This document shows, piece after piece, positions 1 to 46,105 of a stretch of DNA of 46,105 nucleotides; within the stretch, counting starts at the first letter, position 1, and every line of letters starts with the position of its first letter. A model generated the notes under the pieces. That model searched no databases. It worked only from the letters and a program-made list of their open reading frames with translations, and was not told the DNA's origin. A program made the translations under genes and the position numbers. Source of the stretch: an uncultured Pirellulales bacterium (GTDB lineage Bacteria > Planctomycetota > Phycisphaerae > Sedimentisphaerales > Anaerobacaceae); the NCBI GenBank assembly GCA_964400665.1, contig CAYNVP010000001.1, positions 1-46,105 of the forward strand, in the 5' to 3' direction.

Positions 1-96
1 AGTAATCAAGATTCTGTCTGGGTTTGTTTGTATCCATTTTATCTGCGGTTTCCGCGTGCTCTTCGGCAACAACAGGTAAGAGGGAAATTGTTTTTC

Positions 97-125
97 TTGA
101 CAATCGGAGGATGTGCGTTTATTTG
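97..125 (+). promoter_or_regulatory. Weak sigma70-like promoter candidate upstream of topA
   Basis: TTGACA at 97-102, a 17-nt spacer, then TATTTG at 120-125. The -10 is a poor match. It lies about 60 nt before the ATG at 185. Confidence 0.2.
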
Positions 126-184
126 TCTTTTCCTTCATACATTTTGCCGAAAAGTTCGATAAGAGCATATTAGCGGAAGAATAT

Positions 185-2572
185 ATGGCGAAATCAGGTT
201 CGAATGGCAAATCGTTAGTGATAGTCGAGTCGCCTGCGAAGTCGCGGACGATAAACAAATATCTCGGTTCCGGCTTCGAGGTAAAGGCGTCGATGGGGCA
301 CATCCGCGATTTGCCTGCGAAGGAGTTCGGCGTAGAGATAGAGAAAAAATTCGAGCCGACTTATACAATTATGCCGGGTAAATCCAAGGTTGTGACGTCG
401 CTGAAGTCGGCGGCGAAGAATTGCAAGGACGTATATCTTGCGACCGACCTTGACAGGGAAGGCGAGGCGATTGCCTGGCACCTTGCGCAGATTCTGGGCG
501 TGCCTGAGGACAGGATTTATCGCGTGATATTCAACGCGATAACGCAGTCGGCGATAAAGCAGGCCTTTGCCAATCCCGGACGGATTGATATTGACAAGGT
601 GATGGCCCAGCAGGCAAGACGAATACTCGACCGCATCGTCGGCTATAAGATAAGCCCGCTTTTGTGGAAGAAGGTAGCGAGGGGATTATCGGCCGGGCGA
701 GTGCAGTCGGTTGCGGTCAAAATGGTCGTCGGGCGAGAGCGCGAAATCAGCGATTTCAAACCGGATGAATACTGGCTTATACCCGCGATTTTCACAACCG
801 ACTTAGGCAGCGATTACGGACGACAGTGGCGTGATTTTATACGCAGAGACGAAAAATCCGACAAAGGCCCGGGTGTCAATGAGCAAAACGACTGGCTGGC
901 CAGGCACAACGCCTTTAAGGCAGAGCTTTATCAGGTCGGCGGCGAGAAATTCAAGGCGTCGAATAGCGAGCAGGCCAGGCGTGTGTATGAAGCCGTCAGC
1001 GGTGTAAAATTCAGCGTCGCTAACGTCGAAAAGAAGGAGTCGTCATCCCGCGCGGGGCCGCCTTTCATTACATCAACATTGCAGCAGGCGGCGGCGAACC
1101 GGCTTGGGTTTTCAACCAAACGCACGATGTCGGTGGCACAGCAGTTGTATGAGGGCGTTGACCTTGGGGCCGAGATGGGCTCGCTGGGTCTTATTACCTA
1201 TATGCGAACGGACAGCACGCATATATCGCCTGAGGCGATTAATGAGGCGAGGGGATTTATCCAGAAGCACTTCGGCAGCGAATATGTGCCCGCAAAGTGG
1301 AACGTTTACGCTGCGAAGAAAAGCGCGCAGGCCGCGCACGAGGCGATTCACCCGACGGACGTCGATATGATGCCGGAGGATGTCCGCTCGCTTGTCAGCG
1401 AGGAGCAGTACAAGCTTTACGATTTGATATGGCGGCGTTTCGTCGCCTGCCAGATGTCGCCTGCGAAATGGGACGTGACGAATCTGGATATCGTCGCCGA
1501 CACTTCTATCGGCCGATGCCTGTACAAGGCGGGTGGACGGGCGCTGGTCTTCGACGGCTTTACCAGAGTCTGGACGGTATCGTCTGCCGAGCAGCGGCTG
1601 CCGACGAGCAAAATCGGACAGGAGCTTGCCGCGGTGGATATTAAGGCCGAGCAGCACTTCACCAAGCCGCCCGCAAGATTCACCGAGGCGTCATTGGTCA
1701 AGGCGCTGGAGAAGGAAGGTATAGGCAGGCCAAGCACATACGCGAGCATAATAAGCACTATTCAGGACAGGGGCTACGTCGAGCAAAAAGAGAAGAAACT
1801 TCACGCCACGGACCTCGGAGAAGTCGTTACCGACAAGCTCGAAGAATACTTCCCCAAAATAATGGACCTGGCCTTTACGCGGTATATGGAAGAGCAATTA
1901 GACAAAATCGAGGAGCAGCATTTGGACTGGGTTCGCGTCCTGAATGAGTTTTACGGGCCGTTTAAGGAGCGTCTCGAAACCGCGACTGCGGAGATGAAAC
2001 ACGCAAAGGCGGAGACGACGCCCAGCGAATACGAATGCCCGGTTTGCGGGGGAAAACTGGTTTATCGTTTCGGAAAAAAGGGCAGATTTCTTAGCTGCTC
2101 CGGTTATCCGAAGTGCAAGTTCACCTGGCCCTGCGACAAGGAGGGGAAAATGGTTGAGCAGAAAGTAAGCGAGCATAAATGCCCGAACTGCGGCAAGCCG
2201 CTTGTGCACAGGACGGGGCGATTCGGCGCTTTTCTGGGCTGCAGCGACTATCCGAACTGCAAAACAATAGTCCGGCTGGATAAGCAGGGCAATATCGCGC
2301 CGCCGAAACCTCCGCCTGAACCGACGGGGCTGAAATGTTATAAGTGCCGGGATGGCGAGCTTGTCATCAGGCAAAGCAAAAAAGGCCCCTTTATGGGCTG
2401 CAACAGATACCCGCGGTGCAAAACCATAGTTAGCATCAAGCAAAAGGACGAATTACTGAAGCTGCAATCGGAGGGGCAGTGGCCGCCAAAAACAGCCGAA
2501 CAGGCCGATGAAATCCTCGGCAAAAAGTCGGCTCCGCCGCGGAGGGCGCGGAAGTCGCCGAAAAAAACTTAG
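185..2572 (+). CDS. topA: DNA topoisomerase I (type IA) with three C-terminal Cys4 zinc-ribbon repeats and a Lys/Arg-rich tail
   Basis: TOPRIM N-terminus LVIVESPAKSRTINKYLG and active-site Tyr region GLITYMRTDS. Three CxxC...CxxxxC repeats are present (CPVCGG..CSGYPKC, CPNCGK..CSDYPNC, CYKCRD..CNRYPRC). The ORF opens at 113, but the ATG at 185 (MAKSG..) with GGAAG upstream is the likelier start. Confidence 0.95.
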   Translation: MAKSGSNGKSLVIVESPAKSRTINKYLGSGFEVKASMGHIRDLPAKEFGVEIEKKFEPTYTIMPGKSKVVTSLKSAAKNCKDVYLATDLDREGEAIAWHLAQILGVPEDRIYRVIFNAITQSAIKQAFANPGRIDIDKVMAQQARRILDRIVGYKISPLLWKKVARGLSAGRVQSVAVKMVVGREREISDFKPDEYWLIPAIFTTDLGSDYGRQWRDFIRRDEKSDKGPGVNEQNDWLARHNAFKAELYQVGGEKFKASNSEQARRVYEAVSGVKFSVANVEKKESSSRAGPPFITSTLQQAAANRLGFSTKRTMSVAQQLYEGVDLGAEMGSLGLITYMRTDSTHISPEAINEARGFIQKHFGSEYVPAKWNVYAAKKSAQAAHEAIHPTDVDMMPEDVRSLVSEEQYKLYDLIWRRFVACQMSPAKWDVTNLDIVADTSIGRCLYKAGGRALVFDGFTRVWTVSSAEQRLPTSKIGQELAAVDIKAEQHFTKPPARFTEASLVKALEKEGIGRPSTYASIISTIQDRGYVEQKEKKLHATDLGEVVTDKLEEYFPKIMDLAFTRYMEEQLDKIEEQHLDWVRVLNEFYGPFKERLETATAEMKHAKAETTPSEYECPVCGGKLVYRFGKKGRFLSCSGYPKCKFTWPCDKEGKMVEQKVSEHKCPNCGKPLVHRTGRFGAFLGCSDYPNCKTIVRLDKQGNIAPPKPPPEPTGLKCYKCRDGELVIRQSKKGPFMGCNRYPRCKTIVSIKQKDELLKLQSEGQWPPKTAEQADEILGKKSAPPRRARKSPKKT

Positions 2573-2650
2573 CTCGTCTCTACCCGGCCCTGCGCCTGAC
2601 TCGATTCACCGGAGTGGGACATTTCGCATCCCGTATTACATCGGAGCAGG

Positions 2651-2679
2651 TTGACTTTGGCCCACGGGAGTGGTTTAAT
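2651..2679 (+). promoter_or_regulatory. Sigma70-like promoter candidate for the 2730 glycosyltransferase gene
   Basis: TTGACT (2651-2656), a 17-nt spacer, then TTTAAT (2674-2679), about 50 nt upstream of the ATG. Confidence 0.3.
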
Positions 2680-2729
2680 GACAATACGCCGTGACCTGAC
2701 TCGCAAGCGGCGAGAAAGGGGGAAGTTGT

Positions 2730-4118
2730 ATGCCATACAATGTTCGGATAGTGAGCACGTATGTGCCGAGGCGTTGTGGTATAGCGACTTTTTCGCGGAA
2801 TCTGGCCAATGCGCTGTCGCATTTTACCGGAGAGGTCGGGCACATACGGGTTGCGGCGATAGACAACGGCAACGGGCCTTACGATATCCCGGTGGACATA
2901 GTCATTGACCAGTATAATCCACAATCGTGGAGAGATGCGACGGAAGATATAATAATTAGGGCGAAGGAAAGCTCGAATCCCACGATTGTATTGCTGCAGC
3001 ACGAATACGGCCTCGATTCGAGCGGGCATGAGCGGGATGTCCGCGGGAGAAATTACGTGGAAATGGCCGGGGCGCTTACCGCTGAAAAACTGACTACGGT
3101 GGCGTATCTGCACACGGTTTTAGACAACCCCGATGAACATCAAAGAACTGTCGTTCAGGACCTTGCAAAAATTTGTGACGGCATAATAGTAACTACCGAG
3201 AGCGCAATCGACATACTCGAATCGGATATCTACGGTATTGGGCACCACAAACTAAAGCACATTGACCACGGCATACGGATGCACCACCCGTCGCATTACG
3301 ACCGGCTGGCGGTAAAAAGGGAGTTCGGCCTTGAAAATCGATTTCTAATCACCTCGCTCGGATTGCTTGGCCCGGACAAAGGACTCGAATACGGAATACG
3401 CGGCTTCGGGCGGTTCCTCGAGGAGTCGTGCACATCTGAGCAGCGCAAGCGGATAGTGTACCTCATAGCGGGCGAATGTCACCCGGTTTTTGTGCATGCC
3501 GAAGGCGGCGCACTCTACAGGCGTTTTCAGGATTCTCTTGTCCAAGCGATGCAACAGGCGAAAGTCAAATGGTGCAGGGTCAAGCAGCTGCAGGGGATAA
3601 ATTTCGACGATTACGACGTGGTGTTTTTCGACACATACCTCGACGAGGGATTGCTGCTGAAACTGTACGGAGCGACCAACGTGATGCTGCTGCCTTATCT
3701 GAATATGCAGCAGATATCCAGCGGGGTGCTTGCCGACACGCTTGGCTCAGGAAGAGTGGCGGTTGCGACAAAGTTCAGATACGCCAGAGAGTTGATTTAC
3801 TCGAACAAGCGATGCCCCAGCGGGCTTGTGATGGGGCGGTACGTGCGGGGTATTCTTATGGACGCAGGCGAGCAGGCAGTCGAGCAGATAGCGACTGCGC
3901 TGGATTATCTGGTTTTCAACAAGCAAAGACGGCTGTATATGGAAAAGCAGGCACATCAGCGGGGTTATCAGATGAGCTGGAATAATACGGCCTGGGCGCT
4001 GCTGCAGTATATCGATTTTCTGCGTGAAGAGCACGAGATAGTGACCGGCAGGGGGATAACGTTTGTCCGCGAAAGGCCGTCGAAATATGATAATTCAAAG
4101 CGAGTCGTCGGCGCTTGA
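2730..4118 (+). CDS. Glycosyltransferase, GT-B fold (group 1 / GT4-like)
   Basis: 462 aa. The N-terminus VSTYVPRRCGIATFSRNLANAL is typical of GT4-type enzymes. A strong RBS (AGGGGGA) precedes the ATG. The acceptor and donor are unknown. Confidence 0.55.
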   Translation: MPYNVRIVSTYVPRRCGIATFSRNLANALSHFTGEVGHIRVAAIDNGNGPYDIPVDIVIDQYNPQSWRDATEDIIIRAKESSNPTIVLLQHEYGLDSSGHERDVRGRNYVEMAGALTAEKLTTVAYLHTVLDNPDEHQRTVVQDLAKICDGIIVTTESAIDILESDIYGIGHHKLKHIDHGIRMHHPSHYDRLAVKREFGLENRFLITSLGLLGPDKGLEYGIRGFGRFLEESCTSEQRKRIVYLIAGECHPVFVHAEGGALYRRFQDSLVQAMQQAKVKWCRVKQLQGINFDDYDVVFFDTYLDEGLLLKLYGATNVMLLPYLNMQQISSGVLADTLGSGRVAVATKFRYARELIYSNKRCPSGLVMGRYVRGILMDAGEQAVEQIATALDYLVFNKQRRLYMEKQAHQRGYQMSWNNTAWALLQYIDFLREEHEIVTGRGITFVRERPSKYDNSKRVVGA

Positions 4119-4160
4119 GTGACATAACGGATATCGGTCTAATTTGGAGAGGGGCAAGTC

Positions 4161-4454
4161 GTGAAATTCCTGATTGGATTAGTCGTCGGAGTGTGTTTTG
4201 TTCTGGCCGCCGGCGCAGCGGTCGAACGTTACATTGTGGTATTGGAAGGCGACTTCGGAAAAATCGGCGTTTATCAGACGGCCTTCTCGGGCGTATCGGC
4301 CGAGGGGAACTGCTATCTGGCGATAACGCACACGCCGACGGGCAGAACAGAGGTCTTTGGCATCACCAAGGAAACCCAGAAGAAGATGTCGGACAATCCC
4401 TTCCAGATGTCCAGTGAGGGCAGTGTGATTATAGAGCGGCACTACCAGCAGTAG
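4161..4454 (+). CDS. Small hypothetical protein with an N-terminal signal or transmembrane segment
   Basis: GTG start preceded by GGAGAGGGG. The hydrophobic N-terminus is FLIGLVVGVCFVLAAGAAV. I recognised no family. Confidence 0.45.
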   Translation: MKFLIGLVVGVCFVLAAGAAVERYIVVLEGDFGKIGVYQTAFSGVSAEGNCYLAITHTPTGRTEVFGITKETQKKMSDNPFQMSSEGSVIIERHYQQ

Positions 4455-4548
4455 CTAAACAACGATAGTGCGTCCAGATGTCCTGAGAGGGCAACGTGAT
4501 TATTGAACCTCAGGTATCATCCGAGCGGCCATAAGATATATATAGGGC

Positions 4549-5271
4549 TTATGTGGACGTCGTATCTATAATCCTTGCACTGCCTGCCCGAAGACCAACG
4601 CCATAAAGCAGGGACATAGCAATCATTACCGCCGCGACACCGTAGATGATTGAGACGGTTCCCATAAGGGCTATGAGATAGTAGCCGGCCGCGAAGGTGC
4701 CGGCGATACTGCCCGCAGCGCCCGAGGCGTAGATGTCGCCGACGGTCCTGCCCGTAGGCAAACCCATTTCGAGCGCCATCTTTGCCACCACCGGACTGAT
4801 TGTTCCCAGAAGGGTCGACGGCAGCAGGAATACGGCTGTAACGTGCAGGAGGATTCTGGCGGGCCAGTTGAACCGCCACAGCCAGGTGAAATTGCCTATG
4901 GGGTTGTTGGCGATAATTGTAACAAGACAGGCGGCGGCGCAGACCGCGAACAGTAAGGCCAGCGTCCTGACCGGCCTGAAGCGGTCGGCAAGGAGTCCGC
5001 CAATGTAGTTGCCGATGGTGATGCCGGACAGAACTACCCCTATTACGCTTGTCCACGTATAGAGGGATGAGCCGAGAAAGCGGGCGATTATCCGGCCTGC
5101 AACAAGCTCCAGAACCATAATGCAGAAGCTCGATATAAACACTGTCGCGCAGGGAACGAAGAGGGATTTTAAAGAGGCCGGTAACGAATTTGTCTTGTTC
5201 ATAAACGGGTCTTTTGACAAACCACAAACAGTTGCTTCGCCGGTTATTTTTCCGGTCGAACAATCATACAC
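4549..5271 (-). CDS. Polytopic membrane protein resembling the N-terminal transmembrane module of spermidine-synthase-like / MFS-fused proteins, with no synthase domain attached
   Basis: Five to six hydrophobic helices. FISSFCIMVLELVAGRIIARFLGSSLYTWTSVIGVVLSGITIGNYIGGLLADRF matches the pattern seen at the start of membrane-bound spermidine-synthase-like proteins. An alternative start is the ATG at 5202 (MNKTNS..). Confidence 0.45.
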   Translation of the reverse strand: MYDCSTGKITGEATVCGLSKDPFMNKTNSLPASLKSLFVPCATVFISSFCIMVLELVAGRIIARFLGSSLYTWTSVIGVVLSGITIGNYIGGLLADRFRPVRTLALLFAVCAAACLVTIIANNPIGNFTWLWRFNWPARILLHVTAVFLLPSTLLGTISPVVAKMALEMGLPTGRTVGDIYASGAAGSIAGTFAAGYYLIALMGTVSIIYGVAAVMIAMSLLYGVGLRAGSARIIDTTST

Positions 5272-5360
5272 TATACGGCTGTTTGGGAAACCCTAAAAAT
5301 TGAAGGCCGGTTTTGGGCGGCCCGCCGCCTCGACTCGCTCGCCTCTCGTCGAAGCCGAGG

Positions 5361-5418
5361 GCCCGCCTCGTCCGCCGAAGGCGAGACCTCGCCAAAGGGC
5401 GGGTCGGGCGAGGCGGGC
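5361..5418. repeat. GC-rich palindromic intergenic element (REP-like), copy 1
   Basis: GCCCGCCTCG (5361-5370) pairs with CGAGGCGGGC (5409-5418). Internal modules GCCCGCCTCGTCCGCC (5361-5376) and GGCGAGACCTCGCC (5380-5393) recur in inverted orientation at 46026-46052. Confidence 0.6.
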
Positions 5419-5419
5419 A

Positions 5420-5448
5420 TTGCAATAGGGCGCCTGATTTGTTATAAA
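5420..5448 (+). promoter_or_regulatory. Sigma70-like promoter candidate for prfB
   Basis: TTGCAA (5420-5425), a 17-nt spacer, then TATAAA (5443-5448), 27 nt before the ATG at 5476. Confidence 0.35.
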
Positions 5449-5475
5449 GCGCTTTTATCGCGGGATTTGTGATTT

Positions 5476-6600
5476 ATGGAAGTTGCACAGTTAAAGAGCG
5501 GCATAACAGATTTGAAGGCCCGGGTGGAAAGCATCCGGGATTATCTCGACCTGCCGGGTAAATGCGCAGAGCTTTTGCAGCTTCAGGAGAGGATGGGCTC
5601 GGCCGGCTTTTGGGACAACCAGGATACCGCGCAAGCGGTGGTTGCCCGGTTAAGCGCGTTAAAAGCGGTGGTCGAGCCGGCGGAAGAGCTTAATCGTGAG
5701 GTGCAGGATTTGGCGGAACTTTTTGAGATGGCGGTTGAGTCCGACCCCAATGAGCTTGCTCAACTGGAAACTGACCTGGCATCGTTAGTCAAACGCTGCG
5801 AGAAGATAGAGTTGGCGGGCCTGCTTAGCGGGCCTAACGATATGAAAAGCTGCTTTTTCAGTATCCACGCCGGGGCAGGCGGGACCGAAAGCTGCGACTG
5901 GGTGAATATGCTTCTACGGATGTATAGTCGTTACTTTGACAGGAATAAATATCAGTACAGCGAGCTTGATATCACGCCGGGTGAGGAGGCGGGGATTCGG
6001 TCAGTAACACTTCGTGTAAGCGGGCCTTTTGCATATGGGAAACTCTCGTGCGAAGTGGGCGTGCATCGGCTCGTTCGGATAAGCCCGTTTGACGCAAATA
6101 AACGGCGACATACCAGCTTTGCGGCGGTGGATTGTATCCCTGAGTTCGACGACGATATCGATATAGAGATAAAAGAAGACGACCTCAAGATTGATTTTTA
6201 CCGGGCAGGCGGCGCAGGCGGCCAGCACGTCAACAAGACAAGCTCGGCGGTCAGGATTTTACACAGACCAACTGGTATCGTCGTGCAGTGCCAGAACGAC
6301 CGCAGCCAGCACAAAAACCGGGCATCTGCGATGAAGGTTCTCAAGGCGCGTCTCTATATGCTCGAACAGCAAAAACGCGACGCGGAGCTTGCCAGGCAGT
6401 ACGGCGCAAAAGGCGAGATTGCCTGGGGAAACCAGATTCGCAGCTACGTTTTGCAGCCGTATCAGATGGTAAAAGACCATCGAACCAATTTTCAGACCGG
6501 AAATGTCGAAGCTGTGCTTGATGGCCAGATTGATGCTTTTTTAGAAGCTTATTTGCGACATCGTGCGAAGGGTAAACCCGGCGAGAAAGGGCAAAATTAA
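5476..6600 (+). CDS. prfB: Peptide chain release factor 2, encoded as a single uninterrupted ORF
   Basis: SPF tripeptide (VRISPFDANKRRHTSF) and GGQ motif (GGAGGQHVNKTSSAVR). It is collinear with E. coli RF2 from the N-terminus. Confidence 0.95.
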   Translation: MEVAQLKSGITDLKARVESIRDYLDLPGKCAELLQLQERMGSAGFWDNQDTAQAVVARLSALKAVVEPAEELNREVQDLAELFEMAVESDPNELAQLETDLASLVKRCEKIELAGLLSGPNDMKSCFFSIHAGAGGTESCDWVNMLLRMYSRYFDRNKYQYSELDITPGEEAGIRSVTLRVSGPFAYGKLSCEVGVHRLVRISPFDANKRRHTSFAAVDCIPEFDDDIDIEIKEDDLKIDFYRAGGAGGQHVNKTSSAVRILHRPTGIVVQCQNDRSQHKNRASAMKVLKARLYMLEQQKRDAELARQYGAKGEIAWGNQIRSYVLQPYQMVKDHRTNFQTGNVEAVLDGQIDAFLEAYLRHRAKGKPGEKGQN

Positions 6601-6612
6601 AAGGCCAGAATT

Positions 6613-8184
6613 ATGAAGCGGATAATCGAGGTTAAATTAAGAACCTGCGTAGTCGATTTCGCCGAGTGCAAAACGCAGATGCTTGTCGTGGGGTATTTTT
6701 CAGACGCCAAGAAGCTGGATGCGGTGAACGGCAAGTTAAACGGCCGGCTCGACGGGGCGATTGAGCGCGTTATAAAGCTTGGAGACTTCCGGGGCAAAGA
6801 GGGAACCAGCGCAATCATTTACAGCGACCCCTCAAAGCTGCTTGGGGCAGGCGGCCGGATAGGCCCCGAACGTTTGCTTCTTGTCGGTTTAGGTGAGCAG
6901 AAGAAAGCCACTATCAACACCGTCAGGAAGGCCGCGGCATTGGCGGCCAATAAGGCCGTAGGAATGAAAGTCAAGTCGATGGCTATCGCGATTCACAGGG
7001 CGTTCGGCGCGAGATTTGATTTGGGACTTGCGGCACAGGCGCTCGCCGAAGGACTGTATTGCGGAAGCTACCGCTATGATGAGTACGTTACCTCGAGCGA
7101 GGACGGAAGAACAGATTCACTAACGGTTGAAGTAATTGACGACAACGCGGCGAAGGTGAAGCGGCTTGAGAGCGGATTGTCAAAGGGGGCCGTTATCGGA
7201 AAGGCCCAGAGTTACGCTCGGACAGTCGCGAACAGACCGGGCAATGTGATAAACCCTCCGGCACTTGCGGAGGAGGCGAAAAAGCTTGCCGGGAGCACGA
7301 CCGGGCTGAGATGCTCGGTTCTCGATGAAAAGCAGATGGCGAAGATGGGTATGGGGGGAATTCTGGCCGTGGGCAGCGGCTCGAGGACGCCGCCGCGGTT
7401 TATTGTTGTTCGATATTCTCCGAGAAACAAGGGGGCTCGCAAGCTGCCGACGGTAGCGCTCGTCGGCAAGGCCGTAACCTTTGATTCAGGCGGGATAAGT
7501 ATCAAGCCGGCGCAACATATGGAGCAAATGAAGCTCGATAAGACAGGAGGCATCGTGGTGCTGGCGACAATCAAGGCGGCGGCGGAGATGAATCTGCCTG
7601 TAAATCTCTACGCCATAGTGCCATCGGCGGAAAATATGCCCAGCGGCACGAGTTACAGACCCGGCGATATAGTTACAACCTACAGCGCAAAGACAGTTGA
7701 GATTGAAAATACCGACGCTGAAGGAAGAATGATACTCTGCGACGCGATACACTACGCAGTCAAACAAAGCTGCGACATCATTATTGACATAGCGACGCTG
7801 ACGGGCGCCTGTATTGTTGCGCTGGGAAAACATAAGGCGGGGCTGATGAGCAACGACGACACACTCGCAAAGCAGTTGCAGCAAGCGGCCCGGACCAGCG
7901 GAGAAAGCGTTTGGGCGCTGCCGTGCGGAGATGAATACGCCGAGGATATGAAAAGCAGGATAGCGGACCTGAAGAACAGCGGCGGCAGGTGGGGCGGGGC
8001 TTGCACGGCGGCGGCGTTCTTGAGGCAGTTCACGGGAGATAAAAAGTGGGCACACCTGGACATCGCCGGCGTGGACCACCTTGAGAAGGCAACGGAATGG
8101 TCGGCAGCCGGTGCAAGCGCCTTTGGCGTGCGCCTGCTGACGACGTATCTAATAAATCTTGTGAATAAGAAAAGCAGGAAATAA
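6613..8184 (+). CDS. pepA: Leucyl aminopeptidase (M17 family)
   Basis: [16 protein letters not shown] and [13 protein letters not shown] signature motifs. Length is 523 aa. Confidence 0.9.
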
Positions 8185-8200
8185 CTTTTATCGAGTTTGT

Positions 8201-8785
8201 ATGGCCTCAAAGAGAAAGAAAATAGATGAAGCAAGGATTAAAAAGGCCGTGAGGGAAATCCTTTTGGCTGTCGGCGAAGACCTTAACCGTGACGGCCTTA
8301 AAAAGACGCCCGATCGCGTGGCAAGAATGTACGGCGAGCTTCTGGCGGGTATGCGCGAAGACCCCAGTACGCACCTTGCCGGCGTTTTCAACGAGAACTA
8401 CGACGAAATTGTGCTGCTGCGTGACATACCTTTTTACAGCATCTGTGAGCATCATTTGATGCCTTTTATCGGCTCGGCCCACGTGGCGTACTTGCCCGAC
8501 GGTCGGATACTCGGCGTCAGCAAACTGGCGAGAATTGTGGACTGCTTCGCCCGCCGACTGCAGACACAGGAGCGGTTGACCTACCAAATAGCCGACTTTC
8601 TTATGAATAACCTCAAACCTCTCGGCGTCGCGGTTGTGCTGGAGGCCGCACACAGTTGTATGACGATACGGGGGATAAAAAAACCCGGCTCGACGATGGT
8701 CACAAGCGCCGTTCGAGGGATATTCAGAAAAGACCCCCGAAGCAGAAACGAGATAATGAGCTTGATGCGCAATGGCGGCAAGTAA
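8201..8785 (+). CDS. folE: GTP cyclohydrolase I (type 1)
   Basis: CEHHLMPF and HSCMTIRG motifs. Length is 194 aa. Confidence 0.9.
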
Positions 8786-8828
8786 CAGGCGACAGAGACT
8801 CTCAAACGCAAGGGGCAACGCGTGAATT

Positions 8829-9659
8829 ATGCATAAATTGTGCCGCTACGTCCGATTTTCGATAAATCCTTTTCTGCCTGCCGATGAGCCGGGATTCAAT
8901 TCGTTTGCTTCGAAGCCGGCAGGCGTTGGTTTGTCTTTGTTCTTTGAGCTGGGCATTGAGCTGGCTGGTGCGGTTGACCCGGTTACCGGATTGATAGTCA
9001 ACGTCAGTGACATTGACGAAAAGGTGCGGCAATGCGCAGTCCCCGTTTTTGCCGAGAGGATAAGAGCGGGCTATCGAGCAGCCGGCCATATCAGCTATTG
9101 TGAGCTGGCGGAGATGCTTAAATCCGCCTGGGCCAAACTTGCCGACAAGTTCGGCAGGGCAAAGTTGAACAGGTTGAGCTTGAAGCTGAATCCTTTCAGA
9201 ACTTTGGCTGTGAGCTTGCCTGCCGGCAGGCAAGCTTCAGCGAAGGAGGATGGGCCGAATTGTGCGATGGTTTATTTCAGTGAAAAATTTGAATTTGCCG
9301 CGGCGCATAAGCTGTGGAACGAGCAGTTCAGCGAACAGCAGAATATTGATGCTTTCGGCAAATGTGCCAATCCCACAGGACACGGACACAACTATGTTGT
9401 CGAGGTGACGGTCAAGCACCCTGCCGGGCAGGACCTGCGGACAGGCGACTTTGAGAAAGTAGTCCACCAGGGGTTGATAAAGGTCGTTGACCACAAGAAC
9501 CTAAATGTTGATGTGCCGGAGTTTCAGCAGGCAAACCCTACGGTCGAGAATATCGCCGTCTTTGCCTGGAACAAGCTGGTCGGCAGGTTTGGTGCGGCGA
9601 CGCTTCACTGTGTTACTGTCTGGGAGACCGACAAAACCTACAGTTCTTATTATGGGTAG
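8829..9659 (+). CDS. 6-pyruvoyl-tetrahydropterin / 6-carboxy-tetrahydropterin synthase family protein with a tandem domain (degenerate N-half plus catalytic C-half)
   Basis: The C-half carries GKCANPTGHGHNY, VDHKNLNVDVPEF, TVENIAVFAW and VWETDKT. These closely parallel mammalian PTPS (GKCNNPNGHGHNY, LDHKNLDMDVPYF). The N-half keeps the fold-like VDPVTGLIVNVSDIDEKV segment but has no HGH zinc ligands. Confidence 0.8.
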   Translation: MHKLCRYVRFSINPFLPADEPGFNSFASKPAGVGLSLFFELGIELAGAVDPVTGLIVNVSDIDEKVRQCAVPVFAERIRAGYRAAGHISYCELAEMLKSAWAKLADKFGRAKLNRLSLKLNPFRTLAVSLPAGRQASAKEDGPNCAMVYFSEKFEFAAAHKLWNEQFSEQQNIDAFGKCANPTGHGHNYVVEVTVKHPAGQDLRTGDFEKVVHQGLIKVVDHKNLNVDVPEFQQANPTVENIAVFAWNKLVGRFGAATLHCVTVWETDKTYSSYYG

Positions 9660-10010
9660 CTGGTGTGGGTTTTCTCAACCAGCAGGCCCTATAAAAACGG
9701 CCTTTTCAATGGCGTCAAAGGCGATTTGGTTGTCTGAGGCGTGTTGCATATCGGCCAGTGAAATTCTGAACTAAGAGCGCAATTTTGGCGTATAGGATTC
9801 GGCTTTGAAGAGGGTTATTATGTTTTGTCATTCTAAAGCTATCTTCTTTATACGCCGATAGTTATGAATAAACAGGCATAACTTAATTTATACGATTTAT
9901 ATGGCAGGGATGCTACGGCTGTTTTTTGCGCACTCTACATATACCTTGTTTGTCCTGCGTAGCATTGGTGAGGCAGGCAGCGCAGCCGAAGGGGACGGAG
10001 TCTGCCTAAA

Positions 10011-10041
10011 ATTGATGATTGATTATTCACTATTGATTATT
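10011..10041 (+). promoter_or_regulatory. Three copies of ATTGAT(G/T)ATT upstream of the first polysaccharide gene, possibly an operator or promoter region
   Basis: ATTGATGATT at 10011-10020, ATTGATTATT at 10018-10027 and ATTGATTATT at 10032-10041, 40-70 nt upstream of the ATG at 10080. TTGATG-17 nt-GATTAT could serve as -35/-10. Confidence 0.3.
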
Positions 10042-10079
10042 TGCCTTTCGTCCTACTCAAAGTCCAACACTGGAGAGGT

Positions 10080-11045
10080 ATGAAAACATTGATTACCGGT
10101 GGCGCCGGTTTTATCGGCTCTCACCTTGTTGAACGGCTGGTCAAGAAGGGCCACAGTGTTGTTGTCGTCGATAACCTCAGCACGGGCAGTCTGGGTAATA
10201 TCGAACACATCAGAACTCGCCCCAGCTTCGAATTTGTTGAGGGCGACATTCGAGACGTCGGGCTGATGGAATCATTGACAGGTCGCTGCGAGGTGATTTT
10301 CCATCTGGCCGCGGCTGTCGGCGTTCAGCTGATAGCTGATGACCCCGTGCACACCGTAGAAACAAACATCGCCGGAACACAAGTGGTCCTTGAGGCCGCA
10401 AACAAGTTCAATCGCAGGATTCTGCTGGCTTCAAGCAGCGAGGTTTACGGCAAGAGCGAGCAAGTGCCCTTTCGTGAGGAAGACGACATTGTGCTCGGCA
10501 GCACCAGTATGCCGCGATGGGCTTACGCCTGCAGCAAGGCGGTAGATGAGTTTCTCGGCTTTGCGTTCCATCAGCAATACGGCCTTGGGGTTATCATCGG
10601 CAGATTCTTTAATACCATAGGCCCCAGGCAGACGGGAAGATACGGAATGGTTGTGCCCCGCTTTGTGCAAGCGGCCTTGCGGAATGAGCCGTTACGCATT
10701 TACGGGACGGGTAAGCAAACGCGGTGTTTCTGCTATGTTGAAGATGTGGTGGATGCGATTATCCGCCTGATGGAATGCAACGGGGCGACCGGCAGGGCGT
10801 TCAACATCGGCTCAGATGAAGAGATAACCATTGAGCAACTCGCCGACAAAATCATCGAAATTATAGAAAGCAAGAGCCGCAAGGAATTTGTCCCATACGA
10901 GGTTGCCTATGGCAGACCAATCGAAGATATGATGCGCCGCGTGCCCTGTCTTGAACGAATCAAGGAGACTATCGGCTGGCAGCCGAAGACCGGCCTGTCT
11001 CGCACTATAAAGTTAATAATTGAAAGCTGCAATCGTCGCGTATAA
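10080..11045 (+). CDS. NAD-dependent nucleotide-sugar epimerase/dehydratase (extended SDR)
   Basis: GGAGFIGSH Rossmann motif, YACSK catalytic Tyr-x3-Lys and SSSEVYG. The ATG at 10080 is preceded by GGAGAGG. The ORF opens at the TTG at 10041. Confidence 0.85.
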   Translation: MKTLITGGAGFIGSHLVERLVKKGHSVVVVDNLSTGSLGNIEHIRTRPSFEFVEGDIRDVGLMESLTGRCEVIFHLAAAVGVQLIADDPVHTVETNIAGTQVVLEAANKFNRRILLASSSEVYGKSEQVPFREEDDIVLGSTSMPRWAYACSKAVDEFLGFAFHQQYGLGVIIGRFFNTIGPRQTGRYGMVVPRFVQAALRNEPLRIYGTGKQTRCFCYVEDVVDAIIRLMECNGATGRAFNIGSDEEITIEQLADKIIEIIESKSRKEFVPYEVAYGRPIEDMMRRVPCLERIKETIGWQPKTGLSRTIKLIIESCNRRV

Positions 11046-11069
11046 ACTTATTTATTTGAACCAGGTTAT

Positions 11070-12047
11070 GTGAAAATGAAGAGATTTGTAATTATCGGAG
11101 TGGGTGGTTATATTGCCCCTCGACATCTGAAGGCCATCAAGGATACAGGTAACGTTCTTGTGGCTGCACTCGACAAGAACGACTCCGTGGGGATTTTGGA
11201 CTCATATTTTCCGAACGCAGATTTTTTTACTGAGTTTGAGAGATTCGACCGACACCTTGAGTTGTTGCGCCGAAGTGGAGCAGAGAAGGTTGATTATGTC
11301 TCGATATGTTCACCAAACTATCTTCATGATGCCCACGTCAGATTCGCGATGCGAATAGGTGCGGATGCAATCTGTGAGAAGCCGCTGGTCCTGAATCCGT
11401 GGAATGTCGCTGCCCTTGAGGAAATAGAGAACGAAACTGGGCGCCGAATCAACACGATTATGCAGCTGCGCCTGCATCACGCCATTGAAGTCCTCAAAAA
11501 GCAGGTGGACAGCGGACCCAAAAGTAAACTATACAATGTGGAGCTGACCTACATTACCTCTCGAGGCCACTGGTATCGTACATCGTGGAAAGGAGATACG
11601 AATAAATCAGGCGGTGTAGCAACCAATATCGGCGTTCACTTTTTCGATATTCTTACCTGGATTTTCGGAGACGTCAAGGCGAACATTGTGAACTTGCATC
11701 GCCCCACAAAGGCGTCAGGCGTCCTTGAACTTGAGCGTGCCCGTGTCAGATGGTTTCTGTCGCTGGACCAGGAAGACCTGCCGGAGAAGGTCAAGGCAAA
11801 GAACCTCAGGACTTATCGCTCTATCAAAATAGACGGGCAGGAGATAGAGTTTTCGGAGGGTTTTACCGAACCGCACACAAAAAGCTACGAACGTATCCTC
11901 GAGGGCCGGGGTTTCACAACAAAAGATGTTCTAAGTTCAATCAAAATCGTTTCTGAGATACGAAATGCCAAAGAGGTCGGGCTGCAGGGTGACTTCCATC
12001 CGATGCTCAAACAAACCAGAATTCCGCCCTCTAACACTTCAGATTAG
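11070..12047 (+). CDS. Gfo/Idh/MocA oxidoreductase, WbpB/WlbA-like nucleotide-sugar 3-dehydrogenase
   Basis: GVGGYIAPRH N-terminus, the ICEKPL motif and the context next to an LbH acetyltransferase and a DegT aminotransferase. An alternative start is the ATG at 11076. Confidence 0.75.
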   Translation: MKMKRFVIIGVGGYIAPRHLKAIKDTGNVLVAALDKNDSVGILDSYFPNADFFTEFERFDRHLELLRRSGAEKVDYVSICSPNYLHDAHVRFAMRIGADAICEKPLVLNPWNVAALEEIENETGRRINTIMQLRLHHAIEVLKKQVDSGPKSKLYNVELTYITSRGHWYRTSWKGDTNKSGGVATNIGVHFFDILTWIFGDVKANIVNLHRPTKASGVLELERARVRWFLSLDQEDLPEKVKAKNLRTYRSIKIDGQEIEFSEGFTEPHTKSYERILEGRGFTTKDVLSSIKIVSEIRNAKEVGLQGDFHPMLKQTRIPPSNTSD

Positions 12048-12077
12048 ATAAACTGGAAGAATAACAGAGTGATTTAG

Positions 12078-12776
12078 ATGCCTCAAGGCAAGCCGACAGA
12101 AAAAGGAAAACACAAGACAGCCGGTTACTTCGTACACGAAACAAGCGTAGTTGACGCTGGCGCACACATCGGCGAAGGAACAAAAATCTGGCATTTTTGC
12201 CACGTTATGTCGAACGTTCGAATAGGCCGAAAGTGCATCCTTGGTCAAAACGTATTTGTCGCCGATGGAGTCGTCATTGGAAACAATGTCAAAATTCAAA
12301 ACAATGTCTCGGTCTATACGGGCACGATGATTGAGGACGACGTTTTCCTGGGTTCCTCTTGTGTGCTGACGAATGTTACAAATCCGCGTTCTCAGGTGGT
12401 TCGTCACAATCTTTACGAGAAGACGGTGATAAGGCGTGGCGCCACGATAGGGGCCAATTCGACCATCGTGTGCGGGATTGAACTTGGACTATATTGTTTT
12501 ATAGCTGCAGGTGCAGTAGTTGTTAAAAATGTTGCTGATTACGCTTTGATGATGGGAGTTCCGGCCCGACAAGTCGGATGGATGAGCAGACACGCTATTC
12601 GATTGGGCAAGCCCGATGCAGACGGAATTATGATTTGTCCTGAGAGCGGCTATCGCTACAAGGAGATTGAGCCGGGTATCCTGAAGTGTCTCGATTTGGA
12701 TGAGGAAATGCCGCTGCCAATAGACAAGGCGAAAGGCCTCGTTTCATACGACGAGCTCAAGAAACAGACTAAATAA
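12078..12776 (+). CDS. Left-handed beta-helix (hexapeptide) N-acetyltransferase, WbpD/WlbB-like
   Basis: Consecutive hexapeptide repeats (IGEGTKIWHFCHVMSNVRIGRKCILGQNVFVADGVVIGNNVKIQNNVSV). Confidence 0.75.
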   Translation: MPQGKPTEKGKHKTAGYFVHETSVVDAGAHIGEGTKIWHFCHVMSNVRIGRKCILGQNVFVADGVVIGNNVKIQNNVSVYTGTMIEDDVFLGSSCVLTNVTNPRSQVVRHNLYEKTVIRRGATIGANSTIVCGIELGLYCFIAAGAVVVKNVADYALMMGVPARQVGWMSRHAIRLGKPDADGIMICPESGYRYKEIEPGILKCLDLDEEMPLPIDKAKGLVSYDELKKQTK

Positions 12777-12814
12777 GCACGCTTTGATAAACTCTGAATC
12801 GATTGGGAGGTGAA

Positions 12815-13915
12815 ATGCAAGTTCCTTTGCTGGACCTGAAGGCACAGTACGCGACGATAAGAAAAGAAGTAATGGCGGCAATATCAGAAGTGCTTGAGTC
12901 GCAATGCTGCATAGGGGGCCCAAAGGTGGTCGAGCTGGAGGCAAAGATTGCGGAGATAAGCGACTGCAAGTTCGCAGTCGGGGTCTCAAGCGGAACGGAT
13001 GCGATTTTGAATAGCTTAATGAGTTTGGAGATTGGAGCGGGAGACGAGGTAATCACCTCGCCATTTACGTTTTTTGCAACTGCTGGGTGCATCACCCGCG
13101 TCGGCGCAAAGCCGGTGTTTGTGGATATTGACCCGCTGACCTACAACATTAACGCTCAGCTTATCGAGTCCGCGGTCACCAAAAAAACCAAAGCCATAAT
13201 GCCGGTGCATCTTTTCGGGCAAATGGCGGATATGGACCCGATTATGGATGTCGCCAAAAAGCACGGGCTGGCTATAATCGAGGACGCCGCACAATCCATA
13301 ACCAGCACGTATAAAGGTAGAAAAGCTGGCAGCATAGGAACGGTCGGCTGCTTCAGCTTCTTCCCGAGCAAGAACCTCGGCGGCATCGGCGATGGCGGAA
13401 TGGTGGTCACCAATGACCAGAAGCTTTATGAGCGCCTGGTTATGATGCGTAATCACGGCCAGAATCCGAAATATTATCATAAGTATATCGGCGGCAACTT
13501 CCGTCTCGACCCCATCCAGGCCGCAGCACTGCTTGTAAAATTGCCCCACTTGGATGAGTGGTCGCAGGCCCGCCGACGAAACGCCACTTACTACGACAAA
13601 AAATTCGCAGGCACGGTTGTCAAGACGCCCTATATCAGCCCGGACTGCGTAAGCATTTACAACCAGTATGTCATCAGGGTTCCGAGACGCGACGAGTTGG
13701 TAAAGGCGCTCAAGGCCAAAAACATCGGCTGCGAAATATATTACCCTGTGCCGCTGCATTTGCAGGAGTGCTTCAAATATCTCGGCTGTAAAAAGGGCGA
13801 CTTCCCGCAGGCCGAAAAGGCAGCCGACGAGGTCTTGGTGCTGCCTATTTACCCTGAATTAACCGATGAGATGAAGGATTTCACAGCTGAAACAGTCCTG
13901 TCTTTTGTGAGTTGA
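12815..13915 (+). CDS. DegT/DnrJ/EryC1/StrS PLP-dependent sugar aminotransferase, WbpE/WlbC-like
   Basis: IIEDAAQS and FFPSKNLGGIGDGG (PLP lysine). The ATG at 12815 follows GGGAGG. The ORF opens at the TTG at 12803. Confidence 0.85.
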   Translation: MQVPLLDLKAQYATIRKEVMAAISEVLESQCCIGGPKVVELEAKIAEISDCKFAVGVSSGTDAILNSLMSLEIGAGDEVITSPFTFFATAGCITRVGAKPVFVDIDPLTYNINAQLIESAVTKKTKAIMPVHLFGQMADMDPIMDVAKKHGLAIIEDAAQSITSTYKGRKAGSIGTVGCFSFFPSKNLGGIGDGGMVVTNDQKLYERLVMMRNHGQNPKYYHKYIGGNFRLDPIQAAALLVKLPHLDEWSQARRRNATYYDKKFAGTVVKTPYISPDCVSIYNQYVIRVPRRDELVKALKAKNIGCEIYYPVPLHLQECFKYLGCKKGDFPQAEKAADEVLVLPIYPELTDEMKDFTAETVLSFVS

Positions 13916-13953
13916 CCGAACGCCTCTTTATTTTACTTGTTTCGCGCAGAATC

Positions 13954-15396
13954 ATGAGACCACGAGTATTGTTTATTCTGACTTTAATATTGCCTACGTT
14001 TTGTTATGCCTCTCGCGATATAGATTCCGTATCATTTCGTGGCGACGGCACTTTAATGGGAATGAGAATCGAGAGGGACTATGCCCAGAATGGAGCGTTT
14101 CTGGTTATTACCACAGGTGCTCGATATGAATATGTGCCGGGCGAACTGAAGATATATCAGGAGCTTGATAACGACATCGACCGACGTCTGGTCGCAACCT
14201 TGACTATTCGGGACGTAAACGAATTTGAGAAGGTCGAATCAAATTACGACCATGTTCTTTTGTGGTCAGAAAATCTGAATATAGGAATTTATGGGGACTC
14301 AACTTGCATACTTGCCCCTAAGAAGAATTTGGACATAAGCTTTAAAGGCAATTTCAAGCCCGATTATGAGGGACGGAATAAAGGAGAATTGCTTCTAATA
14401 GATGGGCTTGGGGGGGTTGAGATATACCCTCAACGTCATGAAACAGGATACCAAATCAAACGAATCGAACTGGGGAAAAAGAGCTGGGCTGCCGATTATG
14501 TACTCAATGCGAATGAACGAGTTATGATAGCCGCATTTCCCGGAAGGGAATTTGACTGGCCAAAGTCATTCAAATTGCACTGGACGGTTACAACAGGCCA
14601 AGGCAACACAAGACTTCATCCTTACGGTCAAATGCCCTAAAACCGGGACATAAAAAGATGAGCTGCCAAACTGAACATTATCGCCGTTCAACATAACGGA
14701 CTGTGGAAAACCGCAGACCCTTACGGGCCTTACATTGTAGGCAATCCGAAGGAGTTGAAACGGCTAATCAATACCGCACATGGTTATGGCATGAAGGTGG
14801 CTCTACATTGCTCTTTGTTCTATTTCTATCGCAAACACAAAGAGATTGAACCATTCTTCGAGCAGGTCAAGGCCGTACATGAGGAATACGGGACCGATGG
14901 AGTATACGTTGACGGGTTGATGTTCGACTCAGGCGAAAGAGGTATTTACGAAATAGATGACAAGATTGGCAACTGGGAGATGATGAGGCGCTTGAGGGCT
15001 CTTTTCGGAAAAGGCGGGGTGATTATTTATCATGGAACAAGTTTTGGCACTCCCGTCGCAACAGCACCTAATATTGATTCTTATTGTGATGCCACGCTGA
15101 ACGGAGAAGGCGTAAAAATCCAGTCAACAAATGACCCTTATCTGCGATATCAGGTGAGGAAGTACGGCATTTCAAACACTGTGGGATTTTGGGACCGTTA
15201 CCCGAAACAGCCGTCGTTTATGAGCGACAAGGACGTCATAGATATTATTCTGGAAATGAACTGTAGAGAATACTGGAACGGATACGCCTTCAATCGCGAG
15301 TTTGGACCCCAGGTCAGGTATTATTGGGAACGACTCGAAGAATCGAAACGGCTGCACTATTTAAATAAACCGGGACAAGAAAAGACGGGCGAATGA
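13954..15396 (+). pseudogene. Inactivated paralogue of the 18585-20057 gene, broken by two in-frame stop codons
   Basis: ORFs 13912-14640 and 14755-15396 are in the same frame. Together with the 114-nt linker they align without gaps to the whole 18585-20057 protein. Only TAA 14638-14640 and TGA 14659-14661 interrupt the alignment, and the TGA aligns with a Trp in the paralogue. Confidence 0.8.
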
Positions 15397-16916
15397 GACA
15401 ATCAAAGCAAATAATGGTAAACACCGTAACGAGCTGGGCAGGGATGTTCGCCAACGCAGCAATTCTGATTTTCCTAACCAAGTTTCTTTTGCACAGGTTG
15501 GGAACTGAATCCTATGGAATGTTCCGTTATGTTATAACAATCCTTGAGTTTCTTGTATTTCTGGACCTTGGGCTTGGCGCCACCCTGAATAGATTTGTGT
15601 CGCAGCTTACTACTTCGAAGGACTTGCCGAAGTTGAATTCTATCATATCCATGACCTTCTCCTTCTTTTTGGGTTCGGGGTTGATAGGAGGCGTTATCAT
15701 CTGCGGTTTGGGATTCGTACTGCCCGCCCTGGTTGAAGGGGGCACGCCGGAGATGTACAAGAGCGGCTTCTTTCTTATGTTATGTATGGCTGGAACATTT
15801 TCGGTTCGATTTTTCGGGTATGCACCGAGAGGGATTCTGTTTGGCTTGCAGCGATACGATATTGTGAACACTTTGCAGTGCGTGTGGGCAATTCTGCGTG
15901 CCGTTGCAATAGCGGTTTTTCTTCAGTTGGTAAAATCACTGGAGCTCGAGACCATTGGCCTCTGCTATTTTGGCACAGCCGTATTTGAAACCGCGAGCTT
16001 GTGGATCTTCTCAAAAAGAATATTTCCCAAGATGAAAATAGGATTTGGCAATATTAACAGGGATGTGGTTACTGAGGTTCTGAGTTTTAGTGTTTTTGTC
16101 ACGGTGCTTAGTTTGACAACGATGCTGATTGCCAATGCCCCCACATTTTTGGCCGGTAAGTTCTACGGCGCGGAAGCGGTTGCTTATCTGTCACTTCCCT
16201 TGTTGTTGCTGGGGCAGCTTCAGCGACTTTCGGGGGGGTTTGCTTTTACACTCATCCCCGTGGCAGGCAAATATTGCGCTGAAGCAAACAACCAGGTTCT
16301 AAAGGAGCTTATGGTCAGAGGCACAAAATTTTGTGCGATGATATGTTTTCCTATCGGCATTTTAGCTACGGTTTTTAGCTATCCTCTGTTTGAGTGGTTT
16401 AGACAGGGTTTTGGCTGGACTTGGGCGCTGCTCGCGATTTTGATGGTTCCCTATCTGTTTAGAACAACTCAGCGTGTATCGGCTTCAATCTTGATGGGGG
16501 CCGGGTCGGTTAAATGGCTTTCTGTTGCACAGATAGTTTCCACATTTTTAATCGGATTGCTATCGTGGTTGTTTGGGGTCTATTTTGACATGAAGCTGTA
16601 CGGTGTTGTTCTGGGAACAGGGATCCCAGTAATTGTTTTAAGTGCGATATTTCAACCAGCGCATGCTTGTCATCAAATAGGTCTGAATTGGCTGGATTAT
16701 CTGAATCGTTCGTATACCAAAGCATTCTTGTGGAGCGCTCCAGCCGCCTTGGCGGGCATATTACTGGTTCGATTTATTTACCCTTCCGGATTAATCATGA
16801 TTGTTTCTGAAGGTCTCGTATGCCTGCTCATTTTCGCCGTATGTGCATGGAAGTATATCCTTACTGATTCTGAGCGGGCACAGGTTATCGAGTTGGTTAA
16901 ATGGCGAAAAAAATGA
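15393..16916 (+). CDS. wzx: Polysaccharide flippase (Wzx-like, MOP superfamily)
   Basis: 507 aa with about 12-14 hydrophobic helices in the usual Wzx arrangement. The ATG overlaps the upstream stop (ATGA). Confidence 0.7.
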   Translation: MRQSKQIMVNTVTSWAGMFANAAILIFLTKFLLHRLGTESYGMFRYVITILEFLVFLDLGLGATLNRFVSQLTTSKDLPKLNSIISMTFSFFLGSGLIGGVIICGLGFVLPALVEGGTPEMYKSGFFLMLCMAGTFSVRFFGYAPRGILFGLQRYDIVNTLQCVWAILRAVAIAVFLQLVKSLELETIGLCYFGTAVFETASLWIFSKRIFPKMKIGFGNINRDVVTEVLSFSVFVTVLSLTTMLIANAPTFLAGKFYGAEAVAYLSLPLLLLGQLQRLSGGFAFTLIPVAGKYCAEANNQVLKELMVRGTKFCAMICFPIGILATVFSYPLFEWFRQGFGWTWALLAILMVPYLFRTTQRVSASILMGAGSVKWLSVAQIVSTFLIGLLSWLFGVYFDMKLYGVVLGTGIPVIVLSAIFQPAHACHQIGLNWLDYLNRSYTKAFLWSAPAALAGILLVRFIYPSGLIMIVSEGLVCLLIFAVCAWKYILTDSERAQVIELVKWRKK

Positions 16917-16992
16917 AAAGCTGAAGCCGATAAATGCGCGAAAAGTTATTAAAATTGATTCGGTTGGTTCAGAAAAGAGGTTTGTTATAAAA

Positions 16993-17307
16993 ATGGCAGA
17001 GTTGGAATCAAGCTTACATTTATATCAGCCCCCATTATATCGCGGGACGAAGGGTGAATGGAGGAAATCTTTTGTTGATGCGGTTAGTGATTGTGAGGGG
17101 AAAGTAACGTGGGATATTGCCGCGATATTAGGTATTTTGGGATTTACCTATGCCTGTGGCGATCGGACACTGGTTAACGAAGTAAAGCGCCGCCCCTGGC
17201 TGTCGAGAATTGGGGCTGATAAGGAGCCTGCTATCGAGGAAATTCCGATATACGGCCTTTCTGCAGGGGTATGTGCTGGGGTTTCGCTGTGGCTGATTCC
17301 TCATTAA
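16993..17307 (+). CDS. Orphan 104-aa ORF, possibly a gene remnant
   Basis: The ATG at 16993 lies just after wzx. ILGILGFTYACGDRTLVNEVKRRPWLSRIG loosely recalls the inter-domain region of asparagine-synthase-like enzymes. No complete domain is visible. Confidence 0.25.
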   Translation: MAELESSLHLYQPPLYRGTKGEWRKSFVDAVSDCEGKVTWDIAAILGILGFTYACGDRTLVNEVKRRPWLSRIGADKEPAIEEIPIYGLSAGVCAGVSLWLIPH

Positions 17308-17447
17308 GGGATGACGGGAGCAGCTTGGGCGCTTATTTCGTGTTATAGTTTTGGCTTATTGAGTTCTGCTGTTATTGTGGTCTTAGCAATTAAGGAAAAG
17401 AGCCATTCAATATACGCAAATTGAGATTTTAATTGTAGGAGAAACAT

Positions 17448-18512
17448 GTGAATAATTTTCAAATAGCAATACACCTTCGAGAAGATAGTTTTTCTGACCG
17501 TTGGATTGAATACTGTGAAGAAAAGGGTGTTTCCTATAAAATAGTTGATTGTTACAAATCGGATATTATATCGCAACTGGCATCAGCAAACGCGTTTTTA
17601 TGGCATTGGAATCATACGTCTCCGAAAGATGTTTTGATCGCCCGCCATGTCATTCGTGCTGCCGAATTAATTGGGCAGATAGTTTATCCCAACACAGCTA
17701 CATGCTGGTCTTTCGATGACAAAGTGGCGCAAAAGTATATACTGGAAGCTGTTGGTGCCCCCTTAGTACCAAGCTACGTTTTCTTTGACCAGGATAGTGC
17801 TATGAATTGGGTTGATCGGGCATCTTTTCCAAAAGTATTCAAGCTTAGAAGAGGCTCCGGTTCCAGAAACGTCAGGCTAATTCGTAGCTGTCGAGAAGCC
17901 CGGGCGATAGTGAAGCAGGCTTTTGGTCGTGGGTTTAAGCCTATCGGAAGAGTTGTGTCAGAGATAGTAACAAGAATAGCAAAAAGTACTTATGAGCAAC
18001 AACGTGAGAAGTTGGGGAAAATAGTGCAGTTTCCCCAGAGATTGCTACGTATTCACCAAATTAACCAAAAGATGGGGCGAGAGTGTGGTTATGTGTATTT
18101 TCAAGATTTTATTCCTGCTAATCAGTTCGACACGCGTATAACAGTGATTGGAGACCGTTATGCTTTTGGCTTCACGCGTAATGTCAGGAAGAATGATTTT
18201 CGAGCTTCCGGTAGTGGTAGTGTAGAGTATAACAAAGATAGAATCGATCTTAAGTGTATTAAAATTGCATTCGATGTTTCGAAGAAACTGAACACGCAGA
18301 GTATCGCATTGGATTTTGTTATCAACCCCACAGGCGAACCCTTAATAGTAGAGGTAAGCTATTGTTTTGTTGGCTCAGCTGTTTATCATTGTCCAGGGTA
18401 CTGGGACAACCGGCTGCAGTGGCACGAAGGGAATATGTGGCCCCAAGACGCGATATTAGCTGATTTGATAGAACAGCTACGCCAACTGCCGGAAAAAGGC
18501 GTATTGGGATAG
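17448..18512 (+). CDS. ATP-grasp family carboxylate-amine ligase
   Basis: DDKVAQKYILEAVGAPLVPSYVF...FPKVFKLRRGSGSRNVRLI matches the ATP-grasp layout. GTG start after GGAGAAA. Confidence 0.65.
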   Translation: MNNFQIAIHLREDSFSDRWIEYCEEKGVSYKIVDCYKSDIISQLASANAFLWHWNHTSPKDVLIARHVIRAAELIGQIVYPNTATCWSFDDKVAQKYILEAVGAPLVPSYVFFDQDSAMNWVDRASFPKVFKLRRGSGSRNVRLIRSCREARAIVKQAFGRGFKPIGRVVSEIVTRIAKSTYEQQREKLGKIVQFPQRLLRIHQINQKMGRECGYVYFQDFIPANQFDTRITVIGDRYAFGFTRNVRKNDFRASGSGSVEYNKDRIDLKCIKIAFDVSKKLNTQSIALDFVINPTGEPLIVEVSYCFVGSAVYHCPGYWDNRLQWHEGNMWPQDAILADLIEQLRQLPEKGVLG

Positions 18513-18584
18513 TGGAAATTATTCTTGCGTGGAAATATTTTACGGCCAAGTAAGTTTTATGGAAATAAAGGCTTTGAGGTAGCA

Positions 18585-20057
18585 ATGCATTATATTGTTA
18601 TGTTTTTTGTTTTGCTCTGTGGTTCTATATGCACAGCTGACCAGCAACAACTCCCAAAAACATCTAAAAAAGATGTCAACAACATTTACTTCCAAGGCGA
18701 TTGTACGACATTTTTCATGAAGATTGAGAAGGCATATTTTGCAGATGGCGCTTTTTTGGTTGTTACAACAGGAGCACGTTATGAATATGTACCAGGCGAA
18801 TTGAAGATATATCAGGGCATTGGGCGTGATGATTCCAGACGATTACTTTCGACAGTAAAGATTGAAGGTGACCCTAAATTTGAAAGAGTCGAATCCAGTG
18901 ACGACCATGTGTTGTTGTGGTCTGAAAAACTTAATATTGGCATTTATGGTGATTCTACTTGTATAGTCGCACCTAGGGAGTCTTTGAATATAAGTTTTGC
19001 CGGCAATTTCAAGCCGGATTATGAGGGCCGTTTCAAAGGTGAGTTGTTACTGATTGATGATTTTGGAGGAATGGAAATATATCCGCAGCGATATGAAGCT
19101 GGTTACGAAGTTAAGAAAATTGAGCTTGGCAAAACAAATTGGCTTGCAGAGTATTTAGTCAATGCGAACGAACGGATAATGATAGCGGCATTTCCAGGTC
19201 GGCCCTTTGAGTGGGACAGATCTTTCAAAAGTGATATCATCAGCACCTATGGAAGTATGGGAATGGGAATTGGAAACCAATATGGTGAAATGCCGCCTGA
19301 TGATAGAATTAAGGAGTGGGCGTCATATTTTGGAACGTTAGTACTCTGGTTTAATGGGCTCTACGGAAGTGTTTCAGCAGGTCCATATACCGTTGCGAAT
19401 GAACCTGAATTCCACAGACTCGTTCGCACTGCCAAACGAGTAGGATTAAGGGTTGCGCCTTACACTTCAGTGTTTTATCATTACCGTAAGTTTAAGAGCA
19501 TTGAATCTTACTTTGAGCAAATAAAAGCGCTTCGAGATAAATACGGTATAGATGGCGTTTATATAGATGGACTTCTTTGCGATTATCAGCTCGAGAAAAA
19601 TGATGACAAAATCGCAAATTGGGAGATAATAAGAAGGTTGAGGCAATTGTTTGGAAAAGAAGGGGTTATAATTTTCCACTGCACTCATCTTGGCACTCCA
19701 GTTGCGACTATACCCAATGTTGACACATACTGCGATGTTACCTTTGCTGGTGAAGGAGTAGCGTTCAACTCAGTAGATGACCCTTATGTTCGTTATCAAG
19801 TAAGAAAATATGGTATATCCAATACAGTTGCCATGTGGATACCAGGCAAACAACATCCTGCTGATATTACGTATAGAGACATTATTGATGCCGTTGTAGA
19901 AATGAATGGTAGGGGGCGAGGATGGGGTTTTGTGGCGGTATATGAACCGCCTAAAGGCAATAAGTACGTCTGGGGTAATGGTTTAACAAAAGAATATAAA
20001 TATTACTTAAAAAAAATCGAACCTTTGAAAGAGGCATACTACAAAAATAAGGAATAG
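18585..20057 (+). CDS. Secreted two-domain protein of unknown function. The C-half is possibly a TIM-barrel glycoside-hydrolase-like domain
   Basis: Signal peptide MHYIVMFFVLLCGSICTA. The GIDGVYIDGL segment and following strands resemble GH-like barrels. This is the intact paralogue of the 13954-15396 pseudogene. The ORF opens at 18525. Confidence 0.6.
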   Translation: MHYIVMFFVLLCGSICTADQQQLPKTSKKDVNNIYFQGDCTTFFMKIEKAYFADGAFLVVTTGARYEYVPGELKIYQGIGRDDSRRLLSTVKIEGDPKFERVESSDDHVLLWSEKLNIGIYGDSTCIVAPRESLNISFAGNFKPDYEGRFKGELLLIDDFGGMEIYPQRYEAGYEVKKIELGKTNWLAEYLVNANERIMIAAFPGRPFEWDRSFKSDIISTYGSMGMGIGNQYGEMPPDDRIKEWASYFGTLVLWFNGLYGSVSAGPYTVANEPEFHRLVRTAKRVGLRVAPYTSVFYHYRKFKSIESYFEQIKALRDKYGIDGVYIDGLLCDYQLEKNDDKIANWEIIRRLRQLFGKEGVIIFHCTHLGTPVATIPNVDTYCDVTFAGEGVAFNSVDDPYVRYQVRKYGISNTVAMWIPGKQHPADITYRDIIDAVVEMNGRGRGWGFVAVYEPPKGNKYVWGNGLTKEYKYYLKKIEPLKEAYYKNKE

Positions 20058-20107
20058 CGACAAGATTACAGGGGCTTTAAGAAATACTTTGCGATAGATA
20101 TATTAAA

Positions 20108-21658
20108 ATGGAAACGGAATCAATGGAAGAAGTAGTAGTAAAAGAGAGTGAACCGCTTGACTTTTTAGATATTATTGTTGCGATAGTTTGGCCTTTCATC
20201 GTAATTGTCGCATTTTGCATTGTCGATGCCAACCTATTTCACTGGTTTCTCTTGCCAGTCTATCTGTGTGGAGTTCTAACAGGAATTGATGCAATACGAT
20301 GGCTACGGGGCAAGATGGACCTTTATGACGCCAAGGGGCTGATAGGCATATTGGGAGTTCACTTTTTTGTTGTGGCTTTTCTGTTGGTAGCACATTTTGA
20401 GCCATACCGAATTGCTAACATATACATTCTTGATTGGCGTCCATGGTTAGGAGGTGTTGCGTTCTTAAATGTATGTGGGATGATAAGTTATCAATTGGCC
20501 CAGCGATGGGCATATAATAAGCCGACACGTGCTGCCCAAACATATAGCACCTTGAATCCTGTATCCGTTAGAATAATTTTGCCTATTGCATTGGTATTTG
20601 TTTTTATTTCACATGTTTTTTTCATGTTTAGAATGGGCGGAATATCAGCCATTTTGAATTTGCGAACTTATGGGGATGTTACTGCAGGAGTTTTTGGTAT
20701 GGGGCCTTTCATGGTATTCGGTCGTTCCATACCGATGCTGTTGTTTATAAGTGTGACTATTTGGCGGTATAGAAAACTTCAGCGTTCCTCAAGCATTTTT
20801 TCTGTTGGGTTTGTACTAATGGTATTTTTAATTTTCCAATTTTTTACGGGAGGTTTGACGGGTAGCAGAGGTGCCACAGTTTGGGGACTATTCTGGGCTG
20901 TTGGGATCATTCATTTTTTCTGGCGGCCAATACCCGTAAAATGGGTTATAATCGCACTGTTGCCATTTCTGTTTTTTATGTATATTTACGGTTTTTACAA
21001 AAATCTCGGAACTCGAGTTTTTGAGTTATTCCGGGGAGTTACGACTATCGAATCCCTATCACTTGAAAGCAAAAGAACTTTTAGTGGCATGCTTATTGGC
21101 GATTTAAGCCGCTCAGACGTGCAGCCGGCACAGCTTTATGTGATTGTCGAGAAACCATGGCATTATCGCTACAGGTGGGGTTCTACCTACATAACATCTG
21201 TTATACCTTTGATACCGAGGATGCTGTGGCCAACTAAACCATCAGATTGCGGAAAAGTTATTTCTGGGACGGAGATGACATTTGGCCCAGAAACATACCA
21301 GAAAAAAAGGCTGCTTGGTGATTATATGAGGTCGACGAGGATTTTTGGGTTGGCGGGCGAAGCTATGCTAAATTTTGGAATAGCAGGAGTCCTACCAGCT
21401 TTTTTTGTTTGGGGTTATATTGTCGGCCGAATTCGTCGCAGAATACAGAGTTACCGTTTTGGGGACACTCGATTGTTAACCGCACCGTTTTTAATCTCCT
21501 TGTGCTTTCTATCTCTCATTAATGACATGGATAATCTTGTTGCAGTGACTCTGTTTAAGTTTCTTATTCCAGCTTTAGTCATGTACCTCATATCCACTCC
21601 TTTACCAGTCGTGGAAATAGAGGATGAGTCAGCAAATGTGTTGATACCGGTGCTGTAG
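20108..21658 (+). CDS. Polytopic membrane protein, candidate repeat-unit polymerase (Wzy-like)
   Basis: 516 aa with at least 10 hydrophobic helices plus one large loop (about aa 320-400). It has low GC and lies between the secreted protein gene and the glycosyltransferases in a locus that also has wzx. Confidence 0.5.
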   Translation: METESMEEVVVKESEPLDFLDIIVAIVWPFIVIVAFCIVDANLFHWFLLPVYLCGVLTGIDAIRWLRGKMDLYDAKGLIGILGVHFFVVAFLLVAHFEPYRIANIYILDWRPWLGGVAFLNVCGMISYQLAQRWAYNKPTRAAQTYSTLNPVSVRIILPIALVFVFISHVFFMFRMGGISAILNLRTYGDVTAGVFGMGPFMVFGRSIPMLLFISVTIWRYRKLQRSSSIFSVGFVLMVFLIFQFFTGGLTGSRGATVWGLFWAVGIIHFFWRPIPVKWVIIALLPFLFFMYIYGFYKNLGTRVFELFRGVTTIESLSLESKRTFSGMLIGDLSRSDVQPAQLYVIVEKPWHYRYRWGSTYITSVIPLIPRMLWPTKPSDCGKVISGTEMTFGPETYQKKRLLGDYMRSTRIFGLAGEAMLNFGIAGVLPAFFVWGYIVGRIRRRIQSYRFGDTRLLTAPFLISLCFLSLINDMDNLVAVTLFKFLIPALVMYLISTPLPVVEIEDESANVLIPVL

Positions 21659-21780
21659 TATAGTTTAGGGAATTAGTTGTTATTCAATCTGACTTGTTTT
21701 GTCGAACTACGTTGAAGAGAATTTTCCGTAAATATTTTTAAATTTTTCGATAGTAAGCTAAATGTGCTGGAGGCAAAGTT

Positions 21781-22947
21781 TTGGTTGAGAAGGATAAGGG
21801 GCCGATCGTTTTTTTTAGCTCGGTTACACATTTTGGTGGTTCGGTGAAAAGTACAATTGCATTGATTGAAGAGATCAAAAAAAAATGCGATGTAATGGTA
21901 CTTGATGTTTCTGGTTGTTGTACGGAATATATAAACGAACTGGAAAAGTTGGGTATCACTTATGAAATCATATTGCCCAAAGCCAAAAAAATGATTATTG
22001 GGGGTAGTTCACGAATAAGTCGTCTCTGGCGTGTACTAATAGCCGGCGGAGAGATTTGGCGGATCGTTAGGCAACTGCGAAGGAAGCTGGAAGATATTAA
22101 TCCACAAGTGATATGCCTGAATTTTCAAAAGTCTATGTTTTATGTCGGCCGTGCAGTGGGGAAAAGATTTCCTACATTGATGTTTGTACGTATTAGATAT
22201 CAAAAACTTAAATGGTACTGTCTTAAAGACTGGAGGAATCTTGGGGTAATTGTTGGCAATAATTCTAAAACACTTAAGTTCTTTGAACAATTTGACTGGG
22301 CTCGTAACAAGTTGGCTGTTGCTTATAATGGCATCGATTTTGATGCTATACAAAGAACAGAAGCAGCTTCGAAAAACCTTCCGGGACAGGATTCATCACT
22401 AAAAATGCTAATGCCAGCAACACTAATCCCTCTTAAGGCTCATTCGGTCGCAATAAAGGGCTTTGCCAAGTTTTGTAGGTCTCATAATGATTGCATTATG
22501 TGGATTTGTGGTGACACTCCTAATAATCTTACGCTGGATTATGAAAATAGCTTGCATGAACTATGCCACAAGCTTGGCATTACAGATAAGGTTCACTTTC
22601 TCGGCTGGTGCTCTAATGTACCAGCGATTATGAAATCGGCCGACATTATGGTTTTGACCAGTGAAACAGAGGGTTTGCCTCGATCCCTACTAGAGGCCAT
22701 GGCTCTGGGCTTGCCTGTGATAGCAACTAAAGTAGGAGGCATTACGGAAGTTATTCGTGATGATGTCGATGGTATTCTCGTTGATGTTGGAGACGATGAT
22801 GCGGTTGCCACGGCATTGGAAAGACTGCAAATTGCCGAGACTCGGCATAAAATGGGTCTTGCAGGTCAACAGCGCATTAAGACAGAATTCAGCATTAAGA
22901 GGCAGGCTGATGTTTTTCTCAAACTCATAAACAAAATAGTTAGTTAA
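21781..22947 (+). CDS. Glycosyltransferase family 4 (GT-B)
   Basis: EGLPRSLLEAMALGLPVIATKVGGITEVI motif. TTG start 8 nt after GGAGG. Confidence 0.8.
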   Translation: MVEKDKGPIVFFSSVTHFGGSVKSTIALIEEIKKKCDVMVLDVSGCCTEYINELEKLGITYEIILPKAKKMIIGGSSRISRLWRVLIAGGEIWRIVRQLRRKLEDINPQVICLNFQKSMFYVGRAVGKRFPTLMFVRIRYQKLKWYCLKDWRNLGVIVGNNSKTLKFFEQFDWARNKLAVAYNGIDFDAIQRTEAASKNLPGQDSSLKMLMPATLIPLKAHSVAIKGFAKFCRSHNDCIMWICGDTPNNLTLDYENSLHELCHKLGITDKVHFLGWCSNVPAIMKSADIMVLTSETEGLPRSLLEAMALGLPVIATKVGGITEVIRDDVDGILVDVGDDDAVATALERLQIAETRHKMGLAGQQRIKTEFSIKRQADVFLKLINKIVS

Positions 22948-22963
22948 AGGAAAAAATTGCAAA

Positions 22964-23872
22964 ATGTCAAAGTTTTTAATAACCGTTGGCATACCCATCT
23001 ATAATGCCCGTGAATCGTTGTTGGACGCGGTGCGTTCTATCTTCGCCCAGGGTTTCACCGACTGGGAATTAATCCTTGTTGACGATGGTTCAACGGATGG
23101 CAGTATCGATATTGCCAGGTCAATAGACGACCCGCGGGTTCGACTGTTGGTGCCGGATGGCAGGAATCTGCGTCTGGCGGCAAGATTGAACCAAATCGCG
23201 CAAGCCGCCAAAGGAGAATATATTGCCCGTATGGATGCAGATGACTTGTCTCACCCGGAACGGTTCTCCAGGCAACTGCGTTTTCTAAAGGCTCATCCGG
23301 AAGTTGATGTTGTTGGCACCTGTATGTGCATGCTTGACCGTAACAGCGAACCGGTAAGCAAGGTGGTTGTGGACGAGCATCACAAAGATATTCTAAGGAA
23401 CAAATTCGACGGTGTTTCCATTGCTCACCCAACTATCATGGCAAAGGCCGAATGGTTCCGCACTTGGCCGTATGACCCACATACCATACGTTGTGAGGAT
23501 TTCGAGCTGTGGCTCCGTTCCTTGCGTCAAAGCACTTTTGCAAATATTTGCGAACCATTATATTTTTACAGCGAACTCGTTTCGTCCACACTCACTAAAT
23601 ACGCCAAATCAAAACAATCCGCAGCTAAGGTTATATGGAAATACGCCCGACCGGAAATCGGCACACTGAAGACGTCATATCAAGTATGGAGAAAGTATCT
23701 TGATATTGCTATATTTGCCACAGCCAAATTTACAGGACTGCGAGACTTGGCCATCAATAGACGCAGAAGGTACCAGCCGTTCAGCCCCGAAGAACGCGCA
23801 GAACTTGTGTCTGCCCTGAACATGATTCGCGGGACAGAGGTGCCCGTGCGTAATACAGAGACGAAACCTTAG
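22964..23872 (+). CDS. Glycosyltransferase family 2 (GT-A)
   Basis: VGIPIYNARESLLDAVRSIFAQGFTDWELILVDDGSTDGS and RMDADD (DxD). Confidence 0.85.
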   Translation: MSKFLITVGIPIYNARESLLDAVRSIFAQGFTDWELILVDDGSTDGSIDIARSIDDPRVRLLVPDGRNLRLAARLNQIAQAAKGEYIARMDADDLSHPERFSRQLRFLKAHPEVDVVGTCMCMLDRNSEPVSKVVVDEHHKDILRNKFDGVSIAHPTIMAKAEWFRTWPYDPHTIRCEDFELWLRSLRQSTFANICEPLYFYSELVSSTLTKYAKSKQSAAKVIWKYARPEIGTLKTSYQVWRKYLDIAIFATAKFTGLRDLAINRRRRYQPFSPEERAELVSALNMIRGTEVPVRNTETKP

Positions 23873-23904
23873 TATGAGCAAGGGTAGAATGGGAAAAGAC
23901 CGCT

Positions 23905-24642
23905 ATGTCATCGATATTTGAGAAGATGTATCCTTCCTTACCAGTTTCACTGCAGAATCTGGCAGTGAGTCTGGTGGGTTGGCGGTATAACAAACAAAGG
24001 TATAGCGGAAATTATACTGCATACGTTGAGCAACTTATGCGCACCCAATGGTTTTCCGCAGAACAATTTCGTCAGATGCAAATAAAAGAACTAAGAACTT
24101 TGATCCGGGATGCCATAGAAAATGTGCCCTATTATCAAAAAACTTTAGGGCCGTTCTCAGGCAAAATTGACTCTTTGACTCTTGATAACCTGCGTGAACT
24201 TCCCATTGTAGAGAAAAAAGTCCTTCGCTATAATGTTAATGAATTTACAAATCATCAAAGATTAAAAAAGTACGGCTATGTTCATGCTCATAGTAGTGGC
24301 ACATCGGGAGCACCTTTGTTTTTTTCTTATGATTGTGATTCAATAAGACATGATCTTGCGTTTCGTGAACGCCAATATAGGTGGGCGGGAATAACCGGTC
24401 GTGAGAGGTCTGCCAGATTCAGCGGCACGGTTCTTTTAGGCAGACATACAGGGCCGCCGTACTGGCGACATAATGTGCCGGAAAATCAATGGCTTTTTTC
24501 AACCTATCATATTAATCAAGAAACAGCTCCATTGTTTTATGAAGCGTTGAAACGATTGAATGTTGCGTATTTAGATGGTTATCCTACGGCACTGTTCGAA
24601 ATCGCCCGTTGGGTAAATAAAAATGGCATAAGAGAGAAATGA
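23905..24642 (+). pseudogene. Truncated CapK/PaaK-like adenylate-forming enzyme (N-terminal half only)
   Basis: It aligns to residues 1 to about 245 of the 449-aa paralogue at 25049-26398, including the P-loop-like HSSGTSGAP versus YTGGTTGKG. It ends right after YPTALFEIARW. About 400 bp of AT-rich non-coding DNA follows. Confidence 0.7.
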
Positions 24643-25048
24643 TTTTTCAGTTTGTTTTTATGTATCCTTTGCGATTTATATCTACCTCAGGTGGTCTTTT
24701 AAAGGCATTTAAACGGTTAAAGCTAAGACATATATTTGTTATTTTTGAAAATGTTTTCAAGAAAAGTTAAAGGTGAAGTTTATATCTCCGTTTTAGAATA
24801 TGAGGTTTCCACAATAAATTGATTAACCGGCGGTATCAAGCTTTGGGCCAAATTGAACACAAGGAAGCAAGCATGGCCATTGATATTATCACCAATACCG
24901 AAGTCCCAGCTCGAAAAGTAAATTAATATTTTTTTTGGGGGAGAGTAATCTAATCGAAATATACTTTTACAAGCCATTGTCAGGCAATAACAGAAACAGA
25001 AAAAAATATTTACAAATAGCGAACTTATCCTTATCGGGAGATTAAGTT

Positions 25049-26398
25049 ATGGCAAGTAAACTGGAGAAGATTTTTGAAACATCCCCTGCATGGTTTAAGG
25101 ATTTGATGGCGACTATTGAAGGGACTCGATTGTATTACATGCGGCGTGCGGGAGTCTATAAAGAAAAAAGGGAATTATATCAACAACTGAGGACAAGAAG
25201 TTACCAGGAGCTTTTGGCTTATCAAAAAGAGAAATTTTCAGAAATTTTCTATGATGCCAAAGAAAAATCTCCTTATTACGCCCGGAAATATAAAAACATA
25301 AACGAACCCGATATTTCAAAAATACCGATCCTGGAGAAGGAGGAACTGCGGGCGAATATTGATCAATTTGTCATAGGGGACAGAAAGGAGTTATTAGAGT
25401 TTTATACCGGGGGGACGACAGGGAAAGGGATTAAGCTTTTTTTACGGCGGTCATCGTTGCAGGATCGAATCTCGATGTTAGATCTGTTCTGGAAGATGCA
25501 TGGGTATGAGTTTAGAGACAGATGTGCATGGTTTTCCGGACGTAACCTTGTGCATGAGGATGACGCTCGCAAAAATATTTTTTGGCGAACCAACTGGTAT
25601 CTTAACATAAGATATTATTCAACATTTCATCTGTCGCAGGATAATCTTGCTTATTATGTGGACAATATAAATAGGTACAAGCCGGTGTTCTTTTCAGGTT
25701 TTCCGTCAGCAGTTTATGAGCTTGCTCAGTACATGTCCATTAAGCGAATCAAGCCGGAGTTTCAGTTAAAAGGTATCTTTACGACTTCAGAGACGCTCTA
25801 TCCAACTTATAGAGAAACAATTGAGTCATTGTTTAATTGTAAAGTAAGAGATCAATACAGTTCAACGGAAGGCTCTCCGTGGATTATCGAATGTCCGCAC
25901 GGCAGGCGGCACTATGATCCCGCCAGCGGAATTATGGAAGTTGTTGATGAATCAGGTAATCCGGCAGAGGAGGGTGAGATTCTGGCAACAAGTTTTACGA
26001 TGAGAGAAGTTCCAATCATCAGGTATCGAATTGGTGACTATGTAAAAATGTCAGGGCAGATCGGGTGTTCCTGCGGCTGGGATACCCCGATAGTTGATAA
26101 AATTGAAGGTCGAAAAATGGATTACATTGAAATTCCAGGTCGCGGAAAAATATGGTGTTCTCAGATAGGTGATTGCGTCAAAGGTGTCAATTCGGTAATT
26201 AGTTTTCAGGTTGAGCTTCTTGATAATAATAGGGTGAAAATCTATATAATAGCTAACCGTGATGATTTCGAGAAGAAAGATAAGGAGAAATTTCTCAAGA
26301 ATTTTAGAGAAAGAGCAGGGGATGTTCCAATAGAAATCGTTTATGTTAACCGACTTGAGAAGAGTAAAAGTGGGAAGCACAGTGTTATCAAGCAATAA
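25049..26398 (+). CDS. CapK / phenylacetate-CoA-ligase-like (F390-synthetase-type) adenylate-forming enzyme
   Basis: YTGGTTGKG motif, a 449-aa length and an architecture typical of the PaaK/CapK family found in capsule loci. Confidence 0.7.
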   Translation: MASKLEKIFETSPAWFKDLMATIEGTRLYYMRRAGVYKEKRELYQQLRTRSYQELLAYQKEKFSEIFYDAKEKSPYYARKYKNINEPDISKIPILEKEELRANIDQFVIGDRKELLEFYTGGTTGKGIKLFLRRSSLQDRISMLDLFWKMHGYEFRDRCAWFSGRNLVHEDDARKNIFWRTNWYLNIRYYSTFHLSQDNLAYYVDNINRYKPVFFSGFPSAVYELAQYMSIKRIKPEFQLKGIFTTSETLYPTYRETIESLFNCKVRDQYSSTEGSPWIIECPHGRRHYDPASGIMEVVDESGNPAEEGEILATSFTMREVPIIRYRIGDYVKMSGQIGCSCGWDTPIVDKIEGRKMDYIEIPGRGKIWCSQIGDCVKGVNSVISFQVELLDNNRVKIYIIANRDDFEKKDKEKFLKNFRERAGDVPIEIVYVNRLEKSKSGKHSVIKQ

Positions 26399-27566
26399 AA
26401 AACGACTATGTGTGATTTCTGCAATTGATGTCACCTTTAAGGTTCTTCTGATAGCTCAGTTAAAGGCTGCAATGAAAGAAGGGTATACGGTGTACGGGGT
26501 CTGTACCCGGGGGGAGAAGTTTGAATGGCTTGAAAACGAAGGTGTTCATATGAAGGCCATTACGATTAAAAGAAGGATCAGCCCGTTTAGCGACTTGATT
26601 ACCCTGTGGAAACTGTTTCGATTTTTTCGGAAAGAAAGAATAGATATTGTTCACACTCATACACCGAAGTGTAGTTTGTTGGGTCAGTTGGCGGCAAAAT
26701 TGGCTGGTGTACCTGTTGTAATAAACACCGTTCACGGTTTTTATTTTCATGATAATATGAAGCCTCTTACAAAATGGTTTTACATTGCAATGGAATGGAC
26801 TGCTGGTAAATGTTCTACAATGATTCTCAGTCAGAATCCAGAAGATATTGATACGGCAATAAAGCTGGGCATCTGTAATCCTGATAAAATCAGAATACTC
26901 GGCAACGGCGTCGATCTGGCTAAATTTAATCCGAACGGATTCAATGAAAATTTCAAGGCAGAAAAGCGCAAAGAGGTCGGCCTGCCCGTCGATGCTGTTG
27001 TAATTGGAATTATTGGTAGATTAGTTAAAGAAAAAGGTTTTCTTGAATTATTCGAAGCTTTCAAAGAAATTATAAAAGAGCATAATGATGTCTGGCTTAT
27101 GGTAATCGGGCCGGAAGAACCTGAAAAGACCGATAGAATTTCTGCCGATACTTTCAAACAATATGACATAGAAAACAGAACGATATATTTGGGCGCCAGA
27201 GACGATATTCCTGAGTTATTAGCCTGTTGTGATATATATGCCTTGCCATCGTGGCGGGAGGGTTTTCCCCGCTCGGCCATTGAAGCAGCGGCGATGGGAT
27301 TACCCATAGTCACCACGGATATTCGCGGGTGTCGTCAAGTTGTTGAAGATGGCGTGAACGGATTTTTAACACCTGTACATGACATGGAGAAGTTAAAAGA
27401 AGCAATAATGAAATTGATCAACGACAAAGAAATGAGAGTTCGAATGGGCAAGGCCGGATATCACAAATCCCGAAAAGAATTTGATGAAAAAAATATATGC
27501 AGGATAGTCATCGAGACCTATGAAAATGAATTAGCGGCAAAGAGAGCTGCTTTAAACCGAGAATAA
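26343..27566 (+). CDS. Glycosyltransferase family 4 (GT-B)
   Basis: EGFPRSAIEAAAMGLPIVTTDIRGCRQVV motif. The start is uncertain. The ATG at 26343 overlaps the upstream gene by 56 nt, and an in-frame GTG at 26412 is an alternative. Confidence 0.8.
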   Translation: MLTDLRRVKVGSTVLSSNKKRLCVISAIDVTFKVLLIAQLKAAMKEGYTVYGVCTRGEKFEWLENEGVHMKAITIKRRISPFSDLITLWKLFRFFRKERIDIVHTHTPKCSLLGQLAAKLAGVPVVINTVHGFYFHDNMKPLTKWFYIAMEWTAGKCSTMILSQNPEDIDTAIKLGICNPDKIRILGNGVDLAKFNPNGFNENFKAEKRKEVGLPVDAVVIGIIGRLVKEKGFLELFEAFKEIIKEHNDVWLMVIGPEEPEKTDRISADTFKQYDIENRTIYLGARDDIPELLACCDIYALPSWREGFPRSAIEAAAMGLPIVTTDIRGCRQVVEDGVNGFLTPVHDMEKLKEAIMKLINDKEMRVRMGKAGYHKSRKEFDEKNICRIVIETYENELAAKRAALNRE

Positions 27567-27598
27567 CAGACATTCTTGGAGGATATTAAAGTAGTATC

Positions 27599-28654
27599 AT
27601 GGCAAATTCGGATCACAAGAAGAGACATTCCATGTTATTGTTTATTGCCTGCTTTACAGTGGTAGTTTTTGTAATGCTTTTTGCCAATTGGCAATCTTTG
27701 CTTGTGAGAGAGGTCCGTTTTCAGCAGAACAATGGCGTTGCTTACCTGTTTACACGCGGGAGTTATCTGGTTGCGGTCTGTCACGACGGCAAGGTTTATG
27801 TGTGGGATTGGGACAATCTGTCAGCCAAGCCGGGAATTGTCGACGCGCAGTCCGATCAAGCCGCTTTGCTGGAGTCGGGTCGTGTGGTATCAGTCCGGCA
27901 GTCAAATGCAAGGAAGATTGTCGTATCAGAATTGGACGACGGAAAGGTGTATAAAGAAATACCTATTGCAGCTGAAGATAAACAGGTGCGCTTGGTAGTC
28001 AACCGCAGCGGCGAGACCGTGGTGGTTATGCTCGCCGATGCGAGCAGCGGGACAAGCAGCGGCGACCAGGAAGTGATGCTGTTGGATTGTGATGCTGGCC
28101 TGGTTCGTCCAATCGCTAATCTGGCGGAGGCGGCAGAGGACCGAATAATGGGTTTGGCTGTTTCGGATGATGGCGGCCTTGTCGTGCTGGCGGGTGAGAA
28201 AGACGGGCAAGGGTATGTAGTCCTGGTCAACATGGAACAAAAGCGAGCATCCTGGGCTCAAATATTGCCTGACCTGCAGAAAGTGCGCAGCACCGTTTTC
28301 TCCACGGATGGCAAAGTCATTTATATTAGAGGCACAGACAGCACCGTGCAGACACTGAACGCCGAGACCGGCAGTGTCATTAAGAAGTTACTGCCTGTTA
28401 AAGAAAATAGGAGCACTGCAGGCGACCAGAACGTTCAAACGCTGGCGACCAGTGACGACGGGCGTTTCATGGCAGCCAGCATTTCAAGTGCCGTTTATGT
28501 GTGGGATTGCAAAACACAGAAGCTTGTTTTCAGTAAAGGGCCGGGGCATAAGGTGGTCAGCGGGCTGACGTTTTCGCCGGATTCAAAATTTCTGGCGACA
28601 AGTGACACCAGACAGGGCGGCACAATCAAAATCTGGCGTGTTCCAAAACGCTGA
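27599..28654 (+). CDS. Membrane-anchored WD40 / beta-propeller repeat protein
   Basis: N-terminal TM segment LLFIACFTVVVFVMLFANW. Repeats end in VYVWDWDN, VYVWDCKT and GGTIKIWRV. Confidence 0.7.
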   Translation: MANSDHKKRHSMLLFIACFTVVVFVMLFANWQSLLVREVRFQQNNGVAYLFTRGSYLVAVCHDGKVYVWDWDNLSAKPGIVDAQSDQAALLESGRVVSVRQSNARKIVVSELDDGKVYKEIPIAAEDKQVRLVVNRSGETVVVMLADASSGTSSGDQEVMLLDCDAGLVRPIANLAEAAEDRIMGLAVSDDGGLVVLAGEKDGQGYVVLVNMEQKRASWAQILPDLQKVRSTVFSTDGKVIYIRGTDSTVQTLNAETGSVIKKLLPVKENRSTAGDQNVQTLATSDDGRFMAASISSAVYVWDCKTQKLVFSKGPGHKVVSGLTFSPDSKFLATSDTRQGGTIKIWRVPKR

Positions 28655-28671
28655 TTGGCTGCGGGACGTAA

Positions 28672-29316
28672 ATGGACGGGACAATTCAGCATTTTGTAAA
28701 GCGCACAATCGATGTTATTGCAAGCATCGTGGGACTGGTAGTACTAAGTCCTTTGATTGTAATACTGGCAGTGATAGTGCGTGTGAAACTCGGCTCGCCG
28801 GTATTGTTCAGGCAACAGCGTCCCGGGCTTGCCGGCAGGCCGTTTTGGCTTTTCAAATTTCGCACTATGACCGACCAGTGCAATGCAGCTGGCCGGTTGT
28901 TGCCGGACGAGCAGCGTCTGCCGGCGTTTGGGCATTTCCTGCGAAGCACGAGCTTGGATGAGCTGCCTGAGCTTTTCAACGTCTTAAAAGGTGATATGAG
29001 CATTGTCGGCCCCCGGCCGCTTATGCTGAAATACCTTGGCAGATATACGCCTGAGCAGGCCAGACGTCACGAGACCAAGCCCGGCATCACCGGCTGGGCG
29101 CAAATTAACGGTCGAAACGCAATCTCGTGGGAAGACAGGTTTAAGCTTGATGTCTGGTACGTTGACAACTGGAGCTTGTGGCTCGATTTGAAGATACTGG
29201 CCAGGACCATTATATTGGTGTTCAAAAGAGAAGGGATTACTCAACAGGGCAGAGCAACTATGGATGAGTTTATGGGGACACCTCAACCAACACAAAAGGA
29301 TCCGCCGAGATGCTGA
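28672..29316 (+). CDS. Small monotopic phosphoglycosyl transferase (PglC/WbaP-C-terminal-type sugar transferase), initiating enzyme
   Basis: KRTIDVIASIVGLVVLSPL re-entrant helix, LDELPELFNVLKGDMSIVGPRP and PGITGWAQINGR motifs. Confidence 0.9.
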   Translation: MDGTIQHFVKRTIDVIASIVGLVVLSPLIVILAVIVRVKLGSPVLFRQQRPGLAGRPFWLFKFRTMTDQCNAAGRLLPDEQRLPAFGHFLRSTSLDELPELFNVLKGDMSIVGPRPLMLKYLGRYTPEQARRHETKPGITGWAQINGRNAISWEDRFKLDVWYVDNWSLWLDLKILARTIILVFKREGITQQGRATMDEFMGTPQPTQKDPPRC

Positions 29317-30557
29317 CCTACGAGCAGATTAAAGATATCGAGTCGCGGTTCGGCTCGCCGTTTTATATCTTTGATGAAGCAGCTTTTGTGAAGAATTACG
29401 ACGATATAATGTCGGCATTCTCACGCAGGTACGAAAAATTTATATTGGCCTATTCCTATAAAACCAACTACATCCCCTATTTATGCAGGATTATCAAATC
29501 AAAGGGAGGATTTGCTGAAGTCGTGTCGCGGATGGAATATGACCTCGCCTTACGCATAGGTCAAGACCCAAAGAAAATCATCTTCAATGGACCTGTGAAA
29601 AGCTACGACGATATAGAGCTCACGCTAAAAAATGAAAGTATCGTTAATCTGGATTCGGAGTACGAGCTTGATTATGTACGAAGATACGCAGCCGACAATC
29701 CCGGCAAGAAGGTAAAGGTGGGGCTTAGGATAAACATCGATTTAACGGATGAAAATGGTGTGTCGCACTTGTATGAGGGTATGCGCGCGGGCAGATTCGG
29801 TTTTTCAACGGAGGGTGATAACATTGCAGGGATTATTTCGGAATTGAGCCGAGCAGACAATGTAACAATTAACTGTTTGCATGGGCATAGTTCTGCCTGG
29901 GACAGAAGCGTCTGGTGCTATGAAAAAATAACAAGAACGCTATGCGATATCGGCTCACGGTATACGCCGGAAACAGTCGAATACATCGACATCGGCGGGG
30001 GGATATACGGCTATATACCGCCTCAGATGAAGCGAGTGCAGACGCCCAATTTTGACGACTACGCCAAGGGCGTCTGCGATGTTTTGATGGGCAACCCCTG
30101 GTTTAAACGCCGCCGACCTTATCTTGTTCTTGAGCCGGGCGTTGCTATGGCCGCCAATACGATTAGCTACGTGACTAAGGTTGTCAGCGTCAAGACCATA
30201 AAAGGCCAGGTGTTCGTAACCGTGGACGGCAGCGCGTTTCATACCAAGCCCACCTTTCACAAGATAAATAATCCCAGCATCGTGATTAGCAAGGCCAACG
30301 GGGGACAGCGAGGTGTGTATAACGTGGTGGGCGCAACGTGTATGGAAAAGGATTACTTGCTGACGGATGTCGAAGGCGTTTTACCTAAGCGCGATGATTA
30401 TATCAAGATTGACAGCGTCGGGGCATATACGATTGTTCTTTCGCCGACATTTATACACGCTGCGCCTGCGATAGTGGTCGGGCAGGGCGGGCAGTATAAA
30501 CAAATCCGAAGGAAGCAGAACTTGATGGATATGTTCGGTTGCTACTCGTTCGATTGA
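29310..30557 (+). CDS. PLP-dependent decarboxylase, Orn/DAP/Arg decarboxylase family 2 (alanine-racemase fold)
   Basis: FGSPFYIFDE, YSYKTN (PLP lysine), IDIGGGIYG and CMEKDYL motifs. It overlaps the upstream gene by 7 nt. Confidence 0.8.
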   Translation: MLTYEQIKDIESRFGSPFYIFDEAAFVKNYDDIMSAFSRRYEKFILAYSYKTNYIPYLCRIIKSKGGFAEVVSRMEYDLALRIGQDPKKIIFNGPVKSYDDIELTLKNESIVNLDSEYELDYVRRYAADNPGKKVKVGLRINIDLTDENGVSHLYEGMRAGRFGFSTEGDNIAGIISELSRADNVTINCLHGHSSAWDRSVWCYEKITRTLCDIGSRYTPETVEYIDIGGGIYGYIPPQMKRVQTPNFDDYAKGVCDVLMGNPWFKRRRPYLVLEPGVAMAANTISYVTKVVSVKTIKGQVFVTVDGSAFHTKPTFHKINNPSIVISKANGGQRGVYNVVGATCMEKDYLLTDVEGVLPKRDDYIKIDSVGAYTIVLSPTFIHAAPAIVVGQGGQYKQIRRKQNLMDMFGCYSFD

Positions 30558-30558
30558 A

Positions 30559-31113
30559 ATGAGCCCATCGAGGAATCAGGAACAAATGAGAATAGTCGGG
30601 CAAAAGGTGGCGTTGCGAGAGATGGAAAAGGCCGACGTTGCGCACAAGGTCAAATGGTTTAACGACCCGGATGTCAACAAAACGCTGCTTATGGAGGAAA
30701 AGCTCGAACTGGACAAATCGCTTGAGTGGTTCGAGCAAACGAGAAACGACGCCTCGAGACGCGATTTTGTAATTGAAACGAGCGAAGGCAAGCCGATAGG
30801 CATTATAGCTTTGGTGCATATAAGCGATGTTCACAAGACGGCGGAGATTTATATTGTGATTGGCGAGAAGGATTACTGGGGTAAAGGCGTAATGCTCGAA
30901 GCCGAATCTCTCCTTATTGACTGGGCGTTCAACTTTTTGAAACTCGAAAAAATCTGGGCCGATGTTTACCCGAACAATATAGCCAGTATAATTACAATGA
31001 AAAAACTTGGTTTTCAAATCGAAGGAACTTTACGAAGAGAAAAAAAAATACGAGGCCTGAGAATCGACGTCATTCGCGTAGGCCTTCTAAGAGAAGAATT
31101 TAACCCGAGATGA
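30559..31113 (+). CDS. GNAT family N-acyltransferase (RimJ/PseH-like)
   Basis: The pattern LREMEKADVAHKVKWFNDPDVNKTL...WGKGV is typical of this GNAT subgroup. It starts 1 nt after the upstream stop. Confidence 0.7.
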   Translation: MSPSRNQEQMRIVGQKVALREMEKADVAHKVKWFNDPDVNKTLLMEEKLELDKSLEWFEQTRNDASRRDFVIETSEGKPIGIIALVHISDVHKTAEIYIVIGEKDYWGKGVMLEAESLLIDWAFNFLKLEKIWADVYPNNIASIITMKKLGFQIEGTLRREKKIRGLRIDVIRVGLLREEFNPR

Positions 31114-31505
31114 ACCTTCATCATATCGCCTATGTTTGTAAAAATGTGGAGGAAAAAGCCAGGTCGCTTTGCGAGCAGTTTGGCTTTAAAATAATATCCG
31201 AACCCGTTGTAGATGAATATCAGGGCGCTAAAATTCTGTTTGTTCAAACCGGGGACGGAACCAAAGTCGAGCTTCTTGAACCTTATGGAGAAAACAGCCC
31301 CGTCAGGAAACACCTGGATAAAGGCGGCGGACTATATCACTTCTGTTTCGAGGTCGAAGACCTCACGAAAACACTTGAAACAATAACGTGTGATAATAAA
31401 GCTTTCGTAGTCAGGCCGCCTGCGAAGGCGCCTGCGATGAAAAATAAAAAAGTCGCTTTTATCGTAACGGCGGAAAAAGACATTGTTGAATTTGTCGAAA
31501 AATGA
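31110..31505 (+). CDS. VOC-superfamily protein, methylmalonyl-CoA-epimerase-like
   Basis: LHHIAYVCKN and GGLYHFCFEVEDL metal-ligand segments. Length is 131 aa. ATGA overlap with the GNAT gene. Confidence 0.65.
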   Translation: MNLHHIAYVCKNVEEKARSLCEQFGFKIISEPVVDEYQGAKILFVQTGDGTKVELLEPYGENSPVRKHLDKGGGLYHFCFEVEDLTKTLETITCDNKAFVVRPPAKAPAMKNKKVAFIVTAEKDIVEFVEK

Positions 31506-31522
31506 CTTCGTTGAGCCGATAA

Positions 31523-33271
31523 ATGAGATTATCCGCGATTGCAAAAACTTTAAAATCAAACGGCTGGCTCGCCTTCAGGCGCATAGCCGAACAAATCAGT
31601 CAGGCGGTTCTCAATAAAACTGCCAAGAACAGCCATAAATTAAAAGTGGCTTTTGTCAGCTCGTATACGGTCGACCCTTTGATTGATTATCTTGTTGTAA
31701 AGGCAGCCGAAAATGATATTGCATTGGATATTTATAAAGGCGAATACGGCCAAATAAACCGGGAAATACTTGACTTTAAAAGCGGTCTTTATAAGTTCAA
31801 TCCGGATATTACAATTCTTGCGGCGGAGTCGGGCGGCATCGACGCAAATCCGGTCCTGGCTGCGGAACAGATAATTAAGCTGGCTCAGGTTTTTAAGGAC
31901 AATTCAAAAAATGTACTTGTTGTATGCACCTTTATTTCACCGCCTGCCTGGCCTTTGCATATCCTCGAAACAGAAACCGAAATATCCTGCCGTAATGCCA
32001 ATAATCTATTAAAGGAAAAATTTCAGGATGACCCACGGGTACAAGTGCTGGGTGTTGACGCTCTGGCGGCGTACTTTGGATACCGTAACGCGTTGTCGCC
32101 GGAAATGATGAATATGGCCAGGATACCCTTCAGCGAGCCGTTCCTTGAGCTGCTCTCGCTTAAAGTAATGTCCCTTATAAAAGCAAGATTGAACCTGATA
32201 AAGAAATGCCTCGTGCTGGATTGCGACAATACGCTTTGGGGCGGCATTATCGGCGAAGACGGCATCGACGGGATAACCCTCGGGCCGGATTGGCCGGGAC
32301 GCGAATACGTTAATTTCCAAAAAGCAGTCCTCGAGCTCTATCAGCAGGGCGTCATTCTGGCGATTAACAGTAAGAATAACGAGCAGGACGTGATGCAGGT
32401 CCTGCGGGAACACCCGCATATGATACTTAAGGAAGAGCATTTCGCGTCCATCATTGTGAACTGGGACCCCAAGCCGCAAAATATGGTCAAACTTGCCGAC
32501 CAGATGAATATCGGTCTGGACAGTTTGGTTTTTGTCGATGACAATCCGGCCGAACGGCAGCTTATGCGCCAGATGCAGCCGCAGGTCGAGGTCCTGGAAA
32601 TGCCGGACAATCCCGCCTTGTTTGAAAAAACGCTTAGGGAAACGTCCTTTTTCGCAAAGGCATCTTTGACCGAAGAGGATAAAAAACGAGGCGAGATTTA
32701 TGCCGCCCAGCGCAAGCGAAAGGAGCTGCAAAAAAGCTTCGTATCATTAGATGATTTCCTGAAGTCCCTCGAGATGGTTTGTTCGATTCGGCTGGCAGAG
32801 GAAAAAGATACAAAACGGGCCGCCCAGCTAACCCAGCGAACGAATCAGTTCAATCTGACAACTCGCCGCTATAGCGAAGCGGATATCACGGGCTTATTGG
32901 CAAATCCTGATTGGCGGATTTATGTTCTTGGGTTGAAAGACAAGTTCGGCGATAATGGGACGGTTGGACTGGCTTTAGTGGAGACGGGGGCGAAGTTTTG
33001 GCGCGTGGATACTTTCTTAATGAGCTGCCGGGTTATAGGCAGACAGGTTGAAGACGCGCTGGTGGACCGGATATGCCGGGATGCAATCGAAACCGGCTGC
33101 GTTAAAGTCGCCGCGGAATACATTCCCACGGCCAAAAATAATCCGGCGGCTGATTTCTGGGACAAAAGCGGTTTCAGGAAATTGGCGTCTGAGAAAAATG
33201 CCGCCTGCTACGAGATGCTTTTGAAAGAATATAAACCGAAGACCCTGAAATATCTTGACTGGAGAAGGTAA
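31523..33271 (+). CDS. FkbH-like HAD-IIIC phosphatase / acyl-loading enzyme
   Basis: The HAD motif I LDCDNTLWGG is present. So is the C-terminal FkbH-type segment FLMSCRVIGRQVE, which carries the conserved Cys. Length is 582 aa. Confidence 0.8.
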   Translation: MRLSAIAKTLKSNGWLAFRRIAEQISQAVLNKTAKNSHKLKVAFVSSYTVDPLIDYLVVKAAENDIALDIYKGEYGQINREILDFKSGLYKFNPDITILAAESGGIDANPVLAAEQIIKLAQVFKDNSKNVLVVCTFISPPAWPLHILETETEISCRNANNLLKEKFQDDPRVQVLGVDALAAYFGYRNALSPEMMNMARIPFSEPFLELLSLKVMSLIKARLNLIKKCLVLDCDNTLWGGIIGEDGIDGITLGPDWPGREYVNFQKAVLELYQQGVILAINSKNNEQDVMQVLREHPHMILKEEHFASIIVNWDPKPQNMVKLADQMNIGLDSLVFVDDNPAERQLMRQMQPQVEVLEMPDNPALFEKTLRETSFFAKASLTEEDKKRGEIYAAQRKRKELQKSFVSLDDFLKSLEMVCSIRLAEEKDTKRAAQLTQRTNQFNLTTRRYSEADITGLLANPDWRIYVLGLKDKFGDNGTVGLALVETGAKFWRVDTFLMSCRVIGRQVEDALVDRICRDAIETGCVKVAAEYIPTAKNNPAADFWDKSGFRKLASEKNAACYEMLLKEYKPKTLKYLDWRR

Positions 33272-34120
33272 ATGGAATCCAAAATACAGCAAAAATGTGT
33301 GGCTTGTGAAAGCACGCAAAATATTCCGATTAATCTCAAATCCGGCTATGAAGGAAGAAAATGCCGGAATTGCAATCTTGTATGGGCGGTAAACGCTCTG
33401 GGCACAAAACAATTATATGATTCAGCGTATGATAAAAACTCAGAATGGTTTGTCTGGCAAAATTACATAAACGCCCATCAAAAAGTGAAATCGACACAAC
33501 GGGCTTCGCTTAACTGGTCTGAAAATTATTTTTTGAAAAAAATTAAACCCTTCGGCTCAAAGAATCTTCTTGAGATAGGATGCAGTGTCGGCAGGTTTCT
33601 TTTTGGATGCAGGGATAACGGCTGGCAAATCCATGGTTTAGATATCAGCAGTAAAGCAATTGAGATGTCTAAAAATCTTTTGCCGGGCGGTGATTATCAG
33701 ATCGGAACTGTCGAAGAGTCAAAGTGGCCGGAAGAAAGTTTTGAAGCAATCACATGCTGGGAAGTGATAGAACATGTAAGCGACCCTTTTATTTTTGTAA
33801 GTAAAGTGAAAGAATTGCTTGTGAAGAACGGTTTTTTCGCTTTCAGCACGCCTGACTGGGATAACTGGATTATTCGTAAACATTCCCAGAAAAATTACTG
33901 GCCGCCTTACCATAACTGGTTTTTCAGCGAAAAAAATATTAATGCGCTGCTTGGGAGGGCCGGCTTAAAAATAATAGAAATAAAACGACGTCCTTTCCCG
34001 TGGTCTGAGACCTGGTGGCCGCGCTGGCGGAGAGTTTTATCCTTACCATGGCTTGTTTATAAGGGTGTGATTTTAGGCCAGGGAGGAGGGAGAATTACTG
34101 TCTTGGCGAAAAAATCATAA
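33272..34120 (+). CDS. Class I SAM-dependent methyltransferase with an N-terminal Cys4 zinc-ribbon
   Basis: CVACES...CRNCNL followed by motif I LLEIGCSVGRFL. The ATG directly abuts the FkbH-like TAA. Confidence 0.7.
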   Translation: MESKIQQKCVACESTQNIPINLKSGYEGRKCRNCNLVWAVNALGTKQLYDSAYDKNSEWFVWQNYINAHQKVKSTQRASLNWSENYFLKKIKPFGSKNLLEIGCSVGRFLFGCRDNGWQIHGLDISSKAIEMSKNLLPGGDYQIGTVEESKWPEESFEAITCWEVIEHVSDPFIFVSKVKELLVKNGFFAFSTPDWDNWIIRKHSQKNYWPPYHNWFFSEKNINALLGRAGLKIIEIKRRPFPWSETWWPRWRRVLSLPWLVYKGVILGQGGGRITVLAKKS

Positions 34121-34142
34121 TCGCACGTTATTACGGTTATAT

Positions 34143-34373
34143 ATGTATAAGCAATTAGAGAAAATATTCCACCAGGCGTTCGGCGTCGATAAAGTCGACG
34201 AGTCAATGTCAATAAATAACGTCACGGGCTGGGACTCGATGGCCCACGTGGGATTGATTCTTTCGCTGCAGAAGGAATTCAAAGTGTCCATCTCCCCTGC
34301 GGATGCAATAAATTTGACCAGCGTAAAAGATATCATCCGGTATCTGATGAATCGAGGAGTTCCGCAGGAGTAA
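34143..34373 (+). CDS. Acyl carrier protein
   Basis: 76 aa with GWDSMAHVGLILSL, where the DS motif carries the phosphopantetheine serine. Confidence 0.75.
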   Translation: MYKQLEKIFHQAFGVDKVDESMSINNVTGWDSMAHVGLILSLQKEFKVSISPADAINLTSVKDIIRYLMNRGVPQE

Positions 34374-34437
34374 TTGATTGAAGCCCTCGACTAACCTTTC
34401 CGGCAACACAACAACAAATTTTTTATAGCGGGGAATT

Positions 34438-35748
34438 ATGATTGACCGAGAAAAACGGCCTGATGCCGGCGATAAGATAAAGACCGTTGCTGTTCTCGGC
34501 GCAAGCGGTACCATAGGAAGTCTTGCGGGTGGGCTGATTGCGCAAAACGGCCTTAAAGTTTATTTTCTGAGCCGCACTAAGGAGGGTTCTGAGCGAGGCC
34601 TGCAAAAAGCGATAGCACAAGCGCGTTCGGAAATGATAGCACATAACGTCGTATGCGGGGACTATGAGCGGCTGTTTGCCGATGCCCTCGCCGAGGCGGA
34701 CTGGGTAGTCGAGGCGATCGCCGAAGATGTCGGCATAAAACAGAAGATGCACGAACAGGTCGAGGTGTATAGAAAGCCGCACGCAATAGTCAGCTCAACA
34801 ACGTCGAGTTTGCCGTTGTCAACGCTGGTGCAGGGACGCAACGAGGATTTCAAAAGGCATTTTCTTTCGACTCACTTTTACAATCCGCCGGGTCGATTGC
34901 CCGCCTGCGAGCTGACAGGGATTGAACAAACACAGCCGGACGTTGTGGATTTTATGCGGCATTTTCTCACAAAGCGGCTAAGGCGCGTTGTTATACCCGT
35001 GAAGAATATTGCCGGCTTTGCCGGAAATCGAATTGCGTTTTTGCTTTTCAGTCGGATTACTTCACTGGCCCGTGAATTCGGCGTGGAGATGATGGACTAC
35101 CTCATTGGGCCATATACAGGCCGGCTGATGCCGCCCCTGGCCACCCTCGATTTGGTCGGATTGGACATCCACAAGGCAATTATCAGCAGCCTGGATGCAA
35201 ATACCAGCGACCCGATGCACAACTGGCTGTCGGTGCCCGGTTACATCAATACGATGATTCAAAGAAATCTGTTGGGCAAAAAGACGGGGGGCGGTTTCTA
35301 CAAGAAGCTTGAGAGCGGCAAATGCGTGTTCCTGGACCCTGTTAGCTGCGATTATATACCTGCCATAGAGCCGCATGTGGCGTTCGTTGAAAAAGCAAAA
35401 CACTTCATTCGTATGGGGATGTATAAGAAGGCCTTTGAGACAATACTGTCTGCCCAGGGAAAAGAGGCAGAGGTCGTTAAGGATATCCTGTGCGCGTATG
35501 TTGCATATTCGTATTCTCTCATAGGAGAGGTTACAGACAGCCGGATTGGTATCGATGGAATCGACAAGGTAATGTCTTATGGATTTCACTGGGCGGCCCC
35601 GAGCGTGATTGTGGAGATGCTCGGCGGCTGCAAAACAGCAGCTAAATTGCTTGCCGAGAGAAAATTGCCCGTCCCGCAAGGTCTGCTTAGCGACTTGAAA
35701 TCGGGCTTTAGAATTACCAACTCCGGCAAGTACTTCGTTGCCAAATAA
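34438..35748 (+). CDS. 3-hydroxyacyl-CoA dehydrogenase family protein (long form)
   Basis: VAVLGASGTIGS Rossmann motif, HFYNPP and the 3HCDH C-terminal domain pattern. Confidence 0.75.
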   Translation: MIDREKRPDAGDKIKTVAVLGASGTIGSLAGGLIAQNGLKVYFLSRTKEGSERGLQKAIAQARSEMIAHNVVCGDYERLFADALAEADWVVEAIAEDVGIKQKMHEQVEVYRKPHAIVSSTTSSLPLSTLVQGRNEDFKRHFLSTHFYNPPGRLPACELTGIEQTQPDVVDFMRHFLTKRLRRVVIPVKNIAGFAGNRIAFLLFSRITSLAREFGVEMMDYLIGPYTGRLMPPLATLDLVGLDIHKAIISSLDANTSDPMHNWLSVPGYINTMIQRNLLGKKTGGGFYKKLESGKCVFLDPVSCDYIPAIEPHVAFVEKAKHFIRMGMYKKAFETILSAQGKEAEVVKDILCAYVAYSYSLIGEVTDSRIGIDGIDKVMSYGFHWAAPSVIVEMLGGCKTAAKLLAERKLPVPQGLLSDLKSGFRITNSGKYFVAK

Positions 35749-35768
35749 ACGTATAAGAGAGTGAGCAG

Positions 35769-37007
35769 ATGAAAAACGAATCAGTATATATTCTCGGCGG
35801 TTACCAGACCGATTTTGCCCGTAACTGGGCAAGAGAAAATAAGCACATTGCGGCATTGATGCGAGAGGCATACCAGGGCAGCATCGAGGCGACTGGGATA
35901 GAACCCGGCGACATTAAGGCGGCGTTTATAGGTAACTTCGCCGGCGAGTTGTATTGTATGCAGGGGCATTTGGGGGCGTTTTTCGTGGATTTTGACCGTC
36001 GCTTTGTCGGGCTGCCCACAATGCGGTTCGAGGCCGCCTGCGCCGCCAGCGCGGTGGCCGCGGCGGCAGCAATGGCACACATTAAGGCAGGCATTTATGA
36101 CCTGATATGTGTAATCGGCGTCGAGCTAATGAAAACGGCCGATTCGGCCAAAGGCGGCGATTACCTCGGAACAGCCGCCTGGTATGAAAAAGAGTGCGCG
36201 GGCGTGGAGTTCCCCTTTCCCAAGCTGTTCGGCAAATTAGGCGATGAATACGACAAGCGTTACGGCCTTGACAATCAACACTTGGCCCGTATTGCACAAA
36301 TCAACTATACCAACGCAAAAAATAACCCTAATGCCCAGACCCGTGACTGGTTTATGAGCTTCGAGCACGCCTGCTCAACGGGCAAATACAACTCTGTTGT
36401 CAGCGGTAGAATCAAGGTTACCGACTGCTCCCAGATAACAGATGGCGCTGTGTGCCTGTATCTTGCCTCCGAGGCGTATGCTGCCAAATATGCCAAACAA
36501 AGGGGGCTTAAGCTTGAAAATATCCCTCGAATTCTCGGCTGGGGGCATACAACAGCCCCAATCGAGTTTGCTGGAAAAGTTGCGGATTCCAAAGACGATG
36601 AGTATGTGCTGCCGATGACCCGAAAGGCGATAACAGACGCATACAGCAGGGCGGGCATAAAGGATTGCTGGGATTTGGATTTGATTGAGACACACGATTG
36701 TTTTACTACCTCGGAATATATGGCGATAGACCACTTTGGGCTTACCAAGCCGGGCCGGTCGTGGGAGGCAATCGAAAACGGCATAATCGAAATGGACGGC
36801 AAGCTGCCAATTAACCCTTCCGGCGGTCTTATCGGCTGCGGCCATCCCGTCGGCGCCACCGGTACAAGGCAATTACTGGACGCATATAAGCAGCTTACGG
36901 ACACCGCAGGCAATTATCAGATACCCGGCGCAAAAAAAGTCGCTACACTTAACATCGGCGGCACCGCAACAACAAACGTCTGCTTTATCGTGGGAGCCAA
37001 TGGCTGA
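35769..37007 (+). CDS. Thiolase-fold condensing enzyme (acetyl-CoA acetyltransferase / SCP-x-type thiolase-like)
   Basis: Nucleophile Cys in FEAACAASAVA, plus the C-terminal GCGHPVGATG and NIGGTATTN. Confidence 0.8.
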   Translation: MKNESVYILGGYQTDFARNWARENKHIAALMREAYQGSIEATGIEPGDIKAAFIGNFAGELYCMQGHLGAFFVDFDRRFVGLPTMRFEAACAASAVAAAAAMAHIKAGIYDLICVIGVELMKTADSAKGGDYLGTAAWYEKECAGVEFPFPKLFGKLGDEYDKRYGLDNQHLARIAQINYTNAKNNPNAQTRDWFMSFEHACSTGKYNSVVSGRIKVTDCSQITDGAVCLYLASEAYAAKYAKQRGLKLENIPRILGWGHTTAPIEFAGKVADSKDDEYVLPMTRKAITDAYSRAGIKDCWDLDLIETHDCFTTSEYMAIDHFGLTKPGRSWEAIENGIIEMDGKLPINPSGGLIGCGHPVGATGTRQLLDAYKQLTDTAGNYQIPGAKKVATLNIGGTATTNVCFIVGANG

Positions 37008-38892
37008 CACAATACCGAATGCCGATGAAGTCAGGATTACCACGTTATTGCCCGAACACGCAAGGGCCGTGGCAGAATTACACATATCCGGCATAAAAAC
37101 CGGCTTTATCAGCTCTTTAGGCCTTGACTTTGTGACTGCTCTTTACGAAGCAATAGCCAAAAGCACATACGGATATGGTTTTGTCGCAATTATGCACGGC
37201 AGGGTAGTCGGTTTCGCGTCCTTTGCCACGGACCTCGGCGGCCTGTACAAGTCTGTGATTCTCAAGAACGGCCTTCGATTCATCTTTTCACTGGCGCGCA
37301 AGATGATGTCGCCCAAGGTAGCCAGAAAGGCCCTTGAAACGCTGTTCTACCCAACGCGCATAAGAAATATGCAATTGCCCGCAGCGGAGTTTCTCTCGAT
37401 GGTAGTTTCAGCAGATGCCCGTCGAAAGGGTCTGGCGACCGAATTCATAAAGGTCGGCTTTGCCGAAGCCGCATCAAGAGGTATAGAAAAGCTCAAAATT
37501 CTTGCGGCGGTGGATATAAAGCCAATCAACAAGTTGTATGAGAAGCTGGGTTTTGAGCTTGTCGGGCAGATAGACAATCACGGTGTAATAAGCAATGTGT
37601 ACGTGGCGAGGACGGACCATTTTGATGTTGCCGGAGGGGAAACTCGAAGGACAGTTGCTAAAAACCAACGGTCACTCGCCGGGAACAAAGCTATTGCTGA
37701 AGGGCTTGGTAGTGTGTTTGTCACTTATGGATGGTGTCGCACAACATATGCTGTCGTTTTGTCCTTGGGCAGGAGAGGTATAGGCGTTCACGTCAGCGAC
37801 GCGTCATCGATCGCGATGTCCCGTTACTCACGATACTGCAAGTCATACACCAAGGTTCCTGACTTCTTTGTCGAGCCGGACAACTATTTCGAAGCAACCT
37901 GTGAGGCGCTAAGAAAAACGGACGCCCGGGTTTTACTGCCGTGCCACGAGGACGTGGGTATATTCTGCAGACGCAAAAAGGAATTGCCACAGGGAGTTCT
38001 GACGTCATTGCCGGATTGGGACAGTTACCGTGTGGCGGAGGATAAACTAAGTGTTCTGGACGTGGCTGCCAAGGCCGGCTGTCCTGCGCCGATGACCACA
38101 AAAGTCGAGTCCTGGGACCATCTTGAGGACCTGTCGAGGTCTTCGGAGTGGCCGATTGTGTTAAAAACGCACATAGGAAACAGCGCCAAAGGTGTGCGAA
38201 TCGCCCGCAATCGGGAAGAGCTTTTCGCCAAATACAAAGAACTTGTCGAAACGTTCCGTCTGCCTCAGGAAAGATGGCCTTTTTTGCAGGAGTTTTTGCC
38301 CGGGGACGCGGCGGGCGTATGTATGTTGTATCAGAACGGCCGGTGCGTGACCAGCTTTGCCGAGCAATACATAAGGTGCAAAGAGCCGGGGAAATTCGGG
38401 ACATCTACCCTCCGAGAACCGTTCGAAAATCCGCACCTTATAGCACGGGCCACTGCCGTAATGGACAGATTGAAATGGCACGGTGTGGCGCATATCGATT
38501 TCGTCGCAGACAAGAATGGTGATTTCAGATTGATAGAGGTCAACCCCCGCCTGTGGGGTGCCTTGGCGCTGTCTATGTTTTCGGGAGTCGATTTCCCCTA
38601 CCTGTGGTATCTGGCGGCGGTAGGAGAGTCCATCGAAGGATTGGCTGCCTCGAAATATCCGCCGATAAAATGCAGGTGGATAGTAGGCGATTGTCTGGCA
38701 TTTATGGAGCTTGTTAAGCGCGGCAAGCTGGCGGAGGCGATGCGGATTCTTGCCCCACAGCGAAAATGCTATCACGACGACTTTGTTTTATTAGATCCGC
38801 TGCCGTTTCCGTTCGAACTGACGGACTACGTGGCAAAATTCTTGAAGTCGGGCGGGTCAGTCAATCCGGTGACCGGGGGAATGGTGCGTTGA
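37000..38892 (+). CDS. Fusion protein with an N-terminal GNAT acyltransferase domain and a C-terminal ATP-grasp ligase domain
   Basis: The GNAT acyl-CoA motif DARRKGLATEFI...LYEKLGFE covers aa 1 to about 205. ATP-grasp features cover aa about 240-630 (EDKLSVLDVAAKAGCPAP, WPIVLKTHIGNSAKGVRI, HIDFVADKNGDFRLIEVNPR). It overlaps the thiolase gene by 8 nt. Confidence 0.75.
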   Translation: MADTIPNADEVRITTLLPEHARAVAELHISGIKTGFISSLGLDFVTALYEAIAKSTYGYGFVAIMHGRVVGFASFATDLGGLYKSVILKNGLRFIFSLARKMMSPKVARKALETLFYPTRIRNMQLPAAEFLSMVVSADARRKGLATEFIKVGFAEAASRGIEKLKILAAVDIKPINKLYEKLGFELVGQIDNHGVISNVYVARTDHFDVAGGETRRTVAKNQRSLAGNKAIAEGLGSVFVTYGWCRTTYAVVLSLGRRGIGVHVSDASSIAMSRYSRYCKSYTKVPDFFVEPDNYFEATCEALRKTDARVLLPCHEDVGIFCRRKKELPQGVLTSLPDWDSYRVAEDKLSVLDVAAKAGCPAPMTTKVESWDHLEDLSRSSEWPIVLKTHIGNSAKGVRIARNREELFAKYKELVETFRLPQERWPFLQEFLPGDAAGVCMLYQNGRCVTSFAEQYIRCKEPGKFGTSTLREPFENPHLIARATAVMDRLKWHGVAHIDFVADKNGDFRLIEVNPRLWGALALSMFSGVDFPYLWYLAAVGESIEGLAASKYPPIKCRWIVGDCLAFMELVKRGKLAEAMRILAPQRKCYHDDFVLLDPLPFPFELTDYVAKFLKSGGSVNPVTGGMVR

Positions 38893-40009
38893 GTTCTGTG
38901 GGATTAGCACCTCGCAGCCCCGTCATTTTGAGGTATCCCATCTTCCAGACCGCCAACGCTGACACAAATACTACCGCGGCACATACAACGGCTGCGGCGA
39001 GTATCGGCAGCAGGCCGACAATAATCCCCACAACTGCATACAATGCTGTCAGTCCGTAGCAAAGTGCGACGGTCTTCCTTACAGATAATCCCCGGTCCAT
39101 CATCTGGTCGTAAATATGGCCTCTGTCTGAGACGAACAGGGGTCTTTTGTTGACTATTCGCCTGGCGAATGCGACCGTGGTGTCGAGTATGGGCAGGCCG
39201 AAAATAACGACAGATGCCAGCCAGAATTGCGGGGCCTTTTCCGCAAAGAGAATCATCAGCGCGGCCATATTCAGCCCCAGCAGCAAACTGCCCGCGTCGC
39301 CCATAAAAATCCGTGCCGGATGATAATTGAATGGCAGAAATCCGCATACGCTTCCCAGTAAGGCCAGACAAATAATGGCCCTTACCGAGTCGCCCTGCAG
39401 GCCATCCTGAACGATTCCCATCAGGGCCGCCAATAATAGCATCCCGCCTGCACAAACTATTGTCACGCCGGCACATAGCCCATCCAGCCCGTCGAGCAGA
39501 TTCAGCGAATTTGTAGCACCCAGCACAAAAACCATTACGAATACGATGTCCACGACGAGCCTGGTCGGCTGGCCGAGAGAATAAAGCATCGGCGATATTC
39601 CCGCTGCTACCAGCACAAACCCCGCTGCAACCTGCCCGAGTATCTTCTGCCAGGGCCTTATATCGGTAATGTCATCGATACAGCCCACGGCACAGACAAT
39701 CGCGCCTGCGCTGATGATTCCGAGGAGCCATTTACGTGTAATCGGAGGATAGTCGGCTGGTAAATAAAACAGGGCCATCAGGATACCTGCGGTCAGCCCT
39801 ATGAATATACCAACGCCGCCTAAATATGGTATCGGTTTGCGGTGTGTTTTGACGAGGTTGTCGGGTTTATCGACGATACCCAGCCGAAGTGCGATTTTCT
39901 CGCACAGCCACGTTGCGACCACGGCGCTGATGAATGAAACCAAACCGACGGGCCAATACTTCAGCGGCCAGGTCAGCGGCTTTCCAGTTGCGAGTATAAG
40001 TTCGAACAT
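38861..40009 (-). CDS. Polyprenyl-phosphate N-acetylhexosamine-1-phosphate transferase (MraY/WecA family, GT4 of the polyisoprenyl-P class)
   Basis: NSLNLLDGLDGL and CIDDITDIRP motifs and about 10 TM helices. The ATG at 40009 follows GGAGAAA. The ORF opens at the GTG at 40024. Confidence 0.85.
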   Translation of the reverse strand: MFELILATGKPLTWPLKYWPVGLVSFISAVVATWLCEKIALRLGIVDKPDNLVKTHRKPIPYLGGVGIFIGLTAGILMALFYLPADYPPITRKWLLGIISAGAIVCAVGCIDDITDIRPWQKILGQVAAGFVLVAAGISPMLYSLGQPTRLVVDIVFVMVFVLGATNSLNLLDGLDGLCAGVTIVCAGGMLLLAALMGIVQDGLQGDSVRAIICLALLGSVCGFLPFNYHPARIFMGDAGSLLLGLNMAALMILFAEKAPQFWLASVVIFGLPILDTTVAFARRIVNKRPLFVSDRGHIYDQMMDRGLSVRKTVALCYGLTALYAVVGIIVGLLPILAAAVVCAAVVFVSALAVWKMGYLKMTGLRGANPTELNAPFPRSPD

Positions 40010-40168
40010 CCATTTCTCCGGCACATTCTAAAAAGCACGGTTACACTTTATTGCCGGCGAGGCGATTTGTCCAGTCCGGTTACGTATTTTGGAAAACCCG
40101 GAGCTGTCTGGACAGTCTCAATTCTAACGCCTAAACTGTTGTGGGTTTGTGAAGGTCCTAAGCGTATG

Positions 40169-41401
40169 TATCGCAAAGCGTATAGCGTAACAACGATATT
40201 ACTGATGCTTCTTCTTAGCCGGCAACTGCCCGCGTTGGAGCCGAACGAGATTCTTGTGGTTGTCAACGGCGATATTTCATCGTCGGTGGAGCTTGGGCGG
40301 TACTACTGTCAACGGCGAGGCGTCCCCGAGGAAAATATTCTGGAGTTGTCTTTGGGCAAGACGCTCGCTGATTCAATAAGCAGGGATGAATATGATAATC
40401 TCATCGCCGGGCCGATTTACAAACGTTTGACCGAAATAAAACCGGGACAGACAATTCGATGTCTGCTGACGACATACGGTGTGCCCTACAGGGTCGGCCC
40501 GCGAGGACCGCTGAAAGACCAGCAGGAGCGCCTCAGGCAGCTTGAGGCGGCTGCCCTGAGATACGAGAAAAAGCTTACAGATATTACGGCAGACGCAGAA
40601 TCGGCGGGCGAACAAAGTAGAATCAAAAAAGAGCTGGCAAGGGTCCAGAGCCAGATTGACCGGATTTTGGGCAGGGAAACAGGGGCCAGTGTGGATAGTG
40701 AGTTATCGATGGTGCTGTTCGGGTCTTACGAATTATACCGATGGCAGCCGAACCAAATGAATAAAAACAACGGGTATCCGGAAGAGCTGATTTTGACGGT
40801 TATGGTTTGCCGGCTGGATGGCCCCACGCCGCAGATAGCCCAAGGCCTTGTTGATAAGGCAATTGCGGCGGAAAAAACGGGGCTGCACGGAATAGCTTAT
40901 ATCGATTCTCGCGGCATTGCCGACGACAAGCAGCCATATTCGATTGCGCACTTCGACCAGTCGTTGCGGGACCTCGCATTGCTGTTGCGTTTTCGCCCGA
41001 ATTTGGAGGTAAAAGAGGAGCGAACAGACAAACTTTTTGAGCCCGGCAGCTGCCCTCAAGCGGCGATTTATTGCGGGTGGTACAGCTTGAAGAAGTATGT
41101 TGATGCCTTTGATTTCGTTGACGGCGCGATTGGCTTTCACATTGCCAGCTTGGAGGCGGTGGACCTTCGGGACCCCAATAGCTCCCAGTGGTGTCCGGCG
41201 ATGCTTGTTGACGGGATTACCGCTACGCTCGGCGCCGTAGCCGAACCGTATTTACACGCCTTTCCCAATCCCGCCGATTTCTTTAACGAGTTGTTGAACG
41301 GCGAATGCCTTGTTGAGGCATTTTACCACACACAGCCGTTTTGCTCCTGGCAATTGGTCTTGATAGGCGACCCGCTTTATACGCCTTTTAAGAAGCCCTG
41401 A
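40169..41401 (+). CDS. Secreted conserved hypothetical protein. From memory it resembles the TIGR03790 family
   Basis: Signal peptide MYRKAYSVTTILLMLLLSRQLPA followed by EILVVVNGDISSSVELGRYYCQRRGVPEENIL, the characteristic opening of that family as I recall it. The ORF opens at the TTG at 40067. Confidence 0.45.
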   Translation, partial: YRKAYSVTTILLMLLLSRQLPALEPNEILVVVNGDISSSVELGRYYCQRRGVPEENILELSLGKTLADSISRDEYDNLIAGPIYKRLTEIKPGQTIRCLLTTYGVPYRVGPRGPLKDQQERLRQLEAAALRYEKKLTDITADAESAGEQSRIKKELARVQSQIDRILGRETGASVDSELSMVLFGSYELYRWQPNQMNKNNGYPEELILTVMVCRLDGPTPQIAQGLVDKAIAAEKTGLHGIAYIDSRGIADDKQPYSIAHFDQSLRDLALLLRFRPNLEVKEERTDKLFEPGSCPQAAIYCGWYSLKKYVDAFDFVDGAIGFHIASLEAVDLRDPNSSQWCPAMLVDGITATLGAVAEPYLHAFPNPADFFNELLNGECLVEAFYHTQPFCSWQLVLIGDPLYTPFKKP

Positions 41402-42107
41402 ACCGTCGGGGCCGGGCGATGACGGTTATTGCAGCAACGGCGATAATGGTCAAAGCCGAAAAGAGCAGGTCGGTCAGCCCAAAGTGTCTGCCCAACAAAA
41501 TCGACCCGGTTTTAACGACAAGCAAAAAACCAACGGGCACGACTATTGCCGCTGTCAACCGGGCGATGGTAGTTCTTAGTAGAAAATAAAGGTTCATAAA
41601 TTTAATCCAAACCAGCGTGAAGCTGCCATAAGCAAGGATGTGAAAAACGGCGTCTGTAATCGGCACCAGCTTCGACAGGTCGGCTCTTGCGAGGTTTGTT
41701 AGCCCGAAGATGGTTATCGCCAACACCGCCGGCAGTGCCTGCCAGAACGTCAGATATGTGAGCATAGCCAGCCCTGCCGATATCCCGGTGATGTTGGCCA
41801 AAAAATCCCCTAAATCCTTCGTCCTTCCAAAATATGGCTGAACTAATTCGTCTATCCCTCCGTATGCGGCGGACGCAAGAAAAATCAGCCATACCAGCCG
41901 GCTGCGCCAGCTTATTTTGTTATCGGGTTTGACGGAAAACCACAGCAGAAAGACAAGGTTCAGATACGCCAGAAAGTGAAGCCATTTGTCCGACACCTGT
42001 GCCCGGTAAACTAATTGCGGTATCGGTATATGCGCAACGATAGCAAGCACAATCCAGTAAAATACCAGAACCGCGATTGTTATTTTTTGTCTTCGTGTCA
42101 TTATCAT
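41388..42107 (-). CDS. VanZ-like family membrane protein
   Basis: DKWLHFLAYLNLVFLL...GGIDELVQPYFGRTKDLGDFLANITG pattern plus extra C-terminal helices. The ATG at 42107 follows AGGGA. The ORF opens at 42134. Confidence 0.6.
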   Translation of the reverse strand: MIMTRRQKITIAVLVFYWIVLAIVAHIPIPQLVYRAQVSDKWLHFLAYLNLVFLLWFSVKPDNKISWRSRLVWLIFLASAAYGGIDELVQPYFGRTKDLGDFLANITGISAGLAMLTYLTFWQALPAVLAITIFGLTNLARADLSKLVPITDAVFHILAYGSFTLVWIKFMNLYFLLRTTIARLTAAIVVPVGFLLVVKTGSILLGRHFGLTDLLFSALTIIAVAAITVIARPRRFRAS

Positions 42108-42202
42108 GGCAATCCCTGAATTTATCGACCCCATCCTTCAATTTTAACAGAATATGGTTTATGATATAACTGACAATGGTATAAAAAGACAGGAGTAAAG
42201 TT

Positions 42203-43501
42203 ATGTTTCCAATGGGGCAAACGAAAATTTCCTGTATGGACCGAATCGTCGTTCTGACGGTATGCTGCCTGGTCGTGTTGTCTGTTCTTGCGCTGCCGGT
42301 ATTGAGTCAATCCCAGAGACGACGGCGAGGCGGCGGATTGAAAGTCATTCAGCTTCCTGCGCCGACCCTGTCGGGTTCCGTAAGCGTGGAGGAGGCAATC
42401 AGCAAGCGGCGGAGCGTTCGGCAGTTTGCAGATAAACCTCTTAACTTTGTTCAGATGGGGCAGTTGGCCTGGGCCGGACAGGGCATAACCGATAAAGAGC
42501 GTGGCTTTCGTGCAGCTCCCTCAGCGGGGGCCTTGTATCCCATAGAGCTTTACTTTGTCACGCAGGAAGGTATGTTCATTTATAATCCTGATGAGCATTC
42601 ACTTGGTCAGGTTTCCCAGTCTGACCTGAGAAAACAACTGTCGGCGGCTGCCTCAGGGCAAAGGTCGGTTGAGGATGCGGCGTGCAGTATTGTCATTGCG
42701 GGGTCCGTCAGGAAGGTTGCGACCAAGTACGGCAACAAAGCCGAAAGATTTATGCTGCTCGAGGCCGGCCACGTCGCCGAAAATATTCAGTTGCAGGCGG
42801 TAACGCTTGGGCTGGGATCGGTGCCCGTCGGCGCCTTTGAGACAAAAAATGTTGCCAGGGTCTGCGGATTACCCGGCAACCTGGAGCCGTTGCTGATTGT
42901 ATGCGTCGGCCATCCTCTTGTGCCTCAGGGCCAGTCGCAGTCGTCCGGCGAAATCCCCGCCACGGCGCAGAGGGCCGTGCTGATTGTCCCGGATACCGAT
43001 TTCAGAGGTGAGGAGCTTTTCGAGACCCAGCGTATTTTGACCGAGGCAGGTGTCGAGACCGTAACTGCAAGTTCGAGAATCGGGCCTTTGAGAGGGGTGC
43101 TTGGTGGAATTGCCGCCTCTGAGGTGACGCTGGATAAGGTGCGAGTTGAAGATTTTGATGCGGTGGTTTTCGTGGACGGCCCGGGCACGGTCGCATATTT
43201 CAACAATCCGACTGCACTTGGCATCGCGCGTGAAGCAGCCGCTGGACACAAGGTTATCGCGGCTATTGATATCGCACCGGTGATTCTGGCCAACGCAGGC
43301 GTGCTTAATGGCGTGCGGGCAACGGGGTTCCTGACACAACGGGAAATGATACGTAAAGGCGGCGCAAAATACACCGGTGTCCCTGTTGAGCGGGATGGCT
43401 CCATAATAACTGCCAGCTCGCCTTTGGCGGTTGTGCCGTTCGCCCAGGCGATTGTCGGCGCACTACAGGAAAGACAGGCAAGGTCGGGGAAAGTTCCTTG
43501 A
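42203..43501 (+). CDS. Membrane-anchored SagB-type nitroreductase-fold dehydrogenase fused to a DJ-1/PfpI-like domain
   Basis: KRRSVRQF...RAAPSAGALYPIELYF is SagB/ThcOx-type. The C-terminal aa 257-432 have the DJ-1/PfpI layout, but the nucleophile elbow reads AAIDIAP instead of AAIC(H/A)GP. The N-terminal hydrophobic segment is followed by RRRR. Confidence 0.7.
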   Translation: MFPMGQTKISCMDRIVVLTVCCLVVLSVLALPVLSQSQRRRRGGGLKVIQLPAPTLSGSVSVEEAISKRRSVRQFADKPLNFVQMGQLAWAGQGITDKERGFRAAPSAGALYPIELYFVTQEGMFIYNPDEHSLGQVSQSDLRKQLSAAASGQRSVEDAACSIVIAGSVRKVATKYGNKAERFMLLEAGHVAENIQLQAVTLGLGSVPVGAFETKNVARVCGLPGNLEPLLIVCVGHPLVPQGQSQSSGEIPATAQRAVLIVPDTDFRGEELFETQRILTEAGVETVTASSRIGPLRGVLGGIAASEVTLDKVRVEDFDAVVFVDGPGTVAYFNNPTALGIAREAAAGHKVIAAIDIAPVILANAGVLNGVRATGFLTQREMIRKGGAKYTGVPVERDGSIITASSPLAVVPFAQAIVGALQERQARSGKVP

Positions 43502-43512
43502 CCGTGGCTTTC

Positions 43513-45156
43513 CTACTTTGAGTTGCTCCAGTGGCTGTAACGATTCGTGATTGGCAGGCGCCTGTCCCTGCCGAACGCCTTGGGCGTGATTTTCACTCCC
43601 GGCGGCGACTGCCTTCTCTTGTATTCGTTGCGGTCAACCATACCAATGACCCTGTTGACGACTTCTTTTGGCAAACCCTCGTCGATAAGCTGTCGGGCGG
43701 ATTTGTCGTCCTCGACGTAGCCCTTGAGGATTTTGTCAAGCAGGTCATAATCCGGCAATGAATCGGTGTCCTTCTGATTTTGGCGAAGTTCAGCGGTTGG
43801 CACTCTGTTTATTACGCTTTCAGGAACAATCTCGCGTCCGTTTATGTCGTTAATGTAATGCGCAAGTTTGTAGACCATTGTCTTGAAGACATCCTTTATG
43901 ACGGCAAAGCCGCCCGCGGTATCGCCGTATAGCGTCGCGTAGCCGACGGCCGTCTCGCTTTTGTTGCCAGTGGTCAGCACAATGGCGTTCCACTGATTGG
44001 AAAGCGACATCAGGATAGTTCCCCTGATTCTGGCCTGAAGGTTTTCGTAGGCGATGCCTTTGCTGTCCCAGCCGGGCGCCTGCCCGAGCGAGTCATCGAA
44101 CTGCTCAAGCACCGCCCCGATGGGGATGGTCATAAACTCGATACCTAGGTTTCTGGCGCAACTTTCTGCGTCGCTGATTGTGTCGGGGCTGTTGAATTTC
44201 GAGGGCATTGTAATTCCTACGACGTTTTCGGGGCCAAGGGCCGCGACTGCTACAGCCGCGGTAACGGACGAATCTATACCGCCGCTTAGACCGACAAGCG
44301 CCTTGCTGAAGCCGTTTTTCTTCACGTAGTCCCTCGTGCCCAGCACAAGCGCACGGTACATCTCATCAAGCGTATCGAGATGGGTGACCGCTGATGTTCC
44401 TTGCGGCTCGATTTGAGCGGTGCCATTTTGCATTATCACGTCCGCTATAAGCAGGTCCTCTTCGAATCCTTTGGCCATAGCGACGATGTTCCCGGTTGCG
44501 TCGGCGAACATACTTCGGCCATCGAACACCAGCTCGTCCTGACCACCCACCAGATTGCAATAGCAGGCGGGGCATTTGAACTGCGCAGCACACTGGCTGA
44601 CTATCTCCTTTCTTGTCTCTATTTTCCCGAGATGAAACGGCGATGCGGAGATATTCAGAACCATATCAATTCGACCTGCGTTTTTGAGAAATCTCGCCAG
44701 CCAGTCGATGTCCCATATATCCATACATATTGTTACAACGAAGTTCATTCCATTTAGCGTGATAATCAGGGGCTTTTTGCCCGGCTCAAAATATCGCCTT
44801 TCGTCGAAGACGCCATAGTTGGGCAGCAAGCTCTTGCGATAAACTTCGGCCAATCGCCCACCCTTAAGGATACCGGCACAGTTATATGTCTTGCCGCGGA
44901 AACAATCCGCAAAGCCGACGATTATGGTCATATCAGGACAATCAGCCGCGAGTCTTTCAACGGTGATACGGTTGCCCTCCAGGAAGTGTTTTTTGAGCAG
45001 CAGGTCTTCCGGCGGATAGCCGCAGACCGCAAGCTCCGGAAACAAAAGCAATTCCACGCTTTTTTCCCTGGCCTGCCTGTAAATCTCTCGCATCCTCCCG
45101 GCATTGCCTTCGAGGTCTCCCACCACCGCATCAAATTGCCCTAAACCAATGCGCAT
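43513..45156 (-). CDS. nadE: Glutamine-dependent NAD+ synthetase (CN-hydrolase plus NAD synthetase domains)
   Basis: SGGIDSS PP-loop, and CN-hydrolase residues in FPELAVCGYP and ICMDIWD. The ATG at 45156 follows AGGGTGG. The ORF opens at the TTG at 45162. Confidence 0.9.
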   Translation of the reverse strand: MRIGLGQFDAVVGDLEGNAGRMREIYRQAREKSVELLLFPELAVCGYPPEDLLLKKHFLEGNRITVERLAADCPDMTIIVGFADCFRGKTYNCAGILKGGRLAEVYRKSLLPNYGVFDERRYFEPGKKPLIITLNGMNFVVTICMDIWDIDWLARFLKNAGRIDMVLNISASPFHLGKIETRKEIVSQCAAQFKCPACYCNLVGGQDELVFDGRSMFADATGNIVAMAKGFEEDLLIADVIMQNGTAQIEPQGTSAVTHLDTLDEMYRALVLGTRDYVKKNGFSKALVGLSGGIDSSVTAAVAVAALGPENVVGITMPSKFNSPDTISDAESCARNLGIEFMTIPIGAVLEQFDDSLGQAPGWDSKGIAYENLQARIRGTILMSLSNQWNAIVLTTGNKSETAVGYATLYGDTAGGFAVIKDVFKTMVYKLAHYINDINGREIVPESVINRVPTAELRQNQKDTDSLPDYDLLDKILKGYVEDDKSARQLIDEGLPKEVVNRVIGMVDRNEYKRRQSPPGVKITPKAFGRDRRLPITNRYSHWSNSK

Positions 45157-45183
45157 CTGCAACCACCCTAAAAGGACCTAAAA

Positions 45184-45657
45184 TCAAAGATATTGAGTCC
45201 TATGGGTGTGGTTCTCTATTTGTTCTCTTATAGAGTTTGAAGTAATGAAGATATTTACACAGCGTTGCCCAAACCCGCACAATCGTTCAAAAATAATATT
45301 TCCTTCTGGTGCGTCCCAGATATACTTTTTAGACAGAAATTGGTGTTCGTTATATTTGCCCATTTCTCTGATAATGTAATTAAGTGTAGATTTGAAAATA
45401 TCATCTAAATGTTTTTTGTCTACATCCATAATCTGCAAAGCAATTTTGTAAATTCTTCCATTAGTAGTGCCGAGTATCGTATACCACGAGTTACCATTCA
45501 GATAGGTTTCTTCGCCATGATATATTTTTTCATCTTTTAATTTTCTTTTATATCCGGTCATTTCGAACATTTGGTATTCTTCTGCAGTAAATTCCCTCAA
45601 GTCAGGTGCTTCTTTGACGGTTTGATTCAAAAAGTAACTTCCTATTTTAGTAATCAT
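45184..45657 (-). CDS. Hypothetical protein (157 aa), low GC, coupled to the GIY-YIG gene
   Basis: Uninterrupted ORF with an ATGA overlap with the upstream GIY-YIG gene. I recognised no motif. Confidence 0.45.
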   Translation of the reverse strand: MITKIGSYFLNQTVKEAPDLREFTAEEYQMFEMTGYKRKLKDEKIYHGEETYLNGNSWYTILGTTNGRIYKIALQIMDVDKKHLDDIFKSTLNYIIREMGKYNEHQFLSKKYIWDAPEGNIIFERLCGFGQRCVNIFITSNSIREQIENHTHRTQYL

Positions 45658-45914
45658 AAATTTACCTTGATTCGGCTAATTAATTCGCGTATCCTCCTGC
45701 GACCGGTTGTAGATTTATAGAATTTTTCCCTTCGTCGAGCTTCTTTCAAAGTTGGGTACGGTTCGACATAAATTATTTTGTACGGTCTGTATGGGCGACT
45801 TGCCGGAACGAGACCATCATTGTGTCTTTTAAGGCGTTCGTCCACATCAGCCGCAACGCCTGTATATGTTCTTGTCCTTGCTTTGCTCAGCAAAATATAA
45901 ACGCTATATGGCAT
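45654..45914 (-). CDS. Small stand-alone GIY-YIG nuclease-domain protein (UPF0213/YhbQ-like)
   Basis: YSVYILLS...TYTGVAADVDERLKRHN...EARRREKFYK matches the GIY-YIG core. Length is 86 aa. Confidence 0.7.
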   Translation of the reverse strand: MPYSVYILLSKARTRTYTGVAADVDERLKRHNDGLVPASRPYRPYKIIYVEPYPTLKEARRREKFYKSTTGRRRIRELISRIKVNL

Positions 45915-45993
45915 ATTTTACAAGAGATACGCCAGTTTATCCGTAGAGCAGTTTTTTTCTTACATGAAGGCGAAACGAATTTTTTAGCAACGG

Positions 45994-46052
45994 ACCTGCC
46001 TCGCCCGTCTCGCCAAGCTTTGCTTGGCGGACGAGGCGGGCGAGGTCTCGCC
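45994..46052. repeat. GC-rich palindromic intergenic element (REP-like), copy 2
   Basis: GGCGGACGAGGCGGGC (46026-46041) and GGCGAGGTCTCGCC (46039-46052) are exact reverse complements of 5361-5376 and 5380-5393. GCCTCGCCCG (45998-46007) is the reverse complement of 5405-5414. There is an internal hairpin GCCAAGC-TTT-GCTTGGC. Confidence 0.6.
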
Positions 46053-46087
46053 ATTTTTATCTCACTTGGAAGTGGGATAAAAATGGC
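46050..46087. other. Long A/T-rich hairpin (16-bp stem, 6-nt loop)
   Basis: GCCATTTTTATCTCAC (46050-46065), loop TTGGAA, then GTGGGATAAAAATGGC (46072-46087). There is one T-G wobble position and no U-tract after either arm. Confidence 0.5.
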
Positions 46088-46105
46088 GGAGAGGGCGGGA
46101 TTCAG

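Follow-up and report, generated by a model that had tools for sequence, protein, structure and literature searches.

A candidate mosaic of sugar-decoration genes with two exchangeable acyl-donor cassettes in an uncultured Sedimentisphaerales bacterium

The window analysed here, a stretch of 46,105 nucleotides from an uncultured Sedimentisphaerales bacterium (Phycisphaerae, Planctomycetota), contains an 11-gene block which we read, with a probability of about one half, as belonging to a Wzx-type surface-polysaccharide locus, of which it would form the conserved "decoration end". Under this reading the block would be a mosaic and no single linear pathway, in which a fixed, recurrent scaffold (WD40 protein, PglC-type PGT, PLP decarboxylase, SpeG/PseH-like GNAT, ATP-grasp ligase and a convergent WecA-like transferase) carries two independent, swappable acyl-donor cassettes. 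Cassette 1 would comprise FkbH and ACP, with a VOC protein, a methyltransferase or a 2-hydroxyacyl-CoA-dehydratase set as optional tailoring, and cassette 2 an SCP2-type thiolase, a 3-hydroxyacyl-CoA dehydrogenase and a GNAT; the kit would supply two small acyl groups, glycerate-type and 3-hydroxybutyrate, for attachment to sugars. What is directly established in this explanation is which genes are present, which families they belong to, their catalytic motifs and the gain and loss of modules among relatives. The features are as follows:

27599..28654, + strand: membrane-anchored WD40 beta-propeller protein, 351 aa, opening the conserved module (WD40/beta-propeller Pfam matches)
28672..29316, + strand: small PglC-type polyprenyl-phosphate phosphoglycosyl transferase (PGT), 214 aa (PF02397 Bac_transf, 221 bits, full profile)
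29310..30557, + strand: fold-type III PLP decarboxylase, LysA/FslC/BtrK-related (PF02784, PF00278; Orn/DAP/Arg decarboxylase)
30559..31113, + strand: GNAT4, Acetyltransf_3-type N-acyltransferase (PF13302, 94 bits)
31110..31505, + strand: VOC / methylmalonyl-CoA-epimerase-like protein, 131 aa (PF13669 Glyoxalase_4, 66 bits)
31523..33271, + strand: FkbH-like loader with FkbH_N, HAD-IIIC phosphatase and C-terminal Cys acyl-transfer domain (TIGR01686)
33272..34120, + strand: class-I SAM methyltransferase with N-terminal CxxC...CxxC (PF13489, 79 bits)
34143..34373, + strand: stand-alone ACP, 76 aa (PF00550, PP-binding)
34438..35748, + strand: 3-hydroxyacyl-CoA (3-hydroxybutyryl-CoA) dehydrogenase, 3HCDH, 436 aa (PF02737, PF00725; 3HCDH_N + 3HCDH)
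35769..37007, + strand: SCP2-type thiolase (acetoacetyl-CoA thiolase; NF004936 PRK06289)
37000..38892, + strand: GNAT + ATP-grasp fusion (GNAT at about residues 1-215, ATP-grasp ligase at about 234-630)
38861..40024, - strand: WecA/MraY-type polyprenyl-phosphate N-acetylhexosamine-1-phosphate transferase (PF00953, 117 bits), outside the block as first delimited

ORF and profile checks upheld the 11 ORFs, domain assignments and five overlapping or abutting junctions of the preliminary description. All 11 ORFs lie on the + strand with unchanged coordinates; the PGT and decarboxylase genes overlap by 7 nt (29310/29316), the decarboxylase and GNAT4 genes are 1 nt apart (30557/30559), GNAT4 and VOC share an ATGA overlap at 31110, the FkbH and methyltransferase genes abut as TAA-ATG (33271/33272), and the thiolase and fusion genes overlap by 8 nt at 37000. 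The remaining five intergenic gaps measure 17-64 nt. Bacterial operons are normally tightly spaced, and tight spacing alone is not unusual. The co-directional + strand run extends beyond the block (10041-38892) and stops at 38892 because the next gene, on the minus strand, is convergent. At 27566/27599 GC3 jumps sharply from 0.39 to 0.56, which indicates the edge of a module and not a promoter.

The block was compared with 16 related Sedimentisphaerales/Phycisphaerae loci, all metagenome-assembled, and modularity was counted over 17 distinct related loci; as these were collected through three query proteins, the related-locus counts given here are descriptive and not those of an unbiased sample. 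FkbH and ACP were present in 15 of the 17 loci, the decarboxylase in 14, and 3HCDH, thiolase and the following GNAT in 7, never apart. HgdA/B-like dehydratase genes fill the VOC slot in 4/17 loci, in 3 of which they lie beside a BcrAD/BadFG-type activator gene. Cassette 1 occurs alone in L090, which keeps FkbH, methyltransferase and ACP and lacks thiolase and 3HCDH; cassette 2 occurs alone in L091 and L093, which keep the 3HCDH-thiolase-GNAT-ATP-grasp series and lack FkbH, methyltransferase and ACP. Neither VOC nor methyltransferase is present in L092, the closest relative (identity 94% for the thiolase and 82% for the decarboxylase), and among the related loci compared only the window holds the exact 11-gene set. 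This independent gain and loss of sub-modules (L090, L091, L093, L092) does not support the earlier proposal of one integrated, ACP-centred pathway. The block as a whole is thus not co-conserved, but the order and position of its sub-modules are repeated from locus to locus, which excludes a chance juxtaposition.

The FkbH/ACP pair of cassette 1 had been described as an acyl-loading pair, an assignment that held. FkbH scored 334 bits against TIGR01686 (cut-off 146.65), its DCDNT (residues 233-237; DxDxT) and SCRV (Cys502) motifs are invariant in 24 homologues, and among its relatives only the uncharacterised BF1531 (3slr) has a solved structure. In 7 orthologues the GWDSMAHV motif of the ACP, which includes Ser32, does not vary; an ACP lies at most 5 kb from FkbH in 55 of 81 loci and, in most close loci, directly follows it. 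Judging from its family, FkbH is predicted to make glyceryl-S-ACP: it would dephosphorylate 1,3-bisphosphoglycerate and then transfer the glyceryl group to the ACP. The VOC gene is an optional tailoring gene in a variable slot 5' of FkbH, present in 5/17 related loci, missing from the closest relatives (L092, L084 and L090) and found at most 5 kb from FkbH in 16/68 distant loci. Its product scored 66 bits against TIGR03081, below the cut-off of 115, and matched 3hdp and 2qh0 (1e-21) and methylmalonyl-CoA epimerase (MMCE; 2e-9) in the PDB. The methyltransferase is limited to the window, L084 (78% identical), L090 (75%) and L007 (74%) and is missing from L092; methyltransferases are also what most often lies upstream of FkbH in distant loci (18/131 proteins). 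Both genes are insertions, with GC3 of 0.43 for VOC (0.52-0.56 in its flanking genes) and 0.42 for the methyltransferase, against 0.52-0.61 for the genes neighbouring the pair. Tailoring of glyceryl-ACP in the window would involve both: C2 epimerisation or isomerisation of a 2-hydroxyacyl thioester is our guess for VOC, and the methyltransferase, likewise an optional tailoring gene, is predicted to O-methylate the glyceryl unit.

In cassette 2 the thiolase scored 601 bits against PRK06289 (cut-off 375) and bears the SCP2-thiolase motifs HDCF (309-312) and GHP (358-360), together with Cys91, read from the translation. It matched 3zbg (3e-54) and the archaeal acetoacetyl-CoA thiolase 6esq (4e-34); among the matches listed there were 119 other homologue clusters, all 75-94% identical, whose named sources are all Planctomycetota. 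The closest PDB match of 3HCDH is the 3-hydroxybutyryl-CoA dehydrogenase 9fbd (5e-25), and 3HCDH accompanies the thiolase in 7/7 loci, including the FkbH/ACP-free L091 and L093. Since the sub-modules are gained and lost independently, 3HCDH pairs with the thiolase on CoA esters. Methoxymalonyl-ACP logic, earlier thought to be mixed with 3-hydroxybutyryl-CoA formation, was not borne out, the cassettes being separable in relatives; for 3HCDH it is ruled out by natural variants holding either cassette alone. A role for 3HCDH as FkbK on glyceryl-ACP was likewise rejected, as 3HCDH is found with the thiolase even without FkbH/ACP; no FkbI-type acyl-CoA dehydrogenase is present. From family knowledge, the thiolase would condense two acetyl-CoA to acetoacetyl-CoA and 3HCDH would reduce it to 3-hydroxybutyryl-CoA, the proposed donor for the GNAT domain of the ATP-grasp fusion.

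This fusion matched Acetyltransf_1/7 at residues 56-186 and ATP-grasp_3/ATPgrasp_Ter at 346-544. Its GNAT part covaries with the thiolase cassette, being 82% and 76% identical in L091 and L084, where the cassette is present, and 55% in L090, where it is absent; the ATP-grasp part is 86% identical in L090 and L091 alike. The GNAT is a separate gene of 211-218 aa in L001 and L014, and full-length fusions are confined to a few 50%-identity clusters. Other relatives have a stand-alone PylC-like ATP-grasp that may not be functionally equivalent to the fused one, because the two are only 22% identical (E = 7e-12).

Regarding the rest of the scaffold, the WD40 protein has a single, N-terminal TM-like segment and just 27-70% identity to relatives, and its gene lies immediately 5' of the PGT gene in nearly all of them (5' of 3HCDH in L093). 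The PGT (63-83% identity among relatives) has an N-terminal hydrophobic hairpin and, against the EPS_sugtrans, WcaJ and WbaP models, matches their catalytic C-terminal portion. The decarboxylase matched LysA 2p3e (3e-31), N-citrylornithine decarboxylase 7kh2 (8e-31) and BtrK (5e-23) and retains Lys51 (YKTN), HGHS, GGG and GAY; unlike LysA, it has EPGV for EPGR, KPTFH for RPxxY and CMEKD for CE(S/T)GD, at which site FslC has CMQHD. A bona fide diaminopimelate decarboxylase was rejected given the missing EPGR and RPxxY and a TIGR01048 lysA score of 177 bits, below the 297.9 cut-off; the enzyme resembles FslC and BtrK, which act on side-chain-conjugated amino acids. The convergent WecA-like transferase, with 11 TM-like segments and 111 bits against TIGR02380 (under cut-off), adjoins the module in 16/17 related loci (45-64% identity; L010 ends short) and is its syntenic partner. 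The scaffold itself is not invariant: the decarboxylase is missing from both L014 and L093, and in L093, which has the thiolase cassette and the ATP-grasp, the PGT is missing as well.

Other genes of the locus agree with a glycan context: Wzx, three GT1/GT2, two initiating transferases, a DegT aminotransferase, an LbH N-acyltransferase and a 4,6-dehydratase-like SDR. Of the Wzx/Wzy setting proposed earlier, Wzx was confirmed (PF01943), and the ORF at 20108-21658 is a putative Wzy solely by its 9-TM topology. A glycan-decoration gene set lacking a megasynthase was corroborated by the profile search, which found no PKS or NRPS domain in window ORFs of at least 150 aa. Within the window neither a uronic-acid dehydrogenase nor a PPTase is encoded.

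As a hypothesis only, as regards the ligate-decarboxylate-cap order, the GNAT-donor pairing and the acceptor sugar, the ATP-grasp ligase would form an amide between an amino acid and a sugar, through either an amine of the sugar or the carboxyl of a uronic acid, the decarboxylase would strip the alpha-carboxylate from the amino acid to leave a primary amine, the GNATs would add (O-methyl)glyceroyl and 3-hydroxybutanoyl groups to free amines, and the PGT would load the sugar thus modified, alone or as part of a repeat unit, onto a polyprenyl carrier. GNAT or ATP-grasp as likely transfer steps, as initially suggested, are supported by the presence of GNAT4 and the fusion. GNAT4 resembles polyamine N-acyltransferases, and its PDB matches are SpeG (2e-18) and PseH (1.5e-5), but its NCBIfam scores for SpeG (77 bits) and PseH (73 bits), each under cut-off, are nearly equal, so that it may just as well acylate the amine of a nucleotide sugar directly. 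Its donor may also simply be acetyl-CoA and not glyceryl-ACP, because GNAT4, found in 16/17 related loci and 70-77% identical to the window copy whether FkbH is present or not, is equally conserved in L091, where FkbH and ACP are missing; with acetyl-CoA as donor, no enzyme of the window would be assigned to the release of glyceryl from the ACP. In the minimal locus L087 (WD40-PGT-decarboxylase-GNAT-FkbH-ACP, then WecA, then ATP-grasp), GNAT4 is the only candidate for taking the glyceryl group off the ACP.

Consistent with the preliminary description, no characterised locus of this composition was found. PKS-free FkbH-ACP cassettes are widespread beside sugar-modifying genes: in 68 distant loci the FkbH-ACP neighbours include methyltransferases, KR/MaoC dehydratases, VOC enzymes, LbH/GNAT N-acyltransferases, sugar deacetylases and PPTases, and no PKS domains, and homologues of the window's glycan genes occur in at least 38/69 loci. 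Campylobacter jejuni 11168 makes N-(2,3-di-O-methylglyceroyl)-pseudaminic acid, and its glycosylation locus contains the fkbH-domain gene cj1302 (PMC3068675, PMC7099621). This sugar is the nearest chemical precedent for the window. The block varies known sugar-decoration systems; the kind of system is not new, and it is the exact gene set that is specific to the window among the relatives compared.

The eleven genes between positions 27599 and 38892 form a real and conserved module, whose interest lies in its modularity more than in any single pathway. All of its enzymes belong to known families, and it fits a known theme, the diversification of surface sugars by N-acyl groups. The coordinates and junctions of the eleven ORFs in the preliminary description were exact, all eleven lie on the + strand, and profile-HMM searches confirmed all of its domain calls.

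Genes of the module and of the surrounding locus
27599-28654, + strand: WD40 propeller protein with one N-terminal membrane anchor
following gene, + strand: PglC-sized phosphoglycosyl transferase (PGT), 214 aa, with a full Bac_transf domain
29310-30557, + strand: PLP decarboxylase, fold-type III Orn/DAP/Arg decarboxylase
starting 1 nt after the decarboxylase stop, + strand: Acetyltransf_3 GNAT, the fourth gene (GNAT4)
31110-31505, + strand: VOC/methylmalonyl-CoA-epimerase-like protein
31523-33271, + strand: FkbH (TIGR01686)
33272-34120, + strand: class-I SAM methyltransferase (MT)
34143-34373, + strand: ACP, 76 aa, with its DSM serine
between ACP and thiolase, + strand: 3-hydroxyacyl-CoA dehydrogenase (3HCDH)
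35769-37007, + strand: thiolase (PRK06289)
last module gene, ending at 38892, + strand: GNAT + ATP-grasp fusion, from profile searches
38861-40024, - strand: WecA/MraY-type transferase, convergent to the module
10041-27566, + strand: upstream genes for a 4,6-dehydratase/epimerase-like SDR, a GFO/IDH/MocA oxidoreductase, an LbH N-acyltransferase, a DegT aminotransferase, Wzx, a RimK-like ATP-grasp, a 9-TM Wzy candidate, three glycosyltransferases and a CapK-like adenylating enzyme

Neighbouring reading frames overlap by 7 nt at 29310/29316 and by 8 nt at 37000/37007, share an ATGA at 31110, are separated by 1 nt at 30557/30559 and abut as TAA-ATG at 33271/33272, while the five remaining spacers measure 17, 17, 22, 64 and 20 nt; such close gene spacing is ordinary for operons. 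The co-directional run stops at 38892 because the following gene is convergent. Scans for promoters (34 promoter-like sites against 24±5 in shuffled sequence) and for terminators (24 against 20±4) were uninformative. At 27566/27599 the GC3 value steps from 0.39 to 0.56, marking the boundary between a variable, low-GC glycosyltransferase region and a conserved end of the locus. Downstream, a 444-aa protein with neither a Pfam match nor TM segments (40067-41401) adjoins the WecA-like gene in most relatives, and a nitroreductase-DJ-1/PfpI fusion of 432 aa (42203-43501) is also conserved.

The locus had been called a Wzx/Wzy locus. The Wzx half of that name stands, as a PF01943 match of 48 bits and 10 TM-like segments support a flippase, whereas Wzy is a call from topology, the candidate at 20108-21658 having 9 TM-like segments, a large loop and no Pfam match. 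WbpB/E/D-type synthesis of UDP-GlcNAc3NAcA by the genes at 10041-13915 was considered and rejected, since the NCBIfam matches fit 4,6-dehydratase and 4-aminotransferase families equally well; the DegT protein scores 260 bits against PseC, under the cut-off of 423.5. Two further genes of this region deserve mention. The variable, low-GC part contains a second ATP-grasp (17448-18512), of the RimK/LysX type; it showed no significant similarity to the stand-alone PylC-like ATP-grasp of the relatives and is unrelated to the ATP-grasp of the module, a hint that this polysaccharide bears one more amino-acid substituent. The CapK/PaaK-like adenylating enzyme (25049-26398), which overlaps the next GT1 ORF by 56 nt under a first-start call, matches a DVU_1553-family model at 104 bits, under the cut-off of that model, and could form a further amide bond in the making of this glycan; the same arrangement with GT1 is found upstream of the module in L092, a related locus.

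The window proteins share 55-94% identity with those of Phycisphaerae (Planctomycetota) assembled from metagenomes, Sedimentisphaerales among them, which originate, where this can be read from record names, from fen, peat (SPRUCE) and groundwater. Sixteen further distinct loci were gathered by scanning a genome collection with an alignment of FkbH proteins and by exact-protein look-ups of FkbH, decarboxylase and thiolase homologues, and were compared by tblastn and ORF clustering. The expectation that the genes occur together was borne out for sub-modules, which recur in the relatives, but not for the full combination, as the complete eleven-gene set was present in the window only.

Occurrence of module parts among the 17 related loci, window included
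GNAT4: 16/17
FkbH + ACP: 15/17
PLP decarboxylase: 14/17
3HCDH + thiolase + subsequent GNAT, inseparable: 7/17
fused GNAT-ATP-grasp: 6/17
VOC: 5/17
methyltransferase: 4/17
HgdA/B-like dehydratase genes in the VOC slot: 4/17

A common frame holds these loci together, consisting of WD40, PGT, PLP decarboxylase, GNAT4, a variable interior, the WecA-like transferase and an ATP-grasp. The WecA-like gene is convergent in every locus but L093, where it is co-directional, and beyond the frame lie housekeeping genes for a Pfam-less protein of 409-444 aa, VanZ, the nitroreductase-DJ-1 fusion and NadE. The WD40 propeller heads the module in nearly all relatives yet evolves fast, with 27-70% identity against 63-83% for the PGT. 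The minimal version is L087, with FkbH and ACP alone inside the frame. The slot between GNAT4 and FkbH is filled by VOC in the window, L001, L007, L008 and L009, is empty in L084, L086, L087, L090 and L092, and holds two HgdA/B-type 2-hydroxyacyl-CoA-dehydratase subunits in L085 (6898-9996), L010, L011 and L012, followed in the first three of these by a BcrAD/BadFG-type activator gene. A methyltransferase follows FkbH in the window, L084, L090 and L007, and the triplet 3HCDH-thiolase-GNAT, always joint, occurs in the window, L092, L084, L091, L001, L014 and L093. L092, the closest relative, with 94% identity in the thiolase and 82% in the decarboxylase, lacks only VOC and MT. These two genes look like recent insertions, because of that absence and because their GC3 (0.43 and 0.42, respectively) is low compared with 0.52-0.61 in the adjacent core genes.

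Two natural variants are decisive for reading the module as a mosaic. L090 has the order WD40-PGT-decarboxylase-GNAT4-FkbH-MT-ACP-[GNAT-ATP-grasp] and lacks thiolase and 3HCDH, whereas L091 has WD40-PGT-decarboxylase-GNAT4-3HCDH-thiolase-[GNAT-ATP-grasp] and lacks FkbH, MT and ACP. A further variant, L093, on an Anaerohalosphaeraceae-like contig, retains WD40-3HCDH-thiolase-[GNAT-GNAT-ATP-grasp]-WecA and is without PGT, decarboxylase and FkbH. Its GNAT-GNAT-ATP-grasp gene (9255-11762), placed after 3HCDH and thiolase, is a triple fusion of 835 aa.

The thiolase exceeds the PRK06289 cut-off (601 bits against 375), carries the motifs HDCF at 309 and GHP at 358 together with Cys91, read from the translation, and matches SCP2-thiolases of the PDB at 3e-54 to 7e-39; its nearest relatives are trypanosomatid SCP2-thiolase-like proteins and an archaeal acetoacetyl-CoA thiolase. 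Its conservation far exceeds that of every other module gene, at 75-94% identity in 119 of 119 other homologue clusters among the matches listed. One lower-identity homologue (77%, 410 aa, that of L093), picked at random, also lies within a glycan locus. For 3HCDH the nearest structure is a 3-hydroxybutyryl-CoA dehydrogenase. This gene was found without thiolase in none of seven loci, occurs without FkbH and ACP in L091 and L093, and is missing from 9 of the 15 FkbH/ACP loci. As it is found without ACP and FkbH and never without thiolase, the pair points to a CoA-based supply rather than to an FkbK-type function, and the predicted product is 3-hydroxybutyryl-CoA. The GNAT half of the terminal fusion is 82% identical in L091 and 76% in L084, where thiolase and 3HCDH are present, against 55% in L090, where they are missing; for the ATP-grasp half, identity is 86% in L090 and L091 alike. 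Judging from this pattern of conservation, the GNAT that follows the thiolase is likely a 3-hydroxybutanoyl transferase. GNAT4 and the fused GNAT domain are unrelated at the sequence level.

FkbH scores 334 bits against the TIGR01686 cut-off of 146.65, and 77 bits against 35.75 for the HAD-IIIC model. Its DCDNT at 233-237 (HAD DxDxT) and an SCRV with Cys502 are invariant in 24 homologues; the roles of both are presumably those of OzmB. The ACP, whose DSM serine is invariant, is the next-but-one gene after FkbH, and 55 of 81 loci have an ACP no more than 5 kb from FkbH. By analogy with OzmB and FkbH, this pair is predicted to form glyceryl-S-ACP from 1,3-bisphosphoglycerate. MT would then O-methylate the glyceryl unit and VOC would epimerise or isomerise it at C2, while the HgdAB-like set of other genomes would dehydrate a 2-hydroxyacyl thioester. 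The position of the latter genes beside FkbH suggests dehydration of the glyceryl thioester; a radical, oxygen-sensitive dehydratase is unusual within a polysaccharide locus. The nearest PDB relatives of VOC are clostridial glyoxalase-I-like proteins, which are uncharacterised, and methylmalonyl-CoA epimerase: the top matches, 3hdp and 2qh0, which we take to be structural-genomics entries, bear generic names, and methylmalonyl-CoA epimerases match more weakly (2e-9). PDB searches with FkbH and with the stand-alone ATP-grasp returned only the structural-genomics entries 3slr and 2pn1, respectively; none of these matches, those of VOC included, allowed a function to be transferred. GNAT4 is as conserved in L091, which has no FkbH, as elsewhere, and its donor may therefore simply be acetyl-CoA; for this reason we assign no window enzyme with confidence to the unloading of glyceryl-ACP.

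The decarboxylase retains the PLP lysine, HGHS, GGG and GAY, but scores 177 bits against TIGR01048 (lysA), under the cut-off of 297.9. It has EPGV and KPTFH where LysA has EPGR and RPxxY, which presumably bind the distal carboxylate of DAP, and CMEKD in place of the CE(S/T)GD of LysA; FslC has CMQHD. Its best structural relatives include N-citrylornithine decarboxylase 7kh2 (8e-31) and BtrK 2j66/7ru7 (~5e-23), and in the PDB search LysA and FslC were closer than BtrK. Public pipelines name the family (the window protein and P0122-P0240) 'diaminopimelate decarboxylase', which is probably a systematic misannotation given the missed cut-off and the absence of EPGR and RPxxY. Nearly all of the loci have an ATP-grasp, which is either joined to the GNAT in one protein or encoded by a PylC-like stand-alone gene after WecA, and these two forms are only 22% identical. 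Residues 234-630 of the fusion match a family of stand-alone ATP-grasps of about 400 aa. The PGT fits the PglC type: PF02397 matches its 214 aa at 221 bits over profile positions 1-179, that is, a full-length Bac_transf domain, and hydrophobic segments occur only at 8-45, as a single N-terminal membrane hairpin.

These observations led us to favour a hypothetical, so far undescribed ligate-decarboxylate-cap pathway fed by FkbH-made glyceryl-ACP. The ATP-grasp would ligate an amino acid to a sugar, the BtrK/FslC-like decarboxylase would trim the ligated amino acid in situ to a primary amine, the GNATs would cap free amines with whichever acyl groups are available, and the PGT would load the sugar onto the lipid carrier. 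The order of these steps, the acceptor and the pairing of GNATs with donors are hypotheses. For the whole of this reading, that is, tailoring of a surface sugar by GNATs with interchangeable donor cassettes, including FkbH-ACP as a general source of acyl groups, our estimate is about one chance in five.

A realistic possibility, if still an unlikely one, is direct N-acylation, in which GNATs resembling PseH, QhbA or FdhC would place glyceroyl and 3-hydroxybutanoyl groups on a nucleotide-activated amino sugar, made by the DegT and dehydratase genes and used as the PGT substrate. The decarboxylase and ATP-grasp would then serve an unrelated substituent, for instance an amine joined to a uronic acid by an amide bond, as reportedly made with Cj1438 in C. 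jejuni. GNAT4 does match the PseH model (73 bits, E = 3e-20), DegT, an LbH acyltransferase and a LegB/RmlB-like SDR lie in the same locus, DegT adjoins the module in L008, L087, L006, L010 and L011, and sugar deacetylases and LbH/GNAT acyltransferases are often near distant FkbH-ACP pairs. There are also precedents in Pse5(di-O-methylglyceroyl) (PMC3068675) and, with ItrA1/QhbA, in QuiNAc4N(3-hydroxybutyryl) (PMC3628348). GNAT4 misses the cut-off of PseH (93.1) as well as that of SpeG (77 bits against 218), so that it is best described as an Acetyltransf_3 GNAT of undefined specificity. Against direct N-acylation, the nearest solved relatives of GNAT4 are polyamine N-acetyltransferases (2e-18) rather than PseH (1.5e-5). 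This reading also leaves unexplained the constant decarboxylase-GNAT4 pair at 1-nt spacing and the recurrent fusion of GNAT to ATP-grasp.

The model of the preliminary description, a single ACP-centred pathway of eleven genes, appears improbable. Spelled out, it would have FkbH, 3HCDH, MT and thiolase act in turn on one ACP-bound unit of the methoxymalonyl- or hydroxymalonyl-ACP kind, perhaps with a Claisen extension. FkbH, ACP, a 3HCDH-family enzyme and an O-methyltransferase do represent four of the five FkbG-K functions, and the eleven genes are close-packed on a single strand. The natural variants L090, L091 and L093 nevertheless already disfavour it, as 3HCDH and thiolase occur without FkbH, MT and ACP and the converse, 3HCDH stays with thiolase in 7 of 7 loci, and L092 retains 3HCDH without MT. 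Moreover, the thiolase is an SCP2-type CoA thiolase and not a KAS. The methoxymalonyl-ACP logic fails on two features that were tested: an FkbI/ZmaE-type acyl-CoA dehydrogenase is absent from all window ORFs of at least 150 aa, and 3HCDH is not tied to FkbH/ACP. Domain searches of the window and of the flanks of related loci upheld the earlier statement that there is no PKS or NRPS megasynthase, nor did they reveal a PKS/NRPS module to consume an extender unit.

We consider it quite improbable that the module follows butirosin, with the ATP-grasp, like BtrJ, charging the ACP with an acidic amino acid, the decarboxylase acting on the aminoacyl-ACP (as BtrK), a GNAT transferring the omega-aminoacyl group and FkbH providing a second unit. 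The decarboxylase is homologous to BtrK (5e-23), and ACP, ATP-grasp and GNAT are all in the module, but the ACP is linked to FkbH across loci and the decarboxylase is closer to LysA and FslC. In addition, L091 and L093 have the ATP-grasp, and L091 the decarboxylase too, without a cluster ACP, although one elsewhere in the L091 genome is possible. What the preliminary description took for butirosin logic amounts to no more than a resemblance.

Very unlikely is an origin unrelated to glycans, be it a free small molecule or lipid (siderophore-like or polyamine-derived) or a chance neighbourhood of housekeeping genes (lysA, fatty-acid/butyrate metabolism): the pipeline names 'diaminopimelate decarboxylase' and, for the thiolase, 'acetyl-CoA acetyltransferase', the siderophore pathways served by FslC-type decarboxylases and the unusual conservation of the thiolase would fit it, but the same gene order from PGT to WecA-like transferase ends glycosyltransferase-rich loci in 17 of 17 examined, the randomly picked L093 being one of them. 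We rejected the housekeeping reading on the missed lysA cut-off and the replaced DAP-binding residues, and the secondary-metabolite reading on the absence of NIS synthetase and transporter genes and the order kept in glycan loci.

The pairing of FkbH with ACP reaches well beyond these relatives. We surveyed 68-69 distant FkbH loci, at 34-41% identity, spread over many phyla of bacteria and also Asgard archaea, in which an ACP was near FkbH in 43 of 68 and a homologue of a window glycan gene was present in at least 38 of 69. Counting two genes on each side of FkbH, the neighbours were methyltransferases (18), LbH acyltransferases (16), SDR/KR (14), MaoC dehydratases (13), VOC proteins (13), polysaccharide deacetylases (12), PPTases (10), AMP-ligases (8) and GNAT or Antibiotic_NAT (7), with no KS or NRPS domains among the top neighbour families. 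MaoC-type dehydratase and KR/SDR flank FkbH-ACP in 13-14 of these loci, a lactate-type tailoring logic. One annotated plasmid carries FkbH-ACP-WcbI-like acetyltransferase-SDR, and another a fused FkbH within an exosortase-type polysaccharide locus. From this neighbour pattern, PKS-free FkbH-ACP cassettes are a widespread 'known unknown' of glycan loci. Homologues of the decarboxylase, WD40 and thiolase cassette were found in none of the distant loci; the combination with these three is specific to the Sedimentisphaerales lineage.

In loci of Asgard MAGs (L019-L022, L026, L028, L033) polysaccharide deacetylase, PPTase, FkbH and ACP are conserved, with VOC on the opposite strand in most and a p27-type zinc-ribbon protein next in some; the FkbH-ACP-VOC triad therefore extends beyond bacteria. 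In two distant loci DUF2172/DUF4910 proteins adjoin FkbH-ACP and could be relatives of Cj1295, an aminopeptidase-like protein that we take to be required for the methylglyceroyl-Pse modification.

On the surface glycans of bacteria, antigenic determinants are commonly formed by rare N-acyl groups, among them glyceroyl, O-methylglyceroyl, lactoyl and 3-hydroxybutanoyl. In the literature searched, a pathway of this composition was absent, in agreement with the preliminary description, as were a function for PKS-free FkbH-ACP cassettes, a biochemical study of FkbH in a glycan pathway and an assignment of the genes that supply the donor of glycerate-type N-acyl groups. If the ligate-decarboxylate-cap reading is true, one of its donor cassettes would be the first case in which FkbH-made glyceryl-ACP is assigned a role outside polyketides, and PKS-free FkbH-ACP cassettes would be where the glyceroyl, methylglyceroyl and lactoyl N-acyl groups of microbial glycans generally come from. 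We hypothesize that FkbH and ACP give a C3 unit, diversified by plug-ins (methyltransferase, VOC, 2-hydroxyacyl dehydratase, KR/DH), and that the thiolase/dehydrogenase pair gives 3-hydroxybutyryl-CoA where hosts may have no other source; the natural 'knock-in/knock-out' relatives make this genetically clean. Confirmation would allow the re-annotation of hundreds of polysaccharide-locus genes named 'HAD-IIIC family phosphatase' or 'diaminopimelate decarboxylase', would explain the origin of methylglyceroyl on Campylobacter flagellin sugars and would offer a small enzyme toolkit for acyl-diversifying glycans. No Phycisphaerae glycan structure came up in this analysis, and the locus documents how surface-glycan diversity is generated in that class.

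Among known systems, the closest chemical precedent, by analogy, is the di-O-methylglyceroyl-pseudaminic acid of C. jejuni. Flagellin of strain 11168 carries N-(2,3-di-O-methylglyceroyl)-pseudaminic acid (PMC3068675), a group also present on the CMP-sugar (bioRxiv 10.64898/2026.04.20.719630), and its glycosylation locus has the fkbH-domain gene cj1302 beside the 'epimerase' cj1301 (PMC7099621). Compared by description, both systems thus have an FkbH-domain gene in a glycosylation locus and an epimerase-annotated neighbour, with a methylated glyceroyl N-acyl product in Campylobacter. The Campylobacter region presumably holds genes for ACPs, a methyltransferase and a PseH-like GNAT as well; if so, it would match the GNAT-VOC-FkbH-MT-ACP gene content, in a different order. 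It differs in serving protein O-glycosylation with a nonulosonic acid, while no NeuB/PseI-type synthase was found among the window ORFs, and in lacking decarboxylase, ATP-grasp, thiolase, 3HCDH and PglC-type PGT. The literature searched held no biochemical characterisation of the Campylobacter genes.

In KL1-type Acinetobacter baumannii, ItrA1 with QhbA/QhbB/Gdr likewise places a PglC-family transferase beside an N-acyltransferase that adds 3-hydroxybutyryl, giving UDP-QuiNAc4N-3-hydroxybutyryl, one of the 3-hydroxybutanoyl amino sugars that are well known beside PglC-type transferases in Acinetobacter (PMC3628348). No genes for 3-hydroxybutyryl-CoA supply are described for those loci (PMC3628348), whereas the window encodes a dedicated thiolase and dehydrogenase, and its GNAT is fused to an ATP-grasp. 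A PDB sequence search detected no similarity to FdhC, a GNAT among the Psb5/FdhC-type 3-hydroxybutanoyl transferases.

The window decarboxylase shares the fold-type III clade with butirosin BtrK, FslC and N-citrylornithine decarboxylase, whose members decarboxylate amino acids conjugated via the side chain. FslC, too, has a CM(x)xD motif in place of the CE(S/T)GD of LysA, and in BtrI/J/K the decarboxylase is likewise accompanied by an ATP-grasp and an ACP. On the other hand, identity to the butirosin and NIS decarboxylases is low, the decarboxylase of L091 has no ACP in its cluster, NIS synthetases are absent and the context is that of a glycan locus.

Some trans-AT PKS loading modules load lactate through DH-KR-FkbH-ACP, and in these, as proposed here, a C3 glyceryl thioester is tailored prior to transfer; the glycan loci differ in using free-standing enzymes, and the window and its relatives have other tailoring functions (VOC, MT, HgdAB-like). 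The FkbH/OzmB, tetronate and ZmaN loaders have in common with the window the TIGR01686 domain, DxDxT and C-terminal Cys, and a small ACP alongside; their mechanism, reportedly leading to methoxymalonyl-ACP for FkbH/OzmB and described also for tetronates and zwittermicin, is the model for the glyceryl loading considered here. Unlike them, the window FkbH lies in a polysaccharide locus without a PKS, NRPS, FabH-like or FkbI partner and has an extra FkbH_N domain, as does the uncharacterised BF1531 of Bacteroides. The polyketide loaders act toward a polyketide chain, whereas the predicted acceptor in the window is the amine of a glycan.

Follow-up and report, generated by a model that had tools for sequence, protein, structure and literature searches.

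A probable pair of independent acyl-donor units in a planctomycete polysaccharide operon of the Wzx type

To our knowledge, all biochemically characterised members of the FkbH family serve PKS/NRPS lines. In tetronate pathways, glyceryl-ACP is condensed with a ketoacyl partner by a FabH-like enzyme. In Campylobacter jejuni, whose pseudaminic acid can bear 2,3-di-O-methylglyceroyl as its N-acyl group, the FkbH-domain gene cj1302 adjoins cj1301 (annotated as an epimerase) in the flagellar glycosylation locus, and a strain in which cj1302 is a pseudogene is without these sugars (PMC7099621, PMC3068675).

Here, a long-form FkbH gene and its neighbours were analyzed in the window, i.e., the whole stretch of 46,105 nucleotides, where they lie inside a ~30-kb Wzx-type polysaccharide locus of a Sedimentisphaerales-like uncultured planctomycete. 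We consider it probable that the operon holds two independent acyl-donor units side by side, and not one truncated methoxymalonyl-ACP pathway. The genes concerned are the following:

28672..29316, + strand: small monotopic polyprenyl-phosphate sugar-phosphate transferase (PGT; PF02397, 220.8 bits)
29310..30557, + strand: PLP-dependent decarboxylase (PLPdc) of the Orn/DAP/Arg fold (PF02784, PF00278)
30559..31113, + strand: Acetyltransf_3 N-acyltransferase (GNAT1; PF13302, 94 bits)
31110..31505, + strand: VOC-superfamily protein, methylmalonyl-CoA epimerase-like (PF13669, 65.6 bits; TIGR03081, 65.8 bits, which is below the cutoff)
31523..33271, + strand: long-form FkbH-like glyceryl transferase/phosphatase, 582 aa (TIGR01686, TIGR01681, PF21211)
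33272..34120, + strand: class I SAM methyltransferase (MT), 282 aa (PF13489, 79 bits; PF08241; PF08242)
34143..34373, + strand: dedicated acyl carrier protein (ACP), 76 aa (PF00550)
34438..35748, + strand: divergent 3-hydroxyacyl-CoA dehydrogenase (3HCDH), 436 aa (PF02737 3HCDH_N, 101 bits; PF00725, 41 bits)
35769..37007, + strand: SCP2-type thiolase (NF004936, 600.9 bits, cutoff 375)
37000..38892, + strand: GNAT2 (37000 to ~37650) fused to an ATP-grasp ligase (PF00583/PF13508 and PF15632/PF02655)

These genes are tightly packed between 28672 and 38892, with intergenic gaps of -8 to +64 bp (64 bp between the ACP and the 3HCDH), and profile scans placed a Wzx, glycosyltransferases, a WbpB/D/E-like trio and an MraY-family transferase in the window together with the PGT. 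Pfam scans, covering those ORFs of at least 120 aa that were read as genes, detected no acyl-CoA dehydrogenase, PKS or NRPS in the window, and the sole ketoacyl-synthase match was a sub-threshold one of 19 bits inside the thiolase. An earlier note on this DNA had likewise reported neither an acyl-CoA dehydrogenase nor a PKS, and had listed the FkbH-like, MT, ACP and 3HCDH genes as a cassette; all four are real genes with family matches, but that list left out the adjoining VOC, GNAT1 and thiolase genes, which change the reading of the cassette. Independent contigs (L011, L159, L160) show the cassette order as well, so it is no chance juxtaposition of ORFs.

The FkbH-like protein scored 333.9 bits against the TIGR01686 FkbH domain (cutoff 146.65) and 77 bits against TIGR01681 (HAD-IIIC), with PF21211 (FkbH_N) also matched. 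It is made up of three domains, namely FkbH_N (~aa 36–225), HAD-IIIC (~aa 226–385), within which D233 and D235 are located, and a C-terminal GNAT-fold domain (~aa 405–582) that contains C502; the motifs LDCDNTLWGG and MSCRVIGR occupy residues 232–241 and 500–507, respectively. In an alignment including a zwittermicin ZmaN homologue and the Streptomyces FkbH of a canonical 3HCDH-ACP-ACAD-FkbH cassette, D233, D235, S283, K317, D339, D340, S501, C502, and R503 were invariant, confirming the catalytic Asp and Cys that had been noted as intact, and D233, D235, S283, K317, D339, D340, and C502 were likewise invariant across 28 FkbH family members. PDB 3SLR was matched by sequence (E 4e-44) and again by Foldseek with the AF2 model (pLDDT 86.9, pTM 0.81), at a TM of 0.77 over the N-terminal and HAD parts, while the C-terminal domain retrieved many GNATs (TM ~0.75). 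By analogy with FkbH, the HAD domain would accept a phosphoglycerate donor (1,3-bisphosphoglycerate), and Cys502 would hold the glyceryl before its passage to the phosphopantetheine of the ACP, giving glyceryl-S-ACP.

We would assign this enzyme to a first unit, VOC-FkbH-MT-ACP (31110–34373), whose predicted product is (O-methyl)glyceryl-ACP. The ACP matched PF00550 (PP-binding) with 30 bits (cutoff 20.8), has its phosphopantetheine site at Ser32 in GWDSM, and clusters with ACPs that adjoin FkbH, mostly directly 3' of it. In a survey of long-form FkbH, covering 80 loci from other lineages with archaea and CPR among the phyla (84 loci analyzed), a small ACP was found within 1.5 kb of FkbH in 39 of the 84 loci, downstream in 35 of these 39, in keeping with the claim that the FkbH-like enzyme has its own ACP. 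The MT carries the SAM motif EIGCSVG and an N-terminal Cys4 ribbon (C9-x2-C12 ... C31-x2-C34; both by sequence inspection), and the Pfam scan gave no PF01596 (FkbG-type) match in it, so that its description as not FkbG-like holds. This protein is rare (10 other homologues in 5.8 billion proteins, 5.8e9, searched), and the gene order FkbH-MT-ACP was present in all three of the MT-homologue loci read (L011, L159, L160); four further homologues are found on contigs equal in length to contigs bearing close FkbH homologues. From its gene position, we propose the MT as the O-methyltransferase of the glyceryl unit, where it would act on one of the hydroxyls.

The VOC protein scored 80 bits against PDB 3HDP and 2QH0 and 40 bits against human MCEE. 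A VOC gene lies ~1 kb or less from the long-form FkbH in ~15 of the 80 loci of other phyla, and one is also near a long-form FkbH on a C. perfringens plasmid (L009). The VOC protein is, beside the MT, a second optional partner of FkbH and, by analogy with methylmalonyl-CoA epimerase, may invert C2 of glyceryl-S-ACP. The makeup of the first unit varies among loci, from FkbH-ACP only (L003) through VOC-FkbH-ACP (L001) and FkbH-MT-ACP (L011) to the full set of VOC-FkbH-MT-ACP (window, L159, L160). GC3 is 0.42 in the MT, 0.43 in the VOC gene, and 0.52–0.61 in their neighbours.

The 3HCDH, with a His/Glu dyad carried by THFYNP...ACE (sequence inspection), had been taken for FkbK, and the cassette hence for four of the five methoxymalonyl-ACP functions. 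Such an enzyme would oxidise glyceryl-S-ACP to 2-hydroxy-3-oxopropionyl-S-ACP in a shortened methoxymalonyl-type pathway with its product on the glycan. FkbK and ZmaG are 3HCDH-family enzymes (cassette composition in PMC3679948), the gene follows the ACP immediately in five related loci (window, L001, L011, L095, L116), and a C. jejuni glyceroyl variant with one hydroxyl oxidised to aldehyde level was tentatively read in a 2026 preprint. The distribution of the 3HCDH nevertheless tracks the thiolase and not FkbH/ACP: among the non-redundant related loci, it is directly followed by the thiolase in 36 of 38 and preceded by FkbH and ACP in no more than 2 of 29. The series PLPdc-GNAT1-3HCDH-thiolase occurs without any ACP (e.g., L092, L101, L104, L140), and FkbH-ACP exists without 3HCDH (L003, L160) or, as FkbH-MT-ACP, apart from it (L159). 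Moreover, a genuine FkbK-like protein (L007; 84 bits, 29% identity), itself Hbd-like with 254 bits, matches the 3HCDH no better than does the ordinary Hbd 9FBD (91 bits), and the nearest copies from FkbH-less loci (83% identical) resemble the window 3HCDH more than most FkbH-locus copies do (58–80%). Equivalence to FkbK was rejected on these grounds and is very unlikely; the 2-hydroxy-3-oxopropionyl option is therefore without basis, while glyceryl and O-methylglyceryl stay.

Judging from gene order and homology, the 3HCDH opens a second, separate unit, 3HCDH-thiolase (34438–37007), although given its adjacency to the ACP in five loci there may be some crosstalk between this unit and the first. 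The thiolase, which carries the motifs EAACAAS, ETHDCF, and GCGHP (sequence inspection), scored 185–188 bits against the SCP2-thiolases PDB 3ZBG and 4BI9. The substrates of this unit would be CoA thioesters and its product most likely a 3-hydroxyacyl-CoA, e.g., 3-hydroxybutyryl-CoA from acetyl-CoA. Usually 3HCDH-thiolase is found without any ACP, and the 3HCDH commonly comes straight after the GNAT in a block that has no carrier protein; in L091, 3HCDH-thiolase is accompanied by GNAT and ATP-grasp without PGT, PLPdc, or FkbH, and elsewhere it adjoins other GNATs and DUF3473 deacetylases. Two non-glycan contexts of 3HCDH-thiolase were also seen (L090, L097).

The contiguity of ACP, 3HCDH, and thiolase in the same five loci also suits a joint pathway, in which the thiolase would join acetyl-CoA to the (O-methyl)glyceryl thioester and the 3HCDH would reduce the 3-oxo product to a C5 acyl of the 3,4,5-trihydroxypentanoyl type, much as glyceryl-ACP is condensed in tetronate pathways. 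This is unlikely, as each unit is far commoner alone than both are together, the enzyme concerned is a CoA thiolase of the SCP2 type, unlike the FabH-like tetronate enzyme, and in L159 the thiolase gene lies upstream of a WD40 gene, separated from the ACP.

Both units are set into a backbone of PGT, PLPdc, and GNAT, with PGT first, that is kept in L001, L003, L092, L101, L104, L159, and L160. The PLPdc belongs to this backbone with or without FkbH/ACP and is found in ACP-less loci; in the PDB it comes closest to DAP decarboxylase 2P3E, N-citrylornithine decarboxylase 7KH2, and BtrK 2J66/7RU7. Its 84 bits to BtrK, an L-glutamyl-[BtrI ACP] decarboxylase, and the presence of both an ATP-grasp ligase and an ACP in one operon could point to butirosin-like chemistry, i.e., an amino acid loaded on the ACP by the ATP-grasp ligase and decarboxylated on the carrier (BtrJ, BtrI, BtrK-like), with FkbH as an accessory phosphatase only. 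However, the PLPdc scores higher against the DAP and N-citrylornithine decarboxylases (110–112 bits), it accompanies GNAT1 and ATP-grasp in many ACP-less loci, the ACP tracks FkbH rather than the decarboxylase, and the acyl-transfer Cys is kept in FkbH, all of which make this explanation highly improbable.

With two acyl-donor units, GNAT1 and GNAT2 would transfer the acyl groups to amino functions, either in the repeat unit or in an amine side chain that the adjacent PLPdc and ATP-grasp ligase would make. GNAT1, the candidate enzyme for acylating an amine of the glycan unit, has SpeG polyamine N-acetyltransferases as its nearest solved structures (E 2e-18). It is located directly 5' of VOC/FkbH in the window and directly 5' of 3HCDH in FkbH-less loci, and, with or without FkbH in the locus, its identity to the window copy runs parallel to that of the decarboxylase, with no obvious FkbH-linked specialisation. 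GNAT2/ATP-grasp is usually found 3' of the thiolase, as one or two genes (L091, L104, L113, L119, L122, L142). GNATs normally draw on acyl-CoA rather than acyl-ACP, and the window showed no transferase dedicated to ACP-bound donors.

The use of characterised FkbH enzymes by megasynthases, and the FkbH domains embedded in megasynthases among Ralstonia and Rhodococcus plasmid matches, would fit a supply of glyceryl-ACP in trans to a PKS/NRPS elsewhere in the genome, with an incidental position in the glycan locus. We regard this as scarcely credible: the genes sit in a tightly packed operon flanked by a GNAT and further acyl-transfer genes, and the placement of FkbH is kept in at least seven independent related loci. 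In addition, the neighbours of long-form FkbH across phyla (80 loci) are of glycan type, including ACP, MBOAT, hexapeptide acyltransferase, sulfotransferase, GT4, deacetylase, and AsnB, and only 2 of the 84 loci had a neighbour of megasynthase size (at least 1200 aa).

With the FkbH residues kept and a Wzx-type locus without acyl-CoA dehydrogenase or PKS, a glycerate thioester destined for a glycan and not for a polyketide is therefore well supported, and this part of the earlier note, backed also by the dedicated ACP, remains the best reading. Most likely, the FkbH-like enzyme, the ACP, and the MT serve to decorate a surface sugar with (O-methyl)glyceric acid. The PKS-associated short-form FkbH relatives, from which the assumed 1,3-bisphosphoglycerate donor is taken, are 29–34% identical to the long form of the window, and the closest described relative is the FkbH gene cj1302, from the C. 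jejuni locus behind di-O-methylglyceroyl-pseudaminic acid.

The earlier note had described a four-gene cassette at 31523-35748, and all four open reading frames (ORFs) were found there exactly as described, in one direction, with gaps of 0 to 64 bp and with strong family assignments. They belong to an array without breaks that spans at least 28672 to 38892 and follows a gene for a WD40 protein, in this local order:

28672-29316, small PGT
29310-30557, PLP decarboxylase of the Orn/DAP fold
30559-31113, GNAT1, an acyltransferase-family gene
31110-31505, VOC/methylmalonyl-CoA-epimerase-like gene (VOC), immediately 5' of the FkbH gene
31523-33271, FkbH-like protein, 582 aa, TIGR01686 and TIGR01681, first of the four co-directional ORFs
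33272-34120, class I SAM methyltransferase (MT), 282 aa, N-terminal Cys4 ribbon, PF13489 at 79 bits, between FkbH and ACP
34143-34373, acyl carrier protein (ACP), 76 aa, PF00550 at 30 bits, Ser32 in GWDSM
34438-35748, 3-hydroxyacyl-CoA dehydrogenase (3HCDH), 436 aa, PF02737 and PF00725, last of the four ORFs
35769-37007, SCP2-type thiolase
37000-38892, GNAT2/ATP-grasp fusion

The window starts with housekeeping genes (topA, release factor, pepA, folE, PTPS), while a polysaccharide locus occupies about 10 kb to 40 kb and contains a 4,6-dehydratase/epimerase, a WbpB/WbpD/WbpE-like trio of oxidoreductase, acetyltransferase and aminotransferase, a Wzx flippase, glycosyltransferases, the small PglC-type PGT and, on the opposite strand, an MraY/WecA-family transferase. 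The nearest homologues of every gene came from Planctomycetota MAGs of Phycisphaerae and Sedimentisphaerales; the closest genome locus among the matches listed (L011, from a Sedimentisphaerales MAG; protein identity 70-86%) has the gene order of the window without the VOC gene. No acyl-CoA dehydrogenase, PKS or NRPS was detected among the ORFs scanned in the 46-kb window, in line with what had been reported for the first two. The initial description was thus right about the four genes and incomplete about their surroundings, as it lacked the thiolase, the VOC gene and the GNATs, which alter the interpretation.

The FkbH-like protein scored 333.9 bits against the TIGR01686 FkbH-domain model (cutoff 146.65), which places it within the family, and 77 bits against the HAD-IIIC model TIGR01681. 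Its catalytic motifs, which had been called intact, were checked in an alignment of 8 sequences, including long-form relatives out of four phyla and two references, i.e., the zwittermicin-cluster homologue (ZmaN position) from a Bacillus thuringiensis plasmid and an FkbH from a Streptomyces canus plasmid, encoded there in the canonical order 3HCDH-ACP-acyl-CoA dehydrogenase-FkbH. D233 and D235 (DxDxT), S283, K317, D339-D340 and S501-C502-R503 were invariant in this alignment and likewise in 28 closer relatives; with no catalytic residue lost, the check proposed in the note favours its own observation. In the AlphaFold2 model (mean pLDDT 86.9, pTM 0.81), the N-terminal and HAD domains matched PDB 3SLR (Bacteroides fragilis BF1531; TM 0.77), to which the protein is also related at the sequence level (E 4e-44), and the C-terminal domain bearing Cys502 adopted a GNAT fold (TM ~0.75 to many GNATs). 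The corresponding C-terminal Cys of OzmB is reportedly the catalytic one, and by homology C502 would be the conserved residue that holds the glyceryl thioester in this family.

In order to find out which of the four genes belong together, loci were fetched separately around the relatives of FkbH and those of 3HCDH, and each was scored for homologues of the window genes. The thiolase was directly downstream of 3HCDH in 36 of the 38 non-redundant loci with enough downstream sequence, which makes the two a conserved adjacent pair, and FkbH plus ACP preceded 3HCDH in only 2 of the 29 loci with enough upstream sequence. The commonest 3HCDH arrangement was WD40-PGT-decarboxylase-GNAT1-3HCDH-thiolase, with no carrier protein in the block (L092, L101, L104, L140), and one locus (L091) had 3HCDH-thiolase-GNAT-ATP-grasp without PGT, decarboxylase or FkbH. 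Conversely, L003 carries GNAT1-FkbH-ACP and a gene of no known family without either 3HCDH or thiolase, L160 reads GNAT1-VOC-FkbH-MT-ACP-BNR, and in L159 the thiolase is located upstream of the WD40 gene, remote from the ACP. As FkbH-ACP and 3HCDH-thiolase are each found apart, the window consists of two separable units that happen to abut, and since 3HCDH normally works where an ACP is absent, it cannot be a dedicated glyceryl-ACP oxidase. A scan for promoters and terminators between 27 and 40.2 kb gave counts at chance and nothing that divides ACP from 3HCDH.

The 3HCDH had been taken for FkbK, the oxidoreductase of methoxymalonyl-ACP synthesis, and the block for four of the five functions of that pathway (FkbG, H, I, J and K). 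Besides the locus counts and the loci lacking an ACP, sequence similarity argues against the former assignment, as the window 3HCDH reached only 84 bits (29% identity) with a canonical FkbK-like protein and 91 bits with an ordinary Hbd, vs. 254 bits between the FkbK-like protein and Hbd. With 3HCDH belonging to the thiolase, the "four of five" framing is unsupported: FkbH and ACP qualify as members of the pathway, while FkbK, FkbI, FkbG and PKS do not. An FkbI-type ACAD domain was absent from the scanned window ORFs and was not seen in L001, L003, L159 and L160, loci of the same lineage, nor was a cognate modular PKS accepting the extender present within the 46-kb window.

A specialisation of GNAT1 or 3HCDH in FkbH-containing loci was considered and rejected, as the identities showed no separation: the 3HCDH copies of loci without FkbH, at up to 83% identity, resemble the window protein no less than those of loci with FkbH (58-80%). 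The catalytic motifs of both enzymes could be read off the translations, namely the Cys in EAACAAS, the HDCF loop and GHP in the thiolase (SCP2/HDCF type), and the His in THFYNP and Glu in ACELTG forming the dyad of 3HCDH. Outside glycan loci, 3HCDH was encountered alone (L090) and together with the thiolase (L097), next to glycoside hydrolases or to signal peptidase and isocitrate dehydrogenase, so the pair is not exclusive to polysaccharide operons. Two homologues, P0121 and P0014, represent a 3HCDH 91% identical to that of the window and an FkbH just 68% identical; if both lie on one 31450-bp contig, as deduced solely from equal contig size, this difference points to mosaic evolution of the locus through the exchange of units.

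The MT had been described as not obviously FkbG-like, which holds at the Pfam family level: it matched PF13489, PF08241 and PF08242 but not PF01596, the family in which we presume FkbG to fall. It is also rare, with 10 other homologues among 5.8 billion proteins. The three that were read in place are all in the order FkbH-MT-ACP (L011, L159, L160), and four more may share contigs with the closest FkbH homologues, judging by equal contig size. MT and VOC behave as optional partners within the lineage, where neither (L003), VOC alone (L001), MT alone (L011) or both (the window, L159, L160) accompany FkbH; their GC3 of 0.42-0.43 vs. 0.52-0.61 in the neighbours is as expected for later insertions. 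Beyond the lineage, roughly 15 of 80 long-form FkbH loci among the matches listed, all from unrelated phyla, have a VOC gene at a distance of up to about 1 kb, and a Clostridium perfringens plasmid has the order VOC-ACP-FkbH. On S. meliloti pSymB (L008, 5340-11626), a VOC gene is followed by an MBOAT, a 438-aa protein of no known family, a 687-aa FkbH-like ORF and a small ORF, the FkbH-like unit being flanked by IS21/Mu-type transposase genes. It adds a further FkbH unit of the glycan style, from a symbiont that has been studied extensively; the lead was set aside, as the unit conforms to the general pattern but could not be attached to any known polysaccharide.

Many Planctomycete glycan loci share a constant backbone, made up of a WD40 beta-propeller protein whose N-terminal segment is hydrophobic, a small PGT, the PLP decarboxylase of the Orn/DAP fold, an ATP-grasp ligase and a GNAT resembling SpeG. 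In the window these genes are located at 27599-30557, 30559-31113 and 37000-38892, and they recur in L092, L101, L104, L140, L003 and L159. The PGT, decarboxylase, GNAT and ATP-grasp genes stay fixed as acyl-donor units are exchanged around them, a wider pattern in Planctomycete glycan loci. GNAT1 is nearest to SpeG polyamine acetyltransferases. Taken together, the decarboxylase, this SpeG-like GNAT and the ATP-grasp enzyme suggest a diamine substituent, N-acylated and attached by an amide; speculatively, the acyl group may go to an amine side chain and not to an amino sugar. A butirosin-like reading of decarboxylase, ATP-grasp and ACP, raised by a match to BtrK, was rejected as the main one because the decarboxylase is common in loci that have no ACP.

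The long-form FkbH family extends beyond this lineage. A genome scan returned at least 600 stretches, 594 of which were confirmed, and the matches listed came from Acidobacteriota, Nitrospirota, Gemmatimonadota, Proteobacteria, CPR, Nitrososphaerales and others. Among these matches, a small ACP is a neighbour, mostly directly downstream, and the commonest non-ACP neighbours are MaoC-SDR fusions (20 loci) and MBOAT proteins (16), with hexapeptide acyltransferases also in 16 loci (L012-L089, other phyla); sulfotransferases, GT4 glycosyltransferases, polysaccharide deacetylases and AsnB-type amidotransferases were found as well, and a neighbour of megasynthase size (≥ 1200 aa) occurred in only 2 of 84 loci. 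Glycan-type neighbours together with the near lack of megasynthase-sized ones indicate that FkbH-ACP is common in glycan-type loci. MaoC plus SDR could convert glyceryl-ACP to lactyl-ACP, and MBOAT plus ACP near FkbH recalls the DltB/DltC arrangement for extracytoplasmic acylation. The earlier proposal that glycerate-thioester chemistry serves a glycan is well supported, given FkbH-ACP in a glycan operon and no ACAD or PKS among the scanned ORFs.

Two further leads were dropped. The Ralstonia EPS I cluster carries a 3-hydroxybutanoyl sugar, and three megaplasmid matches from this genus (H5-H7) were considered in that light; their FkbH domains are inside a 1188-aa protein followed by a 1470-aa protein, a megasynthase context. 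When compared with the WcbI-family acyltransferase encoded after FkbH-ACP in Niveispirillum, the 298-aa gene after the ACP in L003 showed no similarity.

Several other features of the glycan locus were recorded. Its part at 14000-28000 has a GC content of 0.38-0.45 vs. about 0.50-0.56 in the flanks, holds Wzx, glycosyltransferases and two roughly 510-aa proteins without a family match (possibly polymerase or membrane proteins), and looks like a variable, horizontally exchanged core. At 11070-13915, a GFO/MocA oxidoreductase, a hexapeptide acetyltransferase and a DegT aminotransferase follow one another, resembling the WbpB/WbpD/WbpE route to 3-acetamido sugars, and no WbpA-type 6-dehydrogenase was seen. 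ORFs 23905-24642 and 25049-26398, ~400 bp apart, match PaaK/F390-synthetase-like adenylating enzymes, the first over the N-terminal part (profile positions 4-105) and the second over the C-terminal part (about 160-400), and may derive from one gene, split or degraded, or be two genes that are each partial. Beyond the locus, 40067-41401 and 42203-43501 encode a TIGR03790-family protein (249 bits) and a nitroreductase/DJ-1 fusion; LAB_N, nitroreductase-DJ-1 and NAD synthase also flank the locus downstream in L003 and L091, which places the glycan locus at a conserved chromosomal site.

Family, catalytic residues, fold, gene order and co-occurrence are the observations from which we infer substrates, methylation site, stereochemistry, chain length, transferase and acceptor. 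Judging from homologous, characterised FkbH enzymes, the HAD domain would use a phosphoglycerate as donor, taken to be 1,3-BPG; the glyceryl group would be kept as a thioester on Cys502 of the GNAT-fold domain and would then go to the ACP. The MT, seen just between FkbH and ACP in the loci read, most plausibly O-methylates the tethered glyceryl group. Methylmalonyl-CoA epimerase inverts the carbon alpha to a thioester, and the VOC protein, being related to it, may epimerise the glyceryl group from D to L. As a separate unit, the 3HCDH-thiolase pair most plausibly supplies a 3-hydroxyacyl-CoA, which may for instance be 3-hydroxybutyryl-CoA, to judge from family and the neighbouring GNATs and deacetylases; elsewhere the pair adjoins various GNATs and DUF3473-type deacetylases, which fits the replacement of an N-acetyl by a hydroxyacyl group.

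Some bacterial surface sugars are known to carry N-linked glyceroyl or O-methylglyceroyl groups, an example being pseudaminic acid in T. forsythia and C. jejuni. The pseudaminic acid of the latter has a 2,3-di-O-methylglyceroyl group on N5 (PMC3068675); the flagellar glycosylation locus of C. jejuni has an FkbH-domain gene, cj1302, beside cj1301, annotated as an epimerase, and a strain with a cj1302 pseudogene is without di-O-methylglyceroyl sugars (PMC7099621). The candidate gene for the N-glyceroyl pseudaminic acid of T. forsythia "remains elusive", and the genes for glyceroyl and O-methylglyceroyl N-acyl groups have been called "elusive" or "a major challenge" (PMC6120980; PMC5378307). In the literature searched, the C. 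jejuni FlaGrab paper was the only one to treat FkbH and glycans jointly, and no experimental test of the link between cj1302 and the modification was found, C. jejuni included.

We give an even chance to the proposal that long-form FkbH plus ACP is a widespread system that attaches C3 hydroxy acids to glycans of the cell surface. In its plain form the system would add glyceroyl, and O-methylglyceroyl where the Zn-ribbon MT has been inserted; the group added could be the other enantiomer with the VOC epimerase or lactyl with a MaoC-SDR fusion partner; the acyl-ACP donor would go to GNAT, MBOAT, hexapeptide or WcbI-type transferases. If true, FkbH-ACP would provide the genes still missing for N-glyceroyl and di-O-methylglyceroyl sugars in T. 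forsythia and C. jejuni, and carrier-protein chemistry from polyketide extender-unit synthesis would be routine in glycan tailoring in both bacteria and archaea. The chemistry is predictable, yet the system is widespread and uncharacterised, and it bears on the origin of glyceroyl sugars. The window offers a clean and compact example of FkbH-ACP loading in probable use for glycan tailoring, joined by a rare MT and by an epimerase-like gene that is optional; natural variants with and without MT or VOC predict defined mass differences, making the hypothesis directly and easily testable in vitro. For annotation, the lesson is that a 3HCDH adjoining FkbH/ACP is not automatically FkbK.

The methoxymalonyl-/hydroxymalonyl-ACP cassettes (FkbGHIJK of FK520, BafAI-AV of bafilomycin, ZmaD/E/G/N of zwittermicin; composition and sizes per PMC3679948) share with the window the HAD Asp pair and C-terminal Cys of FkbH, a small dedicated ACP and a SAM methyltransferase in the block. 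Unlike them, the window is a polysaccharide operon without an FkbI-type acyl-CoA dehydrogenase or PKS, its FkbH, at 582 aa vs. 341-367 aa, is a long form with one more domain at the N-terminus, its MT has 282 aa, PF13489/PF08241 and a Zn ribbon (vs. a 221-aa O-methyltransferase, BafAV), and its 3HCDH is a divergent 436-aa type travelling with a thiolase, not with FkbH. Acetoacetyl-CoA thiolase and Hbd pairs resemble the second unit in that a thiolase with a full catalytic set adjoins a 3HCDH-family enzyme with a His/Glu dyad, but here the thiolase is of the SCP2/HDCF type, the dehydrogenase is distant from Hbd (91 bits) and 140 aa longer, and the pair sits in glycan loci near GNATs and deacetylases, not in butyrate or PHB metabolism. 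In glycan loci, long-form "HAD-IIIC family phosphatase" genes, BF1531 (PDB 3SLR) among them, have the same N-terminal plus HAD architecture and belong with the window FkbH to one widespread family with an ACP downstream; the partners vary with the lineage, GNAT, VOC and MT accompanying FkbH in the window where other loci have MaoC+SDR, MBOAT or a hexapeptide or WcbI-like acyltransferase.

The nearest described biology is the C. jejuni cj1301-cj1302 region, compared here by its published description. In both, an FkbH-domain gene is found in a glycan locus, next to the VOC gene in the window and next to the annotated epimerase cj1301 in C. jejuni (PMC7099621). Further, cj1298, cj1299 and cj1300, which we take to be a GNAT, an ACP and a SAM methyltransferase, would match the order GNAT-VOC-FkbH-MT-ACP. 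No NeuB/PseI-type synthase or CMP-sugar synthetase/CMP-transferase for a nonulosonic-acid acceptor was present among the window ORFs scanned, and the 4,6-dehydratase reached 193 bits against LegB, below the cutoff of 475. The product in C. jejuni is an O-methylated glyceroyl N-acyl group (PMC3068675), di-O-methylated there, whereas mono-methylation is expected from the one MT of the window; its acceptor is a nonulosonic acid on flagellin, whereas the window looks like a Wzx-dependent polysaccharide.
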